Of a stretch of 40,986 nucleotides of DNA, positions 1 to 40,986 are shown one piece after another. The notes beneath the pieces were generated by a model. That model did not search any database, was not told the origin of the DNA, and saw only the letters and a program-made list of their open reading frames with translations. How positions within the stretch are numbered: the stretch's first letter is position 1; the number at the start of each line of letters is the position of its first letter. Where the stretch lies: the NCBI GenBank assembly GCA_034005005.1, contig JAVEVO010000055.1:1-40986 (forward strand). Direction: 5' to 3'. The stretch is from Myxococcota bacterium (GTDB lineage Bacteria > Myxococcota_A > JAVEVO01). The position numbers were made by a program, and so were the translations under genes.

Positions 1-87
1 GACGAGCCCGGCGATGGCCGGAAAGTCGGTCCAGTGCTGGTTGAGGGTCAGCTTGTAGAGCACCTGGATGATCGTCTCGGCCCAGCT

Positions 88-1764
88 CTAGCCCAGGGGC
101 TTGGCGATCCGGGCCGTGACCGCGTTCTGGCACTTGGCGTTGTCCTTGCCCCAGCACTCGGCGAGCGCCCGCATGGCACCGAGGGGCTCCTTGCCTTGCT
201 CCACGTACTCGAGCTTGGGTGCGGTGACCTTGGGATCGGCGGAGGTGTACAGGTCCAGCTTGCCCGAGGTCGGATCGATCAGGTCCACCACGCCGATGGA
301 GGCGTTGGCCCCCTTGAAGTCGATCCCTTTGTACTTGTCGTTCAGGTAGGTGGCCAGGCTGGGGTGAGCCTTGATGTACTCGGCGACCTGCTTCTGCGCG
401 TCGGGGGCCGCGGTCGCGGTGATCGCGGACGGGTCCACCTCGTTGGAGTTGGTCAGGCAGGCGTTGAGCACGACCCGGTGGTTGGGGGAGCTCGGGTCCA
501 TGTTGGCCATCAGCTCGGTGAAGAACTCGTCCGACTTCTTCTCGCCGCTGATCAGCGGCTGCTCCTCCACCTGCAGCTCTCCGCCCTCGACCTTGGTCCG
601 ACCGGCCATCTCGATGACGTTGACGTTGCCGTGGCCCGCGAGGATCGCCTGGTCGATCTTGCCCTTCTGCCCGTATTTCTTGGCGATCGGCTTCAGCCGG
701 CTCTGGGCCTGGCCCAGGGTCTCGGCGCCCTCGATCATCAGGGTCAGGTTCTGAGAGTTGGTGAGCACGTCGGTCAGCTTCGGGTCGCGGTGGAAGGCAC
801 CGTTGTGGTCGAGCGCGGTGTGCAGCACGAGGGTCAGGGGCTTCTTCTTGCTGGTGTCGCCCAGGTTGGTCACGAGCTGATCGAGACCGTTCTTCTCGAA
901 GCGGTGGAAGTTGCGCACGTCCTTGAGCTTGCTGTTGTACGTCTTGTAGGGCGCACCCTCGGCCTGCATCGCCTGGAACGAGGTGATCTCCATGCCCTCC
1001 TCGGCGTGCAGCAGGGGATCGCAGACCTTGACGTAGTCGAGGAACGCGGTCCCGTCCGCGGGGGTGTTGATCAGGTCGAGGAACTGCTGGTTGGGGATCA
1101 CCTTCTTGACCACCGCGCCGCCCGGCTTCTTCTCCAGCTCGGTCAGGTAGCTCCCCCAGGTCACTCCCTCGCTCACCAGGGCCGTGGTCTGCTCCAGCTC
1201 CACCGTCGGCTTGGTCTGCTTGAGCGCATTGGCGTAGGCCTTCAGGGCCGCAGTCTGCTTCTTGTCGGTCAGGGCGGTCGCCAGGTCGGCCACCCCCATG
1301 TCGCTGCAGGCGGCCAGGATCGCCTCGGTGGAGCGGGCGAACTGCACGACCGTCCAGAGCTTCTTGGCCTCCTTGGGGTCCATGCTGGAGCCGTTGGCCC
1401 AGTCGAGCTGCTGCTCGGTGTAGCTCGCCAGCTCTCCCAGGGTCATGGCGTAGAGATCCGCGGCGGCCTTGTAGTCGGCCTTCGCGTCCGGGTGGGCGCT
1501 CGTCCCGGTGCCGGTGCCGGTGCCGGTCCCGGTGCCGGTCCCGGTGCCGGTCCCGGTGCCCTTCCCCGTGGGGCCGGGTGGCCCTTTGGGCTTGTCCTTC
1601 TGCGGCCCGTCGCCGGCGAGCTGGCCTGCGAGGTCGCCTCCCGACTGACCCAGGGCAGGGATGCCCCCTCCCTTGGCCCGGGGGCTGTCCGCGTCCGACG
1701 ACGCGTTGCCAGAGGGCTTGCCGCTCGCGCCCTTCTTCTCTTCCGCATCCTGGGAGTAGGACAT
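88..1764 (-). CDS. hypothetical Lys-rich protein with C-terminal caspase-like (clan CD / CHAT-like) His-Cys dyad domain
   Basis: 558-aa ORF from ATG at 1762-1764 to the stop at 88-90. Its composition is non-repetitive and realistic (K/T/L/D-rich), unlike the R/G/P-rich shadow ORF on the + strand. The motifs AILAGHGNVNV (His) and VVLNACLTNS (Cys) lie about 60 aa apart after a hydrophobic strand (LTLVLHTALDH), as in clan CD peptidases. The N-terminus is disordered and carries a (GT)9 linker. Local GC is about 62% versus about 72% for the neighbours. Confidence 0.55.
   Translation of the reverse strand: MSYSQDAEEKKGASGKPSGNASSDADSPRAKGGGIPALGQSGGDLAGQLAGDGPQKDKPKGPPGPTGKGTGTGTGTGTGTGTGTGTGTSAHPDAKADYKAAADLYAMTLGELASYTEQQLDWANGSSMDPKEAKKLWTVVQFARSTEAILAACSDMGVADLATALTDKKQTAALKAYANALKQTKPTVELEQTTALVSEGVTWGSYLTELEKKPGGAVVKKVIPNQQFLDLINTPADGTAFLDYVKVCDPLLHAEEGMEITSFQAMQAEGAPYKTYNSKLKDVRNFHRFEKNGLDQLVTNLGDTSKKKPLTLVLHTALDHNGAFHRDPKLTDVLTNSQNLTLMIEGAETLGQAQSRLKPIAKKYGQKGKIDQAILAGHGNVNVIEMAGRTKVEGGELQVEEQPLISGEKKSDEFFTELMANMDPSSPNHRVVLNACLTNSNEVDPSAITATAAPDAQKQVAEYIKAHPSLATYLNDKYKGIDFKGANASIGVVDLIDPTSGKLDLYTSADPKVTAPKLEYVEQGKEPLGAMRALAECWGKDNAKCQNAVTARIAKPLG
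1507..1560 (-). repeat. hexanucleotide (GGTGCC/GGTCCC)9 repeat encoding (Gly-Thr)9 linker
   Basis: Direct reading finds 54 nt of 6-nt periodicity inside CDS 88..1764. Confidence 0.9.
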
Positions 1765-2308
1765 GGCCGATCCCCCCCGGTCCAGAGCTGGAGTGGAATG
1801 GCTCTCAGCATAGCCAACTCCCCGCCGCCGAACAAGGATCAGCCTCCGGCGGTGAGTGCGGGCGCCGTCCGGCGGGGAGGCTGGACGAGGAGGCCGACCG
1901 ACGGCCGGGGCAGAACGCGCCCCCAGGGGTACCTTCGTCCCTGTCCGGGGGAGCGGCCCGATGCGGGCCTCGCGAGGTCCCGTGCGGTCTCCCGGGGCGG
2001 CTGGGGACGGCCCTGTGCGCTGTGTCCGTCATCTCGTGACGCTCCTCGAGAGGCTCGACGCGATGGCGCGCGGCGCCGAGCGCGACCCCACGGAAGCGGA
2101 CGCCTTCCGGCGCCTCGACGAGGACGTGGGCGGAGGTCACCGCAAGGCAGTGCCTCGCCTCCGAGGAGCGTGCTCCGCTGGCCGGACCCGGTACGATCCC
2201 CGGGCACCCCCGCCGGTGCGCCCGTCGCGGGATCGGACCAGGATTCTCGATGAATTCTGTGGACTTCCGGGTGCTGCCTGCTGCAAGGTGGGGGGGGAGG
2301 GACAGGAG

Positions 2309-3349
2309 ATGCGTCGAGCTTCCCGGGATGGTCGGGCTCTGCTGGGGGTGGCCTTCGGGTTGATCGACTGCTTGATCGACGCGGCCCTGGCCACCGGGGA
2401 TCTGGCCTACGACCCCTTCCTCAACTTCGCCGTGGCCCAGAGCCGCATCCTGGACGCGGCGGAGGCGGTTCTGAACGCGGTCTACGCCGATCGGGGCAGC
2501 CTGGCGCGGGTCCACTGGCAGCGGGTTTGGACCGTGGGTTCGTCCAAGCGCGGCCACATGCCGCGAGCGTTCGCGGCCATCGATCCCCGGGCCCAGGGCT
2601 CGGTGGTGGCCGCCGCCGACCTCTCCAATCTGCCGGCCTTCCTGGACCTGCAACTCGCCGTCTGGTCCGGGGGCTACTCCTTCAGCGCGCCGGAGCAACG
2701 CCCAGCTCTGGACACGCCCGTGGGGCGGCGCTACCTCGACTGCTGCGACCCCTACTTCTGGGACCCCGAGGTGCTGGGCGAGATCCCCCTGGTCATCGCC
2801 GTGGGCACTCGAGATCCCCTCTATCCGCTCGCCGCGTCGCTGACCTACGTGGCGGGGCTGCCCGGCTCCACCCGCATGCTCTTCGTCCCCAACTACGGCC
2901 ACGGCCACGGCACCATCGACCACGTCGCCGCGTTCCGGACCCTGGTCCAGCGGGGCCTCGCGGGCGCACCCAGCCCCCGGCTGGAGGCCTCCTGGGATCT
3001 CGTCGAAGGGAAGGTGACCGCCACCCTCCGCGGTGGTGAGGCCGGGCTCGTGGAGCTCTGGTGCACTACCTCCCTGGGGCCGCAGAACACGGCGGTGCGG
3101 GAGACGAACGCGGCCTGCGAGCAGGTGGCCATGATCCCGGCGGACTCGCCCGATCTGCGGCACGCGACCTGGACCCGGCACCCCATGGCCAGCAGCGGCC
3201 CAGGTCGCTGGGAAGCCAGCCCGCCAGCCTCGGAGCTGTCGTATCCAGCCTGCTTCGTGCGCGTCGAGACGACGGCCGGGCAGCCTCTGACCAGCGGGCC
3301 GCTCCTGTCGCGGGCCTTGTGCCGGGCAGCAGGGCTGCCGGTGGAGTAG
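2309..3349 (+). CDS. PhoPQ-activated pathogenicity-related (PqaA)-like alpha/beta-hydrolase family protein (tentative)
   Basis: The ATG at 2309 follows a GGGGGGGAGGGACAGGAG ribosome-binding site and is in frame within ORF 1856..3349. The motif VGSSKRGHM resembles the SKRG nucleophile-elbow motif I remember for the PqaA family (PF10142). The protein is non-repetitive (LDCCDPYFWDPEVLGEIPLVIAVGTRDPLYP, VPNYGHGHG). The opposite-strand ORF 1805..3655 is compositional junk. Confidence 0.45.
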   Translation: MRRASRDGRALLGVAFGLIDCLIDAALATGDLAYDPFLNFAVAQSRILDAAEAVLNAVYADRGSLARVHWQRVWTVGSSKRGHMPRAFAAIDPRAQGSVVAAADLSNLPAFLDLQLAVWSGGYSFSAPEQRPALDTPVGRRYLDCCDPYFWDPEVLGEIPLVIAVGTRDPLYPLAASLTYVAGLPGSTRMLFVPNYGHGHGTIDHVAAFRTLVQRGLAGAPSPRLEASWDLVEGKVTATLRGGEAGLVELWCTTSLGPQNTAVRETNAACEQVAMIPADSPDLRHATWTRHPMASSGPGRWEASPPASELSYPACFVRVETTAGQPLTSGPLLSRALCRAAGLPVE

Positions 3350-3673
3350 GGGGGCATCGAGCGCGTCCCCCGGTGGAGCATGGGCGTCGCGTTCCTCGAC
3401 GAAGCGTCCCGGGAGCGCGCCGAGCCGATCGTACCGCACACCTGGCCCAGCCGCAGCCTCGTCCCCGGTGTCGGCAGCTCCAGCCGCGTGACGGGCCCGT
3501 CTAGCCTCCGCGCGAGGGGTCGCGTGACCCCGTGCGAAACACCCCTCCAGCCCCCACCCGCTCCAGCCAGTCGTGCGTCTTCGTGTACCAGCGCATGGGT
3601 GCTCCTGCCCCCGAGTCACGGCCAGCAGGATGCTCGCGGAGTACGGGGACGGCAAGAGGCCAGCCGGGCGCGC

Positions 3674-4309
3674 TCAGCCGTTGCGGTACAGCCGCAGTCG
3701 CGCCGCACCGAAGAGCAAGGGCCGCTCCCGCACGAGCTCCAGCTCGCGGGTCAGGCCGTCGAGCCCGCCCGCGGCGAGGTACGCCCGGAAGTTCCGGTAG
3801 TGGTCGCCGCCCGCGAGGAACTCGGCCAGGGTGGTGCCCAGCCGGCCGAGAATGCTGGTCCTTTCGTCATGGCAGTAGTCGACGAGCAGCAGGTAGCCGT
3901 CGGGCTTCACCACGCGACGGAGCTCGGCGAGCATGGCCTGGGCGGTCTCCCGGGGCTTCTCGTGGAGCGCGAGGCTGACCAGCCCGAGGTCGAACCCCGC
4001 GGTGGGGAGGTCGGTGCGGGTGGCGTCCTGCAGGGAGCAGCGGAGGGGAGGGGTCCCCCGGCGTGCCTGGCGGAGCATCTCGGGCGCGAGGTCGACCCCG
4101 ACGGTCTGGTCGTAACCGGCGCGCTGCAGGTGCTCGAGCTGGTCGCCGGTCCCGCAGCAGAAGTCGACGATCGAGCGCACGGGCAGCTCCTGCACCGCAG
4201 CGACGACCGCCCGGCGGACCGGGCGGAGGAACGGCCCGAGCAGCAGGTCGTAAGCCCGGGCGATGCGCAGGGAGTTGTCCACGGTCCCTCCTGGCGGTCC
4301 GGCGCTCAC
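3674..4309 (-). CDS. class I SAM-dependent methyltransferase
   Basis: 211 aa with motif I VDFCCGTGD, an acidic post-I loop (VGVDLAPEML) and motif II/III-like LVDYCHDE. The GTG start overlaps the stop of the upstream acyltransferase gene (GTGA). Confidence 0.8.
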   Translation of the reverse strand: MSAGPPGGTVDNSLRIARAYDLLLGPFLRPVRRAVVAAVQELPVRSIVDFCCGTGDQLEHLQRAGYDQTVGVDLAPEMLRQARRGTPPLRCSLQDATRTDLPTAGFDLGLVSLALHEKPRETAQAMLAELRRVVKPDGYLLLVDYCHDERTSILGRLGTTLAEFLAGGDHYRNFRAYLAAGGLDGLTRELELVRERPLLFGAARLRLYRNG

Positions 4310-5610
4310 GGCCGGGCGGCCTCCGTCAGCTCCTGGGACAGGTCGCGCGCGAGCCGGGCGGCCCGCGCCCGCGAGAGCAAGGGCTCGGTCGTGCTGAGGC
4401 AGCAGCTCGCCTCTGCCCCCAGGGAGGCGAAGGTCAGAAACAGCGGGTAGAGCCCCGCGGTCTGGGCCGAGGTGAAGCGCAGGGCCTTCACCCGTACCCC
4501 CGGGGGGAGGGCGGGCGGCGCGACGACGCCCAGGTTGGACAGGGCCGGTCCCTCCGCGAACCGGCCCAGGCCATGGGCCTGGGCGATCTTCTCCGCGGTG
4601 AGCCGGTCCAGCAGGGCGGGCGGGCTGCGCCGCGGGTGCCAGCCCCGGCTCCGCCGGGCTTGGAGCTGCGCACCGAGCGCGCGGGTGCAGCGGCCGGCCT
4701 CCTCCCAGAAGCTGGAGGCGGCCGGCAGCGGATGGTTCGTTGGTACCATGGTCATGAAGCAGCCGAGCTCCGCCGGGTCGATCCGGGGGACGGCCTCCTC
4801 CCGCAGGTCGACCGCGCTGGACAGGGCCGGCGGTGGGTCGCCGAGCTCCGCCCCGGCCACCCGCCGCACCGCCGCCAGGAGGGCGCCCTGGACCGTGGCC
4901 CCGGCGAGGCGGGCACGCAGTCGCAGGGCCGGGACCAGGCCGGGGGCCAGGGGGATCTCGGTCAGCCGGCAGCTCCGGGGCGTGGCCACGTCGCCCTCCA
5001 GGGGCCAGGTCGGGGCCGCACCGCTCGCCGGCCGGTCCCCGGCAGGCGCGCCCGGGGGTGGGATGGGGAGCCGCTGCTCCAGGGGTGCGGGCAGGGGCCA
5101 GCGGGCAAGCCGTTGGACCGGTCCGGGCTCGCCGGTGCCGGCGGCCAGCAAGTCCCAGAGCAACTGCACGCCGGCCCGCCCGTCCAGCAGGGAGTGGTGC
5201 GTGGTCAGGATGAGCTCCTGCTCCTCGTCCTCCAGGGCCGGCGCCAGGGTCAACCGCCAGAGGGGGGCCGTCGCGGCCGGTGGGTCCGCGGTCTCCTGAT
5301 CCGCGATCTCCGGCCAGCTCCCGACGGGGTCCGCGAGCACGCGGCAGGTCCCGTCCCGCTCCTGTTTTGGGGAGGCTTCCTGCCAGCCCAGCTCCCGCTC
5401 TCCCTGGACCAGGGTCGCGCGCAGCAAGGCGTGGCGGGCGACGAGGTCGGCCAGGGCCTGCCGGAGCCGGTCCGGGGCCAGGGGGCCCGCGACCCGGGCC
5501 GCCATGACCATGGTACCGGATCCCTCGTAGCGGGCGTGGTACACCGCCTGGACCGTGGGCCAGTGGCCCAGGGGGCGGAACGCGTCCGCGACCGGGCGGT
5601 TCGTGCTCAC
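4306..5610 (-). CDS. condensation-domain (HHxxxDG) acyltransferase, WS/DGAT / PapA5 / NRPS C-domain-like, stand-alone
   Basis: TTHHSLLDGRAG is the canonical HHxxxDG active site, and the N-terminal block PLAPDRLRQALADLVARHALLRATL is typical of C-domain starts. The long ORF 4306..6291 has an R/G/P/A-rich junk N-terminal third. The chosen GTG start at 5610 overlaps the stop of the upstream membrane-protein gene (GTGA). An alternative ATG start lies at 5511. Confidence 0.65.
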   Translation of the reverse strand: MSTNRPVADAFRPLGHWPTVQAVYHARYEGSGTMVMAARVAGPLAPDRLRQALADLVARHALLRATLVQGERELGWQEASPKQERDGTCRVLADPVGSWPEIADQETADPPAATAPLWRLTLAPALEDEEQELILTTHHSLLDGRAGVQLLWDLLAAGTGEPGPVQRLARWPLPAPLEQRLPIPPPGAPAGDRPASGAAPTWPLEGDVATPRSCRLTEIPLAPGLVPALRLRARLAGATVQGALLAAVRRVAGAELGDPPPALSSAVDLREEAVPRIDPAELGCFMTMVPTNHPLPAASSFWEEAGRCTRALGAQLQARRSRGWHPRRSPPALLDRLTAEKIAQAHGLGRFAEGPALSNLGVVAPPALPPGVRVKALRFTSAQTAGLYPLFLTFASLGAEASCCLSTTEPLLSRARAARLARDLSQELTEAARP

Positions 5611-6449
5611 GGCAGCCCGCCGAGCAGCAGCCCCATGGTCCCCAGGGTGCAGGCCGCGAGGGTCCAGCCGACCTTGCGGATGTGGCGCAGGTGGGGCGGG
5701 CGGATCGTCAGGAACAGGTTGAAGAGGAGCACCGGCAGGGGGGCCCAGGCCGCGACCGGGGGCAAGCGGCCGGACCCGGCGAGCAGGCTCAGCAGCAGCA
5801 GCCCCGCGCCGGCCAGCGCGATGGGCGCGAGCAGCCGCTGGCGGGTGGTGGCGCGCAAAGCCCGGGCGGTGACCCGGCGCACCGCGAGCGTGGCGTCGGT
5901 GAGGGCCAGCAGGTAGACCCCACTCACCGTCGCCGCGACCGCCAGGCTGGCCCCGCCGGCCCAGGCCACGGGGAAGGCGGCCAGCGCCAGCGCGGCCGAG
6001 ACCAGCAGCTCGCCCTCCACGGTCTTCTCCAGGCGCCCGAGGACCAGGGGCAGCAGGGCGAGCGCCGGCAGCACGGGCGGCAGCAGGGTCAGGGCGGTCC
6101 CCGCCGGGCCGAGCAGCAGGGCCGGCACCAGGCAGCCCAGGGCGAGCAGGGGCAGGAGGACGAGCTGGCGCCAGGCGCGGCCGAGGTGCTCGAAGCGCGC
6201 CTTCGGCCCCCGCAGGTTGGCGATGATCATGAAGGGCTCGTGGGCCAGGAAGACGGCGACCTCGGCCGTGGCCAGCAGCCACGCGGCCCACCCCCCGCGG
6301 GTCACGGCCAGGCTCGTGGCGAGGGGCACGAGGAGCTGGGCGAGCGCGCCCGTCTCCCGCGGCAGCAGCAGGGGACCCAGCCGCCGGGTCTGGCGCCAGG
6401 AGGCCGCGGTGTAGCGGACGTCGAACTCGGGGCGGGCGGTGCTGGCCAC
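5607..6449 (-). CDS. hypothetical integral membrane protein (about 8 predicted TM helices)
   Basis: 280-aa ORF of strongly hydrophobic L/A/V-rich segments separated by short R/P loops. Its stop lies 3 nt after the radical SAM gene and overlaps the next start. It sits in the operon in a frame distinct from the shadow ORF 4306..6291. Confidence 0.5.
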   Translation of the reverse strand: MASTARPEFDVRYTAASWRQTRRLGPLLLPRETGALAQLLVPLATSLAVTRGGWAAWLLATAEVAVFLAHEPFMIIANLRGPKARFEHLGRAWRQLVLLPLLALGCLVPALLLGPAGTALTLLPPVLPALALLPLVLGRLEKTVEGELLVSAALALAAFPVAWAGGASLAVAATVSGVYLLALTDATLAVRRVTARALRATTRQRLLAPIALAGAGLLLLSLLAGSGRLPPVAAWAPLPVLLFNLFLTIRPPHLRHIRKVGWTLAACTLGTMGLLLGGLP

Positions 6450-6452
6450 CCC

Positions 6453-8159
6453 TCAGCTCCGTCCCGGCGGCCGGGCCGGGGGCCGGCGGCGGTTCAGGCG
6501 GAGCTGCGCCCGGGGGAACAGCAGCGTCCGCCAGAAGAAGGCCCGCAAGGTCGGCATGAAGCGGGCGGGGGCCGCGAGCAGCCGGCCGATCAGCTCGAGG
6601 GTCAGCCGGGCCATGAGCAGCGGTCGGCGGCCCATGAGCCGGGTGGCCCGGAGGACGACCTTCGTCGCGAAGCGCAGCATGTACTGCTGATACTTGTCGA
6701 CGATGTACCAGATCTCCAGCTCCGGTGTCTCGACCATCGTCGGCATGAACAGCATGTAGGGGATCTTGCCCATGCGCTCGTAGGGACGGGCGTCGATCAG
6801 CCAGCCGTTGCGCTCACACCTGGCATACAGCTCCGTCCCCGGATAGGGCTTGTAGATCGAGAAGAAGGGTACTGTCCCGAAGCGGTCGAACAGGGAGAAC
6901 GCGTAGCGGAGGGTCTGATCGACGGTCTCCTTGCTCTCGCCGGGTAGCCCGAAGATGAACAGGCCGTTGTTGTCGAGCTCCAGCTCCCGGCAGAGGGCCA
7001 GGGTCTGCTCGACGTCGGTCAGGAGGAGCTCTTTGTTGGCGAGGGTGTCGAGCACCTCCTGGGAGCCGGACTCGATGCCGAACATCAGGTAGACGCAGCC
7101 CGTGCGCCGGCAGAGCGCGACGAGCTCCCGGTCGAAGCGGTCGGCCCGCACGCCGTTGGGGGTGTCCCAGGTGAGGTCGAGGTCGGCGCAGACCATCCCC
7201 TCGAGGATCGCCCGCAGCCGCTCCCGGTCGAGGGAGAGGTTGTCGTCCTCGAAGTGGACGTGGCGCACCCCGTGGTCCCGGGCGAGGAGGGCGAGCTGCG
7301 CGACCACGAAGGCGGACGAGTGGCGCCGGAACGCGTGCCCCATGGTGAGCTGGATCGAGCAGAAGCTGCAGCGGTAGGGGCAGCCGCGGCTGGTGATCAG
7401 GGTCACCGCCCGGTCGGTCCCGGGCAGATCGATGCTCTGGCGCGAGGGAAAGCCCAGGCGATTGAGTCGAAAGTACTGCTCGAAGTCGAGGCCCTCCCAG
7501 AGGGGCGGGATCGAGTCGAGATCCTCGAGGAACTCCGGCGCGTTGCGCTGCAGGGTGCCGTCGTCGCGCAGCCAGGCCACGCCGGGCGCGGTGCGGGGCT
7601 CCTCGCCCTGCTGCAGCCGCTGCAGCAGGGTCGTGAAGGCGATCTCGCCCTCGCCGAGCACCAGCAGGTCGAACGCGGGCGCCCGCGCCAGGTAGCGCTC
7701 CGGCTGCATGCTGACGTCGGTGCCGCCGGCGATGAGCAGGGCCGCGGGGAAGCGCTCCCGCAGCCGGCGGGCGAGCTCGAGCGCGTCCAGGAAGAAGGTC
7801 TCCGCGGCCACGGACAACCCGATGACGTCGGGCTGGAACTCCTCGGCGCGCCTCAGGATCTCGTCGAAGTCCAGGCCGAACAGCACCGGCGGGGGCTGCC
7901 GCTCGAGCCGGGCGAGGTCGGGGTAGGCCAGCGCGTCGAGGAGCTGTACCTCGACCCCGGGCAGCCGCCGCGCCGCGCTCGCCAGGTACAGCAGGGCGAG
8001 GGGCACGCCGACCCAGGGGCCGTCGGGGTAGACCAGGCTGCTGAAGGTGCCGGGTGGGCGGATGAGCAGGACCCGCAAGGGCTTCGGCCCCGCGACCCCC
8101 GGGGCCGGCTCCCCCGCGGTGAGCAATCCTCTCTCGTCAGCGGCGGACGCGTCGTCCAC
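6453..8159 (-). CDS. B12-binding (class B) radical SAM enzyme
   Basis: The radical SAM cluster motif SRGCPYRCSFCS (CxxxCxxC) sits in mid-protein. An N-terminal Rossmann-like B12-binding region (VIGLSVAAE...LLIAGGTD) precedes it. The family is typical of C-methylating or C-C bond-forming tailoring enzymes. The GTG start at 8159 lies about 23 nt inside the 3' end of the upstream GT2 gene. Confidence 0.85.
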   Translation of the reverse strand: MDDASAADERGLLTAGEPAPGVAGPKPLRVLLIRPPGTFSSLVYPDGPWVGVPLALLYLASAARRLPGVEVQLLDALAYPDLARLERQPPPVLFGLDFDEILRRAEEFQPDVIGLSVAAETFFLDALELARRLRERFPAALLIAGGTDVSMQPERYLARAPAFDLLVLGEGEIAFTTLLQRLQQGEEPRTAPGVAWLRDDGTLQRNAPEFLEDLDSIPPLWEGLDFEQYFRLNRLGFPSRQSIDLPGTDRAVTLITSRGCPYRCSFCSIQLTMGHAFRRHSSAFVVAQLALLARDHGVRHVHFEDDNLSLDRERLRAILEGMVCADLDLTWDTPNGVRADRFDRELVALCRRTGCVYLMFGIESGSQEVLDTLANKELLLTDVEQTLALCRELELDNNGLFIFGLPGESKETVDQTLRYAFSLFDRFGTVPFFSIYKPYPGTELYARCERNGWLIDARPYERMGKIPYMLFMPTMVETPELEIWYIVDKYQQYMLRFATKVVLRATRLMGRRPLLMARLTLELIGRLLAAPARFMPTLRAFFWRTLLFPRAQLRLNRRRPPARPPGRS

Positions 8160-9315
8160 GGATCACCTCCTCGGCCGGGTAGAAGGTCGCACTCCAGACG
8201 ACTCCCCGACGGCGGTGGAAGGCCCAGGTCGAGCGGGCGAGGGCCCCGGCGAACAGCAGCATCCCCAGGGGCAAGAGCACGGCGCCGAGCCGGGAGCCGC
8301 CGAGCCGGGCGCGGACGGTGCCCGCGTAGACGGCCAGGCCGAGCCCGGTGAACAGGAGGAGGGGCCAGAGCCAGGGCAGGGCCGCGGGGTGGCCGGCCGC
8401 GAGGGGGAGCAGGGGCGCGAGCAGGCAGACGAGGGTGAGCCCGAGGGCGCGCCCGGTCGCGAAGCCGGCCAGGCCGGCGAAGAGGTTCTTCTCCAGGCCG
8501 GCGAACATCGCGGCCAGGGACGGGTACCAGTCGAAGGCCACCTCGCCGGCGCTCGCCAGGACCAGGCGCCGGTGGCCGGGGCCCGCGCACAGCCAGCCGA
8601 CCCCCATGTCGTCGAGCAGCTCGAGCCGGAGCGCCGGGAAGCCCGGGGTCTGCAGGAACGCGGCCCGGCGGACCAGGTTGCAGGGGCCGAAGCCGGCATA
8701 CCCCGTGGGCGAGTCGTCCCCGGGCGGCCAGGTGGCGAGCAGCCCGCTGCGTACCAGGGAGACCAGCGCCGCCAGCCCGAGGCCTCGGGGGGGCACCCAG
8801 GGGAGGACCGTCAGGTGGTCCAGGGCCCGGGCCTGGGCGAGGCGGGCCAGGGCCGCCAGGGTCCCGGGGGCGAAGCGGGCGTCCGCGTCGCTGAAGAGCA
8901 CCAGCTCGCCCGTCGCGTGCTGCAGCCCGGTGTGCAGGGCGTGGACCTTGCCGAGCCAGCCGGGGGGCAGCTCCCGGACGTGCTCGGCCCGCACCCGGGG
9001 GTCGGCCGCGGCGAGCTCCTCCACCAGCTCGCCGGTCCCGTCCGTGGAGCGGTCGTCGACGAGGATCAGCTCGAGCCCGGGGAGCTGCTGGGCGAGCACC
9101 GAGGTCGCGGTCCGTCGGAGTCCGGCCGCGTCGTTGCGGGCCGCGATCACGACGCTCAAGGTCGGCGTGGGGCCCGGGGGCACCGCGGCCGGCGAGAACA
9201 GCGGCACCCGGCGGATCCGGGCGGTGAGGAAGAGGGCCGAGAAGAGCCAGAAGCTCAGCCCGAGCCCCCCGAGCAGCAGCCAGCCGGGCTGCGTCGGGGG
9301 CCAGGCGGGGATCAT
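8137..9315 (-). CDS. family 2 glycosyltransferase (GT2) with flanking TM helices
   Basis: LSVVIAARNDAAGLRRTATSVLAQQ...ELILVDDRSTDGT...LFSDADA carries the GT2 DxD and DD signatures. There is an N-terminal TM segment and a C-terminal multi-TM region. The ATG at 9315 overlaps the stop of the upstream CrtC-like gene (ATGA). The remainder of ORF 8137..10434 upstream of this ATG is junk. Confidence 0.8.
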   Translation of the reverse strand: MIPAWPPTQPGWLLLGGLGLSFWLFSALFLTARIRRVPLFSPAAVPPGPTPTLSVVIAARNDAAGLRRTATSVLAQQLPGLELILVDDRSTDGTGELVEELAAADPRVRAEHVRELPPGWLGKVHALHTGLQHATGELVLFSDADARFAPGTLAALARLAQARALDHLTVLPWVPPRGLGLAALVSLVRSGLLATWPPGDDSPTGYAGFGPCNLVRRAAFLQTPGFPALRLELLDDMGVGWLCAGPGHRRLVLASAGEVAFDWYPSLAAMFAGLEKNLFAGLAGFATGRALGLTLVCLLAPLLPLAAGHPAALPWLWPLLLFTGLGLAVYAGTVRARLGGSRLGAVLLPLGMLLFAGALARSTWAFHRRRGVVWSATFYPAEEVIRGRRVRR

Positions 9316-10391
9316 CCTGCACCGCCGGACGCGGCGGGACCGAGCGCGCCCCAGGAGGTGAGCAACTCCGGCAGGGGGCGGTCGGGATCGGTGCCCAGCT
9401 CGATGCCGGCCAGCTCGGACGTGGCCTGCAGCCGGGTGCGCCAGCGGCCCAGCCGAGTCCGCTCCTCGAGGGTCAGCGCGACGTGGCCGGTGAGGGTCTC
9501 CCGGTTGCAGAACAGCCCGCCCGTGGGCTTGGGCAGGTCGATGGGGAAGTAGCTGCCGGGCGCGGCGGTGGCGAGCAGCGAGATCCGCCGGGTCGGCCCG
9601 GTGGCCTCCACCCGCCAGCCCCCGGGCACTGCCTCGAGGCGGGTGCGGTGCAGGTGGATGGTCCGCAACGCGTGGACCTCGCCGGCATGCCGCACGCCGA
9701 GGCAGACCACCGGCTCCCCCTCGAAGCGGCAGAACAGGGCCGGCAGGCCCCCACCCACCACCAGGGCGGTGCCGGGGTGGCCCGCAAAGGCGTTGCACGC
9801 GATCCAGAGCCACCAGCGCGGGAAGAAGCGGCCCCAGTTGTGGTCGTGGTAGCCGGGTGCACCCGCCAGGCGCAGCTCCCCGCCGTCGGCCACGACCGTC
9901 CCGGTCAGGGAGAGGTCCGCGCCCCCCGGGTGCCAGTGGATGTTGGAGATCCCCGGGAAGAGCGGCACCCAGCTCGTGGCGTGAAAAGACCAGTGATTCT
10001 CGATGGATAGATCCCAGGAGACGGCATGGCCGCCCGCCTGGAGCCTTCCCTGGAGACGCTCCGGCGTCGCCTGGCAGCCGTCGATCCGCACGGCGGTCGT
10101 CGTGCGGGACGCGGCGAACTCGGCCGGCGGCAGGGGCCGGGTGACGAAGATCCCGCGCCGGGGCCAGCCGAAGGTGACGAAGGCCTGGCTCGCGGGCCAC
10201 TGGCGCTGCTCGTCGCCCGGATTCACGACCCCGTAGGCGAGGTAGAACGCGTCGCCCGTGGCCGGTACGACCCCTTTGTAGTACCACCACTCGAACCAGG
10301 GCGCGGGGGAGCTGTCCGGTCCCTGTCGACCCTGGAAGCCGTCGAGCCGACCCAGCCCGGGGAACGCTGCCCGACTGACCCGTGCGCTCAC
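9312..10391 (-). CDS. CrtC/AttH-like (hydroxyneurosporene synthase family) lipocalin-fold hydratase, tentative
   Basis: 359-aa Trp-rich ORF with an APWFEWWYYKG motif resembling the EWWY signature I remember for the CrtC/AttH family, plus an HDHNWGRFFPRWWLW block. It is first in the operon and has a 395-bp upstream intergenic region. Confidence 0.5.
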   Translation of the reverse strand: MSARVSRAAFPGLGRLDGFQGRQGPDSSPAPWFEWWYYKGVVPATGDAFYLAYGVVNPGDEQRQWPASQAFVTFGWPRRGIFVTRPLPPAEFAASRTTTAVRIDGCQATPERLQGRLQAGGHAVSWDLSIENHWSFHATSWVPLFPGISNIHWHPGGADLSLTGTVVADGGELRLAGAPGYHDHNWGRFFPRWWLWIACNAFAGHPGTALVVGGGLPALFCRFEGEPVVCLGVRHAGEVHALRTIHLHRTRLEAVPGGWRVEATGPTRRISLLATAAPGSYFPIDLPKPTGGLFCNRETLTGHVALTLEERTRLGRWRTRLQATSELAGIELGTDPDRPLPELLTSWGALGPAASGGAG

Positions 10392-10711
10392 CTCGTCTCT
10401 CCCGCCCGGCCTGGTCCGTTGCCTCCCTCGCCATTTAGGCGGCCGCGGCGGAGGGTGTCAAGGGACGGCGGGGCGCGGTCGCGTCAGCCGGCGCGGCACT
10501 CCCCGAGGAAGGTTTCCAGGTCGGCCAGGCTGCACCGCACCAGCACCTGCTCGCCGGGCTGCAGCCGGACGCCCGTGGCCCAGGTGGCGACTCTCCTGGC
10601 CAGGGCCGGGAGCACGACACGGCTGTCCTGCTCGCTCGCGCGAGGCCTACCCCGCAGCCTCGCAGGCTCCTGGTTCGTCGACCTTTTCAGACTGGGCATC
10701 GATGTTGCATA

Positions 10712-10737
10712 AAGTAACACCTGGTTTGCTGCCTGCT
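10712..10737 (+). promoter_or_regulatory. candidate sigma-54-type -24/-12 promoter (TGG-N9-TGC) in an AT-rich island
   Basis: The sequence gcataaagtaacaccTGGtttgctgccTGCtgcc lies about 50-75 bp upstream of the 10787 start. GG and GC are spaced 12 nt apart as in TGGCAC-N5-TTGC. The upstream sequence is unusually AT-rich for this DNA. This is a weak, pattern-only call. Confidence 0.2.
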
Positions 10738-10786
10738 GCCAGCCGTCCCGTGGGGGCTGGCCCGCTGTCGGGGTCGTGATCCAGCG

Positions 10787-12499
10787 ATGTCCGCCACTGC
10801 ACCACCCACCATCGGTCACCCCGCGCCCGGTCCCCGCCCCGCGGCCTGGGACCGACTGGTCGCTCGCTGGCGCCGTGGGCCTGGGCCTTCGTGGCTGCTG
10901 CCGGCCCTGGCGGTCCTCCTGGGGGTGGGCTGGGCGAGCAGCCAGCTCGGGAGCTTCCAGTACGCGGTCGACGACGCGTTCATCACCTTCTCGTTCTCCG
11001 AGAACCTGGCCGCGGGCGACGGCCCGCTGTTCGCGGCGGATCAGCGGGTGGAGGGCTACTCCAACTTCCTCTGGGTGGTGCTGGTCGCGCTCCCCCTGAC
11101 CGTCGCCCCCGAGCTGTCGCCCCTGCTGGTCGCGCGCTGGCTGTGCCTCCCGTTCGCCCTGCTGCTGAGCGCGGCGCTGTGGACGCTGGTCCGGCGGCTG
11201 AGCGGCTCCCGGGTCGCGGCCCTGGCCGCGCTCTTCCTGCTCGGCGGCACCTCCTCCCTGGCCCTGGCTTGTTTGTCTGGACTGGAAACCTACGCCTTCA
11301 CTGCGCTGGTCACCGCGGGCGTCGGGCTGCACCTGCTCTCCCGGCAGGACTCCCGCTGGGCCGTCGTCGCCCCGTGGCTGCTGCTCGCGGCCGCGCTGAC
11401 CCGGTTCGACGGGCTGCTCCCCTACCTGGTGCTGGGGGGCTGGGAGGCCGGGCGCGCGTGGCGCGGGGACCGGTCGGCCCGCCGGACCTTCCTGAAGCGC
11501 TGGGGCCCGCCCCTGGTGGTGTTCGCCGCGTGGTTCGCCTGGCGCTGGAGCTACTACGGGCTGCCGCTGCCGAGCACCGTGTACGCCAAGTCCCTGATCC
11601 CCCGGCTCCTGCCGACCCGGGGGCTGCAGTACGTCCTCCAGGAGCTCGCGGGCTCGGGGCTCCTCTTCGCGCTGGTGCCGGCGGGGCTCCTGCTGGCCTG
11701 GCGTCGCCCGGAGACCCGCCCCCTGCTCCTCTTCCTCGTCATCGACCTGGCCTATGTGGCCGCAGCGGGCGGCGACTGGATGCCCTTCGGGCGCTTCGTG
11801 CTCCCCGTGGTGCCCCTCGCGCTGGCCGTGGTCGTGCTCGGGGCGGCCGAGCTCGTCGCGGCCGGCCGGCGCGCTTCCCTGCCACTGGCGGTGCGGGTCG
11901 CGGGCTGGGGGCTGCTGGCCGCGGGGCTGCTCGGGCTCTGGCTGCAGCTCGACCACCGCTGGGTCAACGACCGCGACGAGCAGCGCAAGCTGGCCGCGGC
12001 CCGGCGGGAGCAAGCCCACGTCGAGAGCCTGCAGCAGGCCGCGGCCTGGCTCGACGAGGTGATCCCCCCGGGGGGGCGGCTGGTCACCGACTATGCGGGC
12101 GTCTTCGCGGTCGACACCGACGCCTACGTCATCGACACCTGGGGCCTGTGTACGCCCGAGGTCGCCTTGCGGGGCGACACGCGCGGCATCAACCCGATCT
12201 ACGGCAAGACCTGCCCGGCCTGCCTCGCCAGGCTCGCGCCGGAGTACTTCCACGTGCAGCAGCCCCTCATCCGCCAGGCCACGGCCTTCCGCTCCCCGGT
12301 CGAGGTCGTCGCGGCGGTCTTCCAGTACCGCCGGATCAGCCAATACATCGATCTAAAAAAGGATTTCATCGTCGGTCGAGTGCGCCAGCCCGCCACGGAC
12401 CGGGCCGCCTACTTCCTGGAGCGGCGGCGGCCGGGCCGCCAGTACCAGCCCCATCGGCTCTCCTCGGGCCGGCTCCTGGAGTATCCGTTCTCCCGCTGA
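10787..12499 (+). CDS. GT-C fold membrane glycosyltransferase-like protein (ArnT/PMT/arabinosyltransferase-like)
   Basis: 570 aa with 10 or more hydrophobic helices. An acidic motif (YAVDDAFITFSF) sits in the first loop as in GT-C enzymes, and there is a C-terminal soluble domain. It is transcribed divergently from the tailoring operon. Confidence 0.55.
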   Translation: MSATAPPTIGHPAPGPRPAAWDRLVARWRRGPGPSWLLPALAVLLGVGWASSQLGSFQYAVDDAFITFSFSENLAAGDGPLFAADQRVEGYSNFLWVVLVALPLTVAPELSPLLVARWLCLPFALLLSAALWTLVRRLSGSRVAALAALFLLGGTSSLALACLSGLETYAFTALVTAGVGLHLLSRQDSRWAVVAPWLLLAAALTRFDGLLPYLVLGGWEAGRAWRGDRSARRTFLKRWGPPLVVFAAWFAWRWSYYGLPLPSTVYAKSLIPRLLPTRGLQYVLQELAGSGLLFALVPAGLLLAWRRPETRPLLLFLVIDLAYVAAAGGDWMPFGRFVLPVVPLALAVVVLGAAELVAAGRRASLPLAVRVAGWGLLAAGLLGLWLQLDHRWVNDRDEQRKLAAARREQAHVESLQQAAAWLDEVIPPGGRLVTDYAGVFAVDTDAYVIDTWGLCTPEVALRGDTRGINPIYGKTCPACLARLAPEYFHVQQPLIRQATAFRSPVEVVAAVFQYRRISQYIDLKKDFIVGRVRQPATDRAAYFLERRRPGRQYQPHRLSSGRLLEYPFSR

Positions 12500-12599
12500 G
12501 CCGCTGGCGGCGAGCTGCCGGGGGGGGCCGGTTGTCGGCTGCCGAGGCCTCTGCTACGAATGGGCGGGGATTCCCCCGCTCGGGAGCCGGAGGTCGTCG

Positions 12600-13844
12600 A
12601 TGCCCCGCTGCACTCACCGTCGCTGGTCGCCCCTGGGCCTGCTGCCGCTGTCGCTCGTGCCCGCGCTCCTCCTCGCCGCGCCGGCCCGGGCCGGCCAGCC
12701 CGCTCCCGGGGGCGGGGAGGCCGGGGAGGCGGCCGCACCTCCGGCGGGCGACCCGCAGCGGCTGTTCGTCGCCCCGATCCGGGGGAGCAAGGGTCTCGAG
12801 GAGCCCGCGCGGCTGCTCGGCGAGGCCTTGAAGAGCGCCCTGTTGGGCACCGGCCGGTTCACCTTCTCCTCGGACGGCGAGCTCGACCGGCAGATCGACG
12901 AGGCCGTCCGGGCCTGCGCCTCCGACAAGATCGAGGACGCCTGTGGCGTGCGGCTCGGCGGCGGCAAGGGCGCGCGCAAGCTGGTCTCCGGACGGCTCGA
13001 GCCGGAGCCGGGTGGTCCCGCAGCCAAGCCGGCCCGGGGCGGCCCCGCGGCGAGCCTCCCGGCCCGTCGCTGCTACCTCACCCTGGCCCTCGTCGACCTG
13101 GAGACGCGCCAGGAGGAGCGCCGTGCGTTCGAGGCCACGGGCTGCCAGACCGCGGAGCTGCTCGCCACGGTGCCGCGGCTCGCGGCCAGCCTCGCGGGGC
13201 TCGCGCCGGCGACTCCGGCGGCGACCACCCCTCCCGGGGAGGCCGCGCCGCCAGCGGCTCCGCCGACGGGCGACGCCATCACCCTGAAGACCTACGTGCT
13301 CTGCCGCCGGCCGGTCCCGGGGGGGCCGGCGCGGGAGCTCCCCGAGTGCGTCGACCAGATCCTGCACGCCCGGGACCAGGTGAAGGTCGCGATCGAGGCG
13401 GATCAGCCGGTCTACGTCTACGTCCTCAATCACAACGAGACCGGGCAGTTCCAGGTCTTGCTCCCCGAGGTGGGCGCGGTGAACCTGATCCCGCCCGGGG
13501 GGCTGGTCATGCTCCCGCCGGGCGACGCCTGGCTCGAGCTGGACGAGCAGGCGGGAGTCACCGAGCGCCTGCAGGTCGTGGCCTCGGTCTCGCCGCTGCT
13601 CGAGCTGGAGCGGCTGCGGGGCGTGGAGATCCCCGCGGGCGGCACTCCCGCGCAGCAGCAGGCCGCGACCCAGGCGCGGGGGATGCTCGAGGGGTTCACC
13701 GCCCGGGGCCTCTCCCTGAAGAAGGGCTCGGCCGGTGCCGCGCCCGCCAAGGTCGCGATCGGCGACGAACTCGTCTCGGCCTTGCCCCTGATCGCCAAGC
13801 GGCCGGGGGTCGCGGTCATCGAGTTCCCGCTGCAGCACCGCTAG
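12600..13844 (+). CDS. secreted hypothetical protein, DUF4384-like C-terminal domain
   Basis: Signal peptide MPRCTHRRWSPLGLLPLSLVPALLLAAPARA. The C-terminal block QPVYVYVLNHNETGQFQVLLPEVGAVNLIPPGG...AWLELDEQAGVTERLQVVAS resembles DUF4384. Confidence 0.55.
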   Translation: MPRCTHRRWSPLGLLPLSLVPALLLAAPARAGQPAPGGGEAGEAAAPPAGDPQRLFVAPIRGSKGLEEPARLLGEALKSALLGTGRFTFSSDGELDRQIDEAVRACASDKIEDACGVRLGGGKGARKLVSGRLEPEPGGPAAKPARGGPAASLPARRCYLTLALVDLETRQEERRAFEATGCQTAELLATVPRLAASLAGLAPATPAATTPPGEAAPPAAPPTGDAITLKTYVLCRRPVPGGPARELPECVDQILHARDQVKVAIEADQPVYVYVLNHNETGQFQVLLPEVGAVNLIPPGGLVMLPPGDAWLELDEQAGVTERLQVVASVSPLLELERLRGVEIPAGGTPAQQQAATQARGMLEGFTARGLSLKKGSAGAAPAKVAIGDELVSALPLIAKRPGVAVIEFPLQHR

Positions 13845-13951
13845 GTCTCGTCCGGCGAGAGGCCGCCGGTCCGGGCGGGGGGCCCGGGCTGGCCCCCTGC
13901 CGACCGGGAGAGCGGGCGCGTCCGTGGCGCGGGCGGCAAAAGGAGGGTCGG

Positions 13952-14218
13952 ATGGCCGTTGGCTGGGCTCGGGACGGAGCCGTCCAGGAGCAGATCGACG
14001 CGAGCGTGGAGAGCGAGGTCTCCCGCGCCCGCAGCCGCCTCACCCGGGGCGAGAGCCTCTTGCGCTGCGAGGAGTGCGACGAGGAGATCCCCGAAGCGCG
14101 CCGCCAGGCCGTGCCCGGGGTGCGGCGGTGTGTCCGCTGCCAGGCGGAGGAGGATGCGCAGCACCAGGCGCGCAGCCTCTACAACCGGCGCGGCAGCAAG
14201 GACAGCCAGCTCCGGTAG
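13952..14218 (+). CDS. TraR/DksA family C4-type zinc-finger protein
   Basis: 88 aa containing CEECDEEIPEARRQAVPGVRRCVRCQ (CxxC-N17-CxxC) preceded by a helical region, the classic DksA/TraR layout. The ATG at 13952 is in frame within ORF 12560..14218. Confidence 0.7.
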   Translation: MAVGWARDGAVQEQIDASVESEVSRARSRLTRGESLLRCEECDEEIPEARRQAVPGVRRCVRCQAEEDAQHQARSLYNRRGSKDSQLR

Positions 14219-14334
14219 CGGCGCGACGGCCGCCCGGCCCCCGGGGTGTTGCCCAGCCCCCCAGGAAGCTGCTAGACACGCTCCAGGAGAGCGAAGGAGG
14301 CGGCGGTGTCCGCTGGCCTGCCGAGGAGATCGCC

Positions 14335-16125
14335 ATGACCACCTCTTCCCGAGGAGCTCCGCCGCACCCGGAGGATACGGAGGCCCGGCTCGGGCCAGGC
14401 CTCGCCGAGGACCAGCCGGCGGGGGACGCCGGCGGGGTCCCGGACGCCCCCTCCGTGGACTCCCTCCCGGACGAGCCGGAGGCCCTCTCCGCGTTCCCCA
14501 CGGCGGTGCTGCCCCCGGAGAAGAACCCCGCGCAGGAGAACGTCTGGGACGTGGGCGGCGTCATCGCCGGACGCTATCGGCTCGTCCAGACCCTCGGCAA
14601 GGGGGGGATGGGCGCGGTGATCCTCGCCGAGGACCTCTTCCTCCGCCGGCAGGTCGCGCTCAAGACCATGCACCCCGAGCTCGCCCGCAACCCGGCGGCG
14701 CTCAACGCCTTCCGCCAGGAGGTGGCCCTCGCCCACGCGGTGAACCACCCCAACCTGGCGCGCACCTTCGACCTCGGCCAGGCGGCCGGCGTCACCTTCA
14801 TCACCATGGAGTACCTCCCTGGCGAGTCCCTCAAGCAGCGGCTGCAGCGCGAGGGCCCCCTGCCCTTGCGGGAGGCCCTGCGCCTCGGGACGGATGTCGC
14901 CCAGGCGATGTACGCCTCCCACCTCGCGGGGGTCGTGCACCGCGACCTCAAGCCGGCCAACGTCCAGCTCACCCCGGACCGGGGGGCGGTGGTCATGGAC
15001 TTCGGCCTCGCCGCGGGCACGGAGCACAAACCCCTGCCCCGGGTCGTGGCCGCGGCCCGCTCGGAGTACATCCAGCCCTCCAGCTCGAGCGCGGGCACCC
15101 CGACCTACATGGCGCCGGAGCAGTGGCGCGGCGAGCCCCAGGGGCCGGCCACCGACGTCTACGCCTTCGGCTGCATCCTCTTCGAGATGCTCAGCGGTCG
15201 CTCCCCCTTCCTGGCCCAGAACCGGCACGCGATGCGCGCCGCCCACCTCGAGGCGCGGCCGCCTGCAGTCCGCACCCTGCGCCCCGAGGCTCCCGCCGCG
15301 CTCGAGAAGCTGATCCTCCAGTGCCTCGAGAAGGACCCGGCCCGGCGCCCCTCCTCCATGTACGAGGTGGCCCGGCGGCTCGCACCGAGCAGCGTGGTGC
15401 CTCACTTCGTCACGGCCGGCATGGCCCTGGCCGCCTCCCTGGTGCTGCTGCTCGCCGGCTGGGGGCTGTGGACCGTGGCCAAGAGCCTGCTGATCTCCCA
15501 GATGCAGCCCGCGGCCATGTGCCTGGCCGAGCGGGTCGCCGCCGCGATGGACCGGGAGCACCTCGACGCGATCCGCAGCCCCCGGGACATCGACACGCCG
15601 GGGTTCCAGAGCAGCGTCGCGGCCATGCACCGGCTCCGGGAGCAGTACCCGGTGATCCGCTACGCGTACACCATGCGCATGGTCCGGCCGCCCGCCGGCT
15701 GGGAGTTCGTGGTCGACGCCGACCCGCTGGACCACGATCTGAACGGGGACGGCGTGCTGGTCGAGGACGAGAAGGGCTCTCCCCCGGGCCTGGTCTACAA
15801 CGGCCTGGGGTACCCGGGGCTGCTGCGGGCCTACCAGCAGCGGCGGACGGCCGCGGAGCCGGATATCCGCATCGACGACTGGGGCATCTTCTTCTCCGCG
15901 TACGCGCCGGTCGCCGCGCGACCAGGCAAGGACGCGGCCGAGACCTTCTACCTGGCCGGTGTGGACCTCTACAACAGCCCGCTCGTGCGGCTGCGGCTGG
16001 TGATCCAGGTGGTCTTCACCCTGCTCGCCGTGGGGGCCGCGGCGGCCATCGTCGTGCTCCGCTGGCGGCAGCGCCGTGAGCTCATGGTCGGCTCGGTGCG
16101 GGCGCCGCAGGCTCCGCGAGCCTGA
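14335..16125 (+). CDS. serine/threonine protein kinase with TM segment and C-terminal extracytoplasmic sensor-like domain
   Basis: Kinase subdomains are present: GKGGMGAV (G-loop), ALK (VAIK Lys), HRDLKPANV, MDFGLA, GTPTYMAPE. A TM helix VTAGMALAASLVLLLAGWGLW follows. A second TM sits near the C-terminus. The ATG at 14335 has GAGGA 8 nt upstream. Confidence 0.85.
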   Translation: MTTSSRGAPPHPEDTEARLGPGLAEDQPAGDAGGVPDAPSVDSLPDEPEALSAFPTAVLPPEKNPAQENVWDVGGVIAGRYRLVQTLGKGGMGAVILAEDLFLRRQVALKTMHPELARNPAALNAFRQEVALAHAVNHPNLARTFDLGQAAGVTFITMEYLPGESLKQRLQREGPLPLREALRLGTDVAQAMYASHLAGVVHRDLKPANVQLTPDRGAVVMDFGLAAGTEHKPLPRVVAAARSEYIQPSSSSAGTPTYMAPEQWRGEPQGPATDVYAFGCILFEMLSGRSPFLAQNRHAMRAAHLEARPPAVRTLRPEAPAALEKLILQCLEKDPARRPSSMYEVARRLAPSSVVPHFVTAGMALAASLVLLLAGWGLWTVAKSLLISQMQPAAMCLAERVAAAMDREHLDAIRSPRDIDTPGFQSSVAAMHRLREQYPVIRYAYTMRMVRPPAGWEFVVDADPLDHDLNGDGVLVEDEKGSPPGLVYNGLGYPGLLRAYQQRRTAAEPDIRIDDWGIFFSAYAPVAARPGKDAAETFYLAGVDLYNSPLVRLRLVIQVVFTLLAVGAAAAIVVLRWRQRRELMVGSVRAPQAPRA

Positions 16126-18331
16126 CCCCGCCGAAGCGGAGCTTGCCGTCGGGGCCCTTCTCCCAGTTCAGGATCAGCTCCCCGGCCAGGGTGTCCACCT
16201 GGAGCTCGAAGCCGTCCGATTTCAGCCCGTCCTTGCCGACCACGAGGGGCCCCCCGGCCCCCTTGCCCGAGACCCCCTTGAACGTCAGGTTGATCGCCCG
16301 ACCGTCGATGGTGTTCTCGTCGGGGGTCAGCACCGTGTCGCCCTGGGCCAGCCGGAACACCGGCCGGAGCACCGACAGCAGCCGGGGCAGGGAGATCTGC
16401 ACGTCGCCCCGCTTCATCCCGAGCAGGGTCGCGCCCTCGACCTTGACCGAGCTCTGGGTCTGCAGCTCCTGGGTCAGGCTCTGCACCAGCCCCTGCCAGA
16501 CCCCCGCCGAGGGCGGGGCCGCGGGGACGGCGGTGGCCGCGGGCTGGCCGTAGCGCTGGGCGCGTCGCTCGCGGAAGGCCTCGGCCTCGGCCAGCTTGTA
16601 CTCCTCGCTGTCCACCCAGACCACGGCCTCGTCCGCGACCAGGATCGCCCGGAGCCGGACCACGTCGTCGATCCCCTTCTGCTCGCCGTGCAGGTCGAGG
16701 TGCATCTCGATCCCGTCGAAGGTCGTCGTCTCCCGGGCGACGACCGAGGGCTCCGTGCGTACAGCGAAAGTCTCATAATCGTCGGGGTGCATGTCCGTGA
16801 ACTGGGCACAAAGGACCAAAGTGGCGTTGTGCAGGGTCTTGTTGCTGCGGTTGCGCACCTTCACGTCGAGCTCCTCGCCGATGAGCTTGTCGCTCACCAG
16901 CAGGTCGAGCCAGGTGTCCTCGGGGAAGATCAGCCGGTAGTGCTCGCCGAGGAGCTGCTCGCAGAAGCGGAGGTCCGAGAGGATCAGGTCCCACTGCTTC
17001 TGGGCGCGGCGCCGGGCGAAGTGATCGAGCACCCGGCTGCGGCCCTTCGCGACGTCGCCCGCGAGGAAGGCCTGGCGTGCGAGCTGCAGCTCCGGCGAGA
17101 ACCAGCCTGCGCCCAGCATCGTGCCCTTGTAGAGGTCGAGGATGAAGCCGCCCTCCCGGGATTTGCGCAAGAAGGCCCGGGCCTTGTAGGGGTCGAGCAT
17201 GTCCTGCAGCTCGGTCGCCTGGCGCGGGAAGTAGGTCGCGGCTTGCTCCAGGCTGAGGCGGGCCTCCCCCGGCCGGCCTTCCCGCTCGTGCCAGATCCCG
17301 AGCAGCAGCAAGGCGGGGGCGCTGCTCGCCGGGTGCCGCCGGAGGTAGTCCTCGAGCACCGCGGGGACCTGGGCGAGGCCCGGGGTGCTGCCCTGGGGGA
17401 GGTCGAGCTGGGCCGGGCGCGGTGACTCGAGCAGGGACCAGGCCAGCAGCAGGTGGGCTTCGCGGTCGTAGGGCGCCAGCCGGATCGCCTCCTCGGCGGC
17501 GTTGCGGGCCGCCTGCCAGTCGCCCGCGTGGGCCGCGAGGTACGCCCGGTCGCGCAGCAGGCAGAGCCGGTCCCACTCCTTGGTGTAGCGCTGGAAGACC
17601 TCGGAGTGGCGCAGGAGCTGGTCCACCAGCTCGGTCTCCAGGCTGTGGATCGCACGCCGCAGCTCGGCCCGCTGGCCGACGCGCTGGGTCATCTCGTCGA
17701 GGGCCTTGCGCGCCTGGGCCCGGTCGAGCTGGACGTCGAACAGCCCCTGGATCTGGGCCGAGCCCTCGGTGGTGCTGAGCACGGTGAACACCGGCAGCAG
17801 GTAGCGGGAGAAGGCCCACAAGGCCTCCTGGTCCTCGGCCTCGGTCTGGCGGCCGTAGAGCTTCATCAGCAGCTCGAGGATCCCCTTGCGCGCCTCCAGC
17901 ACCTCGGGCGCCACTCCCTGGTAGTCCTGCCGGGAGAGGTAGATCAGGTAATCCTTGAGGGAGCCTTGTCGGCTGAGCGCGCCGTCGATCTCGTGGAGCA
18001 CGCGCATGGTCTTGTCGATGTCGTAGGCCGGCAGCGGGGGGGCGGCGGGGCCGGCCGGCGTGGCGCTGCCCGCGGTCGCGCCGGTGCCGGCGGTCGCGGC
18101 GGCCGCGAGCTGGTTCAGCGCGGGCGCGAAGGTCTCCCGGGCGGCCTGCTCCTGGCGCTCCCGGGCCCGGCTCTGCTGGACGCGCTGCGCCACCAGCCCG
18201 GCTGCGATCAGGACCACGAGGCCCGCGGCGAAAATGCCGCAGCCGAGCTTGCGGCGGCGGGCCCGCTGCGCGGGGGTGGGAGCCGCCGCGCTCACGGGAG
18301 CGGCGGGGGGATCGGTCGTGTTGTCGGTCAT
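16082..18331 (-). CDS. membrane-anchored TPR-like repeat protein, hypothetical
   Basis: The ATG at 18331 is in frame. An N-terminal TM helix (LGCGIFAAGLVVLIAAGLV) is followed by an Ala/Thr-rich linker and helical repeat regions (AGDWQAARNAAEEAIRLAPYDREAHLLLAWSLLE). Composition is realistic. The 3' end overlaps the convergent kinase gene by 44 nt. Confidence 0.6.
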   Translation of the reverse strand: MTDNTTDPPAAPVSAAAPTPAQRARRRKLGCGIFAAGLVVLIAAGLVAQRVQQSRARERQEQAARETFAPALNQLAAAATAGTGATAGSATPAGPAAPPLPAYDIDKTMRVLHEIDGALSRQGSLKDYLIYLSRQDYQGVAPEVLEARKGILELLMKLYGRQTEAEDQEALWAFSRYLLPVFTVLSTTEGSAQIQGLFDVQLDRAQARKALDEMTQRVGQRAELRRAIHSLETELVDQLLRHSEVFQRYTKEWDRLCLLRDRAYLAAHAGDWQAARNAAEEAIRLAPYDREAHLLLAWSLLESPRPAQLDLPQGSTPGLAQVPAVLEDYLRRHPASSAPALLLLGIWHEREGRPGEARLSLEQAATYFPRQATELQDMLDPYKARAFLRKSREGGFILDLYKGTMLGAGWFSPELQLARQAFLAGDVAKGRSRVLDHFARRRAQKQWDLILSDLRFCEQLLGEHYRLIFPEDTWLDLLVSDKLIGEELDVKVRNRSNKTLHNATLVLCAQFTDMHPDDYETFAVRTEPSVVARETTTFDGIEMHLDLHGEQKGIDDVVRLRAILVADEAVVWVDSEEYKLAEAEAFRERRAQRYGQPAATAVPAAPPSAGVWQGLVQSLTQELQTQSSVKVEGATLLGMKRGDVQISLPRLLSVLRPVFRLAQGDTVLTPDENTIDGRAINLTFKGVSGKGAGGPLVVGKDGLKSDGFELQVDTLAGELILNWEKGPDGKLRFGGVRLAEPAAPAPSRP

Positions 18332-18478
18332 CGGCTGGTCCTGGTCGCCTGGGTCGTGGTCATGGCCGTCACGGGGAGGATGGCATGGCCGCGCGGGGGT
18401 GTCCAGGGCGGGAGATTGACCCGCTGCGGGGGGCGTGCCATCTTGGGGCGGTTCACCCTGCTCGGAGCGAGCGCCGCG

Positions 18479-20197
18479 ATGCGAGAGTGCCGTCAATGCG
18501 GCTGGAAGGGCGAGGGGACCCGCTGCCCCGTCGATGGGCTGCTCACCGTCGATCCCCTCGAGCTCACCGAGCCGGACGACCCCAACAGCTTGATCGGCCA
18601 GGTGATCGGCGACAAGTACCTGGTCGAGTCCCGTCTCGGCAAGGGGGGCATGGGGACCGTCTGGCGGGCCCGGCATCGCCTGCTGAATCACGGCGTTGCG
18701 CTGAAGGTCATCGACCCGGCGGTCGCGGATCCCCAGCAGGCCTCCCAGCGGTTCTATACCGAGGCGCTCTCCTGCAGCCGGCTCAGCCACCCCAACACGA
18801 TCCGCATCTTCGACTTCGGGATCCTGCCCCAGGGCTCGTTCTACATGGTCATGGAGCTGCTCCGGGGCCACGACCTGCAGGCCGAGCTGAACCATCACGG
18901 GGCGTTGTACCCGCTGCGCGCCGTACGTATCGCCCGGCAGGTCTGCAAGTCCCTCAGCGAGGCCCACGCGGCGGGGGTGATCCACCGTGACCTCAAGCCG
19001 TCCAACGTCTTCCTCGCCGAGGTCCACGGCGAGCCCGATCTCGTCAAGGTGATCGACTTCGGCATCGCCAAGCTCTTCGCAGTGGAGTCGAGCGCCGCGC
19101 TCACGGGCACCGGGACCTACCTCGGCACTCCGCGCTACATGTCGCCGGAGCAGGCCAGCGCGAGCCGGGTCGACCTGCGCACCGATCTCTACTCCCTCGG
19201 GGTCGTGCTCTACGAGATGCTCGTCGGCACCATCCCCTTCGAGGCCTCCGCCCCCACCGCCCTGCTCCTGGCGCACACGATCCAGGCCCCGCGGCCGCTC
19301 CCCGAGACCCTCGCCGGCGTCGTGCCCCCGCCGGCCATGCGTGAGCTGGTCGCCGGGCTGCTGGCCAAGGACCCCACCGAGCGGCCGGCCAGCGCGGACG
19401 AGGTCGCCCTGCGCCTCGCCACGGTCGAGGCCGATCTGCTCGCGAGCGGCTGCACGGACGCGCTCGCCCGGGACGAGAGCCGGCAGCGCGCCGCCCTGGC
19501 CGAGGCGCGGGACGAGACGTCCCTCCCGGCCCCGCCCCCCGTCCGGCTACCGCCGGCGGGCCCCGCCGGGGGCGCTCCCGGTGACCTGCCGGCCGGCGTC
19601 CTCGTCGACCGCGGGCCGCCGGCCGGTCCGGCGGACTCCCGCGAGCTCCGGCCCCGGTCCGGGAGGGGCTGGCTGGTCGTCGGGGCCTTGCTCTTCGTCG
19701 TCGCGTTCGGGGCGGGCGGTCTCGGCCTGGGGCTGTTGCTCCGTGGCCAGCAGGCGCCGACGGCTCCAGGCGCGGTCCCCGCACCCGGGCCGGCGGCCAG
19801 GGCCGCCTCCGGCGAGGCGGCGCCGACCCCGTCCCCGGACGGGACGCCGCCCCCGGCGGTGGCCGCGGCGGCCCTGGGGACCGGCCCCGCGCGGGTCCAG
19901 GTCACCTCCGTGCCGGCGGGGGCGCGGATCGAAGAGGACGGCCGGCTCCTCGGAGTCACCCCCCTCGAGCTGCCCCCCGGAGCGGAGCACCGGTCCCTCG
20001 TCCTGAGCTTGCCGGGGTACCACGCCGCGACGGTGATCGTCGACGGTCGGGGAGGGGGGCCGCGTGCCGTCGTGCTGGAGCCGCTGACCCCTCCGTCCGG
20101 GCCGCACCCCGGGCGCTCCGGGCGCCCCGCCGGCCGGCCTGGTGCCCAGGCCCGGGACCAGCCGGCGGGTGAGATCCAGGTCGACTACGGGTTGTGA
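18479..20197 (+). CDS. serine/threonine protein kinase with N-terminal zinc ribbon and C-terminal PEGA domain
   Basis: Zinc ribbon CRQCGWKGEGTRCP. Kinase motifs GKGGMGTV, HRDLKPSNV, DFGIAK and GTPRYMSPE are present. A TM helix WLVVGALLFVVAFGAGGLGLGLLL follows. The terminal PEGA-like block is RVQVTSVPAGARIEEDGRLLGVTPLEL. Confidence 0.85.
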   Translation: MRECRQCGWKGEGTRCPVDGLLTVDPLELTEPDDPNSLIGQVIGDKYLVESRLGKGGMGTVWRARHRLLNHGVALKVIDPAVADPQQASQRFYTEALSCSRLSHPNTIRIFDFGILPQGSFYMVMELLRGHDLQAELNHHGALYPLRAVRIARQVCKSLSEAHAAGVIHRDLKPSNVFLAEVHGEPDLVKVIDFGIAKLFAVESSAALTGTGTYLGTPRYMSPEQASASRVDLRTDLYSLGVVLYEMLVGTIPFEASAPTALLLAHTIQAPRPLPETLAGVVPPPAMRELVAGLLAKDPTERPASADEVALRLATVEADLLASGCTDALARDESRQRAALAEARDETSLPAPPPVRLPPAGPAGGAPGDLPAGVLVDRGPPAGPADSRELRPRSGRGWLVVGALLFVVAFGAGGLGLGLLLRGQQAPTAPGAVPAPGPAARAASGEAAPTPSPDGTPPPAVAAAALGTGPARVQVTSVPAGARIEEDGRLLGVTPLELPPGAEHRSLVLSLPGYHAATVIVDGRGGGPRAVVLEPLTPPSGPHPGRSGRPAGRPGAQARDQPAGEIQVDYGL

Positions 20198-20199
20198 GG

Positions 20200-21330
20200 A
20201 TGTCTGCAGAGCACGGCGTGCGCGGTACATTGCAACGAGACCTCAGCGGGAGCCAGGGACCGCGGGCGCGGCGCCGGCGTCCGGGCTGGCTGCCGTCCGG
20301 GGTGCTCCTCCTGCTGCTCGGTGCTGCCGGGGCGAGCGCGGCTGCGCCGCGGCCGGCCAACACCGAACTCCAGGACCTGGTCGACGCGGCCGACGAGCTG
20401 TTCCGCGCGGGAGACCATGCCGCGGCCCTCGCCGGCTACCAGGAGGCCCTGCGTCGCTCCCCGCTCCCCGCCCTGCACTACCCCATCGGGCGGTGCCTGC
20501 AGGAGCTCGGGCGCCTCCCCGAGGCGCTGGCGTCCTTCGAGACCTTTCTCGCCGGCCCCGCGCCCGCGGCCGCCCGGATCAAGGTCGAGCACATCGTCGC
20601 GCAGCTCCGCCGGCAGCTCGCGCAGGGGCGCCTGGTGCTCCAGGTGGAGCCCTTCGGCGCCGCGATCCTCGTCGATGGCGAGCTGGTGGGCCGGGCGCCG
20701 TTGCCCCCGTGGCCGGTCACCCCCGGGGAGCACGAGCTCGTGGTCCGGCAGGCGGGGTACCAGGAGGACCGGCGTCGGGTGAGCGTGCCGGGGGGTGGGG
20801 AGCTGGTGGTCGTGGTCCTGCTCGCCCCCCTCGCCGAGGTCGTCCCGTCGGGCGCCGCGCCGCCCGCCCTGGCCGCCGAGCCACCTGCGGCCGGCGCCCC
20901 GGGCGGGCCGGTCGCGGCGGGGGGGAGCACCGCGGCCTCCCCCGGCGCGCCGCCCGCGGCCGGCCTCGGCTCCCCGGCGCCTCCCGGCGCGGCCAGCCGC
21001 CTCCCCGCCCTGCTCGTCCTCGGTGCGGGCCTGGCCTGTGGCGCGGTGGGCGGGACGCTCCTCGTCCTCGGCGACCTGGACCACGGGGCGATCGAGGAGG
21101 CCCCGGGGTACGGGAGCGGGGAGGTGGTCCAGATGACCCGGAGCCGGGCCCTCGCGCTGGAGGCCAGCGGCGACGGCAAGAAGCGGTGGGGGACGATCCT
21201 CGCGGGGGCCGGGGGCGCGGCGGTGGCTGCGGCCGGGCTGCTCGTCCTGCTCCGGCCCACGACGGCGGGGCCCGTGGCCGTGACCCTGCAGCCCGGCCCC
21301 GGCGGGTTCGCCCTCCAGGGGAGGTTCTGA
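20200..21330 (+). CDS. secreted TPR + PEGA domain protein
   Basis: Signal peptide WLPSGVLLLLLGAAGASAAAP. A TPR-like region (ADELFRAGDHAAALAGYQEALRRSP...) is followed by a PEGA-like block RLVLQVEPFGAAILVDGELVGRAPLP...GEHELVVRQAGYQE and a C-terminal TM. An alternative GTG start at 20194 overlaps the kinase stop (GTGA). Confidence 0.7.
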   Translation: MSAEHGVRGTLQRDLSGSQGPRARRRRPGWLPSGVLLLLLGAAGASAAAPRPANTELQDLVDAADELFRAGDHAAALAGYQEALRRSPLPALHYPIGRCLQELGRLPEALASFETFLAGPAPAAARIKVEHIVAQLRRQLAQGRLVLQVEPFGAAILVDGELVGRAPLPPWPVTPGEHELVVRQAGYQEDRRRVSVPGGGELVVVVLLAPLAEVVPSGAAPPALAAEPPAAGAPGGPVAAGGSTAASPGAPPAAGLGSPAPPGAASRLPALLVLGAGLACGAVGGTLLVLGDLDHGAIEEAPGYGSGEVVQMTRSRALALEASGDGKKRWGTILAGAGGAAVAAAGLLVLLRPTTAGPVAVTLQPGPGGFALQGRF

Positions 21331-21332
21331 CC

Positions 21333-22565
21333 GTGGCTCGGCCGCGTGCGACCTACCTCCTGGCCCTCCTCGTCCTGCTGAGCGGGCCCGGTCTGCCGGG
21401 GTGCCGGCAGCCCGATGTCGCCGGCCAGCTCTGGCACTGCCGCGTGGACGCCGACTGTGGCGGTGGCTGGAGCTGCCGCCAGGGTGTCTGCCGCCCCCCG
21501 GGCTGGACCCCGCCCCCGGATGGCGGCTCCCGGCTGGACGGGGGCGAGGAGGTCGATCAGGGCCCCGCGGACGACGCGCAGCCGGGCGACGGGGGGGCTG
21601 CCGATGCGCAGCGCGCGGACCTCGGCCCCGACGACCTCGGCCCCGACGACCTCGGCCCCGACGACTTCGGCCCCGATGACCTCGGCCCCGACGACCTCGG
21701 CCCCGACGACCTCGGCCCCGACGACCTCGGCCCCGACGCCGGTGGGTGCGGTCCCTGCGGCGCCGGGCAGGAGTGCGACCGGCTCGGGGTCTGCCGACCG
21801 CGGCAGCTCCTCGTGGCGGAGGGGAGCTTCCTCCTCGGCAGCCCGGCGGGAGAGGTCGGCCGGGAGGCGGACGAGAGCGCTCACCTCGTGCAGGTCTCGT
21901 CCTTCCTCATCGACCGGCGGGAGGTCACCAACGCCGACTACCTGCGCTGCCGCCAGGAATCCCCGAGCTGCCCGGCCCCCCTGCAGTGCGACGCGGGGCT
22001 GCCGGACTGGAACCCCAGCGGCGAGTCCTTCCCGCCGGCCCTCGGGGACCACCCCCTGCGCTGCGCGACCTGGGCCATGGCCGACGCCTATTGCCGCTGG
22101 GCCGGCAAGCGGCTGTGCACCGAGGCCGAGTGGGAGCGGGCGTGCGCCGGTGCGGCGCACCGACCCTTCCCCTGGGGCGACTGGCCCCAGGCCCCCGAGC
22201 GCTTCCTCAACTGCACCGAGGGGACCTGCCATGACGGGCACGCCGGGACCGCCGCCGTGGGCAGCTTCCCGGAGGGGGCCACGCCGGAGGGTGGCCTCGT
22301 CGACCTCGCCGGCAACGTCGGCGAGTGGGTCCAGGATTTCTACCAGGCGGCCTACCAGGAGGACGACCCCGTCGACCCCCGTGGGCCTTGCCACGGCGTC
22401 GGACCCTGCGAAGGGTTCCTCTCCCGGGTGCTGCGGGGTGGATCCTATATCTCTTCTAGGTCTAAAGTACGCTGTTCCGAGCGTGGAATGGGACTAGAGT
22501 CCCCGGTGGAGGGCCTGGCTCCGGCCACGGCAGGCATCCGCTGCTGCCAGGACGCTCCGCCGTGA
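21333..22565 (+). CDS. lipoprotein with formylglycine-generating-enzyme (FGE-sulfatase/SUMF1) domain and DLGPD x8 tandem repeat linker
   Basis: Lipobox LLSGPGLPGC. The FGE-domain motifs are EFLLGSP...AHLVQVSSFLIDRREVTNADY, RLCTEAEWERAC and VGEWVQD...RVLRGGSY. The GTG start sits 2 nt after the preceding stop. Confidence 0.75.
   Translation: MARPRATYLLALLVLLSGPGLPGCRQPDVAGQLWHCRVDADCGGGWSCRQGVCRPPGWTPPPDGGSRLDGGEEVDQGPADDAQPGDGGAADAQRADLGPDDLGPDDLGPDDFGPDDLGPDDLGPDDLGPDDLGPDAGGCGPCGAGQECDRLGVCRPRQLLVAEGSFLLGSPAGEVGREADESAHLVQVSSFLIDRREVTNADYLRCRQESPSCPAPLQCDAGLPDWNPSGESFPPALGDHPLRCATWAMADAYCRWAGKRLCTEAEWERACAGAAHRPFPWGDWPQAPERFLNCTEGTCHDGHAGTAAVGSFPEGATPEGGLVDLAGNVGEWVQDFYQAAYQEDDPVDPRGPCHGVGPCEGFLSRVLRGGSYISSRSKVRCSERGMGLESPVEGLAPATAGIRCCQDAPP
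21621..21740 (+). repeat. 8 x 15-bp tandem repeat (ctcggccccgacgac) encoding (DLGPD)8
   Basis: Direct reading finds 8 consecutive 15-bp units with only 3 substitutions, in frame inside the FGE lipoprotein linker. Confidence 0.9.
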
Positions 22566-22653
22566 GTCAGGGGCTCTGGTACCTTGGTGCGGCGATCCTG
22601 ACCGATCGGCAGGCCGCGGGCGGCTGACTGGACCGCGTCCGACGGGGACGGGC

Positions 22654-22683
22654 TTGACGCGCCCGTCGGCGCAGCGCTACTGT
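22654..22683 (+). promoter_or_regulatory. candidate sigma-70-like promoter TTGACG-N18-TACTGT embedded in a 7-bp inverted repeat (gacgggc / gcccgtc)
   Basis: The element lies about 35 bp upstream of the kinase start at 22718. This is a pattern-only call. Confidence 0.25.
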
Positions 22684-22717
22684 CCGGGCATCGGCGACGC
22701 GCGAGGTCCTGTTCATC

Positions 22718-23986
22718 ATGCACATCTGCCCCAACTGTGGCCGACGCGGGGAGCGGGGGATCTGCCCCCACGACGGGTTCCCCATGCTGGACGAGGCGCT
22801 GCAAGGGCGGCGTCCCGTCGAGGCCGACCTGCTCGGGCGGGTGTTCCAGGGCCGCTACCAGGTCACGGCGCTCCTCGGCAAGGGGGGCATGGGCTGGGTC
22901 TTTCGGGCCAGGCACCTCAAGCTCGGCCAGGAGGTGGCCCTCAAGGTGCTCCGGCGGGACGTCGGCGACGACCTGCGGCTGGTCAAGCGGTTCTTCCTCG
23001 AGGCCCGGACCTGCGCCCAGTTGCGGCACCCCCACACGATCCGGGTCCACGACTTCGGTGAGAGCGAGGACGGCTTCCTCTACCTGGCGATGGAGTTCCT
23101 CGCCGGCCACCCCCTCTCCCGGCACATCGCCCGGGGGCCCCTCGACCCCCGCCGGGCGGCGCGTCTGGCCATGCAGGTGTGCCAGTCCCTCGACGAGGCC
23201 CACGACGCCGGGCTCGTCCACCGCGACCTGAAGCCCGACAACATCTTCCTGTGCAAGATCCACAAGCTGGACGATTTCGTGAAGGTCCTCGACTTCGGCA
23301 TCGCCAAGCTCGCCGAGGGGGCGGGGGGGGAGCGGCTGACGGCCACCGGCACGGTCGTCGGCACGCCGTCCTACCTCTCGCCGGAGCAGGCTCAGGGGCT
23401 GCCCCTGGACCGTCGCTCCGACCTCTTCGCGCTCGGGGTCACCTTGCACGAGATGCTCACGGGGCAGCCGCCCTTCGAGGGGCCCTCCGCGGTGGCGACC
23501 CTGGGCAAGATCGTCCTGGAGCCCCCGCCGCCTCTGCCCGCGTCCGTCGCCGGTCAGCCGGTCCCGCCCGCCCTCCGGGAGCTGATCGAGCAGCTCTTGG
23601 CCAAGCAGCCGGCCGCGCGGCCCGCCTCGGCCGAGGAGGCCGCCCATCGCCTGGAGGCGTTCGCGGGGGATCCGACCTCTGGCGTCGGCCGGCTCGTCCC
23701 GCGTCCGCACGGCGCGCCGGCCGGTTCGCCGGCTGCTCCTGCTCCCGGCCCGGTGGACGACCAGGCGCCGACGGTCATCGGGCTGGAGCCGCCGCCGCTC
23801 CCGGTGGCGACCCTGCCCACGGGCCGGGCCGCGGCGCGGCCCGGCCCGCCGTTGCTGGTGGTGGTCCTCATCGTGCTGCTTGTGGGGATCGGGCTGGGAG
23901 GGCTCACCGCGGGGCTGGTCTTCCTCGGCTCCTCGGGGGAGGCCGGCGACGCGACCCCGGCCCCCGCAGCCACGGCAGCGCCCTAG
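22718..23986 (+). CDS. serine/threonine protein kinase with N-terminal zinc ribbon and C-terminal TM anchor
   Basis: Zinc ribbon CPNCGRRGERGICPHDG. Kinase motifs GKGGMGWV, ALKVL, HRDLKPDNI, DFGIAK and GTPSYLSPE are present. The C-terminal TM helix is LLVVVLIVLLVGIGLGGLTAGLVFL. Confidence 0.85.
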   Translation: MHICPNCGRRGERGICPHDGFPMLDEALQGRRPVEADLLGRVFQGRYQVTALLGKGGMGWVFRARHLKLGQEVALKVLRRDVGDDLRLVKRFFLEARTCAQLRHPHTIRVHDFGESEDGFLYLAMEFLAGHPLSRHIARGPLDPRRAARLAMQVCQSLDEAHDAGLVHRDLKPDNIFLCKIHKLDDFVKVLDFGIAKLAEGAGGERLTATGTVVGTPSYLSPEQAQGLPLDRRSDLFALGVTLHEMLTGQPPFEGPSAVATLGKIVLEPPPPLPASVAGQPVPPALRELIEQLLAKQPAARPASAEEAAHRLEAFAGDPTSGVGRLVPRPHGAPAGSPAAPAPGPVDDQAPTVIGLEPPPLPVATLPTGRAAARPGPPLLVVVLIVLLVGIGLGGLTAGLVFLGSSGEAGDATPAPAATAAP

Positions 23987-24026
23987 CCCCCGTGCGGCTC
24001 GCGACGACCGGTCGGAGGTGAGGTGG

Positions 24027-25718
24027 ATGTCGGCTCGTCCGGCGTGTCCGAGGTTCCTCGGGATGGTCCTGCTCCTGGTCGGCTGCCATGGGGAGTCGAA
24101 CCCCGGTGGCCCGGCGGACCAGGGGGGAGCGAGGCCACCGGATCAGGAGGTGGTCCGCGATGCGGGCGATGACCTCGAGCCGGGGGACCACGACCTGGGC
24201 CCGGCCCGGGACCAGGGGAGCGCGACCGACGTCCACGGGGAGCGGCTGGACCTGCGTCCGGGGGCGGACGGGCCAGACGGTGCGCCGGACCTGCAGCCGG
24301 AGGGAGACGGACCCGACGCGTCGGACCTCCCGCCCCTGGACCAGGGCGGCGGGACCGGCGCCCTGGAAGGCCTCGCCCTGAGGATCGGCGCGGCCGATCT
24401 CACAGGGACCCTGGTCCAGGTGGCGGGGCTCGATTTCTCCTGCCTGACCGACGCCAGCGGTGCCTTCCGGCTCGTGGACGTCCCCATCGGCTCCTACGCG
24501 GTGGTCGCCTCCTACCCGGGCTTCGCCACGGCCCGGGCCTCGGACGTCCAGGTCGTCGCCGGGCAGACGGCCCAGGTCCCGCACCTGCGGCTGGCACCCT
24601 TGCCCGGAGCGGTCCTGGGCACCGCGACCCGGGGGGGCGCCCCGGCGGGCGGCCACGGCGGGATCCTCCTCGCGATCGCCGGGACGGACTGCCAGACCAC
24701 CACCGCGGACTCGGGGGCCTTCACCCTCGGCTCGGCGGTCTGTGTGCCGCCCGGCCGGCACGTGCTGAGCGCGACCGCCGCGGGGTACTTCCCGGCCGCC
24801 AGCGATCCCTTCGACCTCGGGCCCGGCGAGACGCGGGAGCTGCCGCCCCTGCTCCTCGTCCCCGACCTGGACGGCGATGGCCGCGCGCCCGCTCCCTGGG
24901 GCTCCGACTGCGACGACCGGAACTCGGCGGTCTGGCTGCCCGCGTGCGGCGACCGGCAGTGCGGCGACGACGGCTGCGGCGGAAGCTGCGGGAGCTGCCC
25001 CGACTACCACCGCTGCGTCGATGGGCACTGCCAGTGCTTCCCGGACTGCCGGGGCTCCACGAGCTGCGCGCTGGGCGCCGATGGCTGCGGGGGCAGTTGC
25101 CAGGACTGCGTCGCCGGTCACGTCTGTGTCGGCGCCGTCTGCGTCTGTCCGGCAGGACAGCGCGAGTGCCAGGGGAGCTGCCAGCTACCCAACGCGTGCG
25201 GCGGCTGCAGCGCGCTGCCCGTCGCGGGGAGCGCCGCGGGCGATTGCCTGGTCTACCAGGGCTGCGCGAGCCCCGAGGCCCGCCACGTCGTCTCCGCTTG
25301 TACGCCCGGGCAGTGCTGCGTCGGCGGGGTCTGCCGGAGCTGGCTGCGCCGGGAGGACAACCACGTCATCCTCTACGAGGACGTCAACTACGGTGGCGGC
25401 CAGTGGGTCTCGGGCAGCACCTGGAACGACAATGATTTTTCGAACGACTCCTTCGACGACGGCACCGGCCTCAACGACGAGGCCTCCTCCTTGAAAATCC
25501 GGATCAGCGAGTGCCTCACCTTCTGGCTGGCCGAGGATTCGAGTCAGCAAGGGGACAAGATCATCATCACCGGCAACAATGGCTGGATCGAGATCCCCGA
25601 TCTGCACCGGGTCCCCTCCACCGATCGCATCGCGCGCGATGGCTTCCCCGACAATTTCAACGACGTGGCCTCCTCCCTGTCCTGGATCCAGACCGGCAGC
25701 GACTGCTTCTGCCCCTGA
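24027..25718 (+). CDS. Cys-rich lipoprotein with carboxypeptidase-regulatory-like beta-sandwich domains and C-terminal beta/gamma-crystallin-like domain
   Basis: GGAGGTGAGGTGG ribosome-binding site then ATG, with lipobox LLLVGCHG. Two CarboxypepD_reg-like blocks are present (GTLVQVAGLDFSCLTDASGAFRLVDVPIGSYAVVASYPGF; GGILLAIAGTDCQTTTADSGAFTLGS...HVLSATAAGYFP). The next stretch holds 30 or more Cys in CGG/CxxC spacing. The crystallin Greek-key-like region is VILYEDVNYGGGQWVS...KIIITGNNGWIEIPDL. Confidence 0.7.
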   Translation: MSARPACPRFLGMVLLLVGCHGESNPGGPADQGGARPPDQEVVRDAGDDLEPGDHDLGPARDQGSATDVHGERLDLRPGADGPDGAPDLQPEGDGPDASDLPPLDQGGGTGALEGLALRIGAADLTGTLVQVAGLDFSCLTDASGAFRLVDVPIGSYAVVASYPGFATARASDVQVVAGQTAQVPHLRLAPLPGAVLGTATRGGAPAGGHGGILLAIAGTDCQTTTADSGAFTLGSAVCVPPGRHVLSATAAGYFPAASDPFDLGPGETRELPPLLLVPDLDGDGRAPAPWGSDCDDRNSAVWLPACGDRQCGDDGCGGSCGSCPDYHRCVDGHCQCFPDCRGSTSCALGADGCGGSCQDCVAGHVCVGAVCVCPAGQRECQGSCQLPNACGGCSALPVAGSAAGDCLVYQGCASPEARHVVSACTPGQCCVGGVCRSWLRREDNHVILYEDVNYGGGQWVSGSTWNDNDFSNDSFDDGTGLNDEASSLKIRISECLTFWLAEDSSQQGDKIIITGNNGWIEIPDLHRVPSTDRIARDGFPDNFNDVASSLSWIQTGSDCFCP

Positions 25719-26525
25719 TCAGGCCGCGCAGGACCGGTGTGAGGTGGGTGGCTTGACCCCGGCCAGCCGGAAGCCCTCCAGCGCGCGCTCGGTGACGTCG
25801 GTCTCCAGGGCCTTCTCGTAGACCACGTCGAGGACGTAGACCTTGGCCCGCAGCCGGACCGCGAGGTAGCCCTCGTCGATCACCTCGGAGACGCTCACGT
25901 TCCAGGGCTTCTCGAGGTAGGCGTAGGTGGAGGAGACCACTGCCTCGCCGAGGATCCGCTTGGGGATGGCGAGGTCCTGGTCGACGCCGACGAACAGGTC
26001 GATCTGCACCAGCATGTCCAGGGCGCCGTAGTTGCCGCTCGAGACGAGGTCGGTGAGGAACTTGTTGTTGGGGATGGTGACGACGTTGTCGTCGAGAGTG
26101 ACGAGCTGCACCGAGCGCAGCCCCAGGGAGGTGATCTCGCCGTAGACCCCGCCGAACGCGACCCGGTCGCCGACCTGGAAGGGCTTGTCGATGAGGATGG
26201 TGATGCCGGCGATGACCGAGGCCGCGAGGTCCTTCAGCGCGAAGCCGAGGGTGACCGCCACCGTGCCCCCGAGCGCGAGGACCATCTCCTTGGAGAGGTT
26301 GACCGACAGCAGGAAGGCTGCGCTGATCCCGGCGACGAAGAGCAAGAAGCGGGTGAAGGAGCTGACCTGGTTGATCTGCAGGCGGCGGTCGGTGAAGCGG
26401 CGGCCGAGCCCGTCGAAGAAGCGGGACAGCAGCCGGCTGATCGCCCAGGTTGCGAAGAGCACCACGGCCGCGGTGAGCAGGCTGCCCACCCGGAAAAACT
26501 CGATGATCTTCGTCGCGTCTTCCAC
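25719..26525 (-). CDS. small-conductance mechanosensitive channel (MscS family) core
   Basis: Three TM helices are followed by the MscS signature GGTVAVTLGFALKDLAASVIAGITILIDKPFQVGDRVAFGGVYGEITSLGLRSVQLVTLDDNVVTIPNNKF. The GTG start follows a GGAGG ribosome-binding site. It sits 15 nt downstream of the preceding gene. Confidence 0.85.
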   Translation of the reverse strand: MEDATKIIEFFRVGSLLTAAVVLFATWAISRLLSRFFDGLGRRFTDRRLQINQVSSFTRFLLFVAGISAAFLLSVNLSKEMVLALGGTVAVTLGFALKDLAASVIAGITILIDKPFQVGDRVAFGGVYGEITSLGLRSVQLVTLDDNVVTIPNNKFLTDLVSSGNYGALDMLVQIDLFVGVDQDLAIPKRILGEAVVSSTYAYLEKPWNVSVSEVIDEGYLAVRLRAKVYVLDVVYEKALETDVTERALEGFRLAGVKPPTSHRSCAA

Positions 26526-26540
26526 GGTGGACCTCCGCCG

Positions 26541-29500
26541 TCAGGACCAGATCAGGTGTTTGCGACGTAAAAAGCGCATCACGGGTTGCGTGTAGCCCGG
26601 GCTGAGGCCATAGCTCCCGGGCTCCGTCTCCTCGACGATCCCGAGCCGCTGCAGGTTGCGCAGCAAGGCGACGAGCCCCTCCTCGGGGTGACGCAGCACC
26701 CGGCTCGCCTCCGCCGCGGTCAGGGAGCGGTGGAGCAGCAAGGCGGTCAGGAGGAAGCGGTTGGGAGCGGCCAGCTCCTCGAGGACGGTCACGTCGGGAG
26801 TCCGGAAGAGGTGCACCCGGACCTCCCCCTCGTCCGCGGGGACCAGGGAGCGCAGCCAGTAGTGCATGGCGGTACGGGGGTTGCCGTCCGCGTAGTCCCA
26901 GAGCAGGCGGCGGAACCGCTCACCTGTGCGCACTACCTCGTCGTGGATCGCCCGGCCGTCGAGGGAGTCGAGGAGCAAGTCCTCGTAAGAACAGGAGAAT
27001 CCCGAGATGGCCATGCGCCGCGCGATCAGCTCGCCGATCTCGGCCTCGCTCCACGTGGGGAGTGCGAAGGCCTGATCGAAGGGGTCGAGGCCTTGGACCT
27101 GGCTGTGCAGCCGGTCCCAGGCGAGCTGGCCGAAGGCGCAGACCCAGGCGTGACGGGGCGCGGTGGCCGCGATCAGCGTGGCCAGCGCCTCGAAGCCGGC
27201 CCCCCCGCCGACGACCCGCAGGTAGAGCTGCTCGCAGCCATCGAGCAAGATGAGGCGTGGCGACTCGTGGGCCAGCCAGCCGGGCAGGTCCTCCGTGGGG
27301 GGGAGGCCGAGCCGCTCCCGCAGCAGCGCGAGCAGGTCCGCGGGCGAGGAGAGGTGGCCGGGGATCCGCACCAGCAGGGGCCGCTGCTCGGGGTGACGAC
27401 GCTGCAGCGCGACGAGGTAGGAGCTCTTGCCGACGCCCTGGGCGCCGACCAGGGCCACGACGCAGGAGCGGCCCTGCTGCTGCCAGGCCTCGAGCATCGC
27501 CTGCAGCCGCTCGTGGTGCGGCCAGCGGGGGACCACGGCGGCCTCGTCCGGCAGACCGTCGGCGAACGCGGCGCGCAAGGTGGCGGGCAACTGCTGGACG
27601 TCGGTCTGACCGTGACCGCGCGTCTCGGCCTGGCGCTCGAGCTGTCGGCGGAAGAGGAAGGCCAGCGCCCGGCGCGTCTGCTCGAAGCCGAGCAGCAGGT
27701 TCTTGGCCGACTCGGTGAGGCCACGCGCCGCCACCCCCCCGAACGCGAGCAGGGCGACGAAGAAGCCCAGCCGCTGGCCCCGGGTGCGGGCGACCAGGCC
27801 GGCGAGCCGGCTCTGCGGGTAGATCCGCAAGAAGGCATCGGCGATGTCGTCCCGCCACCGGTAGATCAGCAGCAGCACCACGGGCACCAGGCCCAGGAGG
27901 AAGAGGTCGCTCACCAGCTCGTAGAGGTATCCCGGCCCCTCCGTCTCCGCGATCAGCACCCGCGCGAGCAAGGCCACCAGCAGGAAGCGACCGAGGACCC
28001 GCAGGGAGGCGAGGATCCGCTCGCTGACCACCGGGGACACCTCGATCCGGCGCAGCAACCCCCGGCTGGTGAGCAGGTGATGGGCCGCGGCCAGGGCCAG
28101 CCGGTACCAGGCATAGCCGAGGACCAGGGTCCGCAGCAGCGCGAGCTCCGCGACGCCGTCCGGTTCGAGCAGGGCGAACAGGGCCAGGCAGAACAGCAGG
28201 ATCCCGATCTCCCGGGCGATGGCCACCCCGAAGGCGAGCCAGCCGTCGATCAGCAGGCCGGCGCTGCGGCCCTTGACCCGGCTGACCAGGAAGTTCCGCC
28301 CGAGCTGCAGCCAGCTCTGGTAGCGAGGCCGCAGGAACAGCAGGAGGCCGACGAGCAGGGCCAGCTCGAGCAGCCGCCAGCTCAGCAGCCCGAGGTTGAC
28401 GGGGTCCCGCAAGGCCTGGCCCCAGTCCCGCAGCGAGTGCCAGCGCTGGTGGGGGAACCAGCGGGCGGCCAGCCGGAGATCGCCGAGCTCCCGGCCGAGC
28501 TGCTGCAGCCCCTCCCGGGTGGTGAGGCCGAGCAAGAGGTCGCGCTTGGCCGGGCTCAGCCGGGAGAGCAGCCGGGTCCGCTCCTGGTTGAGGGTGTCGA
28601 TGCTCGCGGCCAACCCCGCGGCCCGCCGGAAGCGCTGCTCCCGCTCTTCCCGGGCGAGCAGCAGGGTCTCCTCGGTCAAGGCGGAGAGCCCGTGCCGCAG
28701 GGCGGCCCGGGGGAGGGAGGGCTGCTGGTAGGGTGGCTGCGTGGTGTCGATCTGGGGGCTGAACGCGGGCTGGGCGCTGGGCGCGGCCAGCTCGTCCAGG
28801 GCCTGGTGCAGTTGCTGACGCAGGCGCTGGAGCCGCTCGACCAGGGTGTCGTACAGCCTGTCCGCTTCGGTCGGCGGCAGGTCGGGCGGCGCGAGGCGTC
28901 GCCGGAGCTCCTGCTCCTCGCTCAGGCGGGCCGCCTCGGCCTCGTTCTCCTGCTGGCGGCGCTGCGCGAGCTCGCCGCGCAGGGTCGCGATGGCTCCCCG
29001 GGCCGCCTCGACCCGCGCCAGCTCCAGGGAGAGCTCGCGGGCGAGGTGGTCCGCGGTCCGGCGGCTCTCGGCGAGGGCCTCGCGGCGCGCGGCCTCGGCC
29101 CGCTGGGCCGCGAGGTCGGCCTCCCGGCGGGCGAGGGCCGCGGCCTCCTGCTCCTGGCGGACCCGCTGACGCTCGGCCGCGACCTGGACGAGCTTCAGGC
29201 GCGTGGCCCGCGGCAGCTCGAAGAGCTGCACCCGCAGTTGCTCCCGCTCCCGCTGCAGCTCGAGCAAGGCAACCTGCGCCGCGCTGGGGGGCGGGGCGGC
29301 CGCGGGCTGCTCGGCCGGGACCCCGGCGTCCTCGGTCGGGGGAGGTGGCGAGGGCGGGATACCTCCGTCATGTCTTTCTGTCGTCGTTGAATCTTTGGGT
29401 CTATCGATAGGCTTTTCCTGGCGGAGACCTGGTTCTTTCGTCTCCTGGTCGGCCGGTCCAGCTCCGGCATCGGCCGCCCCGGTCCCGTGGTCGGTGACTG

Positions 29501-29912
29501 GCTGGCCAGCATCGGGACTCGCCTTCGGGGGAGCCGCTGCCGGGGGAGGCGCCAGCCAGCGCTGGCGCTGGGCGGTCAGCTCCTGCACCCGCCGGGCCGC
29601 CAGCCGCCGCGCGGCCTCCACTGCGGCCTCGTCCGCCAGGTCGATCTCGATCAGGGCGGTCAGCAGCGGCTCCTCGGGGAGCTCGCCGCGCAGCAGCCCG
29701 CCGAGCAGGGCGATCTCGCTGCGCAGGGTGTCGTGCGGGGCCGTGTCGGTCGCCCCGGGCGGGCTGGTCGGACCCGGCGGCGGTCCGGTCGGGTCCGGTG
29801 GGGGATCGGCCTGCGCGCCGCCGCCGAGCAGCAGCAGCAGGGCCAGGCAGCCTGGCCGGACCACCCTGGCGGCAGCCGACCCGGGAGGGGGACGGAGGAT
29901 CCAGCAGTACAT
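26541..29912 (-). CDS. large envelope protein with signal peptide, periplasmic coiled coil, polytopic TM domain and C-terminal P-loop NTPase (AAA-like) domain
   Basis: 1123 aa. Signal peptide RPGCLALLLLLGGGAQA. About 400 aa are E/R/A/L-rich heptad-like coiled coil. About 6-8 hydrophobic helices span roughly residues 470-760. Walker A is LVGAQGVGKSSYL and Walker B is RLILLDGCEQ. The gene contains a rare-codon island at about 29375..29440. Confidence 0.7.
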   Translation of the reverse strand: MYCWILRPPPGSAAARVVRPGCLALLLLLGGGAQADPPPDPTGPPPGPTSPPGATDTAPHDTLRSEIALLGGLLRGELPEEPLLTALIEIDLADEAAVEAARRLAARRVQELTAQRQRWLAPPPAAAPPKASPDAGQPVTDHGTGAADAGAGPADQETKEPGLRQEKPIDRPKDSTTTERHDGGIPPSPPPPTEDAGVPAEQPAAAPPPSAAQVALLELQREREQLRVQLFELPRATRLKLVQVAAERQRVRQEQEAAALARREADLAAQRAEAARREALAESRRTADHLARELSLELARVEAARGAIATLRGELAQRRQQENEAEAARLSEEQELRRRLAPPDLPPTEADRLYDTLVERLQRLRQQLHQALDELAAPSAQPAFSPQIDTTQPPYQQPSLPRAALRHGLSALTEETLLLAREEREQRFRRAAGLAASIDTLNQERTRLLSRLSPAKRDLLLGLTTREGLQQLGRELGDLRLAARWFPHQRWHSLRDWGQALRDPVNLGLLSWRLLELALLVGLLLFLRPRYQSWLQLGRNFLVSRVKGRSAGLLIDGWLAFGVAIAREIGILLFCLALFALLEPDGVAELALLRTLVLGYAWYRLALAAAHHLLTSRGLLRRIEVSPVVSERILASLRVLGRFLLVALLARVLIAETEGPGYLYELVSDLFLLGLVPVVLLLIYRWRDDIADAFLRIYPQSRLAGLVARTRGQRLGFFVALLAFGGVAARGLTESAKNLLLGFEQTRRALAFLFRRQLERQAETRGHGQTDVQQLPATLRAAFADGLPDEAAVVPRWPHHERLQAMLEAWQQQGRSCVVALVGAQGVGKSSYLVALQRRHPEQRPLLVRIPGHLSSPADLLALLRERLGLPPTEDLPGWLAHESPRLILLDGCEQLYLRVVGGGAGFEALATLIAATAPRHAWVCAFGQLAWDRLHSQVQGLDPFDQAFALPTWSEAEIGELIARRMAISGFSCSYEDLLLDSLDGRAIHDEVVRTGERFRRLLWDYADGNPRTAMHYWLRSLVPADEGEVRVHLFRTPDVTVLEELAAPNRFLLTALLLHRSLTAAEASRVLRHPEEGLVALLRNLQRLGIVEETEPGSYGLSPGYTQPVMRFLRRKHLIWS

Positions 29913-29976
29913 CGTGCCCTCGCGCCGGGGGAGGAGCGGTTCCTCGCCCGGGGTCGGATCCGCTCCTCTTTCTACC

Positions 29977-31233
29977 TCATCTGGCGCGTGTCGTGAGGAG
30001 GAGATCCGCCAGCCCCGGATCGACTCGCCCCAACTCCTCCACGAACCGGGGGACGACCCCGTGGGTCACGAAGCGTCCACCGCCGGCCGGGTCCCAGCTA
30101 TACAGGTCGACCACCTCGGGCGGGTCCTCCCCGCGCGGGGGGCGAACCTCGGCGAGGTGGGTCACCCGGCGCACGCCGTCGGGCAGCAGGGCGACCTGGA
30201 CGACGAGCTGCAGGCCGGCCGCCACCATGCTGCGCACCGAGCGGAGGGGGACGTTGCCCAGCGCGAGGAGGGCGAGGTGCTCCAGCCGGAGCAGAGCCTG
30301 CTCGGGAGTGGCCGCGTGGATCACCGCGAGGGTCCCCCGGTGGCCGCTGTTGACCGCCTGGAGCAGCTCCGCGGCCTCCCGGCCGCGCAGCTCGCCCACG
30401 AGGATCCGGCTCGGCCGCATCCGCAGGCAGTTGGCGAACAGCTCGCCGGGGGTGATCTCGCCCCGGCCCTCGAGGTTGGGCGGCCGGGTCAGCAGCCGGG
30501 CGACGTTGGGCTGCGTGAGCTGCAGCTCTGGCGTGTCCTCGATGGTGACGATGCGCTCCGTGGGCGGGATCAGCCGGGAGAGCACCTCGAGCAGGGTGGT
30601 CTTCCCCGCGCCGGTCGCGCCGGCGCAGAGCATGTTCTGCCCCGAGACCACGCAGGCGCGCAGGAAGCGGGCCAGGGGCTCGCAGAGGGTGCCCAGGGCC
30701 ACCAGCCGCTCCAGGGAGTCGATCTGGCGGGAGAAGCGGCGGATCGTCAGGTGGGGCCCGCCGAGCACGGCTGGCGGGATGATCGCGTTGACCCGGGAGC
30801 CGTCGGGCAGCAGCAGGTCGAGGAAGGGGGAGGCCTCGTCCAGGCGCCGCCCGGCGGCACGCACCAGCTTCTCCAGGTGGTAGCGCAGGTGGGCCTCGTC
30901 GTCGAAGCGGCAATCGACCAGGTCCTTCCGGCCGCGGCGCTCGACGAACACCGCGGCGTGGCCGTTGACCATGATCTCGCTCACCGCCGGGTCCTCCAGG
31001 AGCGGCTGGAGGGGGCCGTAGCCGAGCACGTCGTCGACCACGGCCTCGGCCAGGGAGAGGCGCTGCGCGACGGGGACGGAGTAGCCCTCGCGCCCGAGCC
31101 GGCCGAGCAGCTCGAGCGCTAGGGGGAGCAGCGCCTCCGGGACGAGCAGGTCCGGCGTGCCGCTGGCCAGGCGTTGCACCAGGCGCTGTCGCAGGGCGTT
31201 CTTGAGCTGGATCTCGTTCGCGGCCGAGTTCAC
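29977..31233 (-). CDS. CpaF/TadA/VirB11-family secretion ATPase
   Basis: 419 aa from a GTG start preceded by GCAGGAGGTGAG. The family N-terminal block is LGYGPLQPLLEDPAVSEIMVNG. Walker A is CAGATGAGKTTLL. The Asp box and His box are VGELRGREAAELLQAVNSGHRGTLAVIHA. The ORF-track N-terminus upstream of the GTG is the reverse frame of the MVP poly-DE tail. Confidence 0.85.
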   Translation of the reverse strand: MNSAANEIQLKNALRQRLVQRLASGTPDLLVPEALLPLALELLGRLGREGYSVPVAQRLSLAEAVVDDVLGYGPLQPLLEDPAVSEIMVNGHAAVFVERRGRKDLVDCRFDDEAHLRYHLEKLVRAAGRRLDEASPFLDLLLPDGSRVNAIIPPAVLGGPHLTIRRFSRQIDSLERLVALGTLCEPLARFLRACVVSGQNMLCAGATGAGKTTLLEVLSRLIPPTERIVTIEDTPELQLTQPNVARLLTRPPNLEGRGEITPGELFANCLRMRPSRILVGELRGREAAELLQAVNSGHRGTLAVIHAATPEQALLRLEHLALLALGNVPLRSVRSMVAAGLQLVVQVALLPDGVRRVTHLAEVRPPRGEDPPEVVDLYSWDPAGGGRFVTHGVVPRFVEELGRVDPGLADLLLTTRAR

Positions 31234-31261
31234 CCTCACCTCCTGCGCGGCCTCGGGGGGG

Positions 31262-34199
<2,938 letters not shown>

Positions 34200-34376
34200 G
34201 CCCCTGCACCTCCGGCGCGCCCGCGAGGCTTGGGAGCGCCCCTGATTCCGTGTTCGAACCGCGGCAGCATCGCATGACCGGCCGGCGGAGTCGACGGGTT
34301 GGGGTGGCCGCGCGCCCCTCGCCGGTGTAGGGTGGCGTGGTCGGGCCGGTCGTGCGGTCGGCCCCGGGAGTGACTC
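34200..34376. promoter_or_regulatory. divergent intergenic region between MVP-operon start and HMG-CoA synthase gene (promoters expected, none confidently identified)
   Basis: A 177-bp non-coding gap separates two divergent starts that each have good ribosome-binding sites. It includes a relatively AT-rich core gattccgtgttcgaaccgcggcagcatcgcatgac. Confidence 0.3.
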
Positions 34377-35906
34377 GTGATCGAGCGGTTGGGCAGCTCC
34401 CCCTTTGGCATCAGCGGCTTCGCCCTCTGCGTGCCCCGTCCCCGGGTCCAGCTCGCGCAGTGGTGCCGCTGGACCGGCCGGAGCTGGCCCGCGCTGCAGG
34501 CCCGGGTGGGGGAGAGCTTCCGGCTCTGCGGTCCGGGCGAGTCGATCTACACCCTGGCGGCCGGGGCGGTCTTGCGCCTGATCCGCGCCCACGACGTCGA
34601 CCCGCGCCGGGTCGGGCTGCTCGCGCTCGGCACCGAGTCGAGCACCGACAACTCCGCGGGCGCGGTGATCCTCAAGGGGATGCTCGACGAGGCCCTCGTC
34701 CGCCTGGGGCGCCCGCCCCTCGCCCGGAGCTGCGAGGTCCCCGAGGTCAAGCACGCCTGCCTCGGTGGGGTGTACGCGCTCAAGGCCGCCCTGCGCTACG
34801 TCGCCGGCGATGGCCGCGGGCGACAGGCCATCGTCGTCGCCGCGGACCGGGCCCTGTACGCCCGGGGCAGCACCGGCGAGGAGACCCAGGGCGCGGGCGC
34901 GGTCGCCCTGCTCGTGGAGGAGGCCCCCCGCCTGCTCACCGTCGATCTCCTCCGGGCCGGCTCCGTCGCCCAGTACCGGGGGCCCGACTTCCGCAAGCCC
35001 CTGCTCGGCCCGCCGGCCGCCCCCGGGCTGCCGGCCCTCCCCCGGGAGAACCTCGAGCACCCCGTCTTCAACGGCCGCTACACCACGGTCTGCTACATCG
35101 ACGGGGTGCGCGGCGCGGTGGAGGAGCTGCTCGCCCGCTCGGGGCTGCCGGCCCGGAGGCTCTACCACGAGGTGGCCGCGGTCTTCATGCACCGGCCCTA
35201 CCATCGGCTGCCCTACAACGCGCTCGCGGCCCTGTACCTGTGGGCCCTGCGGGAGGCGCCTGAGCATCAGGAGGAGCTGAAGTCCCATTGCGATGCCGCC
35301 GAGGTGGACTTCGGTACCGTGATGGCCGAGCTCGCGAGTCACCCGGACCTCTACGCCGGCTTCCTCGCCGGGCAGCACGGCGGCGAGGTCTACGCTGCGG
35401 CCATGCAGGTCGCGCGCCACTTTCGCACCAGCGCGAAGTTCGCCGAGGTGGTGGCCGGGAAGATGCGGCTCGGCGTCCAGACGATGCGGGAGCTCGGCAA
35501 CCTCTACAGCGCGGCCCTGCCGGCCTGGATCGCGGCCGGGCTCGTCGAGGCCCGGGCGGAGGGGGTGGAGCTCGCGGGGGAGCTGCTGCTGGCCATCGGC
35601 TATGGCAGCGGCGACGCGGCCGAGGCCCTCCCCCTCCGGGTGGTGCCGGGCTGGCAGCAGGCCGCGGGCCGGATCGGCCTGACCGCGGCCCTCGCCGCCC
35701 CCCTCGACCTGGATGCGGAGCAGTACGCAGCCCTGCACGCGGGGGGCGCGCCCCCCGGGTTCGCGAGCGAGCCGGCGGGCGGGTTCGCGGTGGCGCGCGT
35801 CGGGACCGCGGCCGGGCCCACGGTCTGGGACCTCGGCGTCGACTACCACCGGTTCCAGGACGAGGGGCAGAGGCCCGACCCGACAGGCTCGGCGGTCGAG
35901 GGTTGA
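34377..35906 (+). CDS. hydroxymethylglutaryl-CoA synthase family protein
   Basis: Motifs GTESSTDNSAG, the active-site Cys region HACLGGVYALKAAL, and the C-terminal GYGSGDAAEA. The GTG start has GGGAG 7 nt upstream. Length is 509 aa. Confidence 0.8.
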   Translation: MIERLGSSPFGISGFALCVPRPRVQLAQWCRWTGRSWPALQARVGESFRLCGPGESIYTLAAGAVLRLIRAHDVDPRRVGLLALGTESSTDNSAGAVILKGMLDEALVRLGRPPLARSCEVPEVKHACLGGVYALKAALRYVAGDGRGRQAIVVAADRALYARGSTGEETQGAGAVALLVEEAPRLLTVDLLRAGSVAQYRGPDFRKPLLGPPAAPGLPALPRENLEHPVFNGRYTTVCYIDGVRGAVEELLARSGLPARRLYHEVAAVFMHRPYHRLPYNALAALYLWALREAPEHQEELKSHCDAAEVDFGTVMAELASHPDLYAGFLAGQHGGEVYAAAMQVARHFRTSAKFAEVVAGKMRLGVQTMRELGNLYSAALPAWIAAGLVEARAEGVELAGELLLAIGYGSGDAAEALPLRVVPGWQQAAGRIGLTAALAAPLDLDAEQYAALHAGGAPPGFASEPAGGFAVARVGTAAGPTVWDLGVDYHRFQDEGQRPDPTGSAVEG

Positions 35907-35972
35907 TCCCCACCCCCCGCCCTGGCTAAGCTCCAGGAGTCTGTGCCCCGTGCGTCCCCCCGGAGGTCGGCC

Positions 35973-37154
35973 ATGAGGTGTCGAGGTCTGCGTCCTGGCG
36001 GCCGCCCGGCCCGCTTCCGCTTCCCCGTCTGGCCGTTGCCGTTCGTCTTGCTCGGGCTCGGCCTCGCGGGCTGCAGCCTCACGGGGGTCGCCGGCCCCCT
36101 CGGGGCCCTGCTGCTCGTGCTCTCCCTGGCCCTCGGGCTCGGTGGCTGCCTCGCGGACTATGCCCGGCCCGCGGGGCGCACCGGCGAGGACGGGGGCGAG
36201 GGCGCGGACGCCGGGGGCGGGGGCGCGGACGCCGGGGGCGGGGGCTTCGACGGTGGGGGAGCCGCGGACGCCGGGACGCCCGACCTCGGCGACGTCCTCG
36301 CTGACCGTGACGGGGACGGCGTCCCGGATCGCGTCGACAACTGTCCCCTGGTCGCCAACCCGGCTCAGGAGGACGCGGACCGGGACGGCTGGGGCGATGC
36401 GTGCAGCCTACCCTGGGGCCTCTCTCCCTGCTGCGGCCCGGAGTGCGGGTACGACAGCGACGGCGACGGCCTCGCCGATCCCCTCGACCTCTGCCCCTGG
36501 ACCCCCGACCCCGCGTCCCGGGACGATGACGGCGACCGGCTCGGCGACGCCTGCGAGCTCACGGACGATCAGGACGGAGACGGCGTCCCCGATCGGCTGG
36601 ACAACTGCCCGCTGGTCGCCAACCCCGACCAGGCCAACACCGACGGCGAGGGCGACTTCACGGACCAGTACGGCGACGCCTGCGACCTGTGCCCCTACCC
36701 CGATATCGTCACTCCCTGCGGGGAGTTGTGCTGCTACGACGCGGACGGTGACGGGGTCGTCGGGGGCTACCTCCCCGCGGCCTCCGCCGGCTGTCCGACG
36801 AGGCCCGGGCTGCTGGACGACGTCTGTCCCTTCGTCCACGACCCCGAGCAGCGCGACGGGGACGGCGACCGGGTGGGCGATCGCTGTGACAACTGCCCGA
36901 CGGTGCCCAACCCCTTCCAGCTCGACCGGGACGGCGACGGGGTCGGGGACCTGTGCGCTCCTGCTGCGAAGCCCTTCGGCCCCTTCGGCTCCCGCACGCC
37001 GGAGCGGCAGCGGCTCCTCGAGCGGCTGCTGGCGGAGGGCGTCGTGCCGGCGCCGGTCTTCCTCGACGTCTACCCGGGTGAGCGCGCGCTGGCTCTGCAG
37101 GCCTTGCGCCGAGGCCTGCGCGTGCGCTTCGGCCTGGGCCGGGACCTCGCGTGA
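35973..37154 (+). CDS. lipoprotein with thrombospondin type-3 (TSP3) Ca-binding repeats, Cys-rich
   Basis: Lipobox [10 protein letters not shown]. The motif DxDxDGxxDxxDNCPxxxNPxQxDxD recurs 5 or more times ([34 protein letters not shown] ...). About 20 Cys are present. The GGAGG ribosome-binding site precedes the ATG at 35973. Confidence 0.8.
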
Positions 37155-38203
37155 CCCTCGACCCGGCGCTGGCCCGGGCCTCCCTCGCCCTCGAGGTCAC
37201 CACCCGCTGCGCGTGGCGCTGCGCCCATTGCTACAACCCCGGGCCCGAGGATGCGGCCGCGCCCCGGGAGGAGCTGCCCGCCGCCGAGCTGGTCGGCTTG
37301 ACCCGCGCGGCCTTGCAGGCGAGCGGCCGGCGCCGGGTGCAGGTCACGGGGGGCGAGCCCCTGCAGCGCGACGACCTGCTGTCGATCCTGCGCGGGCTGC
37401 GGCAGGGGGGCGCGCAGCTCTCCCTGGCGACGAGCGGTGACGGGCTCGACGCGCCGCTCGCCCGGGAGCTCGCTCGGCTCGGGGTCGGCCCGGTCCAGCT
37501 CAGCTTGCTCGCGGCGCGCCGGGAGCTGCACGACCGGCTCAAGGGTCCGGGCAGCTTCGACAGCACCCTCGGGGCCATCGGCCATCTGCGCCGGCAGGGC
37601 CTCCCCGTGTCCGTCGCCTTCGTGTGCCGGCAGGACAACGCCGGGGAGTTCGCCGGGGTCCTCGAGCTCTGTCATGCCCTCGGCGTGCCGGCCATCGCGT
37701 TCAACCGCCTCTGCCTGGCCGGCGGGCGGTCGGTGCACAGCGCGGCGCTGTCCGCCTCGCCCGCGCAGCTCCGCGGTTGCCTCGACCTCGCGGAGTGGGC
37801 GGTGGTCCGCCTCGGGCTGCGGGTCCAGGTCGCAATCACCCTGCCCCACTGCCTCGTCGACACGGCGCGCACGCCGCATCTGCGCTTCGGCGGCTGCTCC
37901 CTGGCCAGCGACGTGCCCGGCTACACCCTCGATCCGGCAGGCAACCTGCGCGCCTGCAGCATCTCCTCGACGGTCCTCGGCAACCTCGGCCAGGAGAGCT
38001 GGGACGCCATCGTCGCGCGTGCCCGGCGGGAGTACTTCCCGGCCCGGACCGCGCTCTCGGCAGCCTGTGGAGCCTGCGCCCAGCGGGCGCGCTGCCGGGG
38101 CGGCTGCCGGGAGACCGCCTGGAGCCTGCACCGGGCGCCCGGGGGGGACGATCCCCTCGCCAGCCCCGCGCACCGGCTCCCCCTCACCCCCGCGGGAGAC
38201 TGA
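37151..38203 (+). CDS. radical SAM / SPASM-domain maturase (anSME / peptide-modifying type)
   Basis: N-terminal CAWRCAHC (Cx3Cx2C). C-terminal SPASM cysteines end with [14 protein letters not shown] (Cx2Cx5Cx3C). Length is 350 aa. The GTG start overlaps the TGA of the TSP3 lipoprotein gene. Confidence 0.8.
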
Positions 38204-38219
38204 CCGGCGCGCCAGTCCC

Positions 38220-38248
38220 TTGACGCCGCCGTCGGGGATTCGTACACC
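38220..38248 (+). promoter_or_regulatory. candidate sigma-70-like promoter TTGACG-N17-TACACC upstream of panD
   Basis: Pattern-only call in the 90-bp gap before the 38294 start. Confidence 0.25.
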
Positions 38249-38293
38249 AGGCCGGGGCGGGGATCCTCGGCTGGCCGAGCGCGGAGCGGGACG

Positions 38294-38671
38294 ATGCAGC
38301 GTCGAATGCTCAAGAGCAAGATCCACCGGGCGACGGTGACCGCCGCCGACCTGAGCTACGAGGGGAGCGTCACCGTCGATCAGGTCCTGCTCCAGGCCGC
38401 GGACATCCTGCCGGGCGAGGCCGTCTGGATCTGGAACGTCACCAACGGGGCCCGGCTCGAGACCTACGCGCTGGAGGGGGAGCCCGGCTCCGGGGTGATC
38501 TGCATCAACGGCGCGGCCGCCCACCTCGTCCGGCCCGGCGATCTCGTCATCCTCGCCTCCTTCGTCCAGCTCGACGAGGCCGAGGTGCAGACCTTCCAGC
38601 CCCGGATCCTCTTCGTGGACGGGGCGAACCGGCTCGTCGCCGCACGCCCCGAGGTCCCCGGTCCCGCCTGA
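38294..38671 (+). CDS. panD: aspartate 1-decarboxylase
   Basis: 125 aa. [25 protein letters not shown] matches the PanD N-terminus, including the Gly-Ser self-cleavage site (YEGS). The NGAAAH...GD.VI pattern is conserved. Confidence 0.85.
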
Positions 38672-38716
38672 GCCCACCCCGTTGACCCCGGCGCGCTCTG
38701 GTGGGATCGTGCCCGG

Positions 38717-40114
38717 ATGATCCGTCGCGGCCCAGCCCTGGTCCTGCTTCTCCTGCTCGGACCGGGTGGTTGCTCGCCAGCGGGGGATCCGCCGCCGGCC
38801 GCGTGCGTCCCGGACGCGGTCACGGCCGCGCGCTGCCCCGCCGAGCGCCCGGCGCCGCCCCGGCTGCCGGGCCAGCGACTCGAGCATTCCCTGGCCGAGT
38901 TCTGGCTCGCCCGCATCCCGGAGCCGTCCCGGCTGCTCCTCGACGAGGAGGGGATCGCCCGCCTCAACCGCCGGCTGACCCGGCTGCGCGACCGGGGGGA
39001 GCCGGTGGGGCGCTGGGATCTCGGCTCCCGGGTCCTCGCCGCGGGCGAGCCGGAGCAGCTCCTCGACCGCCGGCTCACCCGGCTGCGGGAGCGGGTCCAC
39101 CGGGAGGAGCGGGTCGGGGCGCAGGGCGCGCCGGGCCGGGCGGTGCTCGCCGAGATCGAGGCCAACCTCCTGGCCAGCCAGCCCGCAGACGAGCTCCGGG
39201 TGGCCACGACCTCGACCGCGATCCGCTGTCAGCCCTCGGCGGCACCCTTGCTGGAGGCTCCCGGGCAGGAGGCCTTCGACACCCTGCAGTGCTCCCTGCT
39301 CTCCTTCGGCGAGCCCGTGCGTGTCCTGCGTAAGTCTTCGGATTTCTGGCTGATCTTGACCGAGTACGTGCAGGGCTGGGTCTCGCCGGCGGCCCTGGGG
39401 CCGCCCCTGGCGCCGGCGGAGCTCGCGGCCTACCGTCAAGCTCCCCGCTTCCTGGTGATCACCCAGGACCGGGCGCCGGTGCTCGCTGCGCCAGGGGGCG
39501 AGCTGCTCGGGGTCGCCCGCCTCGGCCAGCGCCTGCCCCTGCTGGACGCCACGGCCGCGGGGTATGCGGTCCGCGCGCCACACGTCGGAGGGCTGGGGCC
39601 GGCCTGGATCCCCGCGGGCAGCGGCGCTCCCGGGTACCTGCCCCTGACCCGGGAGACGGTCTTCCGGCTCGCCTTCTCCCTGCTGCACAGTCCCTACGGC
39701 TGGGGCGGCGCGGGAGACGGCCGGGACTGCTCGGCCTTCCTGATGGACCTCTTCGCGGTCTGCGGCCTCGCGCTGCCCCGCAACTCCGCCCAGCAGGCCG
39801 AGGCCGGCAGCGAGCAGGTGGACCTCGCGGCTCAGCCCCTGGGCGGGCGGGTCGCGGCCATCGAGGCCGCGTCCCGGCGAGGTCTGGTCCTGCTCTACCT
39901 GCCGGGCCACATCATGCTGTACCTGGGGCGCGACGGGGACGACCTGTACGCCTTGCACCAGCTCTCCGGCTACCTCGTGCCCTGCCCTGGTGGTGGGGAG
40001 ACCAAGGTCCGGGTGAACCGGGTCGCGGTCACCCCCCTCACCCTCGGGCGGGGGACCTCCCAGGGGAGCCTGCTGGAGCGGCTCACGCGGCTGACGGTGC
40101 TGGGACCGCGCTAG
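38717..40114 (+). CDS. lipoprotein with C-terminal NlpC/P60 cysteine peptidase domain
   Basis: Lipobox LLLLGPGGCS. The C-terminal region YGWGGAGDGRDCSAFLMDLFAVCGLALPRNS ... GHIMLYLG supplies the catalytic Cys and His of NlpC/P60. The middle region may contain SH3b-like repeats. Confidence 0.75.
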   Translation: MIRRGPALVLLLLLGPGGCSPAGDPPPAACVPDAVTAARCPAERPAPPRLPGQRLEHSLAEFWLARIPEPSRLLLDEEGIARLNRRLTRLRDRGEPVGRWDLGSRVLAAGEPEQLLDRRLTRLRERVHREERVGAQGAPGRAVLAEIEANLLASQPADELRVATTSTAIRCQPSAAPLLEAPGQEAFDTLQCSLLSFGEPVRVLRKSSDFWLILTEYVQGWVSPAALGPPLAPAELAAYRQAPRFLVITQDRAPVLAAPGGELLGVARLGQRLPLLDATAAGYAVRAPHVGGLGPAWIPAGSGAPGYLPLTRETVFRLAFSLLHSPYGWGGAGDGRDCSAFLMDLFAVCGLALPRNSAQQAEAGSEQVDLAAQPLGGRVAAIEAASRRGLVLLYLPGHIMLYLGRDGDDLYALHQLSGYLVPCPGGGETKVRVNRVAVTPLTLGRGTSQGSLLERLTRLTVLGPR

Positions 40115-40436
40115 CGCGGCCGGGGTCCGGCGGGGCTCATCATTGATCGCATCCTTTGAGACACATTCTTTCGTCCTGCCAGGGCAAAACCGAATTGTGC
40201 TCCCTCGAACAAGCTGCGGCGCTCGACACTGCCGCGCATCAAAGTGATCCACCCCGGTGGGCCGTTGCGTTTCCGATGCCCGCCAAGCGCCGCGATGGCG
40301 TTGTTTGGCTGGAGGATGGTGGGATTGTTCGGGAGCTTCATCCAGTTCGCGGCCGCCATGTCGAGCACAGCCAGTTCCAGCTCGGAGAGCACCCAGCTCG
40401 CCGGGGTGTCGGGCTGCTCATCCGTCAAGTGGCGCA

Positions 40437-40528
40437 GCGTCACTCCGGCGGTTCGTGCGCAAAAGGCGATCGAACTGGCCGGTTGAAGCGTCACTCCGGC
40501 GGTTCGTGCGCAAAAGGCGATCGAACTG
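40437..40528. repeat. two identical 41-nt direct repeats (gcgtcactccggcggttcgtgcgcaaaaggcgatcgaactg) spaced with a 51-nt period
   Basis: Direct reading gives copies at about 40437-40477 and about 40488-40528. The region is non-coding and of lower GC. Confidence 0.85.
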
Positions 40529-40746
40529 ACCGATCAGGAGTCATCTGGGGCGTTGTCGCACTCGTCTCGGGACTCCACCGGTGGCGGGGTCCGTTCGACC
40601 ACCTCGCTGGCCCGACGCGACGATGCGCGATCCGCCGCCAGGATCGCGTCCCCGAGCTGAAAGGGCGATCGCCGAGATCTTCAGGATCATGAGCCAGTGG
40701 GACGGCTGAACGTCCTCGAGGACAGCTCTTCGTGGCATTGAGGGGC

Positions 40747-40986
40747 CATCAGTCGTCCAATCGTCATCGAATGCAACGCTCCGTTGCACTGGCGGGCGAT
40801 CAGTCGTCCAATCGTCATCGAATGCAACGCTCCGTTGCACTGAGGGGCGATCAGTCGTCCAATCGTCATCGAATGCAACGCTCCGTTGCACTGAGGGGCG
40901 ATCAGTCGTACAATCGTCATCGAATGCAACGCTCCGATGCACTGGCGGGCGATCAGTCGTCCAAACGTCATCGCATGCAACTCTCC
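40747..40986. repeat. 51-bp tandem repeat array, at least 4.7 copies, truncated by window end; each unit contains a 7-bp stem hairpin tgcaacg-ctc-cgttgca
   Basis: The unit gatcagtcgtccaatcgtcatcgaatgcaacgctccgttgcactg(a/g)(g/c)gggc repeats head to tail with 1-3 substitutions per copy. GC is about 53%. Confidence 0.9.

Follow-up and report, generated by a model that had tools for sequence, protein, structure and literature searches.

Results

Gene content and organization of the operon

A GC3 frame plot of the window (the whole 40,986-nt stretch of Myxococcota DNA that we analysed, ~74% GC) identified six consecutive coding segments on the minus strand, with GC3 values of 0.90-0.99 across the genes and reading frames that agree with the listed ORFs. 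We refer to these genes as g1 to g6:

g1: 9312-10391, minus strand, 359 aa, GTG start, TGA stop; tocopherol-cyclase family protein
g2: 8137-9315, minus strand, 392 aa, ATG start, TGA stop; predicted membrane GT2 glycosyltransferase
g3: 6453-8159, minus strand, 568 aa, GTG start, TGA stop; predicted cobalamin-binding radical SAM enzyme
g4: 5607-6449, minus strand, 280 aa, GTG start, TGA stop; YwiC-like membrane protein
g5: 4306-5610, minus strand, 434 aa, GTG start, TGA stop; predicted PapA5-like acyltransferase
g6: 3674-4309, minus strand, 211 aa, GTG start, TGA stop; predicted class I methyltransferase
10392-10786, no strand: divergent intergenic region upstream of g1, presumed promoter region

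Overlaps of 4 nt join g1 to g2 (9312-9315), g4 to g5 (5607-5610) and g5 to g6 (4306-4309); g2 and g3 share 23 nt (8137-8159), and a 3-nt gap (6450-6452) separates g3 from g4. Six translationally coupled minus-strand genes with these coordinates and junctions had been proposed in the sequence-only reading, and all were reproduced by the frame plot and by translation. Several of the starts are preceded by Shine-Dalgarno-like purine runs, the clearest being GAGGAGGTGA ahead of g3; others are GGGAGAG ahead of g1 and GGAGG ahead of g6.

On one side the cluster is flanked by a convergent plus-strand gene whose end lies at 3349, and on the other by a divergent plus-strand gene beginning at 10787. A search of the presumed promoter region (10392-10786) for a sigma-70 consensus found none. 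This region includes a minus-strand coding-like stretch (10484-10699; minus-strand GC3 of 0.84-0.90), and a candidate 71-aa ORF there gave no match in family searches. The divergent neighbour (10787-12499) encodes a GT-C-like protein with weak matches to the AftB N-terminal motif (3.5e-4) and the LA_3751 family (4.9e-4).

A tocopherol-cyclase family protein with a modelled CrtC/AttH fold

The sequence-only reading described g1 as a CrtC-like hydratase. In a Pfam profile search, g1 is a member of the tocopherol-cyclase family (PF14249, 6.6e-30; only profile positions 101-334 are covered) and does not match the CrtC family (PF07143), even at E<=10. However, a structure model built on a 4-sequence alignment assigns g1 the double beta-barrel fold of CrtC/AttH, so the proposed relationship to CrtC/AttH fails by sequence family and holds at the level of fold only. 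g1 sits in a rare bacterial clade of PF14249 characterized by EWWY and YxD[RH]NWG, and carries the motifs YHDHNWG, FPRWWLW and EWWY, the last of which we take to be a feature of CrtC/AttH proteins too. It resembles the tocopherol cyclases VTE1 and Slr1737 in PF14249 membership and in the YxE/DxNWG and FPxWxW region, but differs from them in belonging to the distinct EWWY clade, with Asp replacing Glu; bona fide cyclases (Pfam >400 bits) reach only ~120 bits against a g1 profile. YHDHNWG and FPRWWLW correspond to the tocopherol cyclase signature motifs YxEKNWG and FP+xWxW+QxNxF, and as of 2016 the bacterial tocopherol-cyclase-like proteins had no assigned function (PMC4963081); no later characterization of one came up in the literature consulted. 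The acid/Trp signature of g1 also parallels the proton-donor and cation-pi set of CrtC, D268/W283/W285 (PMC12402844). We predict that g1 is a cytoplasmic, acid-catalysed olefin hydratase or cyclase.

Glycosyltransferase, radical SAM, UbiA-fold, acyltransferase and methyltransferase components

Profile matches for g2 (PF00535, 8e-24; Glyco_transf_21, 8e-7) point to a membrane-anchored GT2 of the lipid-acceptor type, with an architecture like that of HpnB, HpnI, CruG and GT21 enzymes. The resemblance to the lipid glycosyltransferases HpnB, HpnI and CruG extends along the whole TM-GT-TM arrangement, which in g2 comprises one N-terminal hydrophobic segment, a DAD motif at residue 143, and hydrophobic stretches towards the C-terminus (~residues 278-363). 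The NCBIfam matches, HpnB (1.9e-31, full length) and CruG (3e-20), are all far under cutoffs; HpnB scores 109.5 bits against an equivalog cutoff of 379.

g3 is assigned to the class B (cobalamin-binding) radical SAM enzymes by its PF02310 (1.2e-16) and PF04055 (9.6e-18) domains and by a CxxxCxxC motif, CPYRCSFC, at residue 260. Its top NCBIfam matches are HpnJ (3e-45; 154.9 bits, equivalog cutoff 578), a P-methyltransferase family (4e-44) and BchE (3e-39), and its closest match among solved structures is the sugar-acting enzyme AprD4 (3.9e-22). Since g3 falls far under every NCBIfam equivalog cutoff, methylation, desaturation and sugar rearrangement are all candidate chemistries. A ~40% identical relative sits in a cluster encoding a GT1, the radical SAM enzyme, an MMPL protein and an acyltransferase_3 protein, which looks like a locus for glycolipid synthesis and export.

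g4 matches the YwiC-like family (PF14256) and is predicted to be a polytopic membrane protein; literature searches found no functional description of this family. A confident model has the UbiA-superfamily prenyltransferase fold. Asp-rich motifs define catalytically active UbiA prenyltransferases and are needed for prenyl-diphosphate ionization. g4 differs from UbiA, UBIAD1, DGGGP synthase and DPPR synthase in that the Asp-rich Mg-diphosphate motifs (NDxxDxxxD and DxxxD) are absent, and there is no match to the PF01040 profile; in place of the motifs are conserved Glu, His and many Arg residues. g4 may not handle a prenyl diphosphate at all.

By family, g5 is a stand-alone, PapA5-like O-acyltransferase of the condensation fold: it matches PapA_C (6e-8; 32.8 bits, cutoff 30), Condensation (8.5e-5) and PapA5 in the PDB (8s6l, 2.4e-9), and retains an intact HHxxxDG motif (HHSLLDG, residue 138). 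Enzymes of the PapA family O-acylate lipid diols or sugars. The likeness extends to mycobacterial PapA5 and to PapA1-3 of sulfolipid and polyacyltrehalose synthesis in the condensation fold, HHxxxDG and PapA_C, but similarity to the NCBIfam PapA5 subfamily is low (2e-14; 53 bits, cutoff 396) and the window has no PKS or MmpL partner. g6 is by family a small class I SAM-dependent methyltransferase resembling UbiE/MenG (Methyltransf_25, 2.5e-17; Methyltransf_11, 2.5e-15; Ubie_methyltran, 2.3e-6), with motif I (DFCCGTG) at residue 49; its NCBIfam matches are generic only, the nearest named families including UbiE/MenG, RquA and MpqE.

These profiles and motifs bear out the earlier calls of a GT2, a B12-radical SAM enzyme, an HHxxxDG condensation-type acyltransferase and a SAM methyltransferase. 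The description of g4 as a membrane protein was also correct, but missed the YwiC-like family and UbiA fold.

Conservation of gene linkage

Related loci are few and all metagenome-derived (MAGs and unbinned contigs), giving a small sample of ~six lineages. Those with a taxon name are all Myxococcota or "Deltaproteobacteria", save one 601-bp Planctomycetaceae fragment. All related loci carry a g3 orthologue (58-69% identity), and g4 directly follows it in all except L001, the two being adjacent or overlapping in L004/L013/L019/L020, L005/L011, L012, L007/L008, L022 and L023/L024. The order g1-g2-g3-g4 is kept in L005 and L012, with another Myxococcales MAG among the carriers, and in L001 the g1 and g3 genes share 4 nt. 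GT2 genes resembling g2 (42-44% identity) occur in L005, L012, L004 and L013, adjoining g3-g4 in the last two. The g4-g5-g6 segment recurs in a related strain (L021; 86-96% identity), where the g5 orthologue (86%) directly follows g4 and the g6 orthologue is 96% identical; among the loci compared, g6 is confined to the lineage of the window.

A cyclase-like gene and a GT2 are common in the related loci. However, g1 is absent from L004, L007 and L022, g4 from L001, and g2 from the available parts of L001, L007 and L022; since each of the three is missing somewhere, no fixed pathway can be read from the loci. The acyltransferase, methyltransferase or PAPS/sulfotransferase genes differ by lineage: in L022 the radical SAM gene is overlapped by CysN/CysC and a sulfotransferase gene is present as well, and L004 has a sulfotransferase gene. 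Sulfotransferase genes beside related cassettes recall sulfolipid-1 synthesis. We found no crt or other isoprenoid, hopanoid or sterol genes beside the operon in the window or in any related locus. The sequence-only reading had raised a polysaccharide or lipid A setting for homologous cassettes as the finding that would speak against it; the related loci are not of that kind. Because g3 and g4 are the most conserved part, we conclude that the cassette is not a simple hydratase-glycosyltransferase-acyltransferase tailoring module.

Alternative pathways

We considered the possibility that the operon builds a hopanoid-style head group, with g2 glycosylating a lipid alcohol, g3 rearranging or C-methylating the sugar in the manner of HpnJ, AprD4 or GenK, and g5 and g6 decorating it. 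HpnB/HpnI and HpnJ are the top-scoring named families for g2 and g3, the hopanoid system likewise directs a membrane GT2 and a cobalamin radical SAM enzyme to a terpenoid lipid, and both the AprD4 match and the grouping of glycosyltransferase, radical SAM, acyltransferase and MMPL genes around the g3 relative fit this scheme. Nonetheless, we regard it as unlikely: the scores of g2 and g3 are only between one quarter and one third of those needed for equivalog assignment; shc, other hpn and deacetylase genes are not present; L001, L007 and L022 carry g3 with no adjacent GT2; and g1 and g4 are left without a role. To our knowledge, hopanoid pathways do not include enzymes of the g1, g4, g5 or g6 type.

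A tocochromanol-like pathway would use g4 to prenylate an aromatic quinol, g6 and g3 to methylate the ring or chain, g1 to close the chroman, and g2 and g5 to glycosylate and acylate the phenol. A g4/g6/g1-type trio parallels plant VTE2/VTE3/VTE1. The UbiA-fold protein, of the type of UbiA, UBIAD1 and HPT aromatic prenyltransferases, and a methyltransferase near the prenylquinone enzymes UbiE/MenG, RquA and MpqE are consistent with this, as is the cyclase signature region kept in g1 (PMC4963081). Yet neither Asp-rich motif is present in g4, g1 groups in the separate EWWY clade, g6 is lineage-restricted, and homogentisate or other aromatic-precursor genes were not found nearby; moreover, the host is non-photosynthetic, and the glycosylation, acylation and radical SAM steps have been added relative to the VTE pathway. 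This scheme thus seems quite unlikely.

The sequence-only reading favoured carotenoid tailoring, in which g1 would hydrate the 1,2 position, g2 glycosylate the 1'-OH and g5 acylate the sugar (as for CrtC/CruC/CruD and myxobacton esters), with g3 and g6 methylating and g4 perhaps acting as a UbiA-type elongase/hydratase like LyeJ or CrtEb. Systems combining CrtC with CruC/CruD, CruG or CrtQ/CrtO follow the same logic, whereby a terminal isoprene C=C is hydrated, the alcohol glycosylated and the sugar acylated. Carotenoid glucoside esters are known products of myxobacteria, and C50 pathways include UbiA-family enzymes that use carotenoids as substrates. The fold of g1, its Asp/Trp active-site pattern with EWWY, and the partial CruG match of g2 agree with this scheme. 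However, g1 does not match PF07143; g2 scores higher with HpnB than with CruG; the acyltransferase is of the condensation/PapA5 type; what the loci share is g3 and, except in L001, g4, rather than the set of hydratase, glycosyltransferase and acyltransferase; some lineages attach PAPS/sulfotransferase genes instead; and crt genes are absent from the 41-kb contig and all related loci. We also know of no B12 radical SAM or UbiA-fold partner in CrtC/CruC/CruD-type pathways. The carotenoid model is therefore left without support, and we consider it decidedly improbable.

Finally, it is highly improbable that g4, as a decaprenyl-phosphate phosphoribosyltransferase-like enzyme, and g2, as a polyprenyl-phosphate glycosyltransferase-like one, supply a modified polyprenyl-phosphate sugar donor to the GT-C-like neighbour for an envelope glycan: the many conserved arginines of g4 suit phosphate binding and the neighbour has its weak GT-C matches, but that gene adjoins the cassette in no other locus examined, the full-length match of g2 is to lipid-hydroxyl GT2s rather than ArnC/GtrB-type enzymes, and the scheme offers no clear function for either a CrtC-fold olefin-protonating enzyme or a PapA5-like acyltransferase.

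A proposed pathway for modification of a membrane lipid

Our preferred reading, to which we give slightly less than an even chance, is a rare, self-contained operon that modifies and decorates a hydrophobic membrane lipid, most probably isoprenoid or polyprenyl-derived. The broader idea, a glycoside-ester cassette for a terpenoid or other lipid that has not been described before, survives, shorn of its carotenoid specifics. By analogy, the nearest mechanistic precedent would be archaeal Ted and Hgs: ted, encoding a B12 radical SAM desaturase, overlaps the AttH-like hydratase gene hgs, and the two enzymes jointly hydroxylate isoprenoid lipid tails (bioRxiv 10.1101/2025.10.20.683597). The likeness, one of gene arrangement and predicted chemistry, lies in the coupling of a B12 radical SAM gene to an AttH/CrtC-fold gene (overlapping in L001, in the same operon in the window), in the predicted action on hydrophobic lipid chains, and in the predicted oxygen-independent installation of a tertiary hydroxyl. 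In contrast to Ted-Hgs, the host is bacterial, g1 belongs to PF14249 and is not annotated as AttH, the pair is joined by a UbiA-fold protein, GT2, acyltransferase and methyltransferase, and the substrate cannot be GDGT.

What we observed is the layout of the genes, the families and folds to which they belong, their conserved motifs and their linkage across loci; each functional step of the possible pathway below is inferred from these. The UbiA-fold protein g4 would bind or make a prenyl-type lipid within the membrane; the Arg and Glu residues conserved in g4 suggest that the head group of this lipid is anionic, either phosphate or diphosphate. g3 would then attack an unactivated lipid carbon, either for C-methylation or for Ted-like introduction of a double bond. 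g1 would add a proton to a trisubstituted C=C. Asp183 of YHDHNWG would serve as the acid, and the tryptophans of WWxW would stabilize the resulting cation; capture of this cation by water would yield a tertiary alcohol (as for CrtC/Hgs), and capture by an internal hydroxyl would instead close a ring (as for tocopherol cyclase). The membrane GT2 g2 would move a sugar from a nucleotide sugar onto the lipid hydroxyl, g5 would O-acylate the sugar or a second hydroxyl, and g6 would add a methyl group. Other lineages would keep the g3 core (with g4, g1 or g2) and replace the late steps with PAPS synthesis and sulfotransfer. The product in this uncultured myxobacterium is probably a modified, sugar-bearing, acylated membrane lipid, made by a set of enzymes not characterized in bacteria.

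Structure and surroundings of the six-gene operon

The sequence-only reading of this DNA proposed a tightly coupled operon of six minus-strand genes that could tailor a carotenoid or terpenoid glycolipid. At ~74% GC, raw ORF lists for the window are crowded with spurious frames, which a third-position GC frame plot resolves; the plot gave six successive coding segments from 3.67 to 10.39 kb, in the same frames as the ORFs proposed. Translation bore out the coordinates and start codons, and all six genes stop at TGA. From first to last, they are as follows.

g1: 9312-10391, minus strand, tocopherol-cyclase-family protein
g2: 8137-9315, minus strand, GT2 glycosyltransferase
g3: 6453-8159, minus strand, B12 radical SAM protein
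g4: 5607-6449, minus strand, YwiC-like membrane protein
g5: 4306-5610, minus strand, PapA5-like acyltransferase
g6: 3674-4309, minus strand, methyltransferase

All five junctions are as originally described: three overlaps of 4 nt (9312-9315, 5607-5610 and 4306-4309), one gap of 3 nt (6450-6452) and one overlap of 23 nt (8137-8159). This last overlap contains a strong GAGGAGGTGA upstream of the g3 start, and GGAG-type runs lie upstream of the g1, g4 and g6 starts. The operon is flanked by the end of a convergent gene at 3349 and the start of a divergent gene at 10787. An Rfam scan upstream for a cobalamin riboswitch or other RNA returned 0 matches at gathering thresholds, and likewise no tRNAs; a promoter/terminator consensus scan was uninformative. 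Within the window, the surroundings of the operon contain neither crt nor hpn genes, nor sterol or prenyl synthase genes. The rest of the contig, which belongs to a Myxococcota MAG, carries the usual myxobacterial genes (Ser/Thr kinases, PEGA, TPR and FGE-sulfatase), along with several other features.

10484-10699, minus strand: coding-like stretch directly upstream of g1 (GC3 0.84-0.90) that could encode ~71 aa (MPSLKRS...GECRAG)
10787-12499, plus strand: divergent gene for a 570-aa polytopic membrane protein with weak GT-C-type matches (AftB arabinofuranosyltransferase N-terminal motif, 3.5e-4; LA_3751/3752 family, 4.9e-4)
26541-29912, minus strand: 1123-aa AAA_16 protein
29977-31467, minus strand: T2SSE-type ATPase
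31269-34340, minus strand: bacterial protein that has both shoulder and repeat domains of the major vault protein (MVP_shoulder 1e-16, Vault_3, Vault_4), adjoining the two preceding genes; the domain set is unusual for a bacterium
34377-40114, plus strand: gene run encoding an HMG-CoA-synthase-like protein (509 aa, weak matches, 24 kb from the operon), a thrombospondin type 3 repeat protein, a 350-aa radical SAM protein, the aspartate decarboxylase PanD (38294-38671) and NlpC/P60

g1 combines a tocopherol-cyclase-family sequence with a CrtC/AttH fold

The sole Pfam match of g1 is the tocopherol cyclase family PF14249 (6.6e-30; 104.8 bits, where the cutoff is 26.6), covering profile positions 101-334 only. 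The CrtC family PF07143 gave no match, whether at E<=0.1 or at E<=10. A phmmer search against PDB sequences returned nothing useful, and only a fold search was informative: the AF2 model of g1, built on 4 sequences (pLDDT 79, pTM 0.80), has the two-barrel lipocalin-like fold of AttH and CrtC. Thus, the description of g1 as "CrtC-like" holds for its fold and fails for its sequence family.

The proposed catalytic region of tocopherol cyclases consists of YxEKNWG followed by FP+xWxW+QxNxF (PMC4963081). The equivalents in g1 are YHDHNWG, with Glu replaced by Asp and Lys by His, and FPRWWLWIACNAF; D183 of YHDHNWG is invariant, and W193, W194 and W196 come after it. In RgCrtC, the proton donor is D268, and W283/W285 stabilise the cation (PMC12402844). 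We infer that the Asp and downstream Trp residues of g1 may parallel these CrtC residues.

An exhaustive search of 1.84 billion representatives with a g1 profile (E<=1e-3) recovered 1883 relatives, of which ~16 form the close clade. Members of this clade are marked by EWWY, YxD[RH]NWG and FPxWWxW, whereas in bona fide cyclases the corresponding motifs are EGWY and YxEKNWG; proteins that score 350-830 bits on PF14249 reach just ~90-175 bits on the g1 profile. Judged by sequence, g1 does not appear to be orthologous to the photosynthetic VTE1/Slr1737. [quoted passage not shown]

Members of the wider family occur in other settings. In P0155, a 907-aa metagenomic protein, a g1-clade domain with a lipoprotein-like N-terminus is joined to an extended C-terminal part, which closes with a c-type cytochrome CxxCH motif (CMGCH). 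In L002, a locus from a low-GC organism (35%), a SOUL haem-binding gene lies between two tocopherol-cyclase-like paralogues (2364-5472); GNAT, DCC1-like and GH3 genes are also nearby, a setting for this family quite unlike that of g1.

g3 and g4 form a radical SAM and YwiC-like core

Matches of g3 to PF02310 (residues 52-178) and PF04055 (residues 255-419), together with the CxxxCxxC motif CPYRCSFC at residue 260, place it among the class B, B12-dependent radical SAM proteins, as had been proposed. Its best NCBIfam families, HpnJ, a P-methyltransferase family and BchE, are each matched at about a quarter of their own cutoff; for the HpnJ equivalog, the score is 154.9 against 577.6. About seven orthologues share 59-68% identity with g3, and beneath these lies a broad family at 35-45%. 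The best 120 matches, most of which are nameless, include no named archaeal protein. A relative with ~40% identity lies within a GT1 - radical SAM - MMPL - acyltransferase_3 cluster, which looks like one for glycolipid synthesis and export. In L006, from a Bdellovibrionales MAG, the gene for a 42% identical relative overlaps a haem-oxygenase-like (HamA_HO-like) gene (8273-10674) amid FA_hydroxylase, DAO, GT28/EryCIII-like and PLD genes, so that this broader radical SAM family again occurs in what looks like a lipid-related setting.

The product of g4, previously called only a membrane protein, does have a membrane fold, and more specifically is YwiC-like (PF14256, its sole Pfam match, with no match to PF01040) with an intramembrane UbiA fold (model pLDDT 91.5 from a 15-sequence alignment). 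It lacks the Asp-rich motifs NDxxDxxxD and DxxxD, and 0 Asp residues are conserved across the alignment. The conserved residues are instead E32, Q38, H70-E71, R80, R83, R94, E141, T143, E147 and R191, and stand-alone YwiC homologues have the same set and likewise lack Asp-rich motifs. We found no description of YwiC function in the literature searched. None of g1, g3 and g4 reaches the level of a curated NCBIfam equivalog.

g2, g5 and g6 encode predicted decorating enzymes

The remaining three assignments agree with the sequence-only reading. g2 is a GT2 enzyme by its PF00535 match (also Glyco_transf_21) and by a DxD-type motif (DAD at residue 143) between membrane segments, namely an N-terminal hydrophobic segment at residues 11-32 and C-terminal hydrophobic stretches at ~278-363. 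Its matches to HpnB (full-length, 1.9e-31, 109.5 bits against an equivalog cutoff of 379), CruG (3e-20, residues 24-239 only) and HpnI (full-length, 2.6e-5) all fall far under the cutoffs. Its predicted architecture is that of GT2 enzymes that glycosylate lipid hydroxyls. g5 is, as stated in that reading, a condensation-type acyltransferase, with both the HHxxxDG motif (HHSLLDG at residue 138) and PapA_C (32.8 bits, cutoff 30); it matches PapA5 in the PDB (8s6l, 2.4e-9) and scores 53 bits on the NCBIfam PapA5 subfamily, under the cutoff of 396. Members of the PapA family form esters of lipid diols and sugars. Neither NCBIfam nor Pfam returned a CruC or CruD model. g6 is a small class I, UbiE-like SAM methyltransferase.

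Related loci share the core and differ in the late genes

Word-indexed searches gave 4 relatives of g1 and 17 of g4; wider scans gave 4 loci in 185,579 species genomes and 5 in JGI metagenomes, too few for statistics on co-occurrence. This system, referred to below as the cassette, is rare.

Related loci outside the window (locus; source; gene content)
L005/L011 and L012; Myxococcales MAG; g1-g2-g3-g4
L004/L013/L019/L020; Deltaproteobacteria/Myxococcota; g3-g4 facing a gene for a 752-aa GT2 (43% identical to g2), with an additional radical SAM gene and a sulfotransferase gene
L007/L008 and L023/L024; metagenomes; g3-g4 alone, then HlyD/RND genes
L022; metagenome; CysN/CysC (PAPS synthesis) overlapping g3-g4, with a sulfotransferase gene
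L001; Deltaproteobacteria MAG; g1 and g3 with a 4-nt overlap, g2 and g4-g6 absent within 10 kb
L017, L021; strains near that of the window; identical g3-g4 and g4-g5-g6 junctions

Across these loci g3 is constant, g4 directly follows g3 except in L001, g1 and g2 are frequent, and the late decorating genes vary. In L022, a gene for a CysN/CysC fusion (the GTPase subunit of sulfate adenylyltransferase joined to APS kinase; 1-1713, plus strand) shares an overlap with the beginning of the g3 orthologue, and a sulfotransferase gene lies nearby (5471-6670, plus strand), which suggests that the product in this lineage is sulfated. In L004, the second radical SAM gene, whose best NCBIfam match is TrsS (1.9e-22) followed by Tes (3e-17), and the sulfotransferase gene are adjacent to the gene for the 752-aa GT2.

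The 752-aa protein of L004 (11499-13757, minus strand), L013, L019 and L020 has an N-terminal g2-like GT2 domain. Its C-terminal ~350 aa include an HxxxDG motif (SHIRADG) and a weak PapA_C match (E 0.029); BLASTP of the C-terminal 356 aa against g5, a PDB search and NCBIfam were all blank. These features give only a hint that the protein may be a GT2-acyltransferase fusion. L011 (CAYRIB010000082.1) and L012 (CAYRIB010000081.1) come from one Myxococcales MAG and are near-parallel copies of the region that includes g1-g2-g3-g4; this doubling could reflect strain heterogeneity in the bin or duplication. L012 has an additional 439-aa gene after g4 that belongs to no family.

A proposed lipid-modifying pathway and its alternatives

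The chemistry probably takes place on a hydrophobic membrane lipid, probably an isoprenoid, given that g4 has a prenyl-chain-binding membrane fold, g3 is a radical enzyme suited to unactivated carbons, g1 resembles acid/cation-pi enzymes that act on trisubstituted olefins, g2 is of the lipid type, and g5 and g6 are an O-acyltransferase and a methyltransferase. For the pairing of g3 with g1, the closest precedent by analogy would be a recent one from archaea, in which the gene of the B12 radical SAM desaturase Ted overlaps that of the AttH-like hydratase Hgs, and the two enzymes convert saturated isoprenoid tails into tertiary alcohols without oxygen (bioRxiv 10.1101/2025.10.20.683597). The L001 locus has a similar arrangement, since its g1 (10001-11185) and radical SAM gene (11182-12939) overlap, whereas in the window g1 and g3 share an operon with g2 between them.

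From this precedent and the family assignments we propose the order g3/g4, g1, g2, g5, g6. The g3 protein, with g4, would activate the lipid by methylation or desaturation; g1 would hydrate or cyclise an olefin; g2 would glycosylate a hydroxyl; g5 would then acylate, and g6 methylate, the product. All five steps are inferred; what is shown is the gene structure, families, motifs and linkage. We tentatively suggest, as a reading that is itself rather unlikely, that the cassette is a bacterial counterpart of Ted-Hgs, in which g3 and an obligate UbiA-fold g4 devoid of Asp motifs activate inert lipid carbon without oxygen, g1 forms a tertiary alcohol or ring, and a sugar is added to the hydroxyl before acylation, methylation or sulfation.

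Head-group chemistry of the HpnI/HpnJ kind would agree with the best-scoring family names; however, it assigns no role to g1 or g4, and g3 is also found with no GT2 nearby, so that we regard it as unlikely. Although a tocochromanol-like pathway would suit the names of the families to which g1, g4 and g6 belong, we consider it quite unlikely, since g4 lacks the Asp motifs, g1 falls in a separate clade and g6 is confined to one lineage. The carotenoid model of the sequence-only reading, tailoring of a carotenoid glycoside ester on the logic of CrtC, CruC and CruD, now seems distinctly improbable: there are 0 crt genes in the window or the related loci, and the radical SAM and YwiC-like core would be left unexplained. 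Synthesis of a polyprenyl-phosphate-sugar donor is very doubtful, as it depends on the GT-C-like neighbour at 10787-12499, which is absent beside the cassette in the other loci examined. Lastly, a RiPP pathway, prompted by B12 radical SAM matches to ApyD/ocin families, a g6 match to ApyS and the ~71-aa ORF, is unlikely because that ORF has no Pfam match and no room for a counterpart in L005 (g1 intergenic gap ~141 nt), and because g1, g2, g4 and g5 have lipid-type folds or architectures.

Implications

The combination of g1-g6 corresponds to no described system, although its parts are known kinds of enzyme arranged in a known logic, in which a lipid is modified and then glycosylated and acylated. 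The loci are few and all metagenomic, and their relevance is chiefly to lipid biochemists; if the cassette merely decorates a known carotenoid or quinone, its importance would be modest. The operon brings two widespread families without known function, that of the tocopherol-cyclase-like proteins of bacteria and that of the YwiC-like proteins (PF14256), together with partners that can be interpreted, a setting that gives a concrete, testable hypothesis for both. If the cassette does work like Ted-Hgs, both families would gain their first functions, and the UbiA fold a new use. Oxygen-independent hydroxylation of lipid chains would then extend to bacteria and be tied to a new class of myxobacterial glycolipid, which would matter for lipid biomarkers, for membrane adaptation and for the natural products of myxobacteria.

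Follow-up and report, generated by a model that had tools for sequence, protein, structure and literature searches.

A gene pair on a contig of a Myxococcota bacterium encodes a complete MscS-family protein and, directly upstream, a 1123-residue protein that joins an exported N-terminus and a membrane domain to an AAA+ ATPase of the ORC/Cdc6 type, and on balance we favor the reading that the two proteins form an inner-membrane complex of two subunits in which an AAA+ nucleotide switch would be coupled to an MscS-type channel. The two genes are found together wherever either is found, at essentially every locus examined, and their products have diverged in step. Our literature search found no paper on such an MscS/AAA+ gene pair or family, in agreement with the remark in a first-pass annotation of this DNA that an ATPase-coupled mechanosensitive-type channel had not been characterized. 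The pair is an unstudied, strictly conserved two-gene unit whose product may be an ATP-controlled channel.

Genomic Locus and Coding Evidence

The window, that is, the whole stretch of 40,986 nucleotides that was analyzed, contains the pair as follows:

26541–29912, minus strand: gene of the putative accessory protein, 1123 aa, ATG start (ORF, GC3 pattern, AlphaFold2 model, homologue clusters)
26526–26540, minus strand: 15-nt spacer containing GGAGG, the ribosome-binding site of the MscS gene (sequence)
25719–26525, minus strand: gene of a complete MscS-family protein of a dedicated subfamily, 268 aa, GTG start (PF00924, alignment)

The ORF list and the translations confirm this arrangement, which had been proposed as two separate genes of the same direction, 15 nt apart, with all elements of both proteins lying on the minus strand at the coordinates listed here and below. 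On a contig of about 74% GC, the two ORFs have GC3 values of 0.92 (large protein) and 0.97 (MscS gene), with GC2 lowest in both, which is the codon-position pattern of real genes. The GGAGG Shine-Dalgarno sequence lies six bases 5′ of the GTG, and this site and the short spacer suggest translational coupling, a point that we count in favor of one complex. The pair is not a chance arrangement, because it recurs in about 150 independent loci. A CpaF/T2SSE-like gene (29977 to about 31236) and an MVP-like gene (31269–34199) lie upstream on the same strand, as the first-pass annotation had observed, but this proximity is not shared: in 88 other loci, no MVP or CpaF homologue lies closer than 6 kb to the pair.

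The MscS-Type Protein

26190–26507, minus strand: three membrane helices including the pore-lining helix, residues 7–112 (hydropathy)
25755–26231, minus strand: beta domain (99–160) and C-terminal alpha/beta domain (161–257) (Pfam match over 99–160, MscS alignment)

The 268-residue protein passes the gathering score of Pfam PF00924 (MS_channel_2nd), with an E-value of 2.3e-18, and the MscK, MscS, and MscM models of NCBIfam match it over their channel parts. It had been described as an MscS core; the family assignment stands, but the protein is not a bare core, since it aligns with residues 32–266 of E. coli MscS and has three hydrophobic segments (7–33, 60–78, and 90–112), the alignment with solved MscS chains reaching residue 257. 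Its beta and alpha/beta domains correspond to those that build the cytoplasmic cage of known MscS channels. E. coli MscS matches it at 1e-11, whereas the partners encoded in other loci do so with a median E of 1e-93. In the pore region of this subfamily G87, A90, G94, A96, and D99 are invariant and F95 is nearly so, while the cytoplasmic domains hold long invariant stretches such as DRPFQVGDRV and TIPNNKFLT. The pore helix retains the Gly/Ala packing pattern, which makes a pore plausible, and V91 and F95 place hydrophobic residues at what we take, from the alignment, to be the gate positions of E. coli MscS.

The Large Protein: Exported Part and Membrane Domain

29808–29912, minus strand: signal-peptide-like N-terminus, residues 1–35 (sequence, family hydropathy)
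29553–29738, minus strand: small conserved helical head, residues 59–120 (pLDDT, alignments)
29301–29537, minus strand: disordered Pro/Ala-rich linker, residues 126–204 (pLDDT, composition)
28410–29282, minus strand: long-helix (coiled-coil-type) domain, predicted periplasmic, residues 211–501 (AlphaFold2 model)
27687–28403, minus strand: membrane domain, residues 504–742 (hydropathy, Lys/Arg counts per loop, predicted helices)
27618–27683, minus strand: basic juxtamembrane helix with the motif RRALAYLFRR, residues 744–765 (alignments, predicted helix)

The overall plan that the first-pass annotation had read from the letters, an exported N-terminus, long helices, a multihelix membrane domain, and a C-terminal P-loop ATPase, agrees with our analysis and with an AlphaFold2 model of the large protein (mean pLDDT 87.1, pTM 0.69), in which a signal peptide, long helices of predicted periplasmic placement, a membrane domain, an AAA+ ATPase, and a winged helix follow one another. 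The N-terminus combines a basic n-region, the hydrophobic stretch LALLLLL, and AQA before D36, where a signal peptide would be cleaved; the family-averaged hydropathy peaks at residues 17–29, and a strongly hydrophobic stretch occurs within the first 60 residues of 79 of the 135 full-length relatives. The head is modeled as helices 59–74 and 95–120 (pLDDT 82–97) and carries the family consensus LF-x-VDL-x-DE-x-AV, and the linker behind it (pLDDT below 50; fraction of Ala 0.19, of Pro 0.15) varies in length across the family alignment. The long-helix domain, for which the Pfam search returned no match, comprises helices 211–231, 235–285, 289–340, 347–376, 400–449, and 466–501, all with pLDDT above 90, and leads directly into the first membrane helix; the near-invariant residues R445, G468, and E475 lie near the membrane.

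Five helices of the membrane domain are compatible with an N-out/C-in topology, and from the distribution of Lys and Arg among the loops the ATPase is predicted to be cytoplasmic and the long helices to lie outside. A sixth hydrophobic helix, 716–742, has Lys/Arg-rich flanks on both sides; were it to span the membrane, the ATPase would be on the wrong side, and the topology model therefore requires that it does not. Between two and seven hydrophobic helices are present in 160 of 161 relatives, and the fold search gave no specific match for this domain. In the juxtamembrane helix the conservation of R747 and A751 is 90% or higher, and RRALAYLFRR varies so little that it could be used as the pattern for a collection scan.

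The AAA+ Module and the Winged Helix

26958–27515, minus strand: AAA+ ATPase base domain, ORC/Cdc6 type, residues 800–985
27420–27446, minus strand: Walker A GAQGVGKSS, residues 823–831 (checked in sequence)
27231–27254, minus strand: Walker B LILLDGCE, residues 887–894 (checked in sequence)
26544–26954, minus strand: AAA+ lid and C-terminal winged-helix domain, residues 987–1123

Both Walker motifs are present as had been claimed, and the AAA_16-type assignment suggested for the C-terminus finds an echo in weak Pfam matches to AAA_16 (2e-4) and AAA_22 (8e-4) over residues 801–937, AAA_22 being the commonest match in the family. In Walker A, G826 and G828 are conserved in all 131 relatives and K829 in 125, and in Walker B D891 is conserved in 126 of 131. 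The residue after D891 is Asp in 77 members, His in 13, Gly in 9, Asn in 8, and Gln in 7, so that Glu is absent from the five commonest; with its Gly at this position, the present copy may bind ATP and hardly hydrolyze it. R966, at the end of a Cdc6-like helix, is conserved in 128 of 131 relatives, and R1002 is likewise a conserved residue.

The AAA+ part of the model is confident, and its closest folds, Cdc6/Orc1, TnsC, MuB, DnaA, and Hda, are all ATP-dependent DNA binders, which lends some credit to a different view of the pair: the AAA+ module and the winged helix would bind DNA at the membrane and so regulate genes or anchor the nucleoid, and the MscS-type protein would be a tension sensor feeding into this tethered, nucleotide-dependent DNA-binding or regulatory protein, and not the output that it regulates. 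The resemblance of the winged helix to ArsR/MarR-type DNA-binding domains and the "DD" form of Walker B, which resembles that of DnaA, point the same way. However, the winged helix of AAA+ and STAND proteins often belongs only to the nucleotide module, this one is not markedly basic in sequence, and the neighborhoods of the pair, which differ completely between loci, hold neither a conserved target gene nor a DNA repeat beside it; we regard this view as unlikely.

Synteny, Co-divergence, and Distribution

The expectation that the pair would be syntenic in other genomes is borne out in both directions. Starting from the large protein, an MscS gene lies directly downstream on the same strand in 86 of 88 loci, the two exceptions having at most 702 nt of contig remaining; the MscS start falls between −60 and +150 nt of the upstream stop in 83 of the 88 other loci, with a gap of 0–20 nt in most, and six homologues of only 24–39% identity all have a PF00924 gene 0–17 nt downstream (6/6). 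Starting from the MscS partner, with loci fetched by this protein only at 42–99% identity, the C-terminus of a large protein is encoded upstream in each of the 62 loci whose contig extends 300 nt or more in that direction. Clustering of the ORFs of all loci revealed no third conserved gene. Between the two proteins, pairwise identities are correlated with r = 0.879, a value reached in 0 of 999 Mantel permutations, with the caveat that adjacent genes co-diverge somewhat whatever their function. At 50% identity the family falls into more than 2,000 clusters spread over several phyla, with cultured Novosphingobium and Solimonas among its hosts; a match at E ≤ 1e-30 is reached by more than 2,100 cluster representatives. 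A relative from Delongbacteria has neither signal peptide nor membrane helix and is still followed by an MscS gene, which hints that the conserved partnership is that of the AAA+ module with MscS.

Operon partners sometimes form no complex, and the two proteins could be co-transcribed merely to act separately in one response, for instance to stress of the envelope or to osmotic stress, with nothing in common but their regulation. We find this distinctly unlikely, given a two-way linkage of nearly 100% across several phyla at such short gaps, an MscS subfamily that always accompanies the large protein in the sample examined, and the strong co-divergence of the two, which together are typical of obligate subunits.

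Anti-phage systems commonly combine AAA+/STAND sensors with membrane effectors, and the pair could in principle be a module of defense or regulated death, whose AAA+ protein would detect invaders or damage to the envelope and whose MscS-type effector would depolarize or drain the cell. A weak Pfam match to nSTAND_NTPase5 in 2 of 14 family members and the variable neighborhood would fit, but no PADLOC model matches either protein, the neighbors are of housekeeping types (Hyp, PurK, PriA, Na+/H+ exchangers) with no defense genes among them, and a search of 2.9 million viral contigs found no relative. Only three plasmid matches occur, all predicted to be non-mobilizable and two of them on replicons of 757 kb and 1.16 Mb, and the MscS partner is highly conserved (median identity 53%, compared with 31% for the large protein) rather than fast-evolving, all of which makes this proposal quite improbable.

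Proposed Complex and Mechanism

In the two-subunit complex that we favor, the 268-residue protein would be a complete MscS-type channel subunit, forming by homology a heptameric pore with a cytoplasmic cage, and the 1123-residue protein would be its dedicated accessory subunit; contact between the two is suggested by the genomic evidence, and the stoichiometry, a control of gating by nucleotides, and the kind of signal that is sensed are likewise proposals. The accessory subunit would reach into the periplasm with its exported head and its long helices of about 290 residues, cross the membrane as a bundle of five or six helices, and hold its cytoplasmic ORC/Cdc6-type AAA+ module (base, lid, and winged helix) at the membrane through the basic helix. 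This module would act as a slow nucleotide switch and not as a motor: ATP binding would lead to AAA+ oligomerization beside the channel, the state of the AAA+ module would be passed on to channel gating either by way of the membrane domain or by the MscS cage directly, and the periplasmic part would supply an envelope-derived input. The coupling might run either way, with ATP or ADP setting the gating threshold, or with the state of the channel and the membrane controlling AAA+ assembly.

Comparison with Known Systems

MscK (KefA) and MscM (YjeP) of E. coli follow the same logic, in which a signal peptide, a helical periplasmic domain, and extra membrane helices precede an MscS module, and the first-pass annotation had read the pair as a split MscK-like system. 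Taken as homology, this would make the large protein the N-terminal two-thirds of MscK, separated from its MscS core by gene fission and secondarily fused to an ATPase. The shared part order, the MscK model as best NCBIfam match of the partner (over the channel part only), and the Phe and acidic residue of its pore helix at MscK positions speak for this, but Pfam MscS_porin and MscS_TM, which find E. coli MscK at 5e-61 and 2e-100, match neither this protein at E ≤ 1 nor, with E ≤ 0.01 as the limit, any of 13 relatives, the family profile aligns with MscK in hhalign at a probability of 0.46%, family-profile searches of PDB sequences never reach MscK or MscM, two fold searches link the N-terminal part to neither, and the downstream protein has three helices of its own, as MscS does. 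As a claim of homology, which the annotation itself had staked on similarity to the MscK periplasmic and membrane domains, the idea is rejected and hardly credible; "split MscK" survives only as an architectural analogy. The pair further differs from MscK and MscM in being two polypeptides instead of one and in possessing an ATPase, which both of them lack.

E. coli MscS and other small MscS channels share with the 268-residue protein PF00924, the three helices, the beta domain, and the alpha/beta domain, whereas the protein described here belongs to a tight subfamily encoded, throughout the sample examined, behind an AAA+ protein; to our knowledge, canonical MscS has no dedicated partner. Relative to ORC1/Cdc6, TnsC, MuB, and DnaA/Hda, the AAA+ module follows 750 residues of exported and membrane sequence that anchor it to the membrane, and it is unlinked to replication or transposition genes; it further differs in the absence of Glu from the commonest residues of its Walker B motif and in a sensor-2-like Arg (R1013) found in only 51 of 131 members.

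In type II secretion, ExeA/GspA links an AAA_22-type ATPase across the inner membrane with a domain in the periplasm; ExeA consists of an N-terminal ATPase, one membrane helix, and a peptidoglycan-binding domain, and its partner is ExeB, not a channel. By that general description the ATPase type is common to both, while the order of parts in the large protein is the opposite. Among the MscS proteins that have a ligand-binding domain fused to them, bCNG channels carry a cyclic-nucleotide-binding domain on the channel itself, and so, as they are generally described, they too combine an MscS module with a cytoplasmic nucleotide-binding regulatory domain, whereas in the present pair that domain is an AAA+ ATPase borne on a separate giant subunit.

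Organization of the gene pair

Two adjacent and probably translationally coupled genes on the minus strand of the contig, which has a GC content of about 74%, encode a large protein carrying a P-loop ATPase module and, directly downstream of it, a small MscS-family protein, here called the MscS partner. In both ORFs the GC content varies with codon position as it does in real genes, and they are parted by a TGA stop codon (26541-26543) followed by the ribosome-binding site and GTG start of the second gene.

Features of the window around the gene pair
26541-29912, minus strand: large protein gene, an ORF with an ATG start, 1123 aa
26526-26540, minus strand: spacer between the two genes, 15 nt, with GGAGG six bases ahead of the GTG
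25719-26525, minus strand: MscS partner gene, an ORF with a GTG start, 268 aa
23880-25718, plus strand: convergent gene with carboxypeptidase-regulatory-like domains
29977 to ~31236, minus strand: gene for a CpaF/T2SSE-type secretion ATPase, upstream of the pair
31269-34199, minus strand: major-vault-protein-like gene (MVP_shoulder 1e-16, Vault_3, Vault_4)
13792-16125, 17453-20197 (with a PEGA domain) and 22718-23986, plus strand: Ser/Thr kinase genes
20194-21330, plus strand: TPR/PEGA protein gene
Within 5607-10457, minus strand: YwiC-like, B12-binding radical SAM and tocopherol-cyclase-like genes
Within 34374-40114, plus strand: HMG-CoA-synthase-like, thrombospondin-type-3-repeat, radical SAM, aspartate decarboxylase, and NlpC/P60 plus SH3-domain protein genes

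The first-pass annotation had placed the pair at this position, with the Walker A motif GAQGVGKSS (residues 823-831) and the Walker B motif LILLDGCE (residues 887-894) in the large protein, and its observation is confirmed, because the ORFs and their translations, the codon-position GC signal, the spacer, the motifs, and the upstream genes were all located there. The window copy of the large protein is labelled "hypothetical protein" in its identical NCBI record, which comes from a Myxococcota MAG. A fusion of the two products by stop-codon read-through was considered and rejected: the two genes do lie in the same reading frame, with the TGA and five codons between them, which is no sign of read-through because about one third of the other loci are likewise in frame, as chance predicts; and a fused form was absent from the 161 relatives inspected, the longest of which has 1255 aa.

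At the downstream end, the stop of the MscS partner gene touches that of the convergent plus-strand gene at 25718/25719 with zero intergenic bases, and no terminator-like site is predicted between them. Further away, three eukaryotic-type Ser/Thr kinase genes and the TPR/PEGA gene stand in a row (13792-23986, plus strand); such rows of Ser/Thr kinase genes are typical of the Myxococcota. On the upstream side, the MVP-like gene is separated by about 30 nt from the CpaF/T2SSE-type ATPase gene that follows it. The suggestion that these two genes are relevant to the pair was dropped, as the 6 kb around the pair contain no homologue of either gene in any of the 88 other loci. Bacterial MVP homologues have been reported in a preprint (10.1101/872010), whose text makes no mention of an operon, neighbourhood, ATPase, secretion, or mechanosensitive function.

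Distribution and linkage of the pair

The two genes stand in obligate synteny in both directions, and they have diverged together. The breadth of the family depends on the search: a word-indexed search for relatives of the large protein returned 14 only, and an exhaustive profile search with its membrane and ATPase part returned 5,375 cluster representatives at E<=1e-3, and still 2,100 when the threshold was E<=1e-30; the best 150 matches are aligned nearly all end to end and are mostly 900-1250 aa in length. The family thus described exceeds 2,000 clusters at 50% identity and extends over Myxococcota, Acidobacteriota, Thermodesulfobacteriota, Alpha- and Gammaproteobacteria, and others. A genome scan with an alignment of six closer sequences returned 80 loci, which fall in Myxococcota (Polyangia, Nannocystaceae, Labilithrix, Chondromyces, Byssovorax), Acidobacteriota (Thermoanaerobaculia, Sulfomarinibacteraceae), Thermodesulfobacteriota, Krumholzibacteriia, Methylomirabilota, and Gammaproteobacteria, the last including the isolate Solimonas marina C16B3.

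Synteny in other genomes, on which the first reading of the pair had depended, is borne out by the forward and reverse counts alike. In all six contexts that were opened individually, a PF00924 gene lies 0-17 nt downstream of the large protein gene, and over the forward sample an MscS partner follows directly on the same strand in 86 of 88 loci, the other two having no more than 702 nt of contig remaining. When metagenomes were scanned with the MscS partner alone as the seed, at least 538 relatives were found, and among the best 80 of these the C-terminus of the large protein lies upstream in every one of the 62 with at least 300 nt of upstream sequence. Pairwise identities in the one protein follow those in the other (matrix correlation r = 0.879, a value reached by 0 of 999 permutations), and ORF clustering of the loci revealed no third conserved gene beside the pair. 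This near-perfect linkage in both directions makes mere co-regulation of two proteins that do not touch each other hard to square with the data.

A tblastn search of plasmids located the pair on pLA3, a 757-kb replicon of the alphaproteobacterium Novosphingobium pentaromativorans US6-1 (NZ_CP009292.1), where the genes lie 2 nt apart at 1616-5868 of the extracted record (L170). Their products are labelled "AAA family ATPase" (1110 aa, WP_007014233.1), the only name that RefSeq gives to the Novosphingobium large protein, and "mechanosensitive ion channel family protein" (WP_039857743.1); the latter is 45% identical to the window MscS partner (1e-82), and the former is 26% identical to the window large protein over residues 349-686. 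Matches similar to pLA3 were obtained in Novosphingobium sp. PP1Y and Caulobacter sp. NIBR2454.

A divergent form was encountered in a Delongbacteria contig (L008, 6001-9776), whose protein P0010, a distant relative of 937 aa, has neither a signal peptide nor a hydrophobic helix (maximum 19-residue hydropathy 1.27) and is nevertheless followed by an MscS-family gene. From its sequence, this protein seems to represent a soluble form of the partnership; it is the only membrane-less case among the 161 relatives, the other 160 having 2-7 hydrophobic helices.

Architecture of the large protein

The AlphaFold2 model of the large protein, built on a 71-sequence alignment and confident (mean pLDDT 87.1, pTM 0.69), divides the chain as follows.

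Segments of the large protein in the AlphaFold2 model
Residues 13-28: signal-peptide-like helix, with AQA before residue 36
Residues 59-120: small conserved helical head
Residues 126-204: Pro/Ala-rich disordered linker
Residues 211-501: five long and two short helices, continuing into the membrane
Residues 504-527, 549-582, 588-620, 627-657, 662-685 and 716-742: membrane-length helices
Residues 744-765: basic helix with the family motif RRALAYLFRR
Residues 800-985: alpha/beta P-loop domain
Residues 987-1117: helical lid and winged helix

Family-averaged hydropathy and Lys/Arg counts put three loops (528-562, 607-639, and 684-716) and the stretch beyond residue 733 in the cytoplasm, and two loops (585-590 and 660-665) outside, so that five helices are predicted to span the membrane in an N-out/C-in arrangement. 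The sixth hydrophobic helix (residues 716-742, window 27687-27765, minus strand) is rich in Lys/Arg on both sides. Were it to cross the membrane, the ATPase would be periplasmic, so that with a cytoplasmic ATPase it cannot span; a re-entrant or an interfacial position is possible.

The exported and membrane parts are covered by no Pfam or NCBIfam model, and the membrane domain has no recognisable relative among solved structures. The proposal that the N-terminal part is homologous to MscK, and the pair a true split MscK, is not supported. PF12795 (MscS_porin) and PF12794 (MscS_TM) are missing from the large protein at E<=1 and from 14 family members at E<=0.01; as a positive control, E. coli mscK was fetched and matched PF12794 at 2.3e-100 and PF12795 at 4.6e-61. 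Alignment of the family profile with MscK by hhalign gave a probability of 0.46%, no fold similarity of the membrane or periplasmic part to solved MscK (7uw5) or MscM was found, and searches of all PDB sequences with the 14- and 71-sequence family profiles matched only P-loop and winged-helix proteins. Because these tests are all negative, the likeness of the large protein to MscK is one of layout and not of detectable ancestry.

The ATPase module

The ATPase assigned to the cytoplasmic end by the first-pass annotation holds as to type. The C-terminal module has a Walker A motif of the AAA+ form GxxGxGK[ST], followed, as in ORC/Cdc6-type AAA+ proteins, by a helical lid and a C-terminal winged helix. 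Pfam matches of the window copy to AAA_16 and AAA_22 are both below threshold; in a scan of the 14-member alignment, AAA_22 matches 10 of the 14, with a best E of 2e-10. Counted over 131 relatives, the Gly and Lys of Walker A are essentially invariant and the Walker B Asp is present in 126. The residue after this Asp is D in 77, H in 13, G in 9 (as in the window copy), N in 8, and Q in 7, so that Glu is not one of the five commonest. The 'DD' form of Walker B is also found in DnaA, and slow hydrolysis is therefore possible. Candidate arginine finger or sensor residues, by pattern, are R966 at the end of a Cdc6-like helix (128 of 131) and R1002 (123 of 131), while R1013, the Arg of a GNPR motif, is present in 51 of 131 only. 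As regards STAND membership, no C-terminal repeat or sensor domain follows the nucleotide-binding module.

We infer that the module is a nucleotide-binding, initiator-clade AAA+ that probably hydrolyses slowly, and that it therefore resembles a switch more than a motor.

The MscS partner

Downstream, where a bare "MscS core" had been proposed, the family assignment stands and the word core does not: PF00924 (the beta domain) matches at 66.5 bits (E 2.3e-18), well over the cut-off of 20.2, the NCBIfam models for MscK, MscS, and MscM match in their channel portions, residues 32-266 of solved E. coli MscS align with the protein, as do other solved MscS chains, and hydropathy delineates three hydrophobic segments (7-33, 60-78, 90-112), all of which makes it a complete small subunit. 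The partners form a dedicated subfamily: those at other loci match the window protein at 1e-93 (median E), and E. coli MscS matches it at 1e-11.

A Gly/Ala-rich pore helix, with G87, A90, G94, and A96 invariant in the subfamily, precedes a cytoplasmic alpha/beta domain. In the alignment this helix keeps its small residues and the hydrophobic V91 and F95, which we take, from the residue numbering of E. coli MscS, to be the gate-forming positions, and a conducting channel is plausible for this reason.

Possible mechanism and alternative functions

We propose that the large protein and the MscS partner would be joined in a single membrane complex, with the AAA+ module coupled to the MscS-type pore and an external input arriving through the periplasmic helices. 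That the Delongbacteria protein P0010, with neither signal peptide nor membrane helix, still has an MscS gene behind it hints that the core partners are the AAA+/winged-helix module on one side and the cytoplasmic cage of MscS on the other. MscS is a heptamer. TnsC, among the closest folds, is heptameric according to the title of PDB entry 7ufi, and by analogy a 7:7 assembly of AAA+ module and MscS is conceivable. The most specific form of the proposal is a new class of channel assembly: membrane-anchored ORC/Cdc6-like AAA+ subunits, arranged as a ring or an arc, would set the gating of a heptameric MscS-type pore, which would be opened or locked by the binding or hydrolysis of ATP in concert with a periplasmic signal that the long helical stalk reads. 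We regard this form as possible, on the unlikely side.

A membrane-tethered DNA-binding regulator is also suggested by the data, as all the close folds bind DNA and the winged helix is present; against it, no conserved target adjoins the pair, and neither a conserved DNA element nor a replication gene was found near it in the individual contexts or by ORF clustering of the loci. A defence or regulated-death module has no support from PADLOC (neither protein matches a family at E<=0.1), viral contigs (no relative), plasmids, neighbouring genes, or evolutionary rate. A mobile element, too, was rejected, as PADLOC, viral contigs, and plasmids gave nothing in its favour.

Comparison with known MscS-family channels

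A complex of AAA+ protein and MscS-type pore, if real, would place an ORC/Cdc6-type module at the membrane. In the most specific form described above, it would also give an initiator-clade AAA+ a role other than on DNA, and no earlier channel of the MscS superfamily would have been AAA+-regulated. The question is directly testable, since cultured carriers exist in Novosphingobium pentaromativorans US6-1, Novosphingobium sp. PP1Y, Caulobacter sp. NIBR2454, and Solimonas marina C16B3.

Textbooks present MscS-family channels as the standard case of gating by membrane tension alone, a purely tension-gated view that so widespread and strictly conserved a pair challenges; with an obligate separate AAA+ partner, energy or nucleotide state would become an input to such a channel, probably along with a signal from the periplasm. 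Our literature search found no paper describing an ATPase-linked MscS. To our knowledge, the known elaborations (MscK, MscM, YbiO, YnaI, and the cyclic-nucleotide-binding fusions) all extend the channel polypeptide itself. In MscK the sensor part and the channel core share one polypeptide, whereas here they are divided between two genes by a TGA and a 15-nt spacer, and a separately encoded AAA+ accessory subunit of an MscS-family channel would be unprecedented.

Follow-up and report, generated by a model that had tools for sequence, protein, structure and literature searches.

To our knowledge, nearly all characterised SPASM maturases act on short peptides that bear a leader, and protein substrates are known only for anSME and QhpD. 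PqqA, for example, is a peptide of ~24 aa that is presented to PqqE by PqqD. The SPASM or twitch enzymes PapB, CteB, SkfB, and AlbA work on Cys-rich substrates, in which they link the Cys sulfur to carbon in Asp, Thr, or other residues, and PapB reportedly crosslinks CX3D motifs. Ranthipeptide and sactipeptide synthases carry an N-terminal RRE domain, and their substrates are likewise short leader-bearing peptides. anSME acts on a short Cys motif of whole proteins destined for export. QhpD introduces three thioethers, each between Cys and Asp/Glu, into a protein subunit whose gene shares its operon (PMC7876137). It acts on QhpC in the cytoplasm, ahead of the periplasm, and binds a 28-residue QhpC leader that is removed by the QhpE protease, with exit through an ABC exporter (PMC7876137).

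The window analysed here, the whole stretch of 40,986 nucleotides from a Myxococcota bacterium, contains a gene pair that resembles QhpD/QhpC in that a radical SAM enzyme (gene B) is encoded beside a Cys- and Asp/Glu-rich protein (gene A), its presumed substrate. The analogy, drawn in a preliminary description of the locus, proves loose. Unlike the small QhpC, with its leader, protease, and ABC exporter, the gene A product is 393 aa long and bears a Sec-type lipoprotein signal, with no leader, protease, or exporter gene. Furthermore, qhpA, qhpB, qhpE, and qhpG are absent from the window, and there is no qhp operon context. We propose, with a probability of roughly 0.6, that genes A and B constitute a dedicated maturase cassette that modifies the partner before its export.

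Conservation of the gene pair

35973-37154, + strand: gene A, 393-aa TSP3-repeat protein (putative lipoprotein), presumed substrate (ORF; Pfam TSP_3; AF2)
37151-37154, + strand: GTGA overlap of the gene B start (GTG) and the gene A stop (TGA) (sequence)
37151-38203, + strand: gene B, 350-aa radical SAM/SPASM enzyme without an RRE domain (Pfam Radical_SAM; AF2; Foldseek)

Both genes and their GTGA overlap had been placed correctly in the preliminary description. The adjacency of A and B exceeds chance. The pair occurs at 16 independent metagenomic or MAG loci, at which all other neighbours differ, and it is present in many uncultured myxobacteria. A search seeded on the enzyme returned a TSP3 partner beside every close homologue with enough flanking sequence, and exact-protein look-ups seeded on the partner placed the enzyme directly downstream in 4/4 cases with flanking sequence. 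Among the 10 loci with called genes, the two overlap by 4-14 nt in seven and are separated by a gap of 3-100 nt in three. The gene order is reversed at two loci (L030 and L069), yet the genes are still adjacent. As a control, a metagenome scan seeded on the partner and dominated by the generic TSP3 pattern was used, and the enzyme was found within 3 kb of generic TSP3 genes at 0/80 of its loci. Conservation of the genes as neighbours had been named beforehand as the check that could refute the pairing, and this is the distribution that was found. The recurrence of the pair suggests an as yet undescribed enzyme whose substrate is an entire exported protein.

Loci of this type have no further conserved gene in the vicinity of the pair. 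Around it in the window lie an HMG-CoA-synthase-like gene, panD, and an NlpC/P60 gene. A promoter and terminator scan of positions 34200-38800 yielded no find and is uninformative at 75% GC. A link between enzyme and partner through gene fusion was also considered and rejected, the long matches being fusions to other radical SAM domains or repeats and not to partners.

The TSP3-repeat protein, a putative lipoprotein

35962-35966, + strand: Shine-Dalgarno-like GGAGG, 6 nt upstream of the gene A ATG (read from sequence)
35973-36074, + strand: Arg-rich n-region, short hydrophobic stretch, and lipobox L-A-G-C34 (lipobox at 36063-36074; sequence)
36075-36149, + strand: second, Gly-rich hydrophobic helix, ending at invariant G-C59 (conservation; AF2)
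36150-36299, + strand: acidic, Gly-rich disordered linker (AF2 pLDDT <50 at aa 64-102)
36300-36962, + strand: TSP3 calcium-binding 'wire', aa 110-330, with five canonical DNCP...GDxC Cys pairs (motif scan, family conservation, Foldseek)
36423-36470, + strand: family-specific module 1, aa 151-166, 16 residues (conservation)
36711-36767, + strand: family-specific module 2, aa 247-265, 19 residues (signature motif; candidate modification site)
36990-37151, + strand: C-terminal three-helix domain, aa 340-393, possible enzyme docking element (AF2)

The product of gene A, which starts with ATG, is a 100% match to public protein P0059 from a Myxococcota MAG, annotated as 'MAG: thrombospondin type 3 repeat-containing protein [Myxococcota bacterium]'. 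Pfam TSP_3 (PF02412) is matched in four stretches with 92 bits against a cutoff of 25, and a motif scan identifies four N-type and four C-type TSP3 motifs. With 21 Cys, 58 Asp (14.7%), and a canonical lipobox, the protein agrees with its first characterisation as a TSP3 protein of 393 aa with about 20 Cys, and is a putative lipoprotein. The AF2 model of the wire matches 1yo8, 2rhp, 3fby, and 1ux6 in Foldseek, and resembles human TSP-1, TSP-2, and COMP with 36-40% identity over ~240 columns.

Unlike generic TSP3 proteins (n = 59), however, gene A adds the modules, a double-Cys N-terminus, and the C-terminal helical domain. These features mark a distinct TSP3 subfamily of ~65 protein clusters, 310-450 aa in length, whose hallmarks are one or two (S/T)PC(C)GxxC-x-[Y/L]-DxDGDG modules, two N-terminal Cys, and a helical domain at the C-terminus. 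The modules are seen in 0/59 generic TSP3 proteins. Module 1 is kept in at least 94% of 64 family members and is also missing from the 80 generic TSP3 loci. In module 2, the invariant or near-invariant positions are P248, C249, G250, C253, Y255, D256, D258, D260, G261, and G264. At least one module is always retained, as with module 1 in L172; the short forms L007 and L022 have only module 2.

The N-terminus is equally well conserved. G33 and C34 of the lipobox are kept in 63/64 family members and C59 in 64/64, and the two N-terminal Cys are always spaced by 23-28 residues. AF2 predicts a helix at aa 41-64, and this second helix, following the lipobox, makes the membrane topology of the protein uncertain. 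Within the linker, Tandem Repeats Finder detects a 21-bp tandem repeat at 36191-36245.

The C-terminal domain comprises predicted helices at aa 342-354, 360-366, and 371-385 (mean pLDDT 85-97 over aa 341-380), with R345 and G356 conserved. It has no significant match in PDB, Pfam, or NCBIfam. According to the AF2 model, it is an amphipathic three-helix element and not a hydrophobic sorting signal. Gene A thus differs from MtsC, for it has no MYXO-CTERM-type hydrophobic tail and scores 115.7 bits against the NF047638 cutoff of 350.

Ten of the Cys residues belong to the canonical DNCP...GDxC pairs of the TSP3 repeats, and the extra ones are mostly lost or gained pairwise across the family (C240/C254, C249/C253, C153/C158, C154/C274, and two further columns). 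Because this pairwise covariation is what disulfides would produce, the Cys richness is no evidence for thioethers. The preliminary description had listed thioether crosslinks among the possible modifications, and the Cys count was dropped as an argument for them after the covariation analysis. We note that thioether donors need not covary pairwise, unlike the Cys observed here, a point against a thioether. The motif Cys and the Tyr or Leu that follows it are conserved to the same degree, so a residue other than the Cys may be the one modified.

The radical SAM/SPASM enzyme

37208-37231, + strand: CX3CX2C radical SAM cluster motif CAWRCAHC, aa 20-27 (C20, C24, C27) (sequence)
37850-38107, + strand: SPASM region with seven universal Cys, C234, C249, C269, C306, C309, C315, and C319 (conservation, alignment)

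The gene B product matches Pfam Radical_SAM (PF04055) with 72.5 bits (cutoff 29.5), and its homologues are 330-366 aa long. The CX3CX2C motif and the terminal CX2CX5CX3C that were first noted in the sequence both stand, the former at C20/C24/C27 and the latter, 14 residues long (aa 306-319), at C306/C309/C315/C319. The radical SAM motif is invariant in 90/90 family enzymes. Upstream of the terminal motif lie C234 and the element C249-x14-G264-x4-C269, in line with the seven-Cys SPASM pattern CX9-15GX4C ... CX2CX5CX3C that serves two auxiliary Fe-S clusters. The seven SPASM Cys are kept in 90/90 enzymes across three subclades (98% in the TCY clade) and align with SPASM Cys of PqqE and anSMEcpe. 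Pfam PF13186 (SPASM) is not reported for the gene B product.

Ligands of the auxiliary clusters were assigned from the Fe-S map of PqqE and anSME (PMC5715301). The fourth Cys ligand of Aux II (anSME C348, PqqE C341) has no counterpart in gene B, where Ala337 aligns with PqqE C341. After C319, the TSP3 and GPCL clades contain no Cys, and an extra Cys at +7 is found only in the TCY clade. The last Aux II ligand position has no Cys; if an iron site is open there, a substrate thiolate could occupy it.

The AF2 model reaches a mean pLDDT of 91.7 and has the same fold as SkfB (the top Foldseek match), PqqE, SuiB, and anSME, all SPASM/twitch enzymes. The highest whole-chain/reciprocal TM-score, 0.70-0.73, is obtained with anSMEcpe. 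The radical SAM core begins at about residue 11 (a strand at 11-15 followed by the cluster loop), which leaves no room for an N-terminal RRE domain in gene B. Such an architecture is consistent with a whole protein as substrate, as is the case for anSME and QhpD, and separates gene B and its large lipoprotein partner from ranthipeptide and sactipeptide synthases.

The suggestion that gene B belongs to the anSME, QhpD, or sactisynthase families was not borne out, as no curated NCBIfam cutoff is reached. The closest models are PqqE, WgkB, AhbD, and NirJ (75-92 bits, far under their cutoffs), and the AlbA, StsB, and SkfB models also fall far short. Neither anSME nor QhpD is among the best 25 NCBIfam matches, whose scores are 37.8 bits or more. 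We also note that gene B lies outside the QhpD, sactisynthase, and ranthipeptide synthase families, which counts against a thioether product.

Enzyme clade and partner types

Gene B belongs to a broad and uncharacterised clade, with 2,396 representatives at E ≤ 1e-30 in Myxococcota, Bradymonadales, Planctomycetota, Chloroflexota, and Armatimonadota. In a neighbour-joining tree of 90 enzymes, the TSP3, GPCL, and TCY clades coincide with the type of partner: TSP3 lipoproteins, GPCL-repeat lipoproteins, and TCYEP-motif proteins with a TAT or lipoprotein signal. All three partner types bear a signal (Sec, lipoprotein, or TAT) together with a short Cys motif (PCGxxC, (V/I)GPCL, or TCY(E/D)P), and Tyr or Leu directly after the Cys is common to them all. 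TCY-type partners can carry just one motif Cys. The GPCL- and TCY-type partners have no significant matches in PDB, Pfam, or NCBIfam.

These distributions bear on the possibility that gene B acts elsewhere, on a cofactor, a tetrapyrrole, or a small molecule. The TSP3 protein would then be co-transcribed for its need of the product, or would serve as a cytoplasmic scaffold or anchor by way of a membrane-spanning helix 2. The models of the heme-pathway enzymes AhbD and NirJ score 75-81 bits, almost equal to PqqE, and with a transmembrane-like helix after the lipobox, more than one topology can be envisaged. This reading is nevertheless rather improbable. No further conserved neighbour accompanies the pair in TSP3-type loci, subclades track the partner type, and the adjacency outlasts the swap in gene order. 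Moreover, partners in every clade carry Sec, lipoprotein, or TAT signals.

Proposed modification

In the dedicated cassette that we favour, the cytoplasmic enzyme would directly bind the new, unfolded, and unexported TSP3 lipoprotein. Direct binding is proposed because the enzyme lacks an RRE domain and the partner lacks a leader peptide. Radical chemistry by the 5'-deoxyadenosyl species would then modify one or more (S/T)PC(C)GxxC-x-[Y/L]-DxDGDG modules, and the modified protein would proceed to Sec export, lipidation, and folding with calcium and disulfides. We infer that the partner is the substrate, that modification precedes export, and that the modules are its site. Modification of a full-length protein had been put forward in the preliminary description; the conserved pairing, the match of subclade to partner type, and the lack of an RRE domain agree with it, and the modification itself is a prediction from sequence.

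Our leading candidate for the product is a thioether (C-S) crosslink between a module Cys and an Asp, or another residue, close by, in analogy with QhpD and the ranthipeptide synthases. This assignment is tentative, with the odds somewhat against it. The single motif Cys of some TCY-type partners fits a self-contained change of one residue better than a crosslink.

Such a change would be made if gene B abstracted a C-beta hydrogen from one motif Cys, as anSME does, to leave formylglycine or a related carbonyl. Like anSME (~350-370 aa), gene B is a minimal radical SAM and SPASM enzyme of ~350 aa without an RRE domain, and anSMEcpe gives its top TM-score. The partners are full proteins that carry a signal and a short linear Cys motif, in which the TCY type may have a single Cys, and C-[Y/L]-x-P recalls the C-x-P-x-R motif. 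Gene A also resembles the MtsC cell-cohesion TSP3 proteins, though it falls under the cutoff of the model. The exported protein would gain a reactive aldehyde if Cys were oxidised, for example for covalent attachment or cell-cell cohesion. We nonetheless consider this outcome unlikely, and formylglycine formation, also among the original suggestions, is weakened on several counts. The motif C-x-[PA]-x-R is absent from the gene A product and occurs in 2/61 family members. Asp277 of anSMEcpe, the proposed catalytic base, lies beside the Aux I ligand and aligns with near-invariant Ser270. C254 and C240 covary in the manner of a disulfide pair. The anSME model lies outside the 25 best NCBIfam matches; single-protein phmmer misses anSME at E ≤ 0.001, and the family profile reaches it at E 9e-15. 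anSME uses eight SPASM Cys ligands (PMC5715301), as opposed to seven that are universal in the gene B clade. In addition, no sulfatase gene lies near the pair.

A C-C or C-O crosslink on Tyr255 (Leu elsewhere) would resemble the products of PqqE, SuiB, and the triceptide and darobactin enzymes, and would reduce the Cys to a structural role, consistent with their apparent disulfide pairing. The curated family nearest to gene B is that of PqqE, which couples Glu with Tyr, and by sequence the PqqE structure 6c8v is the nearest solved one (family profile E 3.8e-34). Gene B aligns with PqqE over the full length, and PqqE also has no fused RRE domain. The conservation of Tyr or Leu after the Cys in three partner types likewise fits this chemistry. 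It is, however, quite improbable. The score against TIGR02109 is 91.7 bits, far under the cutoff of 381.35, and the PqqE Aux II ligand Asp319 (PMC5715301) is replaced by Cys315, with no counterpart of C325 or C341 in gene B. Genes pqqA, B, C, and D are absent from the window. GPCL-type partners and module 1 have Leu in place of Tyr, which indicates that an aromatic ring is not required.

Sister systems and significance

If the partner is the substrate of gene B, the range of radical SAM protein maturation would come to include extracellular-matrix-type proteins in social bacteria. Four further lineages harbour the sister systems, in which the partners are GPCL-repeat or TCYEP proteins, and all of these systems would together amount to a new, widespread family of enzymes and substrates. 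Neither Pfam nor NCBIfam has a model for such an enzyme-partner family, and no paper in the searched literature describes one. The same literature contains no paper that joins 'thrombospondin' or 'thrombospondin type 3' with 'radical SAM', or 'SPASM' with either 'lipobox' or 'Myxococcota'. More broadly, there may be a large superfamily of SPASM enzymes lacking an RRE, each of which would act on an exported protein in its entirety and introduce an undescribed modification at a short Cys-[Y/L] motif; this is plausible, though short of an even chance. Bacterial surface proteins would then routinely acquire crosslinks or protein-derived cofactors through radical chemistry, which would not be confined to the small RiPP peptides.

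GPCL-type loci encode a B12-binding radical SAM protein fused to a PCMT-like methyltransferase, directly 3' of the SPASM gene. This third gene is missing from TSP3-type loci, the window included. The only B12-radical SAM gene of the window (6453-8159, - strand) is judged unrelated because it is 27-28% identical and lies 29 kb away.

Finally, a common C-terminal tail of TSP3-type (R..A.L....G.L) and GPCL-type (...G.LPxDVxxRL) partners was considered and set aside as not statistically significant. An HMM built from 12 GPCL tails matches the TSP3 family with E-values of 0.4-2. At E < 10 it detects 32/61 family members and 10/59 generic TSP3 proteins, a likeness that is suggestive only.

Organization of the locus

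The gene pair sits in a region of roughly 75% G+C, and the genes adjoining it are all on the plus strand:

34377-35906, plus strand, HMG-CoA-synthase-like gene, upstream of the pair (domain/family search)
35973-37154, plus strand, gene A, ORF with an ATG start six bases past GGAGG, encoding the 393-aa TSP3-repeat lipoprotein (the "partner")
37151-38203, plus strand, gene B, ORF with a GTG start, encoding the 350-aa radical SAM/SPASM enzyme
38294-38671, plus strand, panD, downstream of the pair (domain/family search)
38717-40114, plus strand, SH3b/NlpC-P60 hydrolase gene, downstream of the pair (domain/family search)

The bases G-T-G-A are common to the start of gene B and the TGA stop of gene A, confirming the GTGA coupling of a TSP3 lipoprotein gene to a SPASM gene that the preliminary description had proposed. 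A public entry, 'MAG: thrombospondin type 3 repeat-containing protein [Myxococcota bacterium]', has exactly the sequence of the gene A product. None of the three flanking genes recurs beside the pair in the other genomes compared.

A 973-aa ORF on the minus strand (31269-34190), some 1.8 kb upstream of the pair, matches MVP_shoulder (E 9.5e-17), Vault_3 and Vault_4, and by these matches encodes a bacterial homologue of the eukaryotic major vault protein. At 40731-40986 a 51-bp tandem repeat (5.0 copies, 92% match) reaches the contig end and, read on the minus strand, gives repeated '...SVAFDDDWTTDRPSVQR' peptide units; a different 51-bp unit occupies 40436-40532 (1.9 copies).

Architecture of the partner

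The gene A product is a true TSP3-repeat protein of a separate subfamily. Pfam TSP_3 matches four stretches (92 bits), and a structure search finds 36-40% identity between the TSP3 wire and human thrombospondin-2, thrombospondin-1 and COMP. Its AlphaFold model (mean pLDDT 78) and the family-specific modules divide the protein as follows:

aa 22-32 and 41-64, two N-terminal hydrophobic helices
aa 64-102, acidic disordered linker
aa 110-330, TSP3 wire, well modelled
aa 151-166, module 1, and aa 247-265, module 2, both of the common form (S/T)PC(C)GxxC-x-[Y/L]-DxDGDG
aa 342-385, C-terminal three-helix domain, confidently modelled

A lipobox (L-A-G-C34) and the C-terminal helical domain are also family traits. 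Within aa 1-59 (35973-36149), the lipobox is followed by a Gly-rich, transmembrane-like helix ending in an invariant G-C59, and the topology of a lipoprotein signal succeeded by a membrane helix is not obvious. In essentially all TSP3-type partners, and in many of the GPCL type (a sister group), 23-28 residues separate the two N-terminal cysteines. The acidic linker, which varies freely in length and sequence across homologues, contains a 21-bp tandem repeat (36191-36245, 2.6 copies, 97% match) encoding GGGADAG units.

Conservation of the gene pair

The pairing of the enzyme with its TSP3 partner is real and specific. The enzyme-side search returned 34 metagenomic homologues at E<1e-40, and all examined homologues of at least 42% identity have a TSP3 protein immediately upstream (loci L001, L003, L004/L005, L006, L007, L008), usually with a gene overlap of 4-14 nt and with otherwise unrelated neighbours. 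Three genome-collection loci (L009, L011, L022) are arranged likewise. From the partner side, the modules occur together with the two N-terminal cysteines in about 65 protein clusters (310-450 aa) and in none of 59 generic TSP3 matches (430-690 aa); the enzyme lies directly downstream in 4/4 look-ups with enough flank (L169, L170, L171, L172). In L030 and L069, whose enzymes belong to the TSP3 clade, a partner of the same architecture is immediately downstream instead, so adjacency survives rearrangement. As a control, neither a module nor an enzyme homologue occurs within 3 kb in any of 80 metagenomic loci with generic TSP3 proteins. The gene pair is thus conserved as neighbours elsewhere, the point on which the preliminary description had staked its reading.

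In two loci (L004 7430-11233, minus; L169 7-3795, minus) the pair adjoins a 1,262-1,267-aa protein with TSP_3 repeats and Cu-binding MopE motifs. In L169 this protein lies upstream, in L004 downstream, and none was seen in the window or the other loci compared. A second radical SAM gene is convergent to the SPASM gene in L003 (7090-8205, minus) and L170 (6166-7251, minus). This is probably coincidental, since the L003 copy, HemN/HemW-like, belongs to a lepA-hemN neighbourhood.

The SPASM enzyme

The Cx3Cx2C and terminal Cx2Cx5Cx3C motifs noted earlier are both present in the gene B product (C20/C24/C27 and C306-x2-C309-x5-C315-x3-C319), and the C-terminal half is further SPASM-type in C234 and C249-x14-G-x4-C269. 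Radical_SAM is the sole Pfam domain reported. No NCBIfam model comes near its own cutoff: the best is PqqE (91.7 bits vs 381), followed by WgkB, AhbD, TIGR04053 and NirJ, and anSME and QhpD are absent from the best 25 matches. The nearest PDB sequence, PqqE 6c8v, is matched at E 2.7e-14 by the protein alone and at 3.8e-34 by a family profile built from 30 members; only the profile finds anSME (E 9e-15). Confidence in the AlphaFold model is high (mean pLDDT 91.7, pTM 0.90), and Foldseek matches the model to SkfB, PqqE, SuiB and anSMEcpe, the last giving the best reciprocal whole-chain TM-scores (0.70-0.73). The first strand of the enzyme already occupies residues 11-15, which leaves no room for an N-terminal RiPP recognition domain (RRE).

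Cluster ligands were mapped from HMMER alignments and the assignments published for PqqE and anSMEcpe (PMC5715301). C249, C269 and C319 are equivalent to Aux I ligands, and C306, C309 and C315 to Aux II ligands, Cys315 taking the position of the PqqE-specific Asp319. The last Aux II ligand (PqqE C341/anSME C348) has no cysteine counterpart in the alignment, and Aux II apparently contains an open site. Seven SPASM cysteines are kept in all 90 related enzymes compared; an eighth, at +7 past C319, is confined to one subclade. The nearly invariant Ser270 aligns with anSME Asp277. Checked against their defining features, the enzyme falls outside the QhpD and anSME families, both named for comparison in the preliminary description, and equally outside the PqqE and the sacti/ranthipeptide synthase families.

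Sister systems

Searched with a profile, a set of 1.84 billion representative proteins yields 2,396 enzyme relatives at E<=1e-30, and at least 476 are present in a collection of species-representative genomes. The neighbour-joining tree of 90 enzymes has three clades, each with its own partner type. The TSP3-type clade comprises Myxococcota and 'Deltaproteobacteria' MAGs. The GPCL-type clade (Myxococcota and Bradymonadales) has lipoprotein partners that combine an ...LPxDVxxRL tail with 2-10 Asp/Pro-rich repeats, and every repeat includes (V/I)GPCL. The TCY-type clade (Planctomycetota, Chloroflexota, Armatimonadota) has helical partners, about 240-500 aa long, that bear a TAT or lipoprotein signal together with one or two [AT][TS]CY[EDKA]P motifs. 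The partners have no Pfam or NCBIfam family, and GPCL- and TCY-clade enzymes also reach no NCBIfam cutoff. No publication linking thrombospondin, lipobox or Myxococcota to radical SAM or SPASM turned up in our literature search. The agreement between enzyme clade and partner type is the strongest of the indirect arguments for an enzyme-substrate relation. That the enzyme has an unrelated function, or that the partner acts as a scaffold, ranks fourth among the explanations and seems unlikely.

In GPCL-type loci the third gene is always a B12-binding radical SAM fused to a PCMT-like methyltransferase (~740 aa), completing a cassette with the GPCL-repeat lipoprotein and the SPASM enzyme (L012-L039, L048, L053, L082; e.g. 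L014 3885-7979); all three proteins lie outside the curated families. The window encodes a 568-aa B12-binding radical SAM protein (6453-8159, minus), which is probably unrelated, lying 29 kb from the pair, lacking a PCMT domain and sharing only 27-28% identity with the cassette enzymes. The TCY type is the largest subclade (L021, L026, L029, L041, L045, L054, L063, L070, L081, L085, L088 and others); its uncharacterised partners keep the motif strictly and carry the TAT signal in Chloroflexota.

Proposed site and chemistry of modification

We propose, with a probability of about 0.6, that a dedicated RRE-less SPASM maturase modifies the TSP3 lipoprotein. The enzyme would act in the cytoplasm, at the family-specific modules, and Sec export would follow. 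Such a system would resemble QhpD/QhpC and anSME/sulfatase, in which a radical SAM enzyme modifies a protein ahead of export. The earlier reading as post-translational modification is retained in part: the gene pairing holds, but neither the cysteine argument nor a placement with QhpD/anSME does. The putative enzyme-substrate family is uncharacterised, widespread and easily testable.

Every partner keeps at least one module. L172 lacks the module 2 CGxxC, retains module 1 and still has the enzyme, and module 2 is the only one in L007 and L022. The gene A product has 21 cysteines, close to the 20 first estimated, and five repeats account for ten of them as canonical DNCP...GDxC pairs. In the 64 partner sequences compared, the "extra" cysteines come and go pairwise: C308/C328, C153/C158 and C249/C253 covary, as does C240 with C254 (in 9 members), and two columns not in the window protein are present or absent jointly. 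C154 and C274 are both missing in short forms. Disulfide partners behave in this way, and cysteine richness as such, once taken as a pointer to thioethers, is therefore no argument for them. The sole unpaired invariant cysteine is C59.

Among the candidate chemistries, a Cys-centred thioether like those of QhpD or ranthipeptide synthases is ranked first, tentatively: modules 1 and 2 both have Asp at +3 from their second Cys, Aux II is apparently open and QhpD offers a precedent (PMC7876137). Oxidation to formylglycine in the manner of anSME ranks second and is improbable; no sulfatase motif was found in the partner, and the single motif cysteine possible in TCY-type partners would fit an alteration limited to a single residue. 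A carbon-carbon crosslink on the motif Tyr or Leu, ranked third, is quite unlikely; a Cys that precedes Tyr or Leu is common to all three partner types, and an acidic residue and a Pro often lie close by.

Follow-up and report, generated by a model that had tools for sequence, protein, structure and literature searches.

A probable 51-bp minisatellite in the debris of an IS4-family insertion sequence from a Myxococcota bacterium

Introduction

What is a tandem array of hairpin-bearing 51-bp units doing at the very end of a bacterial contig? The question is raised by a stretch of 40,986 nt from a Myxococcota bacterium (assembly GCA_034005005.1, contig JAVEVO010000055.1, positions 1 to 40,986), which we refer to as the window. 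Its last few hundred nucleotides hold two families of repeats, and the second of these runs off the end. An earlier note, made from the DNA letters and their open reading frames, had offered three readings of this array: a structured small-RNA array, an iteron-like array bound by protein, or a satellite marking a mobile or foreign element. Here, we follow up these readings by looking for relatives of the repeats and of the DNA around them, and by weighing what the related copies have in common against what each has lost.

Our preferred reading, to which we give a probability of about 0.7, is that the array is a minisatellite lying within insertion sequence (IS) debris and has no detectable function; we infer both the mechanism by which it arose and the origin of its unit. 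Junk DNA is the likeliest status of the 51-bp repeats, ahead of an array of RNAs, of protein-binding sites or of CRISPR units. The array would then be a clean negative, in which a striking series of hairpins at a contig end turns out to be neither a new RNA nor a defence locus.

Two duplications that share a period

Tandem Repeats Finder reports two repeats with a period of 51 nt near the window end, one with 1.9 copies at 40436-40532 (97% matches) and one with 5.0 copies at 40731-40986 (92% matches, without indels), the latter being cut by the end of the window. The first is a tandem duplication of two 51-nt units on the minus strand (40436-40537), whose copies start at 40436 and 40487 and share 42 nt exactly. 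It sits in frame inside the transposase relic described below, such that SSIAFCARTAGVTL is read twice. The earlier note had recognized this duplication and placed it one base off, as 41 nt at 40437 and 40488. The second is the minisatellite itself, which we assign to the minus strand at 40747-40986. It comprises 4.7 units of 51 nt, reading GATCAGTCGTCCAATCGTCATCGAATGCAACGCTCCGTTGCACTGAGGGGC on the plus strand, and is truncated by the window end; its minus-strand reading is a 17-aa repeat, DRPSVQRSVAFDDDWTT. Tandem Repeats Finder agrees with the first description of this array as about 4.7 units that begin near 40747 and run off the window, and a degenerate partial unit, CGTGGCATTGAGGGGC, precedes them at 40731-40746. 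This partial unit closes a conserved stretch of about 150 nt that is common to all copies and precedes the array on the plus strand (40596-40746, assigned to the minus strand), and which we call the leader.

Neither unit has a further occurrence elsewhere in the window. When up to one mismatch is allowed, a 31-nt core of the array unit has four matches, and shuffled windows yield none. Both repeat families are real, as had been proposed, and they are unrelated in sequence, with 376 of 500 shuffles aligning as well as the two units do. That two sequence-unrelated duplications (40436-40537 and 40747-40986) should have an identical period of 51 nt is an observation that we count against our best reading. 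Elsewhere in the window, at 21618-21738 in a plus-strand ORF (20142-22565), a 15-nt unit is repeated 8.1 times at 96% identity and encodes (DLGPD)x8. This forms an apparent linker before a C-terminal domain that by eye looks FGE-sulfatase-like, and it appears to be an ordinary coding repeat.

Most array units carry the stem TGCAACG ctc CGTTGCA, with seven base pairs and a 3-nt loop. The earlier note had placed this hairpin in each unit, and it is present in most, but in unit 4 of the window a change from T to A breaks the stem and is not compensated. Differences between units cluster at unit positions 44-48, a stretch of 5 nt near the unit junction (for example 40790-40794 and 40841-40845), where the variants CTGAGGGGC, CTGGCGGGC, CAGGCGGGC, CTGAGTGGC and CAGGTGGGC are found; outside this stretch the units hardly vary. 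GC content drops at about 40125 and is 57-67% from there to the window end, compared to about 74% for the window and genome. The array measures about 57% rather than the 53% given previously. This low GC had been taken to argue against coding; it does mark foreign DNA, but the whole patch is a minus-strand transposase relic. Not every frame stays open through the array, as had been claimed, but two out of three per strand do.

An IS4-family remnant in the last 870 nucleotides

Judged from its sequence, the terminal stretch of about 870 nt (from about 40136 to the end) is a decayed, internally deleted IS4-family insertion sequence, resembling Tn5 and IS50 and lying on the minus strand. It begins about 20 nt past the stop codon of a gene for an NlpC/P60 and SH3b protein (38717-40114). 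Its outer terminus, CTCATCATTGATCGCATCCT when read from the outside inwards, occupies 40136-40155 on the plus strand, and we infer the exact first base. Similarity to an independent copy with another flank, metagenome contig L002, starts at GC[G/A]GGGCTCATCATTGATC, and the same motif opens the second IS end of L002 and of two other copies, L004 and L005. Read from 40136, the terminus begins with CT and matches five of the seven specified positions of the end consensus of the IS50 subgroup, CW------Y---CA-A--W- (PMC2266710).

Inward of this terminus, the minus strand at 40159-40443 retains a relic of the C-terminal 85-95 codons or so of a Tn5/IS50-like transposase of the IS4 family, inside the ORF at 40111-40494. 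This minus-strand ORF matches the NCBIfam model for IS4-family transposases, NF033590, over positions 321-403 of 405 (E 6e-7). An exhaustive profile search gathered 5,064 transposase relatives, the full-length members of which are about 470-490 aa long, and 107 of these went into a profile of 476 positions. This profile matches the window at positions 388-468 (E 3e-25), and all 107 full-length relatives match the window solely at the 40159-40443 relic. The cut-off of NF033590 for full-length members is 160 bits, and the window and a further copy, L003, score far below it. Neither the YREK region nor any of the three DDE residues is detectable in the window copy, where the profile matches positions 388-468 only. 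An uninterrupted transposase ORF, which in relatives has about 475 aa, is absent from every copy, and stops, frame changes and internal deletions are found in each. The transposase tail has no relatives in the genome collection, and an intact master copy was not found there.

The window copy has lost an internal part. L003 and L005 carry transposase positions of about 239-354 where the window has 40538-40595, and the deletion junction lies within that interval, given that similarity to L003 begins only at 40596. Similarity between the window and L005 is likewise split, into 40168-40438 and 40600-40867, and the intervening sequence measures 279 nt in L005 and 162 nt in the window. The sole candidate for an inverted partner of the 40136 terminus is a 10-nt match at 40686-40695 (ATCATGAGCC against GGCTCATCAT). 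We judged this putative left inverted repeat to be a chance match, as the similarity ends at 10 nt and the structure is not simplified by it.

Related copies in metagenomes

A search with the unit pattern recovered the array unit from three JGI metagenome contigs, L001 to L003, and two further copies, L004 and L005, were reached through proteins. Searching 185,579 species-representative genomes and the viral contigs with this pattern gave no match. In every one of the six known copies, the window included, the array unit is joined to IS4-like fragments, and the flanking DNA is of at least three kinds: the NlpC/P60 gene in the window, a YhgA/Rpn-like gene in L002 and another sequence in L005. 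The suggestion that the repeats are a satellite marking a mobile or foreign element was essentially correct, the element being an IS4-like remnant.

The most informative relative is L002, which holds the whole element at 90-97% identity to window positions 40130-40986. There, the element interrupts a YhgA/Rpn-like gene for a putative transposase or nuclease (L002 985-1170; PF04754, E 3e-8) after about 60 codons. The transposase homologue in L002 gives a weak hit to the dimerisation domain of Tn5. The array of L002 is complete; about 5.5 units are followed by a degenerate unit, by about 65 nt, and then by a second decayed transposase 3' end with its IS terminus. All three contigs that cross the array have this second transposase 3' end past the array and the roughly 65 nt. 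The second terminus lies in direct rather than inverted orientation in each of them (L002 at 2076-2217, L004, and L005 at 1-190). The far flanks differ, with L004 having the same far flank as L002. L005 is a more diverged copy, at 83-89% identity. L003 overlaps the window only at 40596-40986, and the arrays of L001 and L003 sit at contig ends. The leader (40596-40746) is 97-98% identical in L001 and L002, 92.5% in L003 and 89% in L005. L001, L002 and L004 each have a single copy of the 40436 unit, making the duplication private to the window copy.

All copies are pseudogenes, each with its own deletions and frame disruptions. Transposase positions 388-470 are retained in the window and L002, 255-354 in L003, and both 239-326 and 367-470 in L005. 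Divergence between the window and L002 is discontinuous, with 90% identity in the tail (40130-40483) and 97-98% in the leader and array (40487-40986). Such a discontinuity points to a mosaic element or to conversion of one copy by another. The better conservation of the leader and array than of the tail, which we count against our best reading, could reflect gene conversion or, less likely, function.

Tests for a functional array

That last possibility leads to a rival that we consider improbable, namely that the leader and array form a functional non-coding module, be it a repeat RNA, or a promoter or protein-binding array with effects on nearby genes such as have been proposed for BrickBuilt (see below), carried on a non-autonomous IS-derived element. 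Conservation is the main point in its favor. The leader and array are 89-98% conserved across loci, and between the window and L002 they are conserved beyond the adjacent transposase tail. Each unit has a hairpin, and there is a precedent in BrickBuilt, a 23-nt minisatellite with leader and tail in a MITE of Porphyromonas gingivalis (Klein et al. 2015, PMC4596501) that has bidirectional promoter activity.

Direct tests point away from such a module. No Rfam family matches the array, with the best E value of 0.49 lying far below gathering scores, and the matches that appear at a permissive threshold are eukaryotic miRNA and snoRNA noise. Folding the whole array, on one strand or the other, gives structures no more stable than those of shuffled sequence (z -0.5 and -0.8), and no sigma-70-like promoter or intrinsic terminator was found. 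Among 17 units from the six copies, the hairpin is broken in two and weakened to a G-T pair in two others, both of them edge units, and there are no compensatory changes. These results do not support the proposal of a structured small-RNA array. An iteron-like array is not supported either; there is no replication gene nearby, the neighbors being the NlpC/P60 gene and transposase relics, and no similarity was found in 72,556 plasmid and 50,697 phage records. Furthermore, known copies number just six, each of them within IS debris and truncated in its own way, and the L002 element interrupts a gene instead of occupying a regulatory site.

Origin of the repeat unit

We next consider where the unit came from. 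The array probably derives from transposase-coding sequence, as its position, strand, frame continuity in L003, composition and equal constraint would suggest. About as improbable as a non-coding module is the rival in which the leader and array are foreign DNA unrelated to the transposase gene, joined to IS4 fragments either as a hot spot for insertion or as a passenger between two IS ends. This rival draws on the array being bracketed by two direct IS termini in L002, L004 and L005, and on the leader and unit being without detectable transposase homology. Indeed, when the leader and unit were compared to the N-terminal half of the 107 intact relatives, no significant similarity was found in any frame. 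For the first 100 codons, no BLAST match to intact proteins had an E value under 1, and extensions of the match into the leader were unconvincing. Missed homology is weak evidence, though, given that the N-terminal halves of IS4 transposases are poorly conserved and that this one has decayed.

Against a foreign origin stands L003, where the array lies on the same strand as the transposase and shares a continuous frame with it. The frame that reads QRSVAFDDDWTTDRPS runs without a stop into NF033590 positions 195-283 (E 3e-15), and it also matches positions of about 255-354 of our profile, some 57 codons downstream. This match includes YRKRWVIE, which has the form Y-(2)-R-(3)-E and stops before the Lys of the IS4-family signature around the catalytic Glu, Y-(2)-R-(3)-E-(6)-K (PMC2266710). 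The GC content and constraint of the leader and array also match the rest of the remnant. Together with the leader, the array lies upstream of the central transposase region, in the position expected for the early part of the gene; it shares the strand of the transposase and, in one copy at least, its frame too.

Attempts to find the source of the unit more precisely gave little. By eye, an ungapped alignment appeared to put the first catalytic Asp motif in the unit (VAFDD/LVVHD, MIQHIS/FLAHVS, RDPGG/REPLG), but 371 of 2,000 shuffles score equally and other frames score similarly too, and we rejected it. A search across the remnant for a single-copy source of the unit returned a marginal unit-like stretch at the start of the L003 leader only (3 of 200 shuffles).

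A reading that we find somewhat more doubtful than either of these joins selection and mobility. The leader and array would be a selected module copied to several loci and bracketed by direct IS4-type termini, constituting a new non-autonomous composite element whose repeats are transcribed or bound by protein. If true, it would explain why conservation exceeds that of the transposase relic and why the frame and hairpin persist.

A relic reading frame

Equally doubtful is the rival that the minus-strand frame encodes a functioning protein built of 17-aa repeats, (DRPSVQRSVAFDDDWTT)n, perhaps a domesticated or truncated transposase derivative. The frame reading VAFDDDW on the minus strand is open through the leader and repeat in all six copies, which we count against our best reading, and the alternative open sense frame gains a TAG in L005. 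Gene callers predicted the frame (P0002). Between diverged copies, pN/pS of the leader and unit is 0.50-0.59. Differences fall 5, 2 and 8 on the three codon positions, an excess at the third (8 of 15) that is in the direction expected of coding sequence and is not significant by chi-square.

This constraint is no stronger than that of the neighboring pseudogene, since pN/pS of the transposase tail is 0.52-0.66, and the similarity of the two is in keeping with a former coding frame in decay rather than with a protein under selection. The end point of the ORF and the sequence downstream differ in every copy, and the one start codon available in L002 and in L004 belongs to the terminus of a different IS fragment. 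GC3 of the repeat frame is 0.57, far from the value of about 0.9 for the genome's genes (0.92 in the neighboring gene). No Pfam or NCBIfam domain matches the repeat, and a search of 5.8 billion clusters yielded just four related proteins, each a fragment. No further array ORFs came from a chimeric protein query that combined several frames, and a look-up of the window's own repeat-spanning ORFs found no record. The earlier note had looked to homologues for a 17-aa-repeat ORF with coding-like substitutions as the sign that would overturn its non-coding view. Such an ORF does occur in relatives and in L003 runs into transposase residues, but its substitution pattern is weakly coding-like and the same as that of the pseudogene. 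The 17-aa-repeat ORF is a relic reading frame, not a live gene.

Finally, an atypical CRISPR array or an assembly artefact is scarcely credible. The array shares a regular unit, a short palindrome and a location at a contig end with what either might produce, but its units abut in all copies, the complete L002 array included; a 51-nt unit without spacers and with no leader or cas context is unlike CRISPR, which the lack of spacers in any of the six copies excludes, as first claimed; and separate assemblies from JGI and from ENA data both contain the array, with unit variants that tell them apart.

Growth and loss of units

We return, then, to a minisatellite within IS debris, and to how it could have arisen. 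The units abut head to tail without spacers in all copies. Unit counts come from short-read assemblies in which repeats may collapse and are lower bounds: 4.7 or more in the window, about 5.5 in L002 and about 2.5 in both L004 and L005, those of L005 being diverged. Units at the edges are degenerate, internal units are near-identical and homogenized, and the order of units differs between the window and L002. A homogenized interior, degenerate edges, a partial unit, differing unit order and variable count are together a signature of slippage or unequal recombination. The array would therefore have grown and shrunk by replication slippage or by unequal recombination between its units, and hairpins forming in the units when the lagging-strand template is single-stranded may favor slippage. 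As single-stranded DNA, the array unit folds with a z of -1.8 (12 of 200 shuffles as good), and the 40436 unit forms a hairpin of -14.2 kcal/mol (z -3.0, 1 of 200 shuffles as good). The two-unit duplication at 40436 would then be a second and more recent event of the same kind, in the transposase relic.

The locus itself can be followed across samples. The NlpC/P60 protein is identical in five other contigs from different samples, and none of these reads through the repeats. Three of the five, L007, L009 and L011, are 99.8-100% identical to the window, and their ends fall 25-30 nt inside the first 51-nt unit at 40436. These matches indicate that the insertion beside the NlpC/P60 gene is fixed at this locus in the population. 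It is the repeats that break these short-read assemblies, and they account for the end of the window itself within the array. Farther from the repeats, at about 31269-34199 on the minus strand (L007 2553-5483), the window encodes a 976-aa product with precomputed Pfam matches to MVP_shoulder and, weakly, Vault_3. This major-vault-protein-like gene has as neighbors genes for a T2SSE ATPase, an HMG-CoA synthase, a TSP_3-repeat protein, a radical SAM enzyme and PanD.

Comparison with known systems

The array has the properties by which bacterial minisatellites, or VNTRs, are recognized: spacerless units within about 10-100 bp, a variable count and degenerate edge units. Mycobacterial MIRU and ETR VNTRs also have units of tens of base pairs, often a multiple of three, in high-GC genomes, with strain-variable number and degenerate edges. 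MIRUs occupy the gaps between operon genes and form a family scattered across the genome. The array is alike in its class of unit size and differs in being confined to copies of one IS remnant. It might serve as a VNTR marker to distinguish strains of this bacterium, which is uncultured and high in GC.

Among insertion sequences, the IS50 subgroup of the IS4 family is the closest comparison (De Palmenaer et al. 2008, PMC2266710). The C-terminal region of the transposase is homologous, L002 gives the weak Tn5 dimerisation match, L003 has the Y-(2)-R-(3)-E, and the one visible terminus fits five of the seven consensus positions. The window element differs from members of this subgroup in that it is not an intact IS; it retains about 85 transposase codons, has neither an inverted partner terminus nor an 8-9 bp target duplication visible in the window, its other end lying past the window or having been destroyed, and has a 51-bp minisatellite in place of the upstream part of the gene.

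BrickBuilt is the nearest parallel for the array as a whole (PMC4596501). Both have spacerless head-to-tail repeats with a flanking leader and tail, in a non-autonomous transposon-derived element found at several loci with variable unit number. BrickBuilt has 23-nt units, ends with small inverted repeats, is present in 19 copies per genome in strictly intergenic positions, and has measured promoter activity. The window element, in contrast, has 51-nt units, direct IS termini and few known copies, one of them inside a gene, and no promoter-like sites. Like a MITE, it is multi-copy, but direct rather than inverted repeats bound it and it retains relic coding sequence. It would nonetheless provide a second example, after BrickBuilt, of a satellite arising in a transposon-derived element in bacteria. 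The 51-nt period shared by its two unrelated duplications is a small curiosity, which could be a coincidence or could reflect a shared geometry of slippage.
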